Part shown: positions 1 through 64,000 of the stretch, piece after piece | How the letters are laid out: each line of letters opens with the position of its first letter | How positions within the stretch are numbered: position 1 is the stretch's first letter | DNA from: Paragordius varius | Lineage: Eukaryota; Animalia; Nematomorpha | Direction: 5' to 3' | Assembly: GCA_964247055.1 (NCBI GenBank) | Contig: OZ176057.1 | Location: 4,712,001 to 4,776,000, forward strand | DNA length: 64,000 nucleotides | The notes under the pieces: generated by a model | The model's input: the letters and a program-made list of their open reading frames with translations, nothing else | What the model was told of the DNA's origin: nothing | The model's database searches: none | Made by a program: the position numbers and the translations under genes

Positions 1-2605
1 GCAACCTTGCAAACGTTTCTTCTAATTTGTGGATTATTTTCGCTGCGGTTACCTTTTTCAAAATAAATCCTTCTGCCCATTTCGAGGCACTATCAATTAT
101 CAGCAACCAATACAAACCGTCTACCGGTCCGGCTCAATATGCAAACGCTCCCATACAGCAACATTTTGATCCCACTGATACGTGGAATTCTGAGTAACAT
201 TCGGCCTACTACGTTGGCACGATTCGCATTGACTACTGGCTTTTGCCAGGTCATTTTCTAATTCTGACCAATAACACGTAAATCTAGCCATCGCTTTCAT
301 GGTCTCTACGTTGTTATGCCCGCTGTGTAGGTATCTCACCACCTCTTTTTGGAGGGGTTACGGAATTACTATCCGATCATTTAAACTTAATAAGCCATAT
401 TGATATGCCAACTCGTCTTTACGGTTTACAAACTTTTCTAATTCTGGAGAACTCCAGTCATGGTTGCTTAACGCTTTAATTACTTTTTGTAATACTGAAT
501 CTAATGCGGTTTTTTTTCGAATTTCATCTCTGCTTAACCGCACGTTATGACAATTCAAAAATCTCAAATATCTGGTAACCGCATAATCTTCATCATAGGC
601 AACGATCTCGTCAATTGGCCATCTCGATAAATAATCAGCTCTATTTTGAGCCCCTTTTTGATGACTTATTTCAAAGTCGTATTCATTTATCATATTAATC
701 CACCTTAGTATTTTAACATTATGTATCTCTTTTAAATTTCGATCTCTATTTATTAACTTTACTAAGGGTAAATGGTCAGTTAATATTATAAATTTTCTAC
801 CATATATGAAGCTATGAAACTTTCGTAACGCAAATAATATTGCTTTTAATTCCTTCTCTATAGTGGAATAATTCCTTTCAGCGTTGCTACACTTTTGTGA
901 GGCATACGCTATCGGTAACCTTTCACTATTAACTTCATGACTTAAAATACATCCGAATCCTAAATCTGACGCATCAGTTTCTATTATCAATTTCCTATTC
1001 GGATTATATGGTGTTAAAAACACTTTTTCGCTTAACAAATTATTAGCTGCTACCCAGCTTTTCTCATGTTTCTCAGTCCAACACCATCTCGTATTTTTAC
1101 TAGTTAATTCATGTAAGGGACCAACTATCATTTGTAATTTTGGTATAAAGCGTTCATGAAATGTCAAAAAACCTAAAAAACTACGTAACGACTTTTTATC
1201 TACCGGCCTTTTTAGTTCCTTAATTGCTTTGATTTAGCTTTCACACGGACTTATACCCTTTTTCGAGATTTCAAACCCTAAATAGTTTACTGATTCTGCG
1301 CCTATCATTATTTTATCTTGTCTTAATCCGGCCTTATCGAGACGACTTAATACGTTATTTAAATTGTTAATGTGCTCATTTTCCGTCCTACCAGTCACTA
1401 GAACGTCATCTAAATATACGCAAGTTCCCGGACTTTTAGCCAGCACTTGTGTCATCACTCTTCGGAAGATGATAGATGCCGTGGCCAGTCCAAACGGCAT
1501 GCGTTTGTATCTAAAAAAACCTTTATGTGTTGAGATAGTTAACAATTCTTGACACTCCTCTGCCACTGGCATCTGGAGGTAAGCATCTTTTAAATCAATT
1601 TTCGTGAATGTGGTACCTTCACCTATTTTTGACACCAACTCATCAAACGTGGGGATATGTGGAAGTCTTCTTGCAACCACTTATTAATCGGTACCCGAAA
1701 ATCACTACATATTTTTAATTCGCCATTCGGTTTAAGTACATTAACCGTAGGCGTGGCCCATGTCACAGGTGTGGTGTTAGGATCAACCGGTTCTAAAATG
1801 CCTAACTTTTCTAGCCTCGTCAGCTCTTTCACCACCTTTTCTCTTAATGGAAAAGGCACCCTGCGACATGGCCATACTTTCGGGATCGCATTCGCTGCAA
1901 TGCGAATTTTTACAGGGTCCTTATAACACCCTAACTTATTTTCGAATAAATTTTTAAAATTTTCACAAATCTCATTCAATTTAAGATAATTAACTTTAAC
2001 CTGTGGCATCTCAATCTGGAATTTCGCCATCCAGTCCAATCCACAGATAAGCGGGGCCATCCCCATCGTTTCGCATAGAACACATATGTCCCCGACCATT
2101 TGTTTACCATTTACCTGGACCTTGACACTTGCTGTCCCCATCATTGGCACTGTGGTATTGTTGTACGATTTTACTGGGGGTGTCGGACGCAACTTGGGTT
2201 TACCGATTTGCTCCCATGTGGCAAAGTTTATTACACCAATGTCCGAACCGGTATCATAGATAAAGTCTTTTTTTAACCCGTTTATTATTAGTGTTATCAG
2301 TAAGGGAGTTAGCGCCTTATGACCCACCTTAACTTCCTTCAACAATTGCCTATTGAAGTTGGGTCTTTGTCTTTTGGCCACACATGGTTCAGCTTTCCGC
2401 ATTTGTTGCAGGATCGTCTCCAGGCTGGACACTTGTTGAGTGGGTGTGTGAAACCGCAATGTTTGCATGTAATAGATGATTCTATTATTATTTGTCGATT
2501 GGATTTATTATGTTGTAACCGATTGATGTTATTATTGCTGTTACTGTATCGATTGATATTATTATTGTATTTTTGAGCTGTGATATTCATTGGTTCATCT
2601 GTCAT
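1..2605 (-). pseudogene. Gypsy gag-pol, broken by frameshifts and stops
   Basis: ORF pieces 2339-2605 (gag), 1623-2468 (PR and RT start), 1234-1680 (RT), 358-1167 (RNase H), 121-342 (IN zinc finger). Frame changes at ~1650 (EDFHISP versus HIPTFDEL) and ~1200. Confidence 0.9.
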
Positions 2606-2624
2606 ATCTTGTTTTGGCCACCAA

Positions 2625-2711
2625 TAATAACTGGGGACGACAATGTAAAGGTAACGGTAAATAAATTTATTATATATTGTATATCACAAAAACAAAAGCT
2701 TTATATCATGA

Positions 2712-2765
<54 letters not shown>

Positions 2766-2996
2766 CTAAGAAAATTAGGTTTAATGTATTCACATATATC
2801 AAGGTGAGATGTTTGCTTATATACAATTATCTCAAGGTATAATAATCAAGTGGTGGGTAGTTATAATAATATAATAATAGTACACAGATAAGTTAATAGG
2901 TTAATGTACTAATATATAACGAATGTTGTTTGTGTGGTTAATCTAATCGTGTAATAACAGGTCTATTTAAATTAGCCTGTCAGTTACACTCTAACA
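2625..2996 (-). repeat. 5' LTR of the Gypsy element, with internal (TA)n at ~2713-2764
   Basis: Begins TGTTAG at 2996; followed by a TGGTGGCC PBS-like motif (2616-2623) and the gag ATG (2605); homologous to 44194-44430. The inner boundary is approximate. Confidence 0.75.
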
Positions 2997-4367
2997 TACT
3001 TTTATAAAATTAATCCAGTGTCTAAATTTTATGATAGTTTTTTCATCTAATTCTATGTACTTTACAAAATTTATGTTTTATATTCCAAAATTAATAGAAA
3101 TTAAGATGAAATTAATAATTAAAAATTAAATTAAAGAAAAATATATTAAGTGATATGTTTGAGCCCTTTATCACATTAAACGGTATCCACACAAAAAATA
3201 TTCTTATGAAATAATTTAACGTAGTAGGAAAATGTATCAATTATCATGTGTTTTTTTAATTTTGGCCCCCTTACGAGTGATTTACTAAAATCTTCACTTT
3301 TGTGGTAAGTATTCCATATCAAAAAATGTCTAAATTTTCGCACATTTTTAAATAAAAGTTTTTTTTTTGAATAAATGCTTCAAAAATCATGAATTACAAT
3401 AATAAACGCAAAAATGCAGAGATCGTGTGATTAAATTTTGATTATCTGCTAAATTTTAATATAAATAAAATACTCATATTTAAAAAAATTTTAACATATT
3501 TTTTTATAATTAAAAACGCTTTATGATATTCTAAATGAATTTTATTATACAATGGTGAGCATTTCTATCATCTCACCAATTTCTAAATAATTCGCTTCAA
3601 ATTTATGTTAAATTAAAATGTGTTTCTAAAAAAATGTATTTTTGAAACCAAACGAATTTTAAAATTCTGAGGTGATATAAATATTTAGCATAAACGATTT
3701 ATTTAGTAAAAGTGTTTTTATAATATGCGATATTATATTTCCTTAATGACTCAAAATATTATAAAGTAAGCCTCAACATAAAAATTAAATTTTTGAAATT
3801 ATGTAAAAAAATATTTTAAGTTAATTTCAAAATTAATATTTTTAAAATTTATATAGTGGAATGCAGCATTTCTGCGTTTATTTTAGGAAAATAGCCCTTT
3901 AAGAATAGCGAAATTTCGGACTTACGGAGCCCATATTTAAAAATTAAAATGTTTTAAAATATTGTTTTAATTTATATATGTTGTTTAAGGTATATTTGGG
4001 GATATTTTAGAAATATAGCACTTAGTTATCACCAAAAAATTTTGTTTAACGAATTGCGCGCATGTATAGCCTTTTTTAATATACCATTTGTACTTCAAGA
4101 GTGTCCTTTATCACTTTAGGTTGATCCTTGAACAATTCAAGTTGATCTAACTTTTCTTTTTTTGGTTTTTAACCTTTATCAATCGAACCGTGTATTATAA
4201 ATCTATTTTATTATTTGAACCTATTTTCCTTATGTAACATGAACTTTAAATCACTATAGACTTTTAATATCAGAACTGTATATCTTTAATGATTTGTTTA
4301 AAACTAAAAATATATATATTTGGAATAAATATATTAGTTTTCTGTATTTAAGACATTTATAAATTAA

Positions 4368-4402
4368 CTAGCGTAAATCTCGGGCTTCTAAGCAGCCCGA
4401 GG
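4368..4402 (-). mobile_element. Helitron-type 3' terminus (hairpin plus CTAG)
   Basis: - strand reads CTCGGGCT-gcttaga-AGCCCGAG atttacg CTAG|T: a GC-rich hairpin 7 nt before CTAG, followed by T, which is the canonical Helitron 3' end. The 5' end was not found. Confidence 0.6.
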
Positions 4403-4699
4403 TGGTCCTTCGGACTTTGGGGAGGGGGGAGCTATTTGAAAAAAAAATCAACAAAATTGCGATCCATATATGTGGAATAAGAAACATTATTTAATAGTTA
4501 TAATCTCATAGATTTTCAAAAATGGTACATTCATAATAATATATTGCTTACTGGTGTGAAGGCCCCAAATTGACGGCTAACGGGAAAAACCGCTATGCTA
4601 TAATTATTATATGGGTATTATTTAAGGCATTTATTAAACTCGGATGGCTTCTTAAGTATTTGAAAAAATAGCCCCAAAACTACTCCATTTTTGTATGGA

Positions 4700-7020
4700 G
4701 TCTCAGACCCATGTTCAAGTAAGTACTTACGTCCTTATGCTTAAATCCTTATGCTTACATCCTTGTGCCTAGGCGCTTATGTCTTAATATTTGAAAATTA
4801 AATTCATCGTAAGTCTGCTCCTAGTAGACTTATTAAAATTTCAAAGTGCCAAAACTTTAAAAATATTACGAATTATTGAATTATGTAAAATGGTAGAAAA
4901 ATATTTAACAAATAGTATATATGTTTGTGTAATGTTGCTTCAATCTTTAGACAACCCCTGTTAAAAAATAGATAAATCCTAAAACATACAAGCAAAATTA
5001 AAAGTTTTTTTTAGAAGAAATAGGTAGGCCCAATTATATTTTTTACATTTTTTTGAGGTATCAAAAATATTTGCATACTTTGTGAAATAAAAAAATCTAC
5101 CCATTTTTGAATTTTTTAAATTGGAGGACAGAAAATCTGTATATATAACAAATAATTTACAGGTTTTAGAAATTGCATCGATCTCATACACATCTTAGTT
5201 AACTAAACTCCCAAAATACCTGGAACCCACATGTAAAATCCAAGTTTTTACAATTGATTTAACTTATTTTTTATATTTTGATGTCATGGCGATTATATCT
5301 CACTTTTTGCATCTTATATAATCTACCCATTTTGGATTTTTATAAAAATTTTTACAAATAGATGTATAAAAATAATATTTATTGACAATAAATATATAAT
5401 ATTTGTTGACTATATCTTTCCACCTTGCAAGCGTCTTTATAATCATTTCAATCCACAGTGCACAAAATCGGAGGCTATAAAAAATATCCTAATGAATCAA
5501 ATATATTGCATATTGGGAATATCATGATGATTTTGGTTATAGGTCCAACGAATAATTTGTTATATCCAATAAGGTGGTATTTGTTTCTTATAAAAAACAA
5601 ATTAGGTAATATATATTGTTTTTGGTGATAGTTAAATGCTTCCCTTTAAAAATATCATTAATTTATGAAGTATATAAAACCAAAATTAAGTTACAATTTT
5701 AAGCGTAGACTCCAAAAGTCACAAATTTTTAGACCCGCTAAATGTTTCCCCGAATTTAAAGCAAAAGCTATTAAAAATTTTGAGGTGAAAAATGTTAAGC
5801 ATCATCATATTATATATTAAAAGTGTTTTTGTATACACCATAAAATACGCTAAAAAATTGCCAAAAGAAAAAATTTTATTATATTTTTAAATTCCAGTTT
5901 ATATGTAAAATGTTATCGCGAATCGGCGTTTTTTTTTAAAAAAACTGGCCCATTTTGAAGAGGTCCAAAAAGTTGCGACTTTTGAATATACTTCATGTCA
6001 TAATATGATATTTTTGAAGGGAATTCTTTAACCAAAAAAATATATAAATTTGCCTAATGTGCAACTTTTAGATAAGGAACAATTACTAAAAAAGTGGATA
6101 TAAGTTTAAATTTTTCGTTAGACCTAAAACCAAAAGCACCATGATATTCCTAATATGCTTTTCTATTTGGTTCATGAGAATATTTTTTAGCCTCCGTTTT
6201 TGTGCATTGTGGATATGAATGATTTTTAGACGCTTGCAACGAAAAAACGATATATGTATTTCTAAATATCGTCTATTTATTGTCAATAAATATTATTTTT
6301 GTACATCTAACAGTAAAAATTTATAAAATCCAATAAAATGGGTAGATTCTTCAATTTATCCTCAAAATTTTGATCGCCATGACATCAAAATTTACAAAAA
6401 ATATAGTTAAATTAATTGCAGACCTTCTAAAAAACTTTGAATTTTACATGTGTGTTCCAGATATATTTTTTATAGCAGTAACTAAGATGTGTAAGAGATC
6501 GATGCAATTTTTAAAACCTATAAATTATTGTTATAAATACAGATTTTCTGTCCTCCAATTACAAAATCAGAAACTGGGTAGTTGTTCACAGAGTATGCAA
6601 ATATTTCAATTTTGATGAATCAAAAAAATAAAAAAATAGTTGGATAAAATGCGTACCTATTTCTTCTAAAAAACTTTTGATCTTGCATGCATATTTTAGG
6701 ATCTATTTTTTAACAGGGGCTGTAAACCCCTTTAAATGCCTAAAGATCGAAGCAACATTAAAACCTATTTACTATTTGTTAAATTTACTTTACTTCCTAC
6801 CTCCATTTCACAGAATTCAAATATTCGCAATATTTTTAAAGATATGCCACTTTGAAATTTTAATAAGTCCACTAGGAGCAGACTTATAATGAATGTATGA
6901 TTTTTATTCAAAAATGTAAGCATAAGGACGTAAGCATAAGCATTTAAGCATAAGGATGTAGGCATAAGGATTTAAGCATAAGGACGTAAGTAATACTTAC
7001 CTGAACATGGTTCTCAGTTT
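4700..7020. repeat. ~2.3 kb degenerate palindrome (foldback-like element)
   Basis: 4700-5740 aligns by eye with the reverse complement of 5950-7020. Examples: GTCCTTATGCTTA subrepeats at 4730 versus 6915-7000, and ttgcaagcgtct at 5425 versus 6230. Confidence 0.8.
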
Positions 7021-7129
7021 TAAACCGGTAGACCCCTACCATAGACCTATATGGAAAAAGCGCCGAGTTAAATTTTTTGCCTTTACAGGTCAAATATTTG
7101 GAATTCTCTTTGATACCATCGTCTTTTGG

Positions 7130-8150
7130 ATTCAAAAAAATACCTTATACTAATCGTTATATGATGGCGTATTTTTAGTGTAGAACCCCAAATTAACGTC
7201 TAAGAAAAAAAGGCCTGACTATAAATTTTACCTAGTTACGGGTAATATGAGTTCATATGGCATTATAAATTTTCGGTAAATTTGCTCCAAAAAACGCAAT
7301 TTCCACATATGGCCCAGTTTTTGTTGGGTAGCTCCTTACCCAGTAGCAAAAAAAAGCGTTCGGTAAAATTTTTGCCTTTATATGGGAAATAGGGAATCAT
7401 GGATTCCATATCTCCCTATAAGTTCTTGGATTTTATGGTGGCGCATTTTTTAAGGCGTGAAGGGCCTAATTAACGGCTAATTTTAAAAACGGTATGACCT
7501 AAATTTTTGCTTGTACGGGTAAAATTTAAGCACCTATTGAACTCGTATGGCCTAATAGGCTTTATTTTGGATATCTGGAATTATCATGAATTCCATATGT
7601 ACCTATAAGTTCTTGGAAATGCCTCATAACTAAAAATTGTTCTTTGGTGGCGCATTTCTGATAAGTTTGAAAATAAACTCCTAAACAACGCAATTTCGAT
7701 ATGGTGGCGTAATTTTAGGCGGGTAGCTCCCTTCCTAAAGACTGATATAAAAAAGCGCTTGATTAAGTTTTTGCTTTTTACAGAGAATACCTGAAATCAT
7801 CATTGATCCCACATGCTCTCATTTCTTTTTGGAAAAATTGCTTCAAAACTAAAAAACCATTCTATGGTGACGCATTTTTCAGGGGGTGAAGGTCTTAGTG
7901 ACGTCTAATTTTAGGAAAACCCCACTACCTAAATTTTTGCTTTGTTACGGGTAATATTTTAAGCATCTATTAAACACATATGGCCTGATAGGTTATTTAG
8001 CCTCAAAAGCACGCTATTTCGATATGAGGGGACAGTTTTTAGCAGTATCTCATACCCAGCAAATATAAAAGAAACGTACGACTAAAATTTTTGCCTTTTA
8101 ACAGGGAATACCTGGAATACTCATTGAATTTTTACGATCACATACCTTAG
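7130..8150 (+). repeat. Degenerate tandem repeat (~270-430 bp units)
   Basis: The motif atggtggcgcattttt...gaagg...ctaa...acgggtaa...atggcct recurs at ~7165, ~7436 and ~7862; related copies at ~4550 and ~33650. Confidence 0.6.
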
Positions 8151-9537
8151 ACGAAAAACAAATTCAAAAAATTTTGTGGACTTGATTTTTTTTGAAAAAA
8201 TGGCATTTTACGGGGGAAGCGGGTAAAAAGGGGTCCTAAATTGAAAAAACGAGCCGACTATGCGCAATCGTAAAAAAGTAAAACATATTTCACATCAAAT
8301 GGTCCAACATGTTTTCCGAAAAATTGTCTCAAAGACACGATTTTTGCGGACTTGTTATTAAAAAACCAGTTTTTTACACGGGTGGGCCCCAACCGAGGGC
8401 CTATAAAAAAGGCGAAGCTATTGTCGGGGCATTCATTAATGATTATTTTTTGCCATTTGTTTGGATTTGGATGGGTATACCGGTTTTCCGGAAACACAAA
8501 GCCAGCATTTTCCATTTTTATAAAAATATTGATAATTTTTTTATATTAGAAAAATTAGTTTAACAAAAAAAGTAGTTTGTGAATTAAAAATTTTATTTTT
8601 AAATTAATAATATATAATAAATAAAGAAAATAATCTAACAAATAATTAAAAAATATAGATTCAATCAATAATTATGGTTGAATTAAAATATCGAAATTTC
8701 AAGGATCAACTTGAAGTCAAGGACTAACATAGAATGTTCAAGGACAAACTTGAAGTGTAAAAGGACTCTCTTGAAGCGCAAATAATTTTCACTCTTTTAA
8801 ATATTTGTATTATTTTTTATAAACTTTTTTTAAAAAATCAATCCATTTCAATAATTTTTAAGACTGAAAAAATCAAATGTTTTATAAAGAAAAATAAAGC
8901 TTTAAATAAACGTTTAAACTCAACCGTTTTCATACCCTAAAATTATTTTAGCAAAATTTGTATGCAAACTATTTTAAAAATCACGTTTTTTGTTTTTTAT
9001 GTCTTTTAATAGAACTAACTGATTAAATTTAAATGTTTTTTAAACAGTAAATATTGAAATTATACTAAACGTTAAAATATAATGAAAATTTTTTTTCATA
9101 AAGACATATCATACCTTAATTTTTACTATTTAAATTATAAATAAAACTCCTAAAATATTTAATTGATTGTGATCAATATACAAAACTATTTAAAAAATCA
9201 ACTTTTAAAAATTATGGTTATATTTTGATAAAATATATGTCTTTATTTTAGTTTTGTCCTAATAATTTTAATTTTTATTGTATATGGTACACGGCCCTTG
9301 AGACAAGATAATTTTTTAGGTTTTTTAAATTTTTTAAGTGAATACCACACCTGTATAGGAATGTGATTGGGTTTGAGTTTTTTAACTGTACACATGTACG
9401 AAAATTGAATCAATACATCATTATTTAATGAAAATAATGCAATACAAATATTGTGAACAAAATCATTATTCACATCTCATTAAGCAAATGCATAAAATAT
9501 TTGATTGCAAATATATATCATAATTTCATCCCAGCAC

Positions 9538-12262
9538 CTATAATGCTTTAACTTTATCATGCCGTTGAAACACATCTCGGCCTTGCAAAACCTTTTTATT
9601 ATCATTTTGGGTGTTGTTATTATTGGCTGGAGGGAAATAGTTTAATATATTACTTGCTTCGTATTCGGATTGCACAATAATTTTTTCTACTATCCAATCC
9701 AAAAATGCACTAATTCTGGTGTAAATCCCAGGCGAAGTTCCACAAGCATGGCCCCATGCAGTCACTCCCAGTAATGTATATCGATCGGCAACTTCTTTAT
9801 GTGCAACGTTTGATTTCGTTTTGGAACGGCCGTATTTGGCTGATTTCGGTTGCTTTTGTTGTTTTAGTAGTCTACGCAAAAAAACACCGGTTTGGTTATC
9901 ATTTCGACTTGTACATGCGAGTGGTCCTCCACTATCCCCCTAAAAATAAAGGGAGCAAAATGGTTGGAATTTATTTTTGAACTGTAAAAAGTAGATTTTT
10001 TATATACTTTTGATTTATCAATTAAAATAATATTACTCCCATTAATATGTCGCTTGGTATATAAAATTATTTTTCAATCAATATTAATCGCTTATGATAA
10101 ACCTTAATTAGAGATTTATTTTTTTTTAAATATGCATCAAGAATCATATAAATAAAAGACGTAATATTTTAGTTTACGGTATTCTGTTTTCCAACAGATT
10201 AAAAAAATCATTATGTTAAACCAGGGTTTTCAAACTATCCAAATTCGGAAAGATTTATTAGGAAAACTTATTTATTTTTTACCTCAATATCGTAAAATAT
10301 AAAATGTGAAATTTCTTGGGTTCTGCAAATGTGTGGATACCGTTGGCCTATAAAAACGGTTTTATTATCGTTTAAGGTTACCTTATAGGTCTGATACGAA
10401 AAAAAGGGTATATTATCTTAACATTTTATATGCTGTTGTCGAATATAATTGCAGATATTATTAAAAAATATTAACCGAGTCCTAGTTGAGAATACTATTT
10501 AAAAATTTTGGCGTATACTAAAATTATTTTAGTCATAAATTATGTGCGGCAATATAAAACGTTATATAACACACAATTCTTATTAATGGTTTCTTTAACT
10601 AAAAATAGGCTTGACAAATTACAAAGGGCCATGTGAATGAGGTAGTTAGCTCAAAATATACTATAAAAAATAAATCCATATGAGCTAAAAAAGCCTCAAT
10701 TTAAAATTTTTCATCTCAACTTTAGTAATATTGGTCACTACAATCATTATATATATGTATATATCATTAAATCCCTGGAAAGCTCATCATTCACATAGCT
10801 ATCCAGGATTTAATTATATATTTTAATTTATTTAAAGCATTAGCGGTGCTTTGAATTTTAAAGATGTTGTTTGATCCCTTGGCATAGGAAACAAAAAAGC
10901 CCGCCTACGTTTAAAAATAGTCATTTTGCTCAGGATCGGCCTTAAAAGCTTCCCCTTTACTCATTAATAATGTAACCCAATTATATTTAATAATCAAAAC
11001 ATTATACACTACAAGTATCTCGTTTTAAATATTGATAGCCGGCACATATTTGATCACTTCGTATAAAGCTGTAATGTTTCTTACATAATCCCTCTGGCAC
11101 CAATGGTAAACATACTTGCATAAGTTCCTTTGCATCTAAAATTTCAGTACAACACATTATATTGTTGGTCAATGTTAGTATAAGACAGTAGCGTATGGGA
11201 TGATATTTAATGTCGCAAAATAGGTTATTTATCCTTATACTCTTCTACTGTAATGCCAATTGGCCTAAAATAGCATGAGGGGAGACCAACGTTACTGTGT
11301 ATACGGTGTATAATTATGTGAGTTATTCATTCGTTTCATAATTTTTATAAATGTGAATTTGATTGTTAAAAATATGTTTTTTTTATCCAAATTAAGAGTC
11401 AAATATACTTTCGAATTCGGGAACGATACCCCATCCTGTAGCATAACATTGGGGATCTGTAATGGGTTTATCTGAGGATTTTGGTATGCAAATAGGTCGT
11501 ATCTATTGTCCAAAATAAAATTAGCCATAACACTATATATATATAGTGTGCGAAATAGGTTTTTTTAACAATTGTTTTTTTCATGAGGGAGTTAAAGACC
11601 AATCAATTCATTTGCGTAAAAATTTTTATTTTGTTGAGGACCAAGTATTTGAAAAATTAAGAAAAAATCGAAATCGGGCAAAAAGGTAAAATTAATGATA
11701 ATTCGCAAAATAATGATAAAAGTTGAGTTGTATGGTTGATTAATTTTAGAAGTTTCTATATATAACTAGCTTAGAATCATACAAATAGGCTTTCTCTAAA
11801 ATCTCAGTTCAAAAGATGGCTTTTTTTTAACACACTTAAAAGTTAAAATTAAATTATGAAATTATGTTAAAACAATTAAATATTTACTTGCAAATCATTA
11901 TTAAAATTTCAACATCCATATTTTACTCTGTAAAAAAACTTCTACAAAATAAAACTAAAAATATTATTTTTTATTTTATTTTTATCATGTGGTTTATTGT
12001 AAAAAATGTATACTGTTTTTCTTTGGAATCTATGAGTGGGAGTTATAAAGTATATAATTTATACAAAATAGGATATAAAAGTTATAAAAATCAACCAACA
12101 ATCTGTATAAATTCCTTAACAGGTTTGTTTTAACACAAATTAATATTTTTACTGGAATATGTATGGATTTTTGGTTTTACAGCAAACGAATAAGATGGTC
12201 ATAAAAGCTGGTCATAAGCTAACTCATAAAAAAATTTTTTGTTTAAAATTTGTAGACAGTGT

Positions 12263-12317
<55 letters not shown>

Positions 12318-14598
12318 ATTTTTCAATCATTTTTTAAAACGCAACATTATTTCGAGTAAACCAATTTTTTAAAGATTAAAAAAAATTTTTTTTTATTTTA
12401 AGACAATTATTAGGTTTTTAAGTTAATATAATATAGTTTTAACAGTTGAATTATTATTGTTTTATCATCTGATGATATGTATGATTTTCAAACATTTTAA
12501 TTTTGCCCATAAATTGCATTTATTCATATTATTTTTTTTTCTTTTACAAACAACTTTAGTTTCATCTAATTCTATACATTGCGCTTCGTGAGTCTTTAGA
12601 AGTTTTTTTCCTTCACTCAAAAATCCTACAGTTGGCATACACCTTTTTGTATGTAATTATATTATTTTTTAATTTAACTATCTTTATAATCAAAATCAAT
12701 ATTTTCATAGTAAAAAAAAGTTTATTTGTTTCGAATTTTCTTTTTATAAAATATAAAATTAATGTGTAAATAAATATTACGATCAATAACCCACAAAAAA
12801 ATATTTTTTAATATAGTCAAATTTTGATCGAAAATAATAAAGATATACTATATTAAAGAGATAGTATTTAATTAATAATTTAGGTTGAATCAAGAAAATA
12901 GGCTTAAAATAGGTAGATGAATTTTATTGATTCATTAATAAAAGTTCAAATTTAAAATAGTGAACCAACTTGGAGTGTTCAGGGACCCACTTTGAATTGT
13001 CAAGAACAATCTTGAAGCGCAAATTCAATATTATATATAGATTAAGGGAAACTGTTGAAAAAAAATAATATAAATAAATAATGCAATTTATGGGCAAGAT
13101 TAAAATGTTTTAATTTACCATTAAATAGTGCTGATAAAACAACATAACTCTACAATAAATTTAAATTACATAACTTAATAATATTAATAATAAAATGGTT
13201 TTTAATTTTTTTAAAAAATGTGCTTTAAAAAATATTGCGTCTGGTTGACAAAATGTTGCTTTAGAATGAAAAGTTGTTTTTGCCTGAAAAGTGTTGCGTT
13301 TGGTTGAAAAAAATTTTAATTAAAAATGTTGTCTTTGTTTGAAAAATTGCGTTTGTTTGAAAAAATGTTGCCTTTGGATAAAATTGTGTCTTTGCTTGAA
13401 AAAAGGTTTGATTAAAAAATGTTGCGTTAGGAAAAATGTGCGTTAAAAAAATGTTGCGTTTGCTAGAAAAAAATTGTTTTGCTTGAAAAAATATTGTATT
13501 TGGTTGAAATGTTTTTGCATGAAAAATTGTATATATACAATATGCATTTTAGTGGGTGCTTATTTCACACTATAGTAGGGCAATTCGCAACACAGGAGTG
13601 TGTGGAAACAACAAAATTCCCTTTTCCATACACTCTTGTGTTGCGTTAAATAATCAACCATTAATGCATACAGTACTTTGTTACAAATAGGTTCGAATTT
13701 TGTATATGATACATACATGCTTGTTAAATTTAACTTTGCCATCCAATACAACTAGTCCTATATCATAGTATGATGAATGTTTAAATTTTTTGTGCATCAC
13801 ATGACTACCATACACAGTCTGAAGATATGGTTGGACAACTTTACCATATGTAGCATTTATACCTCTGTAATGAAGGCCCAATACATAAGTTAATTGATAG
13901 GGTGAATGTCCCCTATATAATATTTTAATAAATAAAAAAGTAAAAAATAAACCTTAAAATTGATAACAAAATTGAAGAGAGGTTATTTATGAAAACATAA
14001 ATAATATCATTAAATTGCTATATAATTTCTATTAAGTTGTTAGTGCAAATATTTTATAAAATTATAACTATTGAAATTGAGAATACGAATGATTTTATTT
14101 AAATGTTTTTAATTTTAATATTTTATCCAAGAATTTTACTTAAATGCATATGTTACATACTCTAAACAATGAGCAGCAGTAAGTATCAAGCGATCAGATA
14201 TTAGAACACCTCCGCAAATATAAAAGTCTGAAACATAAATGGCTACTTGCCAGGGCCAGGAATGGGGGTTAGCGGCATTTCCACCTATAATTTTGGCATA
14301 TGCATTACAGGGACTATTGTACTTTGGTAACACTGATATACCACAATCAGCCCCGTTTATTCCAGACATGTAGGCTTGCTTAATATAATTCTTAACCCTC
14401 AAATAATTTTTGTGAAGCAAGCTCACTTTAGCGTTTGCGGCTTTTTGTTTTCTAGCATGATCATGTATTACAGAGCCCGTAGTTAGTGGGGTGGAGCTTC
14501 CCATTCTGTTGAATGTTGACTCAGCTATATCATTGGTATCTGATGAGTGAATAAACTTGGGTATGTCAATAAACGCAGCCAGGTAAAATAAAATCAAT
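9538..14598 (-). CDS. Trypsin-like serine protease (S1A), copy A; first coding exon not identified
   Basis: Exons 14598-14161, 13912-13717, 11502-11409, 11135-11008, 9939-9538 join in frame with GT-AG. Motifs: IIGG activation site, TAAHC, DIGLVVL, IRPICIP, CYATGWG, ICAG, RDTCS|GDSGGP (Asp189 present). Confidence 0.93.
12310..13535. mobile_element. TIR element with ~20-bp subrepeats (aaaaatgttgcgtttggttg) in protease intron; paralog at ~38550-39595
   Basis: Minisatellite at 13215-13515 and 39310-39590, with an inverted counterpart (aacgcaacatt) at ~12340 and ~38570-38690. Confidence 0.55.
13538..13673. mobile_element. Small hairpin MITE (CAGTATGCATTTT TIR family), also at 39973-40124 and 63571-63828
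   Basis: Long internal inverted repeats (gcttatttcacactatagtag / ctactatagtgtgaaataagc in the 39973 copy) with TA flanks; three copies in the window. Confidence 0.7.
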
Positions 14599-14875
14599 CT
14601 GTAAAAATAAAATAAAAATGATGCTTAAATTTAACTCTTAAAGATATAATAAATTGATTATTCTTAAGTAAAATAAGGATATTACAAACCAAAACGACTG
14701 CCTAACGTTGCCCTCGTTTATATTGAATTGTATTAAAGATAGGGACCGAATCCAAGCTGAAAATGCAGTCAAAATTAAAGCCTTATTAAGGTTTTTAGTG
14801 AAGATGGTATATTACTTAAAAAAAGTATAAATTATAAAAACAAACCAATAATTCAGACAAAGATTGGACCGAACA

Positions 14876-14881
14876 TTTATA
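14876..14881 (-). promoter_or_regulatory. Candidate TATA box of the protease, conserved in copy B at ~41334-41339
   Basis: The block cattcaaca.cacacTATAAAt...gtccaat..tgtctgaat is conserved in both paralogs within diverged AT-rich flanks. No transcript evidence. Confidence 0.3.
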
Positions 14882-16266
14882 GTGTGCTGTTGAATGATTA
14901 ACATTTATTTGAATCTGAAAAAAAGGATGCAGGGATACGGAGAGGTGAAGTTTTTTTTTAATCAAAGGATTGGAATTAATAGAGGAAAGGATGTAAGCAT
15001 ATGTGGAAAACAGGCTAGATTTCTAATAGGTCTATGAAACACATGAAACAAATTTTAGAAAAAAATGTAGTTAAGTACATTGTACTAATATGGTACAGTT
15101 GATTAAAGTTAGAGGTAAACTACTTTAAGTAACTATGAAATAAAATTAATAAATTTCGTTGTTTTTGGAGCAGCATTAGGCATTCTTTGAATTAGGGGTA
15201 TTCCACATGCGACATTCCCATCTCTTGTGTGCGGCCCGTATTCAATAATTTGTTAAATATGTTCACTTTTAATAATTGATATTTTTAAATTTTACTAATC
15301 GAAATATATTATTGGCAAAAACTAGAAAAAATTGTTATATTGTGTATCAGTCTTTCTCAAAAATATTACCAATGAATGCCCATACATATTTAAAATGCAG
15401 TTAGCAAGGCCATTTTTTGTGTTGTGCCACCTTTGCTAATTTAAATAAGTAGGCCGTAGAGCTGAAAATGAAAATTGTTCATGTTCATTATGTGATTCTT
15501 TTATTAGTGTTGTCATTTTTCTTTTTTAAAATTTTTTAAATTTTAACTTATGAAGATTACGTATCTGATCACATAATAAAAAATTTCATTTTTTTAAAAT
15601 CTCTACTTGATGAACAAAATGCTATTATATTTTCCCTTAACATATGTTAAATGTAAAAAACAAAGTGATAAATCTCACACAAGGCAACAGACATGCATAT
15701 TTAATTCCCTTTTTGGCCATTTAATGGCCTAAAATAGCTCTCATTACGGATAAAATATGTGCTGTATTTGAACATTAAAATACCTGCAGTAGGAATTCAT
15801 TGTTTCAGTTGAGTAGGATTAGATGGATGATTTATAGGATAATAATTATATGAATCATAAAATTTAGTTAAATTATTATACCCTAAATAACATAAATATG
15901 ATCGACAACAATCGTCAATTTCTAATTAAAGTATTTTAAAAATATTTAAAATTAACTATCAAACTTATTTTAACCCAAATACTTATATATTTTAGCAATA
16001 TAAAAGAAGATAATCCTTTTATCAGGCCGGTCGAAGAGTACATACTCTTTTAATTCAAACGTTAAAAATAATTTATAAAATATTAATTATTTATAATATA
16101 ATTTTTCTAAAAATTGGCCCTATAAATATTATTTATCTATTTTTAATCCTATCTAAAAACAGGGATGTCCAACAGAAATGGCTTCGCCGGCCGCAATGCA
16201 AAATACATGCGCATTAACAAATATATTATTAATTTCAGACATAGGTAAAATTGTAAGTACTATTTA

Positions 16267-17908
16267 GAGTCATGTAGACTTTATTTTATTAAAGATTTAC
16301 TTTTTTTCGTTAATTGGGTATTAATATTTGGTAAAGAATATAAAAACAAGAGCTATATGGTATACCATATCATATTCTTTAAAAAATTAAAAGAAATGTG
16401 GGGGAAGGGTGTCAGAAATCTTTGCCAAAAAATGAAAATCTTAAATATTGTTTAAAGGGGAATGGTAATATTTTTGTTAATTTTTTGCAAAATTTTATAT
16501 ATTAATTGTTTTAAAATTTTATTTAACACTTAGATTCGAATTGGGGTATCTAAATATACCCCAGACTAAATTTGAGTTAGGATTTTAAAAAACTACTTAA
16601 GGAAACGGTCCGAATTTAATTCTATGTTTCCTTCCAATAAAAATTATATAAATATGCCAAAATATCTAAATAAAATTTTGTTTTGAAAAAAAAGTTCCAT
16701 GTCAAACAACTTCGACGCCATTTTTCTATATATTTGCAAAATGTCGTCTTCATTTAGTGTTAAGGAAATAAAAGATAATTTTTTATTTAAATCACATCTA
16801 ACCTTGATAGAAATAGAAGATTTATTTTCTTATTCTTTTTCAAATATTCCACACATGTCACGTTCACTAAATTTTTACCTTTTGGTTTTAGCTTAAATAT
16901 GAATGTGTTGTATCCAAGTGTTAAACAAAACAAATGGTAAAAAAAATATTTATTATAATTTTTTTAATAGGATATCACAATAATTAAAACAAACCTATAA
17001 CGGACAAATAATGAATTGTGTGTGTATATAAGGGAAAACATAGGAAATGAATATGGATTATATAGCGTTTGTAAAAAAATATTATCGAACTGAATTTATA
17101 TAAGGTTTTTTTGGATATTTTGCATTCTGTGGGTAGTTTATTGAGAATCTCATCGACAGTCAATTCACAATCACTATCGAGGATTGTTTTGACCTGCCCG
17201 ACTAGACCTTCATTGCATTTCGTTTTCTTACCCTTTTTCAATGGCTCTTTCTCTATTCCCGGAGTCATGCTTCGTCTCATAGCATTTATGGAACTTATAG
17301 ACATATCTAAATCATCTACAAAATGACGAGACGATAATTCGTGATTTCTGGGATTCCCGAAAATTTTATAGGCCTTAGACTTTTTTTCATCTGACCAAAA
17401 ATGATATTCTAAAATTAACAAAAACGGTACTTTTCCTTTTTTTCATTCCCGATCTCATTAACACCTAAATGAAAAAAAACCATCGTTGCCAGTCACACTA
17501 TATTGTGTGGGTCTTATATTTTTGTCAACATAATCTGAATCCAACATTATAAAGGAAAAAATACCCGCAATACCAGGGTTACATCCTAACGAAATTGAAT
17601 CAAATTGATTATTTAATATAGCATCTATCGTGAAAATCCTTTTAAAATCGTTTCCATAAAAAAAAATTATATTTGAGATAAAAATTACGATTTTTCTAAC
17701 CCTTTTATACAATAATTTTAAGTTAAGGTTGGTAGTTAGTGTATTTTCATTTTTTACCAAAGATTTCCGACGCCCTTCCCCCACACTTCTTTTACCTTTT
17801 TAAAATATATGATATGGTAATACCATATAGCTCTTGTTTTTATATTCTTTAACAAATATTAACACCCATTTAACCAAAAAATTTTTTGATAAAAAGTCTA
17901 CATGACTG
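16267..17908 (-). mobile_element. Tc1/IS630-like TIR element copy 1 (~170-bp TIRs, non-autonomous)
   Basis: (G/C)AGTCATGTAG...CTACATGACTG ends with TA flanks. ORF 16984-17421 encodes a bipartite HTH (VDDLDMSISSINAMRR; LTVDEILNKLPTECKISKKTLYK). No DDE domain seen. Confidence 0.8.
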
Positions 17909-18503
17909 TAGTTTTCCTATCACATATTTAAAATGAAAGTAAACTATTTTTTTTAATTTTTGGAGAAAAGTTGCATTATCAAAATATTATAATAACTATG
18001 ACGATTTTATGGGGGTATGTACTATTTGTGGATAAAATACTTACAGCCAAAAATTTGGCCAAAAAATTAATAGAACCGGAACCAAAATTATAAGTAAAGA
18101 ACTGATCTGACGGTTCCGGTTCCAATCCCTGCTTTTAAGCACATATTGTCTTTCTGTTTTGAACACTTATACATACAATTCCTAATTAACTCTTTGTATT
18201 TAATTATCAAATTTATAATTTGTTTAATTTTAACACAAAGAATGAAAAAACTTTCTTAAAAAACGATGATTTTCTAGTGAAGATTATTTGTGATTTAGAT
18301 ATATGCATCTATGGGCGTGATCATAGCCTCAAATTATCGAAATCGTCTTAAATCAAAATATTTGATTTAAATTCAAAATTTAAAGCAACACACACTTGTG
18401 TCATATTTATAATTTAAATAAAAACATTATTAGTACCACCATTTTCGGCCATACGAGTCTTGTTTTTTTTATCATATTTATATCTCCATTAGATTACGTT
18501 GGA

Positions 18504-18549
<46 letters not shown>

Positions 18550-18584
18550 ACATTAAAAGGTATAGAATTTATTATCAATATATT

Positions 18585-20326
18585 CTATTGTTCTTTACAT
18601 TGAGATAGATCAACATATATGCGGTGTGACATGTGTTCAGTCGAAGCTGATTTGCGATCTTTATATTGCGGATAAATGATAACTTCATACTCAGAATTTG
18701 GATCGAGGTTTGAAAAACGATATGTTCTGTCTTTTAGCTGTAATAATTTATATGCACTTGTGAAATAGATAAATGGGAACAAATTATATGGCACCACGGT
18801 AAAAACATAAGGAAAAGAGATTTATTAAACTACTATATAACTTACACCGAGTGTTGCCGTTTGAGCTCTTTCTCCTTCCACATTAGTTCGGCTTAAGGCA
18901 ATGCGTAAATTTTCGATCCCATAAGCTTTAGCTATGTGATCGGGAACGAGGTTTTCAATATAAACAACGAGATCTTTTGTCCTACCTTCATTGGAGATGG
19001 TGGCGCTTGCCTGCTTAATTGTAGCAAAAGATTTGGAAATATCTATCGTTCATGATATACAGTAAAAAATTAGAATGGTAAAAAATTACAGGTTTAAAAT
19101 AATTCATCAAATCATTGATTTTTACCATTCTGTTCAAGTTTATATTCATCTCCATGGGCGGTGACTAAAAACGAAAAAAAAATATAGATTTAATATCAAA
19201 AATCTTTAGCATATATGACAGAATGCCCTAAAAATATGTAAATATGCTATATTATTTAGCCAAATACGTACGTCATCATGTACAATAGGAGAAAAATATA
19301 TTACCCTTGAAGCGCAAATAATCTGCAAAAGAATTACGACTAGTATCACCTTGTTCTGCCAGTACCCACAACATGTATTCTACATTTGTAAGCAAATTTT
19401 TCAATTCAAACGTTGTGTCCTAAACATATATATAGTTAGTATTGACGAGCATATAATTATTTTTATTTCTATTTCTATTTTTCCTTTTTTCATGAGAGGG
19501 AATTGGTGCAAAAAATATTAACTAGCCTTTACCATATTTTCGTCGTTCTCTCTTGCGGGACCGTTGACTTCATACAAATGAGTTGCATTGAAATACGGCC
19601 AGAGTTTATAGGGATACCTCATTGGAGTATTTTTGATCCTTCGGTTGGGTTCATCGAAAGAAGCCATCACAGTATAATAAGTGTAAGGAACTGTGCGAAA
19701 TCCAGACATACAGAGCCTCAGATTACGTACACCCATATTTGATGCATCAGTAATCTTGCATCCTATATATATATAAATTTATGATAGGAGTTAAATTAAT
19801 TTTATGTTTTTTAAAAAATTTCACATCTATATTTAATTAATACAACACAGTTTATTTTATGTTGTTACATCACACAAGCTATTCAAAACGAAGAGCAACT
19901 CCTAAGTGATTAACTGATATTTATGTAGATTTCATATTCAAAATAAGGTCCTGACTTTTAGCTAAAGTATTTTAAAGTTAAGTCCTTCTTATATATTTAC
20001 TAGTTAATTAATATTTGGCGCCCTCATAATTATTAAAAAACGATTTAATTGTAATTATTTCGGGTTTTACAAATATATCAGTTAAATATTATCAGAAAAA
20101 AACTAAAATAAATTGAAAACCATATTGATTTTCATTTCTAGGCCAAATTTCATGGCTAATTTTCTTAAAATTCATGTTATCACTCTAATCATATTGAAAT
20201 TATATAATTTTATTAGAAAATAAAAATTAAATAAGTATTACCGTATTCGTTGTAATATCCCTGCATACAATCCGATATAGGGATAATTACAGCTAGGATA
20301 GCGAAAATAAACCTTATTGCAATCAT
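18585..20326 (-). CDS. Secreted protein, ~259 aa: signal peptide plus two divergent fibronectin type III-like domains
   Basis: Exons 20326-20242, 19762-19533, 19419-19305, 19042-18846, 18737-18585 with intron phases 1-0-1-0 and no stops. N-terminus MIAIRFIFAILAVIIPISDC. FN3 E/F-strand motifs TFELKNLLTNVEYMLWVLA and TYRFSNLDPNSEYEVIIYP. Confidence 0.85.
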
Positions 20327-21074
20327 ATTTAGAATCGAATTGCGTGTAATTTGGCCAAAAAATAAATTATAATTTTTGATATAAATGAACTCATACATAT
20401 ATATGTCTTAACCAGTCCACTCAAATATTTGTTAAAAATGTAACCTTAATTAATTTTAACCTAAAAGAGACTGTTTAACGCAATTTTAGCGGTCCTAATA
20501 TCATAGATTTAAAAGGGTTAGTGTTAAGCTAGCTGGCGAGGAGCGAATTCGATCGACGACGGAAGTGTAAATAAATTATATTATTTAAATAAGACAACAA
20601 TCTAGTTTATACCAGTTAGTGTGTCAATATTTAGATATAACAAAATAAAGAAGTGTTAAAAATATCTTTATTATAGGCGCACATTAAATATTCGATAGCT
20701 AAGAACACCAGTGTTACGGATATTAAAATAAGGCATTCGATTAAAATACGCGAGAAAAAACGTATAAAAGTTTTTCTGCTATGAACCACGATTAAATTAC
20801 ATTATCAAACATAATGTTGCACATATAAATAAAGGCCCAGAAATATTATTATTATTATCTATCATAAAAATTGACAAAAATTATATATAATACTGTTTTA
20901 AATTTTTGAGGTAAATGGTGTAATCAAATAATATATATAATTAATTAATTATAATTACAGTTTAGAGTCTCTTTTTTCCTTTTTTATTAAAGGGTAAGGA
21001 CTTAAATTTATATCCGGACATGTGAAGGCTTTAACACTCGCCTGCCCAGGGCTGACAGTGATGATGGAAAAAAA

Positions 21075-21147
21075 TGCGTAGTTTCGGGGTTCAAACTCTG
21101 GCACGCAGAGTTAGAGTCCGGCGCCCTACCTACTATACCATCGTGCC
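21075..21147 (-). ncRNA. tRNA-derived sequence (pseudo-tRNA or SINE head)
   Basis: 73 nt with A-box-like TGGTATAGTAGG and B-box-like AGTTTGAACCC, followed by T7. The acceptor stem does not pair, so it is not a functional tRNA. Confidence 0.45.
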
Positions 21148-21151
21148 TTCT

Positions 21152-21182
<31 letters not shown>

Positions 21183-21299
21183 GTGAATATAATTATAAAG
21201 TATGTAATTGTGTTATTTTTCGTATATTTTTGAATGTAATTATATTTGTTAAATTAGACGTATGTGGACATAAATCCTTACCGATTTTTCGTTAGCAGA

Positions 21300-22190
21300 C
21301 ATATATTTTTGAAGGGCAATAATTGATTATTTTTTTAAAATATTGTTTATCGGATTCGACACATTTCACCTATCTTCAATCACCATTTTTCATCGTATAT
21401 TTTATTGCGGTGTTGCTGCACTAGTGCATAAAACTGGGGAACGTGGGCTATAATAAAACTTTTGGTTTTGGTCATTAAGCGTGATATGAGATAAATATCA
21501 TCACTTTTCGGCCATTGTAAGATATTGGAAAATACCAAAATTTGCGCTCGTTAGCATAAATTTTTGGTAAAAGCTATTCTCAAATTTATAGTATCACTAG
21601 TTCATACTAGGTTTATATTGGAATGAGCCAAAATCTAGCGTCATATTTTTATCATTCAGCAATAATGTCAAACTTTCTGCTTGAAAAATAACATTTGCGA
21701 AATGCCCTTTTCTATTCCTTCCATCTGTAGTATGAATTGTAATGGGTGAGGTGGCTTTATTTTGTCAATCCAAAGCGGAAGAAATTGTGGCTTTAACATT
21801 TAATCGATTCGGCAATAATAATATAACCGGAATATTGTGCATTATAAGCTTTATGAAACCGTTATACACAACGTTATCTCCTCAAATGAACAATTTAAAT
21901 TATGCAATAGTAATCAAAAAGGACTGGAATGGGCCAGGCAGGCAAGGCAAATAAATTTTATTGCATAACAACAATGCTCCATCCATATGACACAGCACTC
22001 GAAAAAATATGTTTTAAAATGGCTATATGGGAACTAGCCGTATTCTCCTGACATGACGCCATCTGAATGGCCTCACATCAATGGGTTGTTACACGTTAGA
22101 GCAGCACTTTACTTTTAGAGGCATCGGAGAATGAACTGACAAATGGTTTGCCACACAAAAAACAATCAGTATTTAAGGCAGCATGTTATT
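21300..22190 (+). mobile_element. Decayed mariner-family transposase remnant
   Basis: Degenerate motifs KICAR* (WVP motif, ~21540), LHNNNAPS (~21961, DNA motif) and PYSPDMTPSE (~22048, YSPDLAPSD motif). Boundaries approximate. Confidence 0.7.
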
Positions 22191-22691
22191 CATCTAATAA
22201 TTTAAGGGGGGTGAGGCAAAATCTGTTAAAGCGATAGAATATTTTGAATAAGTTAAATGATTGATTTATCTTATTAGGTATTTACCAAATAACCGGTATA
22301 GACTTATGACTACACTTGGTGAAATAATAGAACTTTTTTTGGCTACCCGCCTTTTGTCGCAGATTTTTTTATTTAAATATTTTTTTGTTTTTTCTATAAA
22401 AAGTCAACCTTTAGCAGTGTTAATTAAAAATCAATTAAAATTAACTGTAATTTACAAAATTATAAATTTTAATTATACCATACACTTTGATATTATTTTT
22501 CAAAATTATGTGGAGTCAGAACGAGTATTTACGACATGTTACTCTGGTTTTCTTTTATATAGAAATAGTTTGAGGATTTTTTTTGATTTTCAAGGCCCTT
22601 TGTAGTTAATATGGTTGATCTTAAGAACGTTAAATATTGGAGAAAAATTAAATACGAATTGGGACCAATTAAAAAAATATTCACATCTTGT

Positions 22692-22729
<38 letters not shown>

Positions 22730-22859
22730 CAAAAATATCTAATGACCGTTGTGATTAAGGTTTTATGTGATTCAAGACAATTATATTGAATTAAAATTTA
22801 AATAGTTGCTTTTATTAACGTTAGTAATTATTAGATAATTTATAAGGGACTTTCTCACA

Positions 22860-23249
22860 GACATAAGCACTAAAGAAATTAGAAGAAAGACGCTTTGAAC
22901 AAACAGAAATAAGGATTGATGTGCGGTGTAACAGGAAAGATAAAGTGAGGTGTCTATACATTAGAGGAAATACAACCGTTAACTTAAATGATGTGATTTT
23001 ATATCGTCTTAGGTGGTGTCTGAGAAAAATATGATAACTACATTGGTAAAAAGATGTATGAATAAATTGTGTGAAAGGTAAGAGGGGAAGAGGCGCCCCA
23101 AACGAGATGGATAGATAAGGTTAGGAAATATATGGCAAAACCGAACCTATCTCGCAAAAACGCCATTGACAGGGTTCTTTTGCTAAATAGTTTACAGATA
23201 TAACCGCTCGAAAGAGTGGTATCATAATTTGTAATTATTATTATTATTA
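22860..23249 (+). mobile_element. 3' fragment of RTE-type LINE with (TTA)n tail
   Basis: Degenerate VKGKRGRG.P..RWID C-terminal motif at ~23070-23120; ends in attattattatta. Confidence 0.6.
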
Positions 23250-24763
23250 CAGTCATGTAGACTTTATTTTATCAAAAATTTACTTTTTTTGGTTAAATGG
23301 GTGTTAATATTTGGTAAAGTATAAAAACAAGAGCTACATATCATATTCCTTAAAAAAGTAAAAGAGTGTGGGGGAAGGGCGTCAGAAATCTTTGGTAAAA
23401 AATGAAATCTTAAAATATTGTTGATGGGGAATGGTAATATTTTTGTAAATTTTCAGCAATTTTTATTAATTTTTTTGCTAAAATTTTTATTTAACATCTA
23501 GATTCAAATTGTATCTAAATATACCCCAGACTAAATTTGAGTTAGGATTTTTAAAAAACTAGTGAAAGAAGTGTTCCCACTTTAAATTTATGCTTCTTTC
23601 CTAATGAAAATTATATAAATATGCCAAAATATCTAAATAAAATTTTGTTTTGAAAAAAAGTTTTATGTCAAACTACTATACAAAATATTTGCAAAATGTC
23701 GTCATTTAGTGTTAAGGGTAAATTTAAAGCTAATTTTTTTAATCACATCTAACAATAGAAATAGAAAAAGCGATTTATTTTGTATTTTTTAATTTTACCA
23801 TTCCACACATATCACGTTGACTAAATTTTTACCTTTTGGTTTTAGCTAAAAAATGAATGTTATCTAACTGTCAAACAAAACATATTAACCACTTAATTAT
23901 ATATTTTCATATATAGGTAAAAAAATATTTATTATAGTTATTTTAATAGGATATCACAATAAATAAAACAAATATATAATGGACAAAATATAAGGATGTA
24001 ATCAATTGTGTATATATATAAGGGAAAACATAAGAAATGAATATGGATTATATAGCGTTTATTGTCTAAATCATCTACAAAATGACGAGACGATAATTCC
24101 TGATTTCTGGGATTCCGAAAATTTTGTAGGCCTTACACTTTTTTCATCTGACCATATATGATATATTAAAATTAACAAAAACGGTACTTTTCTTTTTTCC
24201 TCTACCGTTTAATGAAGCCGTCATATTTTCATTCCCGATCTCATTAACACCCAAAGTCAAAATGAAAAAAAACATCGTTGCCGGGCAACTATTTAGTGTG
24301 GTTATATTTTCGTCAATATTATCTGAATCTAACATTATAAAGGAAAAAAAACATCAAGGACATCAGGACAAGTCTCTACTATCAATTCATTCCGTCGATC
24401 TTATAAACACCTAGTCTAAACGAAAAAAAACATCGTTGTCAGTCACAATAGTTTGTGTTTGTCTTATACCAGCGTCAAAATATTCTGAATCTAACATTAT
24501 AAAGAAAAAGAATACCCGCAATACCAAGGTTACATCCTAACGAAATTGAATCATTTATTTAATATAGCATCTATCGTGAATATCCCTTTTAAAATCGTTC
24601 CCATATCAAAACAAAAAAATTATAATTGATATAGAAATTACGATTTTCCTAACCCTTTTATACAAAGTGAAGGGTTAGTAGTTAAGTTATAATCTTTACC
24701 AAATATTAAAACGCAACTAACGAAAAAAAGTAAATTTTTGATAAAATAAGATCTACATGACTG
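23250..24763 (-). mobile_element. Tc1/IS630-like TIR element copy 2 (same orientation as copy 1)
   Basis: CAGTCATGTAG left TIR; right TIR shortened to ~70 bp and ending CTACATGACTG; internally collinear with 16267-17908, with a deletion in the HTH ORF and an internal duplication (~24200-24520). Confidence 0.85.
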
Positions 24764-24904
24764 TATTTTAATATTTTTTCCTTGTTTATTGCCGTATTTC
24801 GGGAGATTTATTCAAAAAAATTGTTAAAAAAATCAATTTTACTTAGATTTCGTAAAAATTTGTATTGGAAATTTCTCGCAGGCTTAGAAATATCATAAAT
24901 AGAC

Positions 24905-25205
24905 CAGTGATACTCAAACCGCGGCCCACAGCCGATGCGGCCCTAAGAGCGCCTTATTGCTCTTTGACCATATTGATACTTAAATTATTTTTTTATTGAT
25001 GAATTTGTGTAAAATACACTTAAACGAATTTTCACTCATATTATTTTCTTTATATTTAATTTTGGTAATTGTTATTTTTTACCCAATTCGAAATGGAGAA
25101 AAATTTCCCTACATTAAAATGATTTTAAAATTTCGGCGCACGTTGTTTCTGTATTCTATTTTCTTTTCTATTTTGAAATCATTCTTTTTTGTATTTAAGC
25201 AAGCC
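24905..25205 (+). mobile_element. hAT-type element left end (truncated copy of 29984-30277)
   Basis: Starts CAGTGATACTCAAACCGCGGCCC; ~300 bp collinear with the left end of the hAT at 29984. Confidence 0.65.
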
Positions 25206-25221
25206 TTTTACCCAAACTTGC

Positions 25222-25254
<33 letters not shown>

Positions 25255-25799
25255 CAATATGCATTTTAATGTATGTTCAGTAATTTTATTGCCAGTCGAA
25301 TAACATAAATGGTTTATCCAATGCGTAAAATGACCCACGAAATTATTTCGTAGTACACATATGAAAGAGGATTGAGGTGGGAATTAACATTGGCTTTAAT
25401 TTGATGGATTTGTAGTTAAATTTTGAGAATATTATAGCAATTTATGTTAACATTTGTAATATAGTTGTTACGTTAGATGCGGAATTTTGTGGGTTTTTAT
25501 CTTTGATAAATTAATATAAAATACGTATTTTAAGATATTTTATGTTAATTATTCCTTAATTTAATAATAAATATTTTTAAACATGCTAAATACCTGTATT
25601 AATCAATCTTGGTATTATAATTTTATAATTATTATTAATAATAAAAAAACCTAGGTTAATATATATTTGTAATTTAAGTAGATTTTTGTCTTTAATGTTT
25701 TGCATTGTTAATTATTAATAATATAAGTATTTCAGACATTTTAATCAGGTAGTATTCGGTTTTTAAATTTTATCAATTTAATTTTTATTGTAACATTGT

Positions 25800-26950
25800 T
25801 AATAATCAATTACTACATATTTTGGACCTTTTAATAAATACAGGTAAAAATTGCGGTTTTTAACAAATTTAGTTTTTTTTTGTTTTTTAGGTTTTGCATT
25901 GTTAATTGTAATTATTTACTAGATATTTTGGACATTATTATAACAGGTGAAAATTGCGGTTTTTAACAAATTTAGTAAACAATTAGATTTTTTTGTTTTT
26001 TAGGTTTTGCAATGTTATTGTAATTAATTACTACATATTTTGGACATTATTATAAATACAGGTAAAAATTGCGGTTTTTAACAAATATAAAAATTTAATT
26101 TGTTTTGTTTATTCATTGTTAATTGTAATTAATTACTACATATTTTGGACATTAAAATAAATACAGGTAAAAATTGCGGTTTTTAACAAATTTAGTAAAA
26201 ATTTAGTTTTTTTTGTTTTTTTAGGTTTTGCATTGTTATTGTAATTAATTACTACATATTTTGGACATATTATAAATACAGGTAAAAATTGCGGTTTTTA
26301 ACAAATATAAAAATTTAATTTGTTTTGTTTATTCATTGTTAATTGTAATTAATTACTACATATTTTGGACATTTAAATAAATACAGGTAAAAATTGCGGT
26401 TTTTAACAAATTTAGTAAAAATTTAGTTTTTTTTGTTTTTTTAGGTTTTGCATTGTTATTGTAATTAATTACTATATTTTGGACATATTATAAATACAGG
26501 TAAAAATTGCGGTTATTAAATAAAAATTTAGTTTTTTTTGTTTTTTTAGGTTTTGCATTGTTAATTGTAATTATTTACTACATATTTTGGACATTTTTAT
26601 AACAGGTAAAAATTGCGGTTTTTAACAAATTTAGTAAAAAAAAATTTTTTTGTTTTATAGGATTTTCATTGTTAATTGTAATTAATTACTACATATTTTG
26701 AAATAAATACAGGTAATAATTGCGGGTTTTAACCAAATGTAACATTTTTTGTATTTTGTATCATTGTTATTTAATTAATTACTAATTATTTCGAACATTT
26801 AAAAAACTGGTGTAAATTGCGGTTTTTAAAAAATTAGTAAAATTTTAAATTTTTTGTTCAACCTTGCCAATTTATTTATCACTATAAATTTGTGATACTT
26901 TGATATATACAGGTAAAAATTACTATGATTTGCGGTTTTTAAAAAATTTT
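25800..26950 (+). repeat. ~105/115-bp satellite, about 10 units, dimeric higher-order structure
   Basis: caggtaaaaattgcggttttt recurs at 25841, 25944, 26059, 26164, 26279, 26384, 26497, 26603, 26710. Confidence 0.9.
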
Positions 26951-27739
26951 TTTTTTTGTTTTACATTGATAGCTAATATAAAATATAGTTAACATATCTG
27001 AGCAGGTAATAATGCATGTTACGGTTTTATGTTTGATATTTTATTTTCCAAATCATCTATTTATTTTTTAACAAACACCTTATGTATGTCACCAAAGATT
27101 GAAAATAAAATCATATATAAAACATCTTTTAAAATATTTAAATATCGCCAAATATAAATAAATTTATATAAATTATAAATGTATATTATACAAAATATTC
27201 ATAATATTATGATTAAAAAACATTCTACTTATATTAATACAGGTAATTTGTTTATAACGATGCGGTGTGCGTTTATGATCATATAGATTAAAGAATAATT
27301 AAGATGCAATAATTTAATGCAGATAATCCTGAAAATTTCTATCACCATCATTTTCTAGCTAGATTCTATCAACTAAAATATAAGATAATTAATATATTAG
27401 AAAATTGACTGGATTCTAGAAGTATTTTCAACATAAATTGGGGGAAACGTTCAAAGTTTGAAAGGGAACTCAATAAAGTTGGGTTGGCTTTTTAATAACC
27501 AAATTTGCAAAAAAATTATTTCTTCATGATAAAAAATTCAAATATAATACTTTATGTTTTTTTCGTTCTACCATCCTAAACTATAAATATAAAAAACTAT
27601 TCTTCACCAAAGCAAACAATGTTAGTGTTGACTGCTTAGTTTTTGGAGTGCTGTTGTATTCAAAGCTTTTGAAAATAAATATTTGTTTCTATTTTCTATT
27701 TGACGTCATTGGTATGGTGAAATCATATAAGCCTACGCC

Positions 27740-29730
27740 TCTAAAATAAACCATTTCAAAAAAAGCCGATGCGCGATAACATTTTAATATAAACTAGTAT
27801 TCGACTATATAATAAAAAATAAAACATAATTACATTTTTTCTTAAAATTTGGCAATTTTTTAGCGTATTTTATAATATTCTGGAACGTGATGTAAATAAT
27901 ATATAAATTTAAGATATTACCAATAACTTTTAATATATAATTTGGCAATGCCTAACATTTTTATCACCGAAATTGCGCTTAATCGGGAAAATATTTAGGG
28001 GTCTAAAAATACGTTACTTTTGTAGCCTACGCTTAACATTGGATTTTGGTTTTCAAATATAGTTCATTTCATAACTTAATGATATTTCTAAAAAAAGATT
28101 TTAGCATTCACCAAAAAAATTTATAAATTTGCCTAATATACAACTTTTCGAATATAACGCTTAGCACAAAAGTGAATATAACTCTAAATTATTCGTTAAA
28201 CCTAAAAAACCAAAAGCACAAATTTTGCATTCTCAAAATATATTTAAATCATCAGGATATTTTTATAGGCCTCGATTTTGTGCAATGTGGATATGATTTA
28301 TTAGACGTTTCCAAGGACGATATTAATTTATCATATATTATGTCAATAAATATATTAATATATATGTTATACATCTCTCAAGATTATACTGAAAAGAATC
28401 TCATCCTCGTTGGACTATGAAATATCTGAGGTGCAGGCTGGCTTTAGAGCAAAGAGAAACACTACCAATCATATAGTTAATCTTAATACAAGATACAATG
28501 AATTTGGGAAAAGTCTATATTGCTGCTTTTTAGACTTCAGTATGGCATTTGATACAGTCAATCACGACTGCCTATGGAGAATATTACGATCCTCCGGAGT
28601 TTCCCCGCACATAATACTCCTGCTTCAATCGCTGTATTCTAGACAAACAGCTGCGGTTAAAACTAAATTCGGTCCCACCGAATGGTTTCCTATTCTCAGA
28701 GGTGTGAGACAAGGATGTGTCCTTTCTCCCCTCCTATTTAACTTATACACAGAAACATTAATACGCAATTGTAACTTCCCACAACATATTGGGGCACGGA
28801 TCGGTGGTCTTACTATTTGCAATCTCCGGTACACCGACGACACCATTCTCTTGTCAGAATCTACACGGACATGACCTATCTTTTAAATAATCTCACCATC
28901 GAAGCAAGTTTGATGGGTCTTAAGCTGAACCCAGCTAAATCTAAAATAATCCTAAACGCTCCACAACTAACATTTACAATCAATAACTCCCCCATCGAAC
29001 TAACCGACTGTAAATATCTAGGCTCCATAATTACATCCGACGGTAGCTCGGACCCCGACATACGAGCACGACTAGCATTGGGACGTGCTACTATGGGTAA
29101 ACTGTCCAAAATTTGGAACTCGTCGGTCATAAGACTTCCAACTAAACTTGCCATCCTGAAGGCGATGATATACCCCGTGGCAATTTATGGGTCCGAATCA
29201 TAGATATGCAACTCCATTGACAAAACCCGCATAAACCCTTTTCAAATGTGGTGCTTTCGAAAGATATTGAGAATCTCCTGGAAAGCCCACATCTCCAATT
29301 CTTACATACTCAAATTCATTAAACCCGATTTTTACTTTATTTAATAACCTTTAAACAGCTAAAATATCTGGGTCACATCCTGAGATCCGACTCGCTAGAA
29401 AAAAGCATACTCTTTGGGTTGGTAGATGGCACCCGCAGAAGGGGCCGAACCAAAAAGCGGTGGATCGATGTGCTTAAATCAATAACAAATCTAACCTTTC
29501 ATCAACTGTTGAGAGAATCACAGGATCGCCTAAAATGGAGAACACTAATCTATGAGAAAGCCAAGAGTCAGTATATGACTAGCTTATAACAACAATACAT
29601 ATAATAGTAAAAATTTTGTGAAAAAACAATAAACAGGTAGATTCTTCAATGCTTTTGTCCCAACAAGATCATCAAAATGCAAAAAGTGTGCAGATATTTG
29701 AATCGCCATGAGATCCATTGGCTCAAAATA
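27740..29730. repeat. Second, inverted copy of the foldback element core, interrupted by a LINE
   Basis: 27740-28390 matches the reverse complement of ~5400-5960; homology resumes at ~29597 (cagtaaaaattt...gtagattcttcaat, compare 6300-6355). Confidence 0.7.
28390..29596 (+). mobile_element. 5'-truncated RTE-clade LINE (RT pseudogene)
   Basis: QAGFR, FLDFSMAFD, GVRQGCVLSPLLFNLY, YTDD, KYLGS, YGSES motifs; frameshift at ~28870 and stops; (CAA)n-like tail. Confidence 0.92.
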
Positions 29731-29983
29731 TGTTTTTGAATAGTTTTGGTCAATTTAAATAATTTATTTATTAAATTTAGTTTCATTTAAATTTTATTTA
29801 TTAATAATTGCTTTTGTTTTTAGTTTGTTAATTGTGAAAAACACTATGATGGAAAATTTTAAATATAATTCAATTTAACAAAGTTAACGACAATTTATAT
29901 TATTATTTTTGCTTAAAATTATCAATGAAAATTGTCTAAGTACTTAACTTGACTGTAAAGACACACTAAAGAAGGATTTACAC

Positions 29984-31810
29984 CAGTTATACTCAAACCG
30001 AAGCCCTAAGAGTGCTTTTAAAACCCCATATCACCATATTGTATTTAAATTATTTTTTTATTGATGAATTTTAAAAATTCGCATTAAATTTTTTCTTACT
30101 TTAATATTAATATTTTTTCCTTAGATTTAATTTTGGTAATTTTTACTTTTACCCATGATATGTAGATAAATTTTCAAACATTAAAAGAATTTTAAGATTT
30201 TGGCACACGTTGTTTCTGTTTTTGATTCTATTTTTTTTTATTTTAAAATTTTTCGTCCTTTTTTTGTATTTAAGCAAAACTCAGCAAATGAGGTAAGAAA
30301 CGAAAAATATAAAAAGATTAAAGGTATACCAGAAAAAAATCTATTATGTCCATAGCTTTGTCCCAGGAAAAAGCTGTAACATTAGTTTCTGAAATTAAAT
30401 AGGAAAAAAGATGAAACTATTTACTTTCCAACCAAATGGTTCCTCTTTTTTATTTGATAAATTCCAAAATAAAGATCAAATCTTGAGGTGAATTAACTTC
30501 AACTTTCTGAAAATGTGCTCGACGCATTGAAGATATGTCAATTATATTTTTAAGAATACAACTCTCAAAAACTGATATTTAGTATGCTATTGATTTTAGC
30601 ACTGATACTAGTCCAACACCTAAATGTGCCCTCTTCGTGAGATTTAGCAACGACAACATAATTAAAGAAAAATATAAAAAAATTTTACCAACGAATAATA
30701 CCACGAAAGAAGGTTTCTCGAAATAATTAGCACTTTTTTCGATTATAATGGTATATCTATCAAAAAATTGGTTTCGATCTACACAGATGGTTGTCCCTCT
30801 ATGATTGGAATAACTAAAGGATTAATTCCTCTTTTGAAAAACAAATATTGCAAAATAATATATTCTTCCACTGCTTATTCATCAGCAAAACTTGGTTTCG
30901 CTAGTATAAGATGAAATCACCCAATTTATTAATTAAAACGGTTGTGAATATTATTCACATCCGTGGCAGAAAATTCAACCGCCGTTTATTCAAATTCTGA
31001 ATGATCACAGAGAGTCTGATAATATTATTTTGTACACCGCAGTGCTGGTTAAGCTTTAACAAAGCATTGAATATTTTGTTTTAAGATATAAAATTCTATT
31101 ATTTATAAAAAGATATCACAAAGTTTGAAAAGGAAATCGTGCTACCTTTGCGACATTACTAGTATTATTAATACAAGTCTTCTCAAGCGAAAATAATACA
31201 ATTTGACAATCAAATATTTGCTTTTGAAGAAAAATTAATAATATAACAAGATTTTATAGATAAAAACACTCCTATATTTTCCAGCACTTAAACGATTATG
31301 AAGAAAATATGGAATTTACCGCGGAGATTTATTTAATAATAGCAATCATTTAACATTTTTATTTAATGAGATAAAATTCAGATTCCAAGAATTAAAAATG
31401 TTTAATTATTTAAAACGTGAAAATCCATGGCATATGGATATATCCAATATTATCCAGCTTAAGCATTTTGGTTTTGATCAACGCTATCATTAAAGAATTC
31501 GTAGATTTTAAAAATGAATTCAATTTGGAGACTATCAAGGTGAATCGTAGAAAAAGATGTATTAGAAAATATAAAAATATTGCTCAAGTTATCCAATAAA
31601 AAATCTGCTCAAGTTATCCTATAAAAAATGTGCTCATCCTAACTTTCCAAGAATGCATACAATCGCTTAACTGATGATCATATGGACGACGTATTAAGAT
31701 TAGTCTATGAGGCAAAAACAAATTTGTCAAAAATTTTTGGTTTATACCAAAATAAATATTGTCAAATTTGAATTTTTTAAACTAAATGGTGCATAACGAG
31801 TATCTAGCTG
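29984..31810 (+). mobile_element. Decayed hAT transposon (Buster/SPIN/GTF2IRD2-like)
   Basis: Left end CAGTTATACTCAAAC; transposase remnants RRIEDMS (~30520), AIDFSTD..ALFVRF, VSIYTDGCPSMIG (~30780), and a frameshifted HC..HQQNL; degenerate right end at ~31800. Confidence 0.8.
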
Positions 31811-31879
31811 GATTTACATGCGATCCGCAAAAATTACATTGTGCTGATATAAGATATAAATATGTGCATATGTGTGAAA

Positions 31880-33230
31880 TGGATATGGAAATTTGTCATA
31901 TAAGCCTTTGAGAAACGATATCAAAGAATCATATGGCCTTCTATATTTAGGTGACCGTCTTATTGTTCCTCAAAGCAGAGCCGATATTCTTACTAATCTT
32001 CATAAAGATCACCTTGGTATCCAGTCCATGAAAGCACCATTAAAGCATTAGGTAAGACTGGTGTGTTTTGGCCCAAATTAAACCAGGGTATCGAAAAATG
32101 GGTGCAAGGATGTTCAAGTTGTCAAAAGTCACGGTTTGACATTGCAGTAAGCCCGACTTATAGATGGAACCCGAACACCACCCTTTGGGAACGATAGCAT
32201 CTCGATATAGCGGGGCCCGTACCTCTACTGGGTCATACTTATGGATAACTGCACCTGTTGGGTACAAGTGGCACAGCTTAAAACAGTAAACTCGATCACT
32301 ATTTTGAAAGTTTTCGAAAGTTGGTTTGCACGATACGAAACCCCAGTGATGATCATAACTGATAATGCGTCGTATTTTAAGTCCGATGATTTTGAAAGAA
32401 TATTAAGTTCCTTTAATATCAAGCATGTAGCTTCTGCACCATAGCACTGAGCATGGTTTAGTGAAAAGGGTCATTTAAACCTTGAAAAAACACTATTATA
32501 TGTGTAATTCTGAAGTAGCAGATCCAGAACGCTGGTTAAACCAGGTACTGTGGGCTTACAGGTCAGCACATCACTTTAGTATAAATGAGACACCTGCACG
32601 ACTATTTTTTAAGACAAAAACCGAGACCGCTTTCCTGGATAAAGGAAAAATAAAGGATAATATTGATGGTACCTCAGATAATATACGTGAGTTCGTTCCA
32701 GGTGAGAAAGTGTTTATAAAAAATGAGTTGGAACCCGGTTAGCGAGAGGGAAAAGTTGTAGAGCGGACTGGATTATTGTCCTACAATATCGAAGATAGAG
32801 GGAGGGTTTTACGAAAGCATACGGATCAATTAAGAGGGCGGAAAGAAGGTCCAGATGAACTAAAGATAGCCGACCAGAAAGAATTGGAATCGGAACAACA
32901 GAATAATAATAATGATAATATCATAGCCACTCCCTTTCATGGTCTTCTTATTGATGACAATATCAATAATGATGATACCAATCCTTCCTCGGATATTTGT
33001 CAAGAATTCTACAATAATCAACAAAGTCCAACGGGGATAATATTGCAGAACCCCCAAACCTGAATGAACCATTCGTGGCTATTCTAACAGAAGCCGAAAA
33101 GCCCCTGACAAAGAATTCCAAATCAGCAAAATCTCAACGGGGATAAAATTGCAGAACCCCCAAGCCTGAAGGTATCAGTCGAGATGCTATCCTAATAGAA
33201 GCCGAAAAGCCCCTGAGAGTACCCAAATTA
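31880..33230 (+). mobile_element. Gypsy integrase fragment (pseudogene)
   Basis: YGLLYLGDRLIVP, LHKDHLG, CSSCQKSR zinc finger, ITDNASYF core, LWAYRSAHH, PGEKVFIK, RKHTDQLR; multiple stops. Ends in two ~105-bp direct repeats (33020-33220). Confidence 0.88.
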
Positions 33231-35510
33231 ATTTTAAATTCAGATAAAATATATTTATGTTTAATAACTTAATTGTTTACTTAACTTAATTAACCTTTTT
33301 ATATTAGTTAACTTATGAAAATATATTTTTATCCTTCTCTAATACCTTAATGCATAATCCACTTTTGTCCTTGTTACGCTAAATATGTATATTAATTTGG
33401 TTGTGAATGCTCTCACTCAAATACTGTAATATTGAACCTTAAAATAAATAACTTGGTTGTTAATGCTTTCATATATTGTAATATTTAACTTTGTGCGAAA
33501 ATGCAACCTTGGTCTAACTATATATAATGCCTATTTTATACAGAAAAATACATAATTTTTTATGCTATAATAAATTCTTTTCCCTTTTTACAATCCCATA
33601 TGCTCTCATTGGTTTTTCAAAAAATTGCGTCAAAACTAAAATGTCATTCTATGGTGGCGCATTTTTCATGGCATGAAGGGCTTTAACAGTTAATTTTTAA
33701 TAAAACGCTCGACCTAAACTTTTACCATGTAACGAATATTTTAAGCACATATTAAACTCATATGGCCTGATAGGTACTCAAATTTAGCCCCAATGGCACT
33801 CTGTTTCGATATGAAGGGAGAATTTTTAGCGGGCATCTCCTTACCCAGCAGCAAATATAAGGCATATTATATTTTTGCCTTTTAACAGAGAATACCAGGA
33901 ATGTTCATTAAATTTAGAATAAAAATTTTGTGGACTTGGCTTTTTTGAAAAAATGGCATGTTACGGGCGGATGGGTAAAAAGAAGGCCTAAGTTAAAATA
34001 GCGTGCAAACTAAGTTTAGCGTCGAAAAAAATTAAAAAAAACATATTTTGAATGGTAACATGTTTTCTGGAATAATGTCTCAAAGACACGATTTTTTTGA
34101 ACTTGTTTTTAAATAACCCGTTTTTACACGGGATGGGTCCGATCTGAGGGCCTAATTGAAAACCGGGCGAAGCTATTGTCGGGGGATTCAATTATGATTA
34201 TAATTTTTAGCCATTTGGATTTGATTGGGTCAACCGGTTTTCCGACATATCACACATTTTTTATGAAGATACTTTTTTTAAATTGGAAAAAATTAGTTTA
34301 AGACAAAAACAATTTAATTAAAAATTGTATTTATAATTGAATAAAATTTAATAACCTAAGCAAATATTTAAATAATAAAATAAATAGATGCAAAATTTAT
34401 GGTTAAAAATTTAAAGATTTTAAGACATTCAAGTCATAACCAACTTGAAGTCAAGGACCAACTGGAGGTGTTAAAGGACACTCAAGTGCAAATGATATTA
34501 TTTTAAAATAATGTAATATTTTGTTAAACTTTTTAGAAAAATCAATTTATATTAGTATATATTGAAAAAATTTGTTTCATAAAAGAAAATCCTTAAAGTA
34601 AACGTTTTAAAATCAAATATTTTCATAACCTAAAATTAACTATTTTAGCAAAATTTAAATCTATAAAACTATTTTAAAAATCACTGATTTTGATTTCTTA
34701 ATAGAACCAACTGATTATAGTAAAATGTTTTTAAATATGGTAAAAATTAAATTATACGGACAAAACGTTAAATATAAAGATAATTTATTTTATATGCAAT
34801 AATTCAGCAAAAATTATATAAATTAATTTTCGATTATTACAATTAATCTTAGTCAAACGTAAAAATAAAAATAAAATATAAACTAATAAATTATAAAGTA
34901 TAAAAATATTAAATTTTGATTTATATTTTAATTTTATTTTTACGTTTGACAAATACTTGTAATAATCGAAATAATAAATTTATATAATTTTTGCTATTAT
35001 TGCATATATAATAATACAATCACACTTAAGCGTAAACAATATCCAATAAAGATAATTTTTTTCAAAAAACCTTAATTTTGCTATTAAAATTATAAATAAA
35101 CCTAAAATATTTGATTAATGATGCCAACATACACACCTATTTAGTACTTTGGAGTTTAAAACAATGATTAATTTAAAAATCAGCTTTTAAAAATAATGGT
35201 TTTAATTTAGAATATGTCTTATTTAAATTTTGTCCTAATAATTTTATTTTTATTGTATATGGTAACTTGAGACAAGATTTTTTTGGGGTGGCCTTTTTAT
35301 TTTTTTTAGTGATTAATATTCCTGTATAGCATTGTGATTGAGTCTGAGTATTAAACTGTAGATATGCACGAAAATTAAATCAATACATATTTATTTAATG
35401 AAAAAAAATGCAATACGAGTATTGTGGGCAAAATCATTATTAACAAATCATTTAGCCAATGCATAACATATTTAATTACAAATATATATATCATAATTTC
35501 ATCCCAGCAC

Positions 35511-37558
35511 CTATAATGCTTTAACTTTAACATACCGTTGAAACACATCTCGGCCCTGCCAAACCTTTTTATTATCATTTTGGGTGTTGTCATTATTGTG
35601 TTTAGGGGAATAGTTTAATTCATTACTTGCTTCGTATTCGGATTGGACAACAATTTTTTCTACTATCCAATCCAAAAAGGCACTAATTTTGGTGTACACC
35701 CCAGGCGAAGTTCCACAAGCATGGCCCAATGAAGTCACTCCCAGTAGTGTATATCGATCGGCAACTTCTTTGTGTGCAACCTTTGATTTCGTTTCGTAAC
35801 GGCCATATTGGGCTGATTTCGGTTGCTTTTCTTGTTTAAGTAGCCTACGCAAAAAAACACCAGTTTGCTTTTCATTTCGACCTATACATGCGAGTGGTCC
35901 TCCACTATCCCCCTAAAAATAGAGGGCAAAATGGTTAGAATATAAATTGATTTTTTGATTGATATTGTAAATAGTAGATTTTTTCATCAAAAATTAAAAT
36001 AATATTATTCAAACTGTCAATGATACACATTAATCTGTCCCTTGGTATTTTATTAAAAATGGGTACACTTAACGAGTAGTATGGTATTTTTTATATCATA
36101 AATTTATGTTCCATGAATATGAAAAGAATTTCTTAAAAGTGAACATCAGATGGTCCTTTACTTTTTAAAATATGCACCAGTTGTTAGCGGTATTTTCTTT
36201 TCCTACAGATTGAAAAAATCATTTTGAGGGTTTTCAAACTAATTTCCAGATTCGAAAAGATTTATAATAAAATTTGTTTATATTTTGCCTCAACATCGTA
36301 AAATATTAAATGTGAAATTTCTTGGGGTCTGCAAATGTGTGGATACCGTTGGCTTATTAAAACGGAATTTTTTACAGTTTAAGTCTTATAGGCCTGATTC
36401 GAAAAAAAAGGATATATTATCTTAACATTTTATATGCTGTACACATTTATACTCTTCTTCATATAATTTATATGTTTTTTATGCAAAAAATTTTTTTTAG
36501 TAGAATATGATTGATATAATGAAAAAAAATTAACCGAGTCCTAGTTGAGAACACTATTTTAAAATTTGGGCGTTGCTAAATTATTTTAGTCAAAAATTTT
36601 GTGCGGCAAAGTTAAGCGTTAAAATGTGACCACAATTCTTATAAATGGTTTCTTAAACTATACTTAGGAAAAAAAGGCTTGACAAATTACAAAGGGCCAT
36701 GTGAATGAGATAGATAGCTCAAAATATACTATAATAAATATATCCATATGAGTTAAAAAAGCCTCATTGTCGATTTAAAATTTTTCATCTTAACCATGGT
36801 TATATTGGTCACTACAATATGTATTTATATCATTAAATCCCTGGAATACTCATCATTCACATGGCTAATAAGATTTAATTATAAATTTGAAATTTTTTAA
36901 CATTACCGGGGTTGTAATTTTTATTATGTTGTGTGATCCCTTTGCTTAAGAAACAAAAAAGGACCGCTTACTTTTAAAATCAATCCACCAGATTGCCGTT
37001 AAACGCTTCCCCTTTACTCATAATGTAACCCAATATTTTATAATCAAAAGATTATACTCGACAAGTATCTCGTTTTAAGGATTTATAGCCAGCACATATT
37101 TGATTACTTCGAATAAAGCTGTAACGTTTCTTACATATTCCCTCTGGCACCAATGGTAAACATACTTGCATAAGCTCACTTGCTTCTAAAATAATTTCAG
37201 TACAAAACATTATATTGTTGGATGTTCGCAACTTAATAATGTATATGGGATAAAATTTGGTGTTGCAAAATAGATTCTTAATCCATATACTCTACTGTAT
37301 AGCCAATTCTAAAATAACGTGGTTGACACCAACTTTACTGTGTATACTTATGTAATTCATTCGTTTCATAATTTTTATAAATGTGAATTTGAATGTTAAA
37401 AAATGTTTTTTTGATGCAATAAGAGACAAATATACTTTTGAATTCGGGAACGATACCCCAGCCTGTGGCATAGCATTGCGGATCTTTAATGGGTTTATCT
37501 GAGAATTTTGGGATGCAAATAGGTCGTATCTATTGCCAAAATAAAATTAGCCATAATA

Positions 37559-37598
<40 letters not shown>

Positions 37599-40500
37599 TG
37601 GGTGCAAAATGGGTTAATTTTTTTAACAAAAAAATTTTTAAATGAGATAGTTTAAGACGTGTGTATTCATTTGCCGCAAAAATTTATTTTGAAGACGACT
37701 TAGTCCTTGAAATATTAAGAAAAATGAAATTGAGCAAAAAATGAAAAATGATAATAATTCAAGAAAACAAAAGTTGAGAACACTATAGTGGAATATAAGT
37801 TTATATAAATAAATTATATAAATATCTATAAAATAGTTCAAAAACTGGCTTCTTTTAACACATTTAAAAGTTAAAATTAGAAATTATATTTAAACAATTA
37901 AATATTTAATTGTTACTCACTATTAAAATCTCAACTCATATTTTATTTAGTAAAAAAGCTTCTATATTAATATAAAACTAAAAAATATTATTTTTTATTT
38001 TAATATTTTTTTGTCATCTGGTTTATGAGCGTAAAAAAAATTATACTGTTTTTCTTTGGAATCTTACATGAGTGGCAGTTAAGTATATAATTTATACAAA
38101 AGATTTTAAAATTATGGAATATCGACCAACAATTGTAGATCCCTGTAACAGGTTTGTTTAAACACAAAATAATATTTTCGAAAATCTATTTTTCATAAAT
38201 TATTTCTTAAGGCTCCCACTCATGTACAAATAAATATATTATACACTCTTATACACTAGTTGAGAAAATGAAATAAAAACAATTATTTTTTATTTAATTT
38301 TGATAGAGAAATTTTTAGGCTATTATTATATAAAATGTATATTCTAAAATAATAACCAACTATTATATCTCAACTTTTATAATATTTTAATTTATTCTTA
38401 ATTTTCACTTATTGCCCAATTTTGTTTTAATTTTTTCAAAAAATAGATCGTAAACAATTAAAAAATTTTTACGGCAAATGAATAATCTGTTCATAGGTTA
38501 TCTCATGAAAAAAAAATTTGTTAAAATTTCTTAGACAATGTATATATATTATATACGATTATTCATGCAAAAACATCATTTTTTAATTAAATATTTTTTC
38601 GCGCAAACGCAACATTTTTCCAAGGAAAGACAACATTTTTTCCAAACGCATTTTTTCAAGCAAAAACATAAATTTTTTAAAAACTAAAAAGAATTTTTTT
38701 TATGTTTATTACGTTTATAAGTTATAATACAGTATAGTTTAAGCGTTAAATTATGATTTTTATTGTTTATCATCTATATTTGATGGTATGATTGATTTTC
38801 ATACTGTTTAATTTTGCCCATAAATTGCATTCCAATTTTTCTATATCAAAATAACTTATTAATGTTTTATATATCACGTTAGATAACCCACGAAAATATA
38901 TATTTTAATATAGTTAAATTTTTACATAATAAGGATATACGGTTTTATCAAAGACATGGTATTCAATTAATAGTTTAGGTTGATTAAAAAAATAGATATA
39001 AATAGATAGATAATTATTTTATTGTTTCATTTATAAAGTTCATAAATAAAGTGAAGCAACTTAAAGTGTTCTAGGACCAATTTTAAATTGTTGAGAACAA
39101 TCTTGAAGCGCAAATTGTATATTATTTATAGATTAGGCGAAACTGATGTGAAAAAAATAATATAAATAAAATGCAATTTATGGGCAAAATTATAATCTTT
39201 TAATCCATTAAATATTGCTTATAAAACAATAAATCATAACTTTACACTAAATTTAAATTACGTAACTTAATAATAAGCAATAAATAAAAAATGGTTGTTA
39301 TTTAAAAAAATGTGGAAAAAATATTGGGTCTGGTTGAGAAAATGTTGAGTGATAAAAAAATTTTTTGCTTGAAAATTGTTGCTTTGGTTGAAAAAAGTTT
39401 AAAAAATGTTGTCTTTGCTTCAAAAAGTGTTGCGTTTGGTTAAAAAAATGTTGTCTTTGCTTGGAAAATTGCGTTTAGAAAAAATGTTGCGTTTGGATAA
39501 AAAATGTTGCGTTTGCTTGAATGTTGTGTTTGCTTGTACTTTTGCTTGAAAAATGTTGCATTTGGTTGATATGTTTTTGCATGAAAAACTGTATATACCA
39601 TTTACAGTTCAAATTCACCCTTGAACAATTCAAATTAACCCTTAAACAATTCAAATTCACCCTCAAACAATTCAAATTCACCTTAAAAATAAATTATGTG
39701 TTTTCGAACTAATATAACTCATTATTAATATAAAATATTTCTTTATGGTATAATTAATTATTTTTTTCAGTATTATTTTTTAGAACAAAATTTTATTTTT
39801 AAAAAATATATTTAAATATAGGTAATTTTTAAACTTAAAAAACATGTTATTTATTTGAGGGTGAATTTGAATTGTTCGAGGGTGAATTTGAATTGTTCAA
39901 GGGTGAATTTGAGTGTTCGAGGGTGAATTTGAATTGTTTAAGGGTGAATTTGAACTGTAAATGGTATATATACAATATGCATTTTAATGGTTGCTTATTT
40001 CACACTATAGTAGGGCAATTCGCAATACAGGAGTATATAAAAGAAACAACATAATTCCTTTTTCCATATACTCTTGTGTTGTTCTACTATAGTGTGAAAT
40101 AAGCAACCATTAAAATGCATACTGTACTTTGTTACAAATAAGACCAAATTTTGTATATGATACATACATGCTTGTTGAATTTAACTTTGTCATCCAATAC
40201 AACTAGACCTATATCATAGTATGAGGATGAGTGTTTAAATTTTTTGTGAATCACATGACTACCATACAAAGTCTGAAGATATGGTTGGACAATTTTACCA
40301 TATGTAGTATTTATACCTTTGTTATGAAGGCCCAATTTATAAGTTAATTGATTGGGTGAATATCCACTATATAATATTTTAATAAATAAACTAAAAAATA
40401 AACCTTAAAATTGATAACAAAATTGAAATAGAGGTTATTTATGGGAACACAAATAGCTTTACTTATTCTATTAAGTTATTAGCGCAAATATTACATAAAA

Positions 40501-41065
40501 TTATAACTATTAAAATTGAGAATACGAATGATTTTATTCAAATGTTTTAATTTTAATATTTTATCCAAGAATTTTAAGACTGTTAAATGCATATGTAACA
40601 TACTCTAAACAATGAGCAGCAGTAAGTATCAAGCGATCAGATATTAGAACACCTCCGCAAATATAAAAGTCTGAAACATAAATGGCTACTTGCCAGGGCC
40701 AGGAATGGGGGTTAGCGGCATTTCCACCCACAATTTTGGCATATGCATTACAGGGACTATTGTACTTTGGTATCACTGATATACCACAATCAGCCCCGTT
40801 TATTCCAGACATGTAGGCTTGCATAATTTTATTCTTAACCCTCAAAAATTTCTTTTGAAGCAAGCTCACTTTCGCATGTGTTGCTTTTTGTCTTCTAACC
40901 TGATCATGGGGTGAGGTTAAATTGGTGATTATTACAGAGGGTGTAGTTAGTGGGGTGGCATTTTCATTTCCGTTGGATGTTGTCTCAATATCTATATCAT
41001 TGGTATCTGATGAGTGGATAAACTTGGGTATGTCAATGAACGCAGCCAGGTAAAATAAAATTAAT
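35511..41065 (-). CDS. Trypsin-like serine protease (S1A), copy B; first coding exon not identified
   Basis: Exons 41065-40604, 40366-40168, 37529-37436, 37185-37058, 35912-35511 in frame. Motifs IVGG, TAAHC, DIGLVVL, RDTCR|GDSGGP; intron positions identical to copy A. Confidence 0.93.
39596..39966. mobile_element. TACCATTT-TIR MITE with 21-bp subrepeats, inserted in copy B only
   Basis: TACCATTTACA...TGTAAATGGTA; the paralogous site at ~13530 is empty with one fewer TA, indicating a TA target duplication. Confidence 0.9.
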
Positions 41066-43129
41066 CTGTAAAAATAAAATAAAAATGCTTAATTTTAACA
41101 TTCAATAATATATTAATTGTCCTTGAGTTAAAAAAAGTATTATGTTTTAAACCAAAATTGGATGACTAACGTTGCCCTCGTTTAAATTGAATTGTATTAA
41201 AGTTAGGTTCCGTATTCAAGTAAGGATAATTAAGATCAAAACATTATCAGAGAGATGGTATATTAACTTGAGGAAAAGTGTACCAATAATTTTCGAAATA
41301 TTTTACAAATATTCAGACAAATTGGACGTAAGATTTATAGTGTGGTGTTGAATGATTGTTAAATTTATTTAAATCTAAGAATAAAAGTATACAGACACAG
41401 AAGTTTTAAATTAAATTGGATTATAGAGAGGATGTAAGCATAAGTGGCAAACAGGCAAGACTTTCAATAGGTCTAGGGTAGACATGAAGCAAATATAAAA
41501 ATGTAGGTACATTGTCCTAATATGGTGCCGTTGATTAAAGTTAGGGCTAAACTACATTAAGTAGGCATAAAATATTTCAAATTGATGGAACTTGTTGTTT
41601 TTAGAGCAGCATTAGGAATTATTTAACCCTCTAAACCGGGGATATCGACATGGGCACGCCTTGACCTTATGTTTGAACCGCGAATAATTCGGAATTCCAT
41701 TATTTGCGAAATATTATCACAAAAAAGGAAAATTGATATTTCATAAACAATTTTTCTAATCATTTTAATAGAATTGGCAAAAACTAGAAAAAATGTTATA
41801 TATTGTGTGTTCATTTTACAGTATGTTTGCAATCTAAAATTACCAAGGAATGTCCATACATATTTGTGCTAGGCCACCCTGTTACTCTAAAAATAGGCCG
41901 TTTTTGCTCTAAATAAAATTGTTTCTGTACATTACGATACTTATACATTTTAGGAATGTCATTTATGTTCTTAATAATTTTTTTTTAATATTTTTACAAA
42001 AATATCATTACCATGATGAGCTATTGGGCCATTAAAAAGGTAATTTATTTTTTATATCTGTTCCCTATATAAGAAAAGCTAATTATTTTAGTTACTTACA
42101 TATATAATTGATGAACAAAACATTCTTTAAAAATTTGTTTAAAAATATATCTAACAAAACGAAAAAGCTCACAAATGACAACAGACATGTATATTTAATT
42201 CCCATTTTAGCTGTTTAATGGCCTAAAATTCTTTTTTTGATAAAATATGTGCTTATATCGTACTTAAACATTAATTTTAAATTACCTGAAATAGGAATTC
42301 ATCGTTGCCGTGATTAGATATTAAATAATTATATATGATTCGGAAAAATATATAATTAAATTATTAAGCCCTAAAAAATATAATTATGATCCTCAAAACA
42401 TTAGAATGGTCATTTTCTAATTAAATTATTTTATAAAAAATACTTTAAACTTAAATATCAAAATTATTTCAACTTCTAAAATTATAAAATATTTCAAACT
42501 TAATTATCAAAATTATTTCAACTTGTAATATTATCTATTTTGGCAACATAAAAAATGGTACTTTACTCAAGCCGGTTGAAGAGTCCATATTAAAAGCTAG
42601 AAATAATTTATAAAATATTAATTAATTATAATATCATTGTCTAAAAATCGACTCTATAAATATTATTTCTATTATATATCCTATTTAAAAACAGGGGTGT
42701 CCAACACAAATGATTTTGAGGACCGCAATCGCAAATATGCACCTTAACAAATATTATATTAAATTTTAGACATAGGTAAAATTGTAAATACTGTTTATTT
42801 AAATATTTTTTTGGCCTATATTGCCCTAATTTCGGAGATTTATTCAGAAATGTTGCTCAAAAATCAATTTATTTAGATTTCGTAAAAATTTGATTGGAAA
42901 TTACTCGCAGGCTTAAAAAATATCCAAATTATATATTATAAATTAGAAAACACTTATTTGAATCGAAAATAAATGTGCAATAGATTATATATGTTTTTAC
43001 GGTATAACCCAATGAAGATCATTTATTTTGCCTATTAAAAGTAACGTCAATAACTGTAAAATAATAAATTTGTTGTATATGTTATTCGTTGGTATATAAT
43101 GATCTATCCTCATCATTCATTTGTATGGG

Positions 43130-44190
43130 GCGCCATTAAATGACGGTACACCCGTTTTTTCCAATCTTTTCTTGATTTGGCTAATTCTAAATTTAAATTG
43201 AGCGATTCGAGGTCTTTAGTTATTGTGTTAAGCCATGTGGTATGGGGTCAACCGGAATTCGCTGGCAGTTTAACCGAGTAATTTTTCATAGTTTTAAGAA
43301 TGTGAGTATCTTGTCGTCTCTCAACATGTCCAGCCCATTGTAACCGGAGATTTCTGATGACGTTGTTGATGGGGTTGAGATGAGTATATGGTACGGGTTT
43401 ATGGATTCGGTAAAATTGAATTTAGAGGAATTGTGTGCGAATAATACTGTTTTCAATAATTTGGATTCAGCGTTTATGAGTTTGGATTCATTTGTTTTTG
43501 ACATCGGCCAAGATTCGGATGCATATGTGAGAACCGGACGGATGGCTGTAGTGTAAATGACACATTTAGTTTGTAGTTTGACGAATTTATGATTTATTAT
43601 TAATTTAACGTATGGTATTTTTTCCTTTGTGATATGCGATGTTTAATTGCATGTTCTATTCCTCCACCGGCTGATATCATATCTTCCAAGTAGCAAAAGC
43701 TGCTCACTGTTTCCATATTAAAAGGGTTGGGTATCGAGTTCATTGTTAAATTAATATTAAAATTTAAACATCCCGAGCATTTGTAGCTTTTATCATAATC
43801 ATTTATGGATTTAGGCTACTAAATTTTTTATGTACCCATAGGAGACAAGAATTGCAGCATACAGAATATGATTTAACTTCTTTTCTACATACGGTGCTGG
43901 TTTTTAGCGGTGAGATTATCGCACATTAATTTGGTTTTTAAGAAATTTACTTTGACACCATAACTTTTTAAGGTCTCATTCCGCAGACGAATTTTCCCTA
44001 TGACGCTTTCGGATGTTGATATTATTACGAGGTCATCGGCGTAAAGAATTTGGTGTGGCATGCCGGTTGCAATGTCTTTAGTTATTTCTTCCATAATGAC
44101 ATTGAAGAGGGTTGGGCTTAATATGGATCCTTGGTGGATTCCATTTTTTATAAAAACTTTTAATTAGTCCAAACGGGGTTTTGATTTGGG
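43130..44190 (-). mobile_element. 5'-truncated LINE (RTE-like RT pseudogene)
   Basis: GIHQGSILSPTLFNV, YADD, FCYLEDMI..GG..RIS, PVLTYASESW motifs with frameshifts. Confidence 0.85.
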
Positions 44191-44193
44191 CTA

Positions 44194-44430
44194 TATATAT
44201 ATATATATATATGATATAATTAGGTTTGATGTATTCACATATATTAAGGTGTGATGTTTGCTTTTATAATAATAATCACACGTGGTGGTGAGGTTATAAC
44301 ATTATAATAATACTACAAACTTAAGTTACGAAGTTAATATATTAATAAATAACAAATGTTGATTGTGTGGTTAATCTAATAGTATAATAAAAAGATTATT
44401 CAAATTAGCCTCTCAGTTACCACTATAACA
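44194..44430 (-). repeat. Solo/partial LTR related to the Gypsy LTR at 2625-2996
   Basis: Collinear with 2765-2996 (ttaggttt.atgtattcacatat...tgtggttaatctaat...attagcct.tcagttac.act.taaca); ends at a (TA)n tract. Confidence 0.8.
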
Positions 44431-46306
44431 CTTATTTAAAACTATAGGTCAGGGATGTCCAACATATATAAGTTAGCACGCAGCATTTGGCAAAATATGA
44501 CCTAACTAAAGTTAATTATTTACATTTTCTAGCCATAATAAACATTTTTTTGTCTATTACGATTAAAAAATAAAAAAATGGAGGGGATAAAGTTTGAGGT
44601 GAGGATTTCAATCATATTTTTTTTAAAAAAATGTATTGCGCTAAAAAGACAATGGAAGCGTGTGTTTATGTGCGACCTTATAACTTAAATACTTTTTCAA
44701 ACGAACAACAGCACCTTGATAATTATGATACATTTTTTACCATTTCTCCTAGAATATGCACATGTGTTAGTGTTTGTTTAATTTATCAAATCCACAAAAA
44801 TTTATCTTGCAATTTTTCAGTGTTCTGTAAAAAATGGTATTTAAGTACATTTAATTAATAATTTGTTTCAATACCACTAAAATATATTCTATATATAAGG
44901 GAAAACATTTTTTTAAATAATTTTTAAAAGGCTCCAAAAAGTCCCAAATTTTGCCCTTCTAATATGGGCATAAACAATCTATTATCTTTTTGGGTCTGAA
45001 CGATTTCAAAAATATATTTCTAAGTATTTTAGGTATTAACATCTAAAAATATGCTTACTTTAGCCTATTAGCGCATAATACAAAATTATTTTAAATAATT
45101 CTCATCTCAAACTTTAAAGCAAATATATTATTGTTATAATATATAAATAATATATTAAAAAATGCTATAGGCTACATTTTAGAAGAAAACTTGTTATATT
45201 TTAATTTAAATATTTGCTGCTCGTTCGATTGTTTCGAGCTGTCCCATTTATAGATTCAGAAGATTTAAAAATTTTAAAAAATAGTTTATAATCTAATCTA
45301 TCAGAACAATGTTTGATATTTCAATTTCGACAAATATGACTATTAAACTGTGGTTTATTAAAATAACTTTTATACAAGGTAAACTAGGACAATAAATAAA
45401 GTGTTTTAATTGTAATAATACCGAGATGGTGCAATAAATGTTTTATACATAATGCTAACATTTAACATCGAAAAACCTTTCCGATAATATGAATACTTCA
45501 AGCTATAATAATATAAAATGCTTTAAGTTTATTAAAAAATTGTGATAATTGATGATGCTTAACAATTCTATCATATCAGAAAAAAATTTTGGTTAACTAA
45601 TAAATCTAAATTCTGAGGTGATAAATTTTCAGCATTATCGAATGAACCGTTCCGTTTCTATACCCCCACCATTTAAATAATATAAGTGCGCTTCCTGATA
45701 TTTACTTATAAATTAAATTTTCAATTTAATTATAATTTTTCAAAAAATATATTTTTTTGATGTCAAATTTTCATATATTTAAAATTTCATTCGCATATTA
45801 TCGGTTCTATATTTTTGATCCAAAGAAAACTATATCTATTTGGAAAGGCAAATAAATTTAGCACTTACAGTGATTATATCTAAATTCTTATTAAAATACT
45901 GTTTTCCCTTTATATGTAATTTATTGTCCTTTGTGGAATGAATATCTAGCTTTCAATGATAAAATTATTTTTACAAAGAGCAATGCCATAAAAATTTAAA
46001 TTATGGTTTTGAATTAAAATTTATGTTACAAAAACAAAACTATGATTATTTTAATATAAAGCAATTATAGAAAAAAGAGATTCCAACATATTTTTTAATT
46101 AAGAATATAAAAGGAATAAAATTTGATAACGGATATTATATAATCCATAAATTTTTTCGTTGGGCATCCATTTTTATTAAATTCAAACATAAAAAGATTT
46201 TAGAGGTAGAGGTTTTTATGTGCTATTTTTAAAATAAGCCATATAAAATAATAAACAGAGCGTCTGACGAAACACTGATTTTCATCACATTCTATAAGCA
46301 CATGAT

Positions 46307-49300
46307 ATGTCTTACTCATTAAAATTATCACAGGGCAAAAAGCGAGAATTAATTAGCCGATTCAGATTGCAGATAACAAAATGTAATCCGGATTTTATTG
46401 GAGAAAATATTATAAAATTCCTAGAATTTGCGGATGATATATTTGGTAAGGCATTTATTTCAGACGAAAATTTTCTACAATTGGTGAATGTTATGATTAT
46501 GGGTGGATTCGAACCATCCGTATTTGCAGATGAAAGTAATATAAAAACTTTTACTTTTTATTTATAATATGAGTATGTCTCATGCATAGTTATTTTATAA
46601 CTTTAAACTAGGATATATATATAATGGTTGAATGAAAAATATTAAATATTGTTAGGCATTATAGGAAAATCTATATCTTAATATGGGTTATTTATTAAAT
46701 AATCTTATATACCAGACAATATGTATGAGTTATAAAAGAATGGATTTTTTTATGCTTACAAGATTTTCAAATCTGTATTTGAAATTTGTAAGTTTAAACA
46801 TTCAATTTCTTAAACTACATAAAATATGTTAATATTTTAGGGGTTTGTAATGATCGCTCCAAATAATATAATATTTTAAATTCCTTTCGAGTATCTATTC
46901 GATACATCATCAAAATTAAATTATAAAACATGTTTACGCAAATATATTTTCCAATTAACTTTAAAAACGTTTTCATACATTTGTCAGAAATTTTGGGTAC
47001 TCTTGCACAAAAAAGGAATTCAGGTGGATACAGAAGAGTTTTTTTTTTATGCATTTTACATTAAATATGTACCCATGATAATTTTTTGATGTTTGATGAG
47101 ATAATACCGTAAGTAAATATATATATATGTCATATAAAATTATTCCATTTTTCAGTTAAAAGCAACATTTTTTAATCAAACGCAACATTTTTTAGTTGTC
47201 TTGGCTTAAAAATATTTGGTTGGTTAAAAAATTGTTACTTTTGGCTGAATAATGAGATTTTGAATAAATAGAAGCTAAAACTAACTATAAACATAAACAT
47301 ATTTTTAAAAAAATGACGCGAATTAGCAGACTGCTTCTTTGCGAATACAAATTTAAGATTATAAAGAAAGTTGTGTTTAATTATAAATGGATTAATTTAT
47401 CTGTTGTACAACACAAGGATGGTCAACAAATAAGTCTGCCCTTGCTCTTTTCCCCCAAAAATATCAGAGGAAAAACTTTTATTTTGCGAGGAAGGATTCA
47501 TGTAAAATATTTTGTAGGTTTTAAATCGGTATGATGGATATGACCAGCTCTTAGAGCTTTTGGTTATAATTATAAGGAGTGGATTTTGCTTAAATTGTTT
47601 ATGATAAACATAATATCTGTAGCAGTTGATCGGTTATTTATTTTGACCATATTACAAACCGAATAACTTAATATTTTTTACATATTTGAATTAAAATAAA
47701 ATAATTTTCTATAATTAGTATCAAAATTTAACGACAAAAATCATTCGCATTTGTGTGGTTTGATTTGGAACACCAATTTTTTGGCTTACAGGTGTAAAAC
47801 ATGTGCTCTGTCACCGTGTATGTCAATATGTCCCAGCTGTTTCAAAAACGGACCACATGAGAAGGAATCACATGATTACCATATGTTTCGATCACAAGCT
47901 GGTGGAGCCTGTGATTGTGGGGACGGGAATGTCATGAAGTCAGCTGGGTATTATCGCAAATCTTATGCAAAAATACAGTTAAAATATACCGACAAAACGT
48001 AAAAGATATAAAGACAAATATTTTTTACCGAAAGATAACCATACTTTTTATTTCCTTTTTTAAATTATAACTCATTGTTTTATATTACAAAGTATAGAAT
48101 AGAGGTGTATATTGGTAACATAATCAATTTTATGTTTAACAGTGGTAAGTATATGTTTAATATGAGAAAAATTAAGGTTTAAAAAGGTATGGTTGTTTAT
48201 TAAATAAAAATATTTGTCTTTATATAATTACGTTTTGTCCGTATATAATTTTTCATAGTTTTAGCGTTCTATTATTTGTTAAATTTTTAAACCGTTTTAT
48301 TATATGCTTTTTTTAATGAGCTTCAGCTTATTAATTTCCATTTTTCTACCCTTATTGTCACATATTACGTGTGAGATAATAGGGTATAAATAATTTTTTT
48401 TATGCCCGAAATAAAAAATACATGTCCCCACAATACAAAATCTGTTTTACAGTAAATGGATAAAATATATTTCAAAGATATTGTTTCAATAAGCTTTTGT
48501 ATACCAAAGTAATTTCTTTCTCCTTACATCACCCCTACTAGATTTTGTACAAAACATACGAAAGTAGTTAACGCTGAAAATCAGCTTAACGATACTTTAT
48601 TACCAATTTGTTCTGAAGAATACACCGTTATGTTTGAGTGTATTGCACCATATGTTGTCGGAAAAATCTTGGCTTTTTACCGTGAATATTGTCAACCAAG
48701 TAAGAAATTATAAGTTTAAAATTATTTTTTTGAATAAATTTCATTTTTTAAATGATATAATATACTTTGCAGTTTAAAACTATGAATATTTAAAATATAT
48801 ATTTCCAAAATTATCGTTAAATAGAGTTTATGTTTGAAAATTAACGTTTAAAAAGTATATGTGGAAATTTTTATTAAAAAAAAATATTTGCCTTTATATT
48901 TTTATGTTTTGACTGTATAATTTTTTTTCTTGCAATTCAAATTCACCCTTGAAAAAATCACTTTGAAAATAAATTATGTGTTTTCGGCCTAATATAACTC
49001 ATTATTAATAAGAAATAAAATCTTGTGGCATAGTTTATAATTTTTTCAGTATTATATTAATTTTAAACCTAATATTTTTTTAAAATAAAAAATATAGGTA
49101 TTTTTAATCTTAAAAAACACATAATTTATGTAAGGGTGAATTTGAATTAATTTATTGCCAAATAGCAAATGCAGCAAAAGATTTATTATTGGCTAATAAT
49201 AGTAAAATGTGAAAAAAATAATTCTAAGCCAATAATACTGCCCTTTGTTTATTATGCTAGAATAATTAATTTTCTAAGAATATGTACTTATTCATAGTGT

Positions 49301-50737
49301 AATATGAAAAAAAATCATTAGTAAGCTTTATCCATTTTATATAAAATAATAAATAAATCAGTTTTTTACACATATTTTTACAATAACCAAAAATTAAATA
49401 TCCACACTTGTTTTTAGGTGGGGAATTAGCCCTAGATATAGATATACCAGCCTGTTATCCTTACATAGAAACCATTTTACAAAACACTGTATGCCACTTA
49501 GGTAATATATTTTATATTTTATTTTATACTATACTATATCGTTTGGACTTTAAACATTTCAAGTTAGTCCTTGAACACTTCAAGTTAGACTTTTGAAATT
49601 TTAAGTTTGACCTTGAACATTTCAAGTTTGACCTTAAAAACTTCAAGTTGGTCATTGAACATTTAATGTTGGTCTTTGAACAATGCAAGTTGGTCCTTCA
49701 ACTTTTTAAGTTTGGATTTAATACTATAATTTTTGCATGTATATTATTATTTTATTATTTTCCAACAAATTTACTTTTTTTTATAAATTTATTACATTTA
49801 CACTTCAAATTCACCCTTTAACAATTTATTTTCACCCTAAAAAATTTCGTATATTTTCGAACTAATATAACTCATTATCAATATGATATTAAGCTTTTTT
49901 GGCATAATTTATTATTTTTTTTATAAAACAAAATTTTATTTTTATAAATATTATAAAACATAGGTAATTTTTGATTTTTAAAAACATATAATTTATTTGA
50001 GGTTGAATATTAATTGTTCAAGGATGAATTTGAATTGTAAATGGTATTTATTCATTTTTTAAATTATTAAAATCGCCTTTTTTGTTGTTCAAAAATAGTT
50101 TTATTTTTATCTATAAATGTTTGTAACGAAATTGTAATTAATAACTCAGAAAACTTATATATTTATCAAATAAGTGTTAAAATGTTCTTTACATTAAAAT
50201 ATTTTTTAAGATACTAATTAAAATATATGGTTTCTGAATGATCAAAAGTGAGTTAAAAATTTAGGTTAAATAAAGAAAATAGGTTAATAAGATGAATGAT
50301 AAAAGATAAATACAAAATACCAACTTTAAGTGTTCAAGGACACTCTTGAAGTGCGAATGGTATATTGTATTATATTGCTATTTGAAAATTGTTATACAGA
50401 AAGAAAACTAATTAAAAATTTTATATTCCAATAGGTCAAACATTGTTTAAGCGTATTTTGATTCAAGCCCTCCTAGATCCTGAAATTTATCATTTTTTTA
50501 TACATGGTAAGGGAATATGATTTATATTTTAAATAATTTATTTTTTTTAAACAATAATAATAATTTATATAATATATTTAAATAAAATATTAATTTATTT
50601 ATTTGTTAAACAAAATGTTTTTATTGTTAAACAAAATATTTTTTTATTTATTCGTTAAACAAATTTTATTAGATAAAAAAATGATGTTTTAACATTACAT
50701 TAATTCTAAATTTTTGTTTAAATGAGAATTACAAAAA

Positions 50738-50783
<46 letters not shown>

Positions 50784-51180
50784 TTAAATAATTATTTTAT
50801 TTAAACAAAAATGACAATAATGGTTTTTTCAAAAAATTGTTTTTAGAAAAAAAAACTTCTTTTTTTCTAAAACAGTTTTATTATTAATTTTTATCGTAAT
50901 TATTTTAGGATGTCCCTTACACCAACACGATACTACACCTATAGATGCACCAGCTGACCATCAATCACCTGATTTTTATGATTCATACACAAAAACAGCT
51001 GACTCCGATAATTTTAATGGGAGTCGTGATGAAAATTTTACAAAGTTACATAAACTTATAAGGTTTCAAAGAAATTTTTTATATTCCTCTTTTTTGAATT
51101 TAAATCAATTTTATTTAAATCCTGTGTAATGAAATTAATATTTTGGTTTTATAATTTTTATCTAATTGATTACTTTTTTG

Positions 51181-51231
<51 letters not shown>

Positions 51232-54200
51232 CAACTCAAATTTTTGAACAATTCAAATTTACCTTAATAATAAATCATGTGTTTCCGGGCTAATATAACT
51301 CATTATTAATATGAAATATATTTATATGGCATAGTTTATTTTTTTAGTATTATTTTTATTTAAAACGAATTCCCAGCTAATATTAGTAATTTTAAACATT
51401 TAGAAAAACATAATTTATTTTCAGGCTAAATTTGATGAATGGTTTAAAGGGGTTAATAAAAATAATTTAAGAGGGTCAATTCAAATAGTTCAAAGGCGTG
51501 AATTTACATTGGGAATGATATATTTATACATATACAGCGATGTAAGAACCGAAATATCTACGTTTCCACCCCCTATCTTGCGTATTAAAGGTGCCAAAGA
51601 AATATCTAAAAATGAACCATGCTTGTTGAATAAAAATAAAATTATCTCTCCTCCTATGTCTGAGGGATTTTGTTTAACAAAAATATCCATTTTTATGCCC
51701 CAATTATTCCAGGAAACTCAATCGAAATATGAACAAGCTTGTAAACTTATAGGAACCGATTCGCAAGGCTTACAAATGTGTAAATTATTAGGTAGTTATT
51801 TATTACATAAAAAATTTCTTTACCTTAGGTATGTCAGATATTTTTTTTAAGTAAATTATAATTTAGTAGATAATGGGATATCTAAAGCAATTTTTAGGTT
51901 GACCATTTTTTTTCCTAAAAAAACGATATTTTAGTATCATTTATTATGGTTAGATTTTTGGGTCGTCTAATTATACTATTTAAAGTTTATTGAATGATAA
52001 AAATAGATAGTATAATGCAATTAATACCTAAATATTAAATATTTTTTAAAAATTAACTTTTTGTAACTTTATTTAGGTTTAGTTTTAGATTCTCGAAAAA
52101 ATTAAATAAAAAATCATAAAATTAAATAAGCCTTTTTTTAACATAACATTATATATGTATATATAAATTAGAATACAGAAAAAAAAATATTTTTTTATAT
52201 GTTTTTAATTTGAGTAAAAAATGATATTATACGAAGACAAAACTTAAAAATATAAATGCAAATATTTTTTTCTAAAAAACAATTAACCATACTTTTTGAA
52301 TCTTTTTAACACTTCTCATGGTGTAAATTGGCACGATGTGAAATAGAGATTAACACAATCAATTCAAGATTTTACAAATGTAATTAAATAGCTTATATGG
52401 GATGTGAATTAGATATATTTATTACTAACAGAATCAATTTTATTTTTTACAGTAATTAAATAAATAGCTTATATAAGAAAAATTTGAGCGTTAAAAAAGT
52501 ATAGTTCTTGTCTTTTGAAAACTAAAATAATTCACCCTATATTTTTATATATTTTGTCCCCGTATAAAATTTCAATTTCTGACTGTCAATTTTTATTTTT
52601 TGTCATCCCTAGATGTGCCCAACACTAGGATGGGTGAAATATCAAAGGCATTTAAACATGGGAATATGTTAGATGAACTTGTTATGTGGTTATTCCAAAG
52701 TGAATTCCCTCAACCCCTAGTAACGTTACTCCTATCCCTGTTAAATGTTGAAAGCTTTGAAACTAATAATTTTGCCCAAAATCATTTAAACCTATTTTTA
52801 AAATGGTCTTGTTCCCGATATACCCAACTACTTAGTAGTGAAAATAAGTAATTTATCAGATAATTTTATACTTTTTTTATACGAAATTTATTTTATTTTA
52901 AGTATTATGTGCAATAAAATAGTGCTTATTTGCTAAGCAATATAAATTTCAAAAATCATCCGGAATTGGATTATACGTCTTGTTTTATAATTATAATATG
53001 AATGCATTTTCATAATCACTTATTACTGTGTCTACCAGCTTTTTAAAATAACTAGTCCCATAGTTTTTTTTTCATTAAAAAATAATATAACATAACGTAT
53101 TATTAGCAAATTATTTGAAAAAGATTATATTGAATTTTACATATTAAACAGCACTGATTGATTGGGTTACCTAAGTTTTTTTTCTATTTTATGCTATAAT
53201 TTGATTTTTACATAGCTATAGAATGATTAATTATGCATAACTCATCATATGTATAATTACCAATACTTATGAAAGTATTTTTTTTCAATAATGGATATAA
53301 AACAAAATGTTATATGAATAATTATTATGATTTTAACATTTTTTTAAACAAAAAAAATAATTTTTGCTTTTCAGAAACTCATTAACATTTGTTTGCTTTT
53401 TTAAAGCTAAAAATTAAAACAATTTTTCAGAAACTCATTAACATTTGTTTGCTTTTTTAAAGCGAAAAATTAATGCAAAAAAAAATAATTTTTGCTTTTC
53501 AGAAACTCAAATAATGAAAGTGGGAACCGCCGTCTTACATGGGATTATAAAAAGGCATTTGGTTTGGCTTTTGTGAAGCATTATGCATGTTTACCGCGCA
53601 TTTTAATGCGATCAGCTGATCCGGAGGGCGTCTCATCAAGATTGGTAAGTATACATATTTTAAAAACTAAAATTATATACGCACAAAACGTAAAAATATA
53701 TAACGACAAATGCTTTTTATGTCAAAGACAACCATACTTTTTAAAATCTTGATTTTTTTAATATATAGCTCATTGTTTTGAAACTGCAAAGTGAATAATT
53801 CATATTATTGGTAAAACAATCAATCAAATATTTTACGATTGTAATTATAAGATTTATATGAGAAAAATTAAGGAGGTTTAAAAAATGTATGGCTGTCTTT
53901 TAAAAACTAAAATAAATCTCCTTTATATTTACGTTTTGTCCGTATTTAACATTTTTTACAGTACATATTAATTCTAAAATTATCTCCCAATTCTTATACT
54001 ATAAATGTTAAGACTTATATATATACCATGTGCTATTCATATTCACCCCTGAACAATTCAAATTCACCTAAATTAAAGTATATGTTTTTTAAGAATTAAA
54101 ATTACCTATATTTTTAATATTTTTTAAAAAATGAAACTTTGTTTAAAATTAAAATAATACTGAAAAAATAATAAATTTTGTCATAAAGATATATTTAATT

Positions 54201-55193
54201 TTAATGATGAGTGTTAATTAGTTGCCCGAAAAAATTTATTTTTAGGATGAATTTGAATTGTTCAAGGGTGATATTTATTTATTATATGGGTAAGTTGCAA
54301 TATAATCATACATATGCTAAAAAAAATTTAGAAAAAGCAAGCAAATTTTTTTTGTGAAAACTCATTTTTTAACATTTTGACGTTTTTAAATAGATGGATA
54401 TATTTTCTTTAGACTGACTTTTTTTTCATTTAAATTGACGTCCCCTTCCCCCCTTTGTTTTATGATTTGAGATATCTATCTATATATAGAAAAAAGTTTC
54501 AAAATGTGCTAGAAAGAGTAATAATTAAAAATGATCTTTAGAATTTTTATTTTTATTGTTTTGATTTCTTTTATAGTTTCACATTAGCGTTCAACTCTTT
54601 AGCAATGAACAGTTATCGTATGAAATGGTTAAAGGACCTACTCAATTAATCCTTCTGAGCTTAAATAGCTTAAATTTACTCATACTACCCATATTAATAG
54701 CTTGTCAACTTAAAAAGGGCACACAACGTATATAATTTTTTTTTATATTTTTTTTCTAAAGTTAAAGATTTTATGTTATATAAATGTATTGACAATAAAA
54801 ATGATAATAACTAAGAGGGTAAACAATATAAAGTCCTCATTTTTATTTAATTGTACCATTTACGGCACCTTAAATTCACCCTCCAACAATTCAAATTTAC
54901 CCTAAAATAAATTATTTTATAAAATTTAAAATTACCTACTTTTTTTTATATCTTTTAAAGAAATGAAATTTTGTTTAGAATTAAGGTGTACTGAAAAAAA
55001 TAAACTATGTCATAAAGATATATTTCCTATTAATGATGAGTTATATGTGCTCTAAAACACATAATTTTAATCTTTAGGGTTAATTTGAATTGTAAATTTA
55101 TATGCCTGTTTTCAATTAAATCTTTATCTATTTTTTATTTTTAATTGTATTATACCTATATTTTATGTTTTTATATTATCTGCACCATACATT

Positions 55194-55237
<44 letters not shown>

Positions 55238-57092
55238 CATTTTCTACTGTGTATTTTTTACTGTTTAAGTTATGGTGATTGATTGTGGACATAGAATTAT
55301 GCAGAGTCATTCTTATTGGCCAATCGTTTCGGATTTGATCACGTTACTTTCTCACAAATCCATTTCTGATTGGTTCCTCGACAGCTGTGAAGAAAATAAT
55401 TTTTCTACAACGAATGAAAATTATAATTTTACAAATAATAATAATGTAATATGGATTTGGACTCATATATTGTATTATTTCCAGGGTTATATTTTATGGA
55501 TATTATACCATTTAAAATGTAAATTCACCCTTGAACAATTCAAATATACCCTAAAAGTATACATATGTTTTTCGGGCTAATTTAACTTATCATTATTGCA
55601 ATGAATATACCTCTATGGGCATAGTTTATTAGTTTTTCAGTATTACGTTTATATTAAACGAATTTTTATTTTTTCGCAAATTTAAAAAGTATGTATATAG
55701 GTAATTTTTAATATTTTCGAAAACACTTGATTTACTTTGAGGGTAAATTTGAATTGTTCAAGGGTGAATTTTAACTGTAAATGATATGAATATATATATA
55801 TTTGATTATTTCTCTATGGAAACGTTAATTACTTGATTGTTTTTTATTACTTCTTAGGAACTAACGCCAATAAACGACAATTGGAAACACATTTGGAATA
55901 TGAACCAAGGACATTTTACGTATCTTTTGCGGCCGAAATTGAAATGTGTTTAACACCCTTACTTGCTCTATTGTCGCATTGTAATTTTTATTATTGTAAT
56001 TATTATTATATACCATTTACAATTGACATAATCACCCTTGAACAATTCAAATTTATCCTTAAACAATTTAAATTCACCCTTGAACAATATAAATTCACCC
56101 TTGAACAACTCAAATTCCCCCTCGAACTATTCAAATTCACCCTTGAACTATTAAATCAACACCCTTGTACAACTCAAATTCACCACCCCAAAAAATAAAT
56201 GATGCGTTTTACGGGCGCATCTAATATAACTCATCATTATAACAATGAAATATATCTTTATTATGGCATAGTTTATTATTTTCCAATATTATATTGATTT
56301 TTAAACAAAATTTTATTTTTTTTAAAATATAAAATAATATAGATCATACCTAATCCTAAAAAACACATAATTTATTTGAGGGTGAATTTGAATCGTTCAA
56401 GGGTAATCGAAGTGTAAATGGTATATTAATTTTTAACTTTTCATATTTAACAGTAAAAATTGAAATTAGATACGGACAAAAACAACGTAAAAATTCATCA
56501 AATGAAAAACTTAAAAGATACAACCCCATACAGTATTTTAAATTCAATTCAAGTTTATTTCCTCCTTTAAATGTTATACGTATTGTTCTAGATTGTAAAA
56601 TAGCGAATATATATTTATTAATAAGACATTCAGTCAATTATATACCATTTACATTTCAAATTCACCCTTGAACAATTGAAATTCACCCTAAAAATGTCTC
56701 TTTTTAAGATTAAAAATTACCTATATTTTTTTTAATTTATAAAAAAAAATTACGTTTAAAATTAATATAATACTGAAAAAATAATAAACTATGCTAAGAT
56801 TTATTTCTTATTAATGATGAGTTATGTTAGCCCGAAAACACATAATTTATTTTTAGGGTAAATTTAATTGTTCAAGAGAATTTGAATTGTTTAAGGGTGG
56901 ATTTGAATTGTAAATGGTATATGATATAATCTAAAAATGTAATTTACTATTTTATATATGTAGGAAGAATTGAGGTTTCAACAAGTCAAGTTGTCTTTTA
57001 GAAAAATTTGTCTCTTTATATTTTTTATACATTTAATATGTAAAATTTCAATATCGTATTATAGCAAGTAAAATAAAATTTTACATACAAAA

Positions 57093-57147
<55 letters not shown>

Positions 57148-59964
57148 ATTTAAAAAATAGTTAAAAGTTAAATTTTTTTGGTTTATGAAAAATTTATATC
57201 TAAGAACAAAACAAAAAAATATATAATTTTGTAATTACGGGAAAAATAAAAATTTATTTATAAAAACATTTATATCGCAAATACATTGATAAATAATTAT
57301 CCAAATACTATGTTTTGATTAATCAATTATTCTTCTTTTAATCACACAATGAAGTAAATTATATAAACTTTTTTGACTGTATTATATATTTATATATATA
57401 TATATATATATATATAATTTAAAAATTTCCAGTATAGTGTTTTTTTGTAAAAAAATTATTTATAATTATGAATGAAATCTGATGTATGAATTAATATGAT
57501 TTTTACACGCTGCCTTAAGACCTCAAAGGACAAATATTTTTAGTATATCGTTCTTTTTTTTCAATAAAAATTATATCAGCAAGAAATCAATTTAAAAAGA
57601 TAAATAAAATAAAATGTACAGTTATAATTGAAATTTTATACGGGGACAAAACGTAAAAATATATGAAAAAAAACATTTTTTTCAAAAGAGATAACCATAT
57701 TTTTAATAACGTAATTTTTTAAATATAACTCCTTGTTTTTTTAACCGTAAAGTTATCAAACAGAAATGTATATTGGTAAAACAATCAGTTTTATCATTAA
57801 CGATTTTAATGATTTAAATGAGAAAAATTCAGTTTTAAAACGTATGGGCGCGCTTTTATAAAAAAAATATTTGTGTTTAAATTTTTACGTTTTGTCCCCG
57901 TATAAAATCAATTTTTACTGTATTTGACTTTAAAAATTTAATAATTTTCATGTTTTTGATTTTGATATATTATAAATTTTTTATAGATGATACAAAAGAA
58001 GTTATATTAACTACTGAGAATATTTGTGGTAACAATAATGAAACATATTCATTGGCTAAATTTATGAATTTATTGCATCACGTGCTCTTGATCCTTACTG
58101 ATTGGCTGGAAAACCTTGATTGCTTGCCGGATGATTTGAATGTATACCAAAAATATAAAATATATATATTAATTTTTGCTAAAGCTCCATATATATTTGT
58201 AAAAAGTATAAAAATTTAAGTTATATATATAATTTTAAGTAAGTTTTTTTATATACTTATATTTGTATATGAATACGAATTCAAATTCACGAATAAATTT
58301 TGTTTTTGGGTTAATATAACTCCTCGTTAATATTAATTAAATATAACTTTATGACATAGTTTATTATGTATTATTATAAATTATGTTGATTTTAAACGAT
58401 ATTTTATTATTTTTCCAAAAATTTCAAAAAAATATAGGTAATTTTTTCGATTAACATAAACACATCATATATTTTAATATCAATTTTATAATTTGTAAGA
58501 TGAGTGAATTTAAGGCAGTAATCCTTTGTATTGAGCAATAAACTCCTTAAAGTATATGTTATGTTTTCCAATTTTCACATAAGATTTTAGTTTTATTCGA
58601 CATATAAAATATGTTAAATAAAATATTTGCATAAATTTACTGGTTATGCGTGGGTATTTTAGAGATCCCATATAATGAACTAAAAAATAATGAAAAAAAA
58701 CGTAAATTTTAAAATATTGTTACAATTCAAATTCACCCTAAAAATAAATTATGTGTTTTCGAACTAATATAACTCATTATTAATATAAAATATACCTTTA
58801 TGGCATAATTATTTATTTTTTTCAGTATTATTTTAATAAAACAAAATTTTATTTTTTAAAAATATATTAAAATATAGGTAATTTTTAATCTTAAAAAACA
58901 TGTTATTTATTTGAGGGTGAATTTGAATTGTTCGAGGGTAGATTTGAATTGTTTAAGGGTGAATTTGAACTGTAAATGGTATATATATATTACTAAAATA
59001 AAATTGGGGTAAAATTCAGTATAAATTGTTTGTCAATATAATTTAAAAAACATTAATTAAACATATAAACGATATTAAATTGCTAGCGTGATAGCCCTTA
59101 AATAAATGCTAAATAAACTTACAGTCATGTATTCTTTATTTTATCAAAAAAAAATTTTTCTGTTAAATGGATAAAAATATTTCGTAAAGAATGGAAAAAA
59201 CAAGAGCTCTATGGTGTTAAAAATACTATCATATTCATCAAAAAATATAAAAATTACCATAGAGCTCTTGTTTTTCCATTCTTTACCAAATATTTAACAG
59301 ACCCATTTAACGAAAAAAATAAATTTTTGCTAAAATAAAGGATACATGACTGTACTCTATTACTTAATATATATATATATATATATATCAGATAAATTTT
59401 TAATTTTAGATTGAAACGATGCCAAAAATACTACGGAAAGAAGGCTTGACACAATCAAATTCCCACAATGATAATATTTGCCACACCTATTCTCATACAG
59501 ATAATAAATTTGAAATAGTTAAACTTAAACATAAAAATACGAATTATACAAATGTGGTACAAATATCGGATAATATATTCAGTTTTCATATCCCACTACA
59601 TAGATATCTTGCCCATATTTTAATCACAGTATGTTTTAAACAAAATACCTCTAATTACCAAAGTTATGATAAAAATAATGTTAATAATATGTCGGAACCT
59701 AATCATATATTAACGTATCTAACGCGACATTGCCCACCTAAAACGCATATCAAAACTTATCTTAAAGCTTTATTTTTGCACCCTTTGACGATTCAGGTGA
59801 TGATATTTTATTGTTATTCTTAAATTATAAAAAAATTACACAAATTTCATTTAAATAGTTGATTACCATATCCGATCAAATTGATGCTTGAAAAATTCAA
59901 ATTCACCCTCGAACAATCCAAAATTTACCCTAAATTATGTTTTTTAAGATTTATTACCTATATA

Positions 59965-60008
<44 letters not shown>

Positions 60009-62820
60009 ACTAAGCCATAAACATATATTTTCACATAAATGATGAGTATATATTAGCCCGAAAACCTATGTTTTATACTTAGCGTGAATTTGAATTGTTC
60101 AAAAGTGAATTTGAATTGTAAATGGTGTGTAATGAATTTTATTTGAAACATACAATTAATTGGCCAAATTTTGAAGGTTTATGGTTAATAATAGTATTTT
60201 TTCCTTTGCCATTAATTGTTGGCCTTTTTACCTTATAATCCCACTTTGAAAAATATAATTTTATAATTTACATTTTCGAATATTTGGGAATAAAATTACG
60301 TTAATAGCCAGCCTTTGGGTTAGAATTGTTAGGATATACCTAGTTAGTTATTTCAACAAATTTAACTTTTTTTAATGAAACTTTTTATCAAATTAAACTC
60401 TAAATTTCAAAGTTATTTAGTTGTTTCATATATTAAAATATATTCATGATTGGGGTAGCTTTATTAAAAAATTTTGCTGGTATCGAGTTAGAAATGTTTA
60501 GGTATACTTTAAATAGTTATATTACCAAAATTTAACCTATTTCTTGAAATTTCATATCATTCATATTAATATCTTTGCTCTTTTCTATATAATTTCATTT
60601 AAACATTTATTTTTTTGAAGGGAATAAAGGTAGCTTTATAAGAAATGCATTCTGGGTTAATTGGGTTAATAATGGTCAGATCTACTTTAGTTAGTCAATT
60701 TAACAATTTTTAGTTATTTTGTAGTTGAAATTTCACATAATATTAATATCTTTGCGTTTTTCGGTTATAATTTCCATTTTAACATTCTTTTTTTGGGGCA
60801 AATAAAGGTAGTTATATCTGAAATACATTTTGGTTTCATTGGGTTAGAAATGTTCGAATATACTTAAGTTAGTTATTTTAACAATTTAACCTATTTCTTG
60901 AAATTTTTTATCATTCGTAAAAATATGTTTGCGTTTTTTTTTCATAATTCCAATTTAACATTCTTTTTTTGGGGCGAAAGGTGGTTTTAATAGAAATAAT
61001 GCTGATGTCATTGGGTTAGAAATGTTCGGATATATAGTTAGTTATTTTTACAATTTTAACCTATTTTATTGAAATTTTTTATCATTCATAAAAATCTTGG
61101 CGTTTTCTTTTATACATTTAGAAATACATTCTGGTGTCATTTGGTTAGTAATGCTCAGATATACTTTAGTTTTAGTTATTTAACAAATTTTACTAATTCT
61201 GTAGTTGAAATTTCACATCATTTATATTAGTATCTTTACGTTTTTATTTTATAATTTCAAATATAATATAATATATATATATATAATATTATATTATTTG
61301 GTTAATTAAGGTAGCGTTATCAGAAATCCATGCTGGTCTTTGGGTTAGAAATGGTACTCAAATACGAACTCAAGCTTTGGCTTATCAACAAACCACCCTA
61401 TTATCAACTATGTTTTGGCCTGATATATTTTTAATACAGGTTTATATATTAATAATATACCATTTACGATTCAAATTCACCCTAGAACTATTTAAACTCA
61501 CCCTAGAACAATTAAATTCACCTTTGAATAATTTAAACTCACTTTCAAATAAATGGATTTTTTTTTAAATCAAAAATTACCTATATTTTGATTTTTTTAA
61601 AAAAAATATTTTGTTTAAAATTAAAATTATACTGAAAAAATAATAAACTATGTCATGAAGGTATATTTCATATTAATAATGAGTTATATTAGTTCGAAAA
61701 GACATTGATTTTTAGGGTGAATTTAAATTGTTCGAGGGTGAATGTGAATTGTTCATGAGTGAATTTGAACTGTAAATGGTATATATAAAGGTTGGGTTTA
61801 AATATCATTTTTTTGCAAAATAATTATATATTTTAACTTCGATACCTTTTTTTAATTTATTCATTAACATTTTCGTTTCCTTAGATTGATAAGGTATAAT
61901 TTTAATTCATTATAAAATATCAAAAATTTTATATTTTTGTAATATTTTTTTTTTATAAAAATATTATTTTACTTTATTTTATTTCTTGTTTTTAGCTTAT
62001 GGCTTCATTTTTACCAGCAAATGAATTTACTGAATATGTGATATCTAGGTATCTTAATATATATTATATATATATATATATGTTTATTTATATTTTGGTA
62101 TTTTCGAATAAAAAAAAGGTCAATTATTACGGTAAAAATTGACAAATTCTGCGGAGGGCAAAAATTAAAAATATAAAGTCAAATATTTTTTTTAAAATAC
62201 ACCTAATTATACTTTTTTAATTTTTTTAAATAGCGACTGCAAAGTATAAAATAGAGATGTATACCATTTACAATCCATATTCACCCAATAAAAATATATT
62301 ATGCGTTTTCAAATTAACATAATTCATAATTAATATGAAATATATTTTAAGGTTTATTATTTTTACCATTATATAAAGTTTAAACAGAATTTTATATTTT
62401 ATTATTAAAAAATAAAGGTAATTTTTGATCTTAAAAAAACACATAATTTATTTTAGGGTGATTTTGAATTGTTTAAGAGTGAATTTGAATTATTTAACGG
62501 TGAATTTGTATTAATGGTATGTATTGTGGTAACACAATCAATTCTATTTTTTACGATTGTATTTAAACGATGTTTATTAAGAATTAAAGTTTAAAAAGTT
62601 GGGTTGGTTTTCTTTTGAGAATAAAATTTTAGTCTTTAAATTTTTACTTTTTGTCTCCCCATATATAATTTCAATTTTTACTATAGTTTATAGGTTTGAA
62701 ATATATGAATCATTATATTTTTTGATTATATTATAATTTATTCAATTTTTTACAGTTACGGCTTATCCAGTACAAATGATATGCTTGCTATTCAAACGAA
62801 TACGCAAATTACAGAAAATG
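46307..62820 (+). CDS. UBR3: E3 ubiquitin-protein ligase UBR3, 5' portion (17 exons; gene continues past the window)
   Basis: UBR box CGLIW...[19 protein letters not shown]...[13 protein letters not shown]; [15 protein letters not shown]; [10 protein letters not shown]; YWPIVSD; FAAEIE; SFHIPLHRY; WVRNG. Exons 46307-46535, 47719-47947, 48542-48699, 49418-49501, 50435-50506, 50909-51062, 51538-51791, 52613-52847, 53503-53644, 54577-54727, 55270-55485, 55858-55980, 57987-58141, 59410-59796, 61311-61439, 61996-62048, 62756-62820; phases chain. Confidence 0.93.
59122..59352. mobile_element. 231-bp MITE derived from the CAGTCATGTA Tc1-like family
   Basis: CAGTCATGTA...TACATGACTG, TA flanks, ~100-bp TIRs including caagagctctatgg, matching the TIRs at 16267 and 23250. 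Confidence 0.85.
60300..61200 (+). repeat. ~170-bp tandem array derived from the UBR3 exon-15 splice acceptor and 5' end
   Basis: A gggttagaaatg-like core at 60317, 60485, 60663, 60841, 61013, 61142 and in the true exon at 61342; units carry aagGTAG(C/T)TTTAT..GAAAT.CAT.CTGG. Confidence 0.8.
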
Positions 62821-64000
62821 GTACATATAACAGAATACAGGGATTTTTAATTCTTACCTTGGGCCTTATTTCTTATCGAGATTTTATGGGTAATATGCTT
62901 ATATACATATATATATATATATTTAAAATAGTTAATATTTTTTAATCGATTTGGTATTTATTTAATCTACTATTTAAACTTCAAAAACATAATAAAATGT
63001 CGATTAAAATAAAATTACAACTGAAAAATTATAAACTATGCCATAAAGATATATTTCACATTAAACGATGATTATATTAGAATCAGTTCGAAAACACATT
63101 ATTTAATTTAAGGGTGAATTTGCATAGTAAATGATATATCATATAAAAAATAATGTTTTTTATCCTTCTTAACAATTTATATTTAATATTTTTTCTACCA
63201 TTGATGATTATATACCATTTACAATTCAAAAATACCCTTGAACAATTCAAATTTACCCTCGAACAATTTAAATTCACCCTAAAAATAATTTATGTGTTTT
63301 CACGCAAAATTAATATTAAATATATTTTACATAGCTTATTATTTTTATATTAATTTTAAACAGAATTCATATTTAAATATTATAAAATAAACATAATTTA
63401 GTCTAAAAAATTACCGAATTTATTTTATGATGAATTGTTGAAGGGTGAATTTGAACTGTAAATGGTATATCATATGTTATCTTTTTAAATTATTTCCCAC
63501 ATATTAATTTATAAATTAGGTATTTTCTCTATAATCGTATTATTAAAATGGCAAATTTTTTAGTTTTATACAGTATGCATTTTAATGATTGCTTATTTCA
63601 CATTATAGTAGGGCAATTTGCAACACAACACAGTAGTGTATGGAAAAAACAACAAAATGTTGAATAAACAATTTATTTCTTTCGTTTTTCCATACACTCC
63701 TGTGTTGCGAATTGTTCTACTATAGTGTGAAATTAACAAAAAAAACTATAAAACATTTATTCTGCCCTTTGTTGTATTTATTATTTGGAAATAATTAATA
63801 ATTTTCTAGCGATAACTTACTCATACTGTATATATATATATATATATATATATATTTACTTATATGTATTATTATATTTTTTTATAGAATCAATTATATA
63901 TACATATATATATATATATAAATCTATTTTGTTGCTTTTTAATATTTTCACCATAACTTTAACTATAAATTTACTTGATTTACACTTAAAGTTTTACCAC

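What the first reader, a model, noticed from the sequence alone, without database searches (positions are those of the whole stretch)
16267..24763. Apparent eukaryotic composite (compound) transposon: two Tc1-like elements bracketing an intact host gene, inserted at a TA that is empty in the paralog
Seen in sequence: two same-orientation CAGTCATGTAG-TIR elements (16267-17908 and 23250-24763) enclose 5.3 kb holding an intact secreted FN3 gene, a tRNA-like repeat, a mariner remnant and a LINE tail. The outer flanks read aagtactatt-TA-[8.5 kb]-TA-ttttaatattttttcc. The paralogous segment reads aaatactgtt-TA-tttaaatattttttt (42787-42812), and homology continues on both sides. So the whole block, not one element, occupies a single duplicated TA. 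Established: Tc1/mariner elements duplicate TA; bacterial composite transposons and alternative transposition use the outer ends of two elements. Inference: the block was captured elsewhere and moved as one unit, relocating a functional gene. It is probably immobile now, since the first base of the outer left TIR is G rather than C. Alternatives: recombinational integration of an element-plus-cargo circle into a resident element, or loss from copy B.
Basis: partly seen in the sequence, partly recalled or inferred. Interest (0 to 1): 0.88.

Follow-up and report, generated by a model that had tools for sequence, protein, structure and literature searches.

The report
Gene carried between two TA-transposons
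An 8.5-kb block made of two related cut-and-paste transposon copies and the 5.3 kb between them, including an intact orphan gene, sits in one TA site that is empty in an old duplicate of the region. It most likely jumped in as one unit, a mechanism already known from maize and rice but seldom documented in animals.

Summary
The structural observation holds. E1 (16267-17908) and E2 (23250-24763) are same-orientation, non-autonomous, TA-flanked elements with about 175-bp inverted ends that begin CAGTCATGTAGAC. The whole block 16267-24763 is missing at a single TA (42796-42797) in a paralogous segment.

That segment is the second copy of an old duplication (JC about 0.19) carrying a trypsin-like protease gene. 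Homology runs about 8.5 kb to the left of the site but only 131 bp to the right.

The cargo gene (18585-20326, minus strand) has 6 exons and 272 codons. It is intact, single-copy and shows signs of constraint. It has no detectable homologues, no RNA support, and only sub-threshold FN3 signal.

The element family is extremely abundant in the genome. A second sample about 2% diverged has the same left junction as far as its contig reaches (24 nt into E1) and also holds the cargo.

My best reading is macrotransposition from the two outer ends (about 0.5). Import of the cargo into a resident element by recombination or gap repair (about 0.25) cannot be excluded. No donor locus and no second copy was found, and only the left junction has read-level support.

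The mechanism is known: Ac/Ds and Tam3L macrotransposons, Pack-Mariner elements, bacterial composite transposons. This is a new member of a known kind, of moderate interest. The scan had not found this before on other DNA.

The parts
16160..16266 (+). Left half of the target sequence in copy A (a CAGGGATGTCCAAC-type repeat), ending in the TA at 16265-16266
   Evidence: Aligns to 42692-42797 in copy B. Word depth is about 7 times single-copy, so it is a moderately repeated family.
16267..17908 (-). E1: 1642-bp non-autonomous TA-flanked element. Inverted ends at 16267-16439 and 17743-17908. The first base is G instead of C.
   Evidence: TA on both sides. The two ends are 85-88% alike.
16984..17421 (-). 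145-aa ORF inside E1, a possible remnant of a transposase N-terminal HTH domain
   Evidence: All ten best named Atlas hits are IS630/Tc1-type HTH families, at score 0.93 but with only 163 shared features. No match in Pfam, PDB or the homologue search. The AF2 model is poor.
17909..23249 (.). 5341-bp cargo of ordinary genomic DNA, with TA at each inner junction (17909-10 and 23248-49)
   Evidence: No similarity to copy B or to the rest of the window apart from TE fragments. Its unique parts have single-copy depth.
18585..20326 (-). Intact 6-exon gene encoding 272 aa with a signal-peptide-like N-terminus and weak FN3-like signal; an orphan
   Evidence: Gene model. Sub-threshold fn3 hits on exons 3 and 6. 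No homologues. Differences from the second sample: 6 synonymous to 3 non-synonymous, and exons less variable than introns.
20980..21160 (-). Highly repeated SINE-like segment that looks tRNA-derived by eye
   Evidence: Word depth is about 500-1300 times single-copy. No tRNA or Rfam match.
21400..22230 (+). Decayed mariner-like transposase remnant
   Evidence: Motifs ILLHNNNAPS and PYSPDMTPSEWPH appear in shifted frames. No Pfam support.
22860..23249 (+). LINE-like 3' tail ending in (ATT)n, cut by the E2 insertion
   Evidence: Read from the sequence. No Pfam support. The (ATT)n run does not continue after E2.
23250..24763 (-). E2: 1514-bp element of the same family and orientation. It lacks the 235 bp at E1 17071-17305, has an internal ~158-bp duplication, and its right inverted end is shortened (24687-24763).
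24764..24894 (+). Right half of the target in copy A, starting with the TA at 24764-24765. Paralogy ends at 24894.
   Evidence: Aligns to 42796-42924 at 82.6% identity.
42692..42924 (+). Empty site in copy B, with a single TA at 42796-42797 and no footprint
59122..59352 (.). 231-bp miniature copy of the same family (two inverted ends only), flanked by TA

Best explanation
E1 and E2 are two non-autonomous members of a very abundant TA-targeting family of cut-and-paste elements with long inverted ends (Tc1/mariner-like). At some other locus they had inserted separately, in the same orientation, 5.3 kb apart. E2 went into the (ATT)n tail of an old LINE.

A transposase supplied in trans then paired the left end of E1 with the right end of E2. 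It cut out the whole 8.5-kb unit and inserted it into a TA about 1.7 kb upstream of serine-protease gene copy A, after the protease region had been duplicated. This is macrotransposition.

The unit carried a complete small secreted-protein gene, which has stayed intact and appears to be under purifying selection.

Shown: the anatomy, the empty paralogous site, the abundance of the family, the single-copy cargo, and the intact gene. Inferred: the joint excision and insertion, the separate origin of E1 and E2, and the timing.
For: The block's limits coincide to the base with one end of each of two complete same-family elements, and one TA is duplicated around it. Copy B has a single TA with no footprint.

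The DNA beside the inner ends is unrelated to the target. The LINE (ATT)n tail stops at E2 and does not resume after it, so E2 did not insert in place.

All six ends of the three family copies in the window abut TA. The family is present at roughly 10^2 to 10^4 times single-copy word depth. Closely spaced pairs and past transposase activity are therefore expected.

E1 and E2 differ less in the inverted end (15/162) than in the interior (91/555; Fisher p=0.024). This hints that part of their divergence arose while the ends were still under selection for mobility, that is, before the event.

The mechanism has precedent in eukaryotes, including TA-targeting Mariner elements in rice.
Against: No donor site, no second copy of the block with other flanks and no outgroup state could be examined.

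TA is only 2 bp, so it cannot prove a single insertion event.

Each outer end now carries one mismatch in the terminal 13 bp, while the inner ends are perfect.

By established knowledge, Tc1/mariner transposition becomes less efficient as element length grows.

Only the left outer junction has read-level support, and only 24 nt into E1, which is below the tool's 31-letter bridging rule. The other three junctions rest on the assembly alone.
Confidence: 0.5

Rival explanations
1. Import into a resident element. A single E element already occupied this TA. The cargo was then brought in by homology with an E-cargo-E locus elsewhere. The route could be integration of an excised E-plus-cargo circle by one crossover, or ectopic gap repair or template switching after a break in the resident element. 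E1 and E2 would then be chimeras of resident and donor elements.
For: The end state is identical: TA at the outer and inner junctions, and direct orientation, which this route requires. Thousands of family copies give many homologous partners. E1-E2 distance (about 0.15) is close to, and slightly below, the A-B distance (about 0.19). The two elements could therefore have been near-identical when the block formed.
Against: It needs a resident element at exactly this TA plus one or two rare homologous events that carry 5.3 kb of heterologous DNA. No sign of chimerism is visible in the four ends. No second copy of the cargo at 90% identity or more exists in the sample's contigs, although gap repair would leave the donor intact.
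Confidence: 0.25
2. Composite insertion by reversed-ends alternative transposition with re-replication, as described for maize Ac/fAc. The facing inner ends of a pair insert into an unreplicated site. The elements and their outer flanks are then re-replicated and joined, giving element-flankDNA-element at the new site while the donor stays in place.
For: It produces the same outline of two direct elements around host DNA with one target duplication (abstract of PMC4270019 and related papers listed).
Against: It is known only for hAT elements that transpose during replication. The cargo is single-copy, with no donor duplicate at 90% identity or more. No internal repair junction is evident in the cargo.
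Confidence: 0.07
3. The block predates the duplication and was lost from copy B. Either the whole unit was excised and the site precisely repaired, or the block was deleted.
For: E1-E2 distance and A-B distance are similar, so the order of events is not fixed.
Against: Copy B has a clean single TA with no footprint. By established knowledge, Tc1/mariner excision usually leaves a few bases behind. A random deletion ending exactly at both element tips is very improbable.
Confidence: 0.07
4. Assembly artefact: a false join inside E1 or E2 placed an unrelated 5.3 kb between two repeat copies.
For: The family is extremely repetitive. Short-read contigs break inside it, so three of the four junctions lack independent support.
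Against: E1 and E2 differ by about 15% plus many indels, so they would not be collapsed. Contigs from two samples run from the unique left flank into the E1 tip and stop at the same base, 16290. The cargo has the same depth as the flank.
Confidence: 0.05

Closest known systems
Maize macrotransposons (Ac/Ds pairs, and the Tam3L pair that moved Ccd1 to create White Cap)
   Same: Two nearby elements in direct orientation act through their outer ends. They carry the intervening genes to a new site, which receives one target duplication.
   Different: Those are hAT elements with 8-bp duplications in a plant. They have been observed genetically, and the donor is known. Here the elements are TA-targeting and Tc1/mariner-like in an animal, and the event is inferred from one old locus with no donor.
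Pack-TYPE elements, including rice Pack-Mariner (Gisby and Catoni 2022, PMC8903248)
   Same: The model is that neighbouring insertions with compatible ends are mobilised as one element together with the DNA between them. Rice Mariner clusters AB and BB contain two element copies spaced by extra DNA, with TA duplications.
   Different: Pack elements usually carry small gene fragments, often lose their inner ends, and amplify. Here both inner ends are kept, the cargo is 5.3 kb with a whole intact gene, and the block is single-copy.
Bacterial composite transposons (Tn5, Tn10; Tn630 in the IS630 family, PMC11544213)
   Same: Two copies of one insertion sequence bracket cargo and move by their outer ends. 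The IS630 family shares TA targeting with Tc1/mariner.
   Different: The bacterial insertion sequences encode their own transposase. E1 and E2 do not, and would have needed a transposase supplied in trans.
Engineered Sleeping Beauty 'sandwich' transposons (from my own knowledge)
   Same: Two complete Tc1-like elements flank a large cargo and are mobilised from the outer ends into a TA.
   Different: That construct is artificial and uses an inverted arrangement with disabled inner ends.

Membership tests
Tc1/mariner (IS630-Tc1-mariner) superfamily, non-autonomous derivative | TA target-site duplication | tested here: met
   All 6 ends of the 3 copies abut TA. The empty paralogous site has one TA.
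Tc1/mariner (IS630-Tc1-mariner) superfamily, non-autonomous derivative | Terminal inverted repeats | tested here: met
   About 175-bp inverted ends, 85-88% alike within E1, with the terminal motif CAGTCATGTAGAC.
Tc1/mariner (IS630-Tc1-mariner) superfamily, non-autonomous derivative | DDE/D transposase or a recognisable remnant of one | tested here: inconclusive
   No match in Pfam, PDB or the homologue search. The only signal is an Atlas feature resemblance of the 145-aa ORF to IS630/Tc1 HTH domains, below the 170-feature mark.
Composite transposon / macrotransposon | Two complete elements of one family at the two ends of the unit | tested here: met
   E1 and E2 align end to end in the same orientation.
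Composite transposon / macrotransposon | One target duplication around the whole unit, and a matching empty site | tested here: met
   The flanks at 16266 and 24764 join at 42796-97 in copy B.
Composite transposon / macrotransposon | Evidence that the unit moved: a donor site, or further copies with other flanks | tested here: not met
   The cargo is single-copy in the sample's contigs, with no variant at 90% identity or more. No copy lies elsewhere in the window. The rest of the genome could not be searched.
Composite transposon / macrotransposon | No solo element at the site in relatives (which would exclude import into a resident element) | not testable with these tools
   The only other sample (about 2% diverged) already carries the left junction and the cargo. 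The run labelled as another organism is identical at low depth.
Fibronectin type III domain protein | Pfam fn3 match above the gathering score | tested here: not met
   13.6 and 15.6 bits against a cut-off of 25, on exons 3 and 6 only. The Atlas does not recognise exon 2. The spliced protein was not scanned as a whole.

The most novel reading that the evidence does not exclude
A natural macrotransposon built from two Tc1/mariner-like miniature elements moved a complete orphan secreted-protein gene, which has been maintained by selection, to a new chromosomal site in an animal. Because this family has thousands of copies, pairs of them could be a general route for relocating whole genes in this genome.
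Probability: 0.45. Interest if true: 0.55.

Novelty: new member of a known kind. Interest (0 to 1): 0.4.

Why it matters
Whole-gene relocation by pairs of cut-and-paste elements is well documented in maize and inferred for plant Pack elements. Natural animal examples with TA-targeting elements and an intact, constrained cargo gene are rare.

If confirmed, this locus would show that abundant miniature Tc1/mariner-type elements can shuffle complete genes in animals. It would also give a concrete pair (E1, cargo, E2) to test with the family's transposase.

As it stands, this is a single old event without a donor, so its value is as a clean candidate rather than a demonstration.

Tried and rejected
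**Searches that returned nothing**
- FN3-like gene: the ORF search found no candidates. The search of 1.84 billion representatives gave one marginal repetitive hit. The Atlas did not recognise exon 2.
- E1 ORF: no homologues and no solved relatives. The AF2 model had pLDDT 46, so I did not run a fold search on it.
- Exact-protein look-ups for two ORFs, one spanning the cargo/E2 junction, were not on record.
- RNA: no RNA run of the species holds the gene's words.
- ARAGORN and Rfam on the block found nothing.
- Pfam found nothing on the mariner-like and LINE-like pieces.
- Earlier scan notes, searched by words and by sequence, held nothing on this family or on composite units.

**Tests that were uninformative**
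- The third copy of the host repeat at 44450 is too diverged to show the target site.
- The chimerism test on the four inverted ends shows no pattern.

**Readings I considered and dropped**
- In-place tandem duplication or sister-chromatid transposition. In those cases the cargo would begin with the right-flank sequence, and it does not.
- A read laying joint 17070->17306 with filler ATTG first looked like proof that E2's 235-bp deletion is a subfamily trait. The contig may be E2 itself, so I do not use it.
- The run labelled as another organism (X5) as an outgroup. Its contigs are identical to the window at low depth.
Full report
**What is there**

The window is AT-rich (26% G+C). E1 (16267-17908, 1642 bp) and E2 (23250-24763, 1514 bp) are two copies of one element family in the same orientation.

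Each has long inverted ends that begin CAGTCATGTAGAC. E1's ends span about 173 bp and are 85-88% alike. E2's right end is shortened to 77 bp.

A third, miniature copy (59122-59352) consists of the two ends only. All six ends abut TA. The terminal 13-mer occurs 8 times at up to 2 mismatches, against 0.28 expected by chance.

Neither element has a recognisable transposase. One 145-aa ORF in E1 resembles IS630/Tc1 HTH domains by language-model features only. It has no sequence homologues and gives a poor structure model.

I therefore call these non-autonomous, TA-targeting, Tc1/mariner-like elements. That placement rests on the target site and the ends.

**The empty site**

BLAST of the window on itself shows a ~9.2-kb segmental duplication. 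Copy A is 7806-16266 plus 24764-24894, and copy B is 33593-42924. Identity is 72-83% (JC about 0.18-0.23).

Each copy carries a trypsin-like serine-protease gene on the minus strand.

The alignment runs 15659-16266 to 42153-42797 and resumes at 24764-24894 to 42796-42924. The shared 2 bp are the TA. The 8497-bp block therefore interrupts copy A at one TA that is single and footprint-free in copy B.

After that the duplication ends and another repeat begins. The third CAGGGATGTCCAAC copy at 44450 is too diverged to inform on the target.

**The cargo (17909-23249)**

The cargo has no similarity to copy B or to the rest of the window. It holds a minus-strand gene of six GT-AG exons. The open reading frame is 272 codons with a hydrophobic N-terminus.

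FN3 signal is sub-threshold, and no homologue was found anywhere.

The cargo also holds:
- a highly repeated SINE-like segment, which is not a tRNA by ARAGORN or Rfam;
- a decayed mariner-like remnant seen only at motif level;
- a LINE-like tail whose (ATT)n run is cut by E2 and does not resume after it.

That last point argues that E2 did not insert in place.

**Reads**

I laid contigs of four runs on 15400-21399.

- In the best-matching sample, a 978-bp contig covers 15400-16290 without a difference.
- In a second sample of the same species (about 2% diverged), a contig covers 16065-16290.
- Both contigs stop 24 nt into E1, which is short of the tool's 31-letter bridging rule.
- The second sample also holds the cargo.
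- Unique cargo contigs have the same word depth as the left flank (169-192 against 161). No variant of 90% identity or more appears, so the cargo is single-copy.
- E1's left half reaches 10^5-10^6 depth, so the family has thousands of copies.
- The run labelled as another organism is identical at low depth. It is not an outgroup.
- The other three junctions were not tested.

**Is the gene functional?**

Among the differences from the second sample that the tool listed, nine are exonic: 6 synonymous and 3 non-synonymous (binomial p=0.01 against 75% non-synonymous). Exons vary less than introns (9/811 against 13/446, p=0.024). These lists are incomplete.

If the block is as old as half the E1-E2 distance, a neutral 819-nt frame would almost never stay open. 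In simulation it stayed open 0 times in 4000. At a quarter of that age it stayed open 6% of the time.

No RNA run holds the gene, so expression is unshown.

**Mechanism**

It cannot be chance that both limits of an 8.5-kb insertion fall on the tips of two same-family elements with a duplicated TA. The element ends were involved in the event.

The simplest route is macrotransposition: a transposase supplied in trans paired the left end of E1 with the right end of E2. In support, the inverted end differs less between E1 and E2 than the interior does (p=0.024). This suggests that part of their divergence predates the event. The family's abundance also makes close pairs common.

The main rival is import of the cargo into an element already resident at this TA, by circle integration or ectopic gap repair. 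It gives the same end state and requires the direct orientation that is observed. The four ends give no chimerism signal either way.

I also considered:
- re-replicative composite insertion;
- loss from copy B;
- misassembly (the last is weakened by the ~15% divergence and many indels between E1 and E2).

Tandem-duplication and sister-chromatid routes are excluded, because the cargo does not begin with the right-flank sequence.

**Comparison with what is known**

- Macrotransposons are established for maize Ac/Ds and for the Tam3L pair that moved Ccd1.
- Macrotransposition has been proposed for P-element relatives in a mosquito.
- Gisby and Catoni describe 'mobilisation of neighbouring insertions' for all TIR superfamilies. 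This includes rice Mariner clusters that hold two element copies spaced by extra DNA.
- In bacteria, the first IS630-family composite was reported only in 2024.

This locus works like those systems. For membership, the structural criteria are met, but evidence of movement as a unit is not.

**Verdict**

This is a new member of a known kind, of moderate interest.

Noticed in passing
window 7806-16266 and 33593-42797: An old segmental duplication (JC about 0.19) of a multi-exon trypsin-like serine-protease gene on the minus strand. ORFs with IIGGNAANPHSWPWQV...LTAAHC lie at 14136-14597 and 40561-40869, and C-terminal exons at 9538-9879 and 35511-35852.
   Followed up: partly
window 16200-17000 and 20800-21200: Word depth in short-read contigs is about 10^3-10^4 times single-copy over the left half of E1 and about 10^3 times over the SINE-like segment. 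The middle of E1 (17000-17600) is only about 90 times. Most family members are therefore deletion derivatives that keep the left part.
   Followed up: partly
window 25803-26858: Tandem array with a ~105-bp unit (also scored at 220 and 325 bp), about 8-10 copies, 77-86% matches, just right of the duplicated segment.
   Followed up: no
window 60529-61119: Tandem array with a 178-bp unit, 3.4 copies, 76% matches.
   Followed up: no
window 39600-39970 and about 20 sites between 48900 and 63500: A ~250-bp dispersed repeat in both orientations, 70-94% alike. It is very dense in the last 15 kb of the window. One copy pair forms an inverted repeat at 39592-39970.
   Followed up: no
window 4702-5675 and 5986-7017: A ~1-kb inverted repeat pair, 75% alike, separated by about 300 bp.
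   Followed up: no
window 24905-25202 and 29984-30277: Another repeat that begins CAGTGATACTCAAACCGCGGCCC, similar in style to the CAGGGATGTCCAAC repeat. In copy A it starts about 10 bp after the point where paralogy with copy B ends.
   Followed up: partly
run X5 (labelled as a different organism), laid on window 15400-21399: Its contigs match the window with no differences at depth 2-6. That run therefore contains a small amount of DNA of the same strain. Possible causes are carry-over, a mixed sample or a labelling issue.
   Followed up: no
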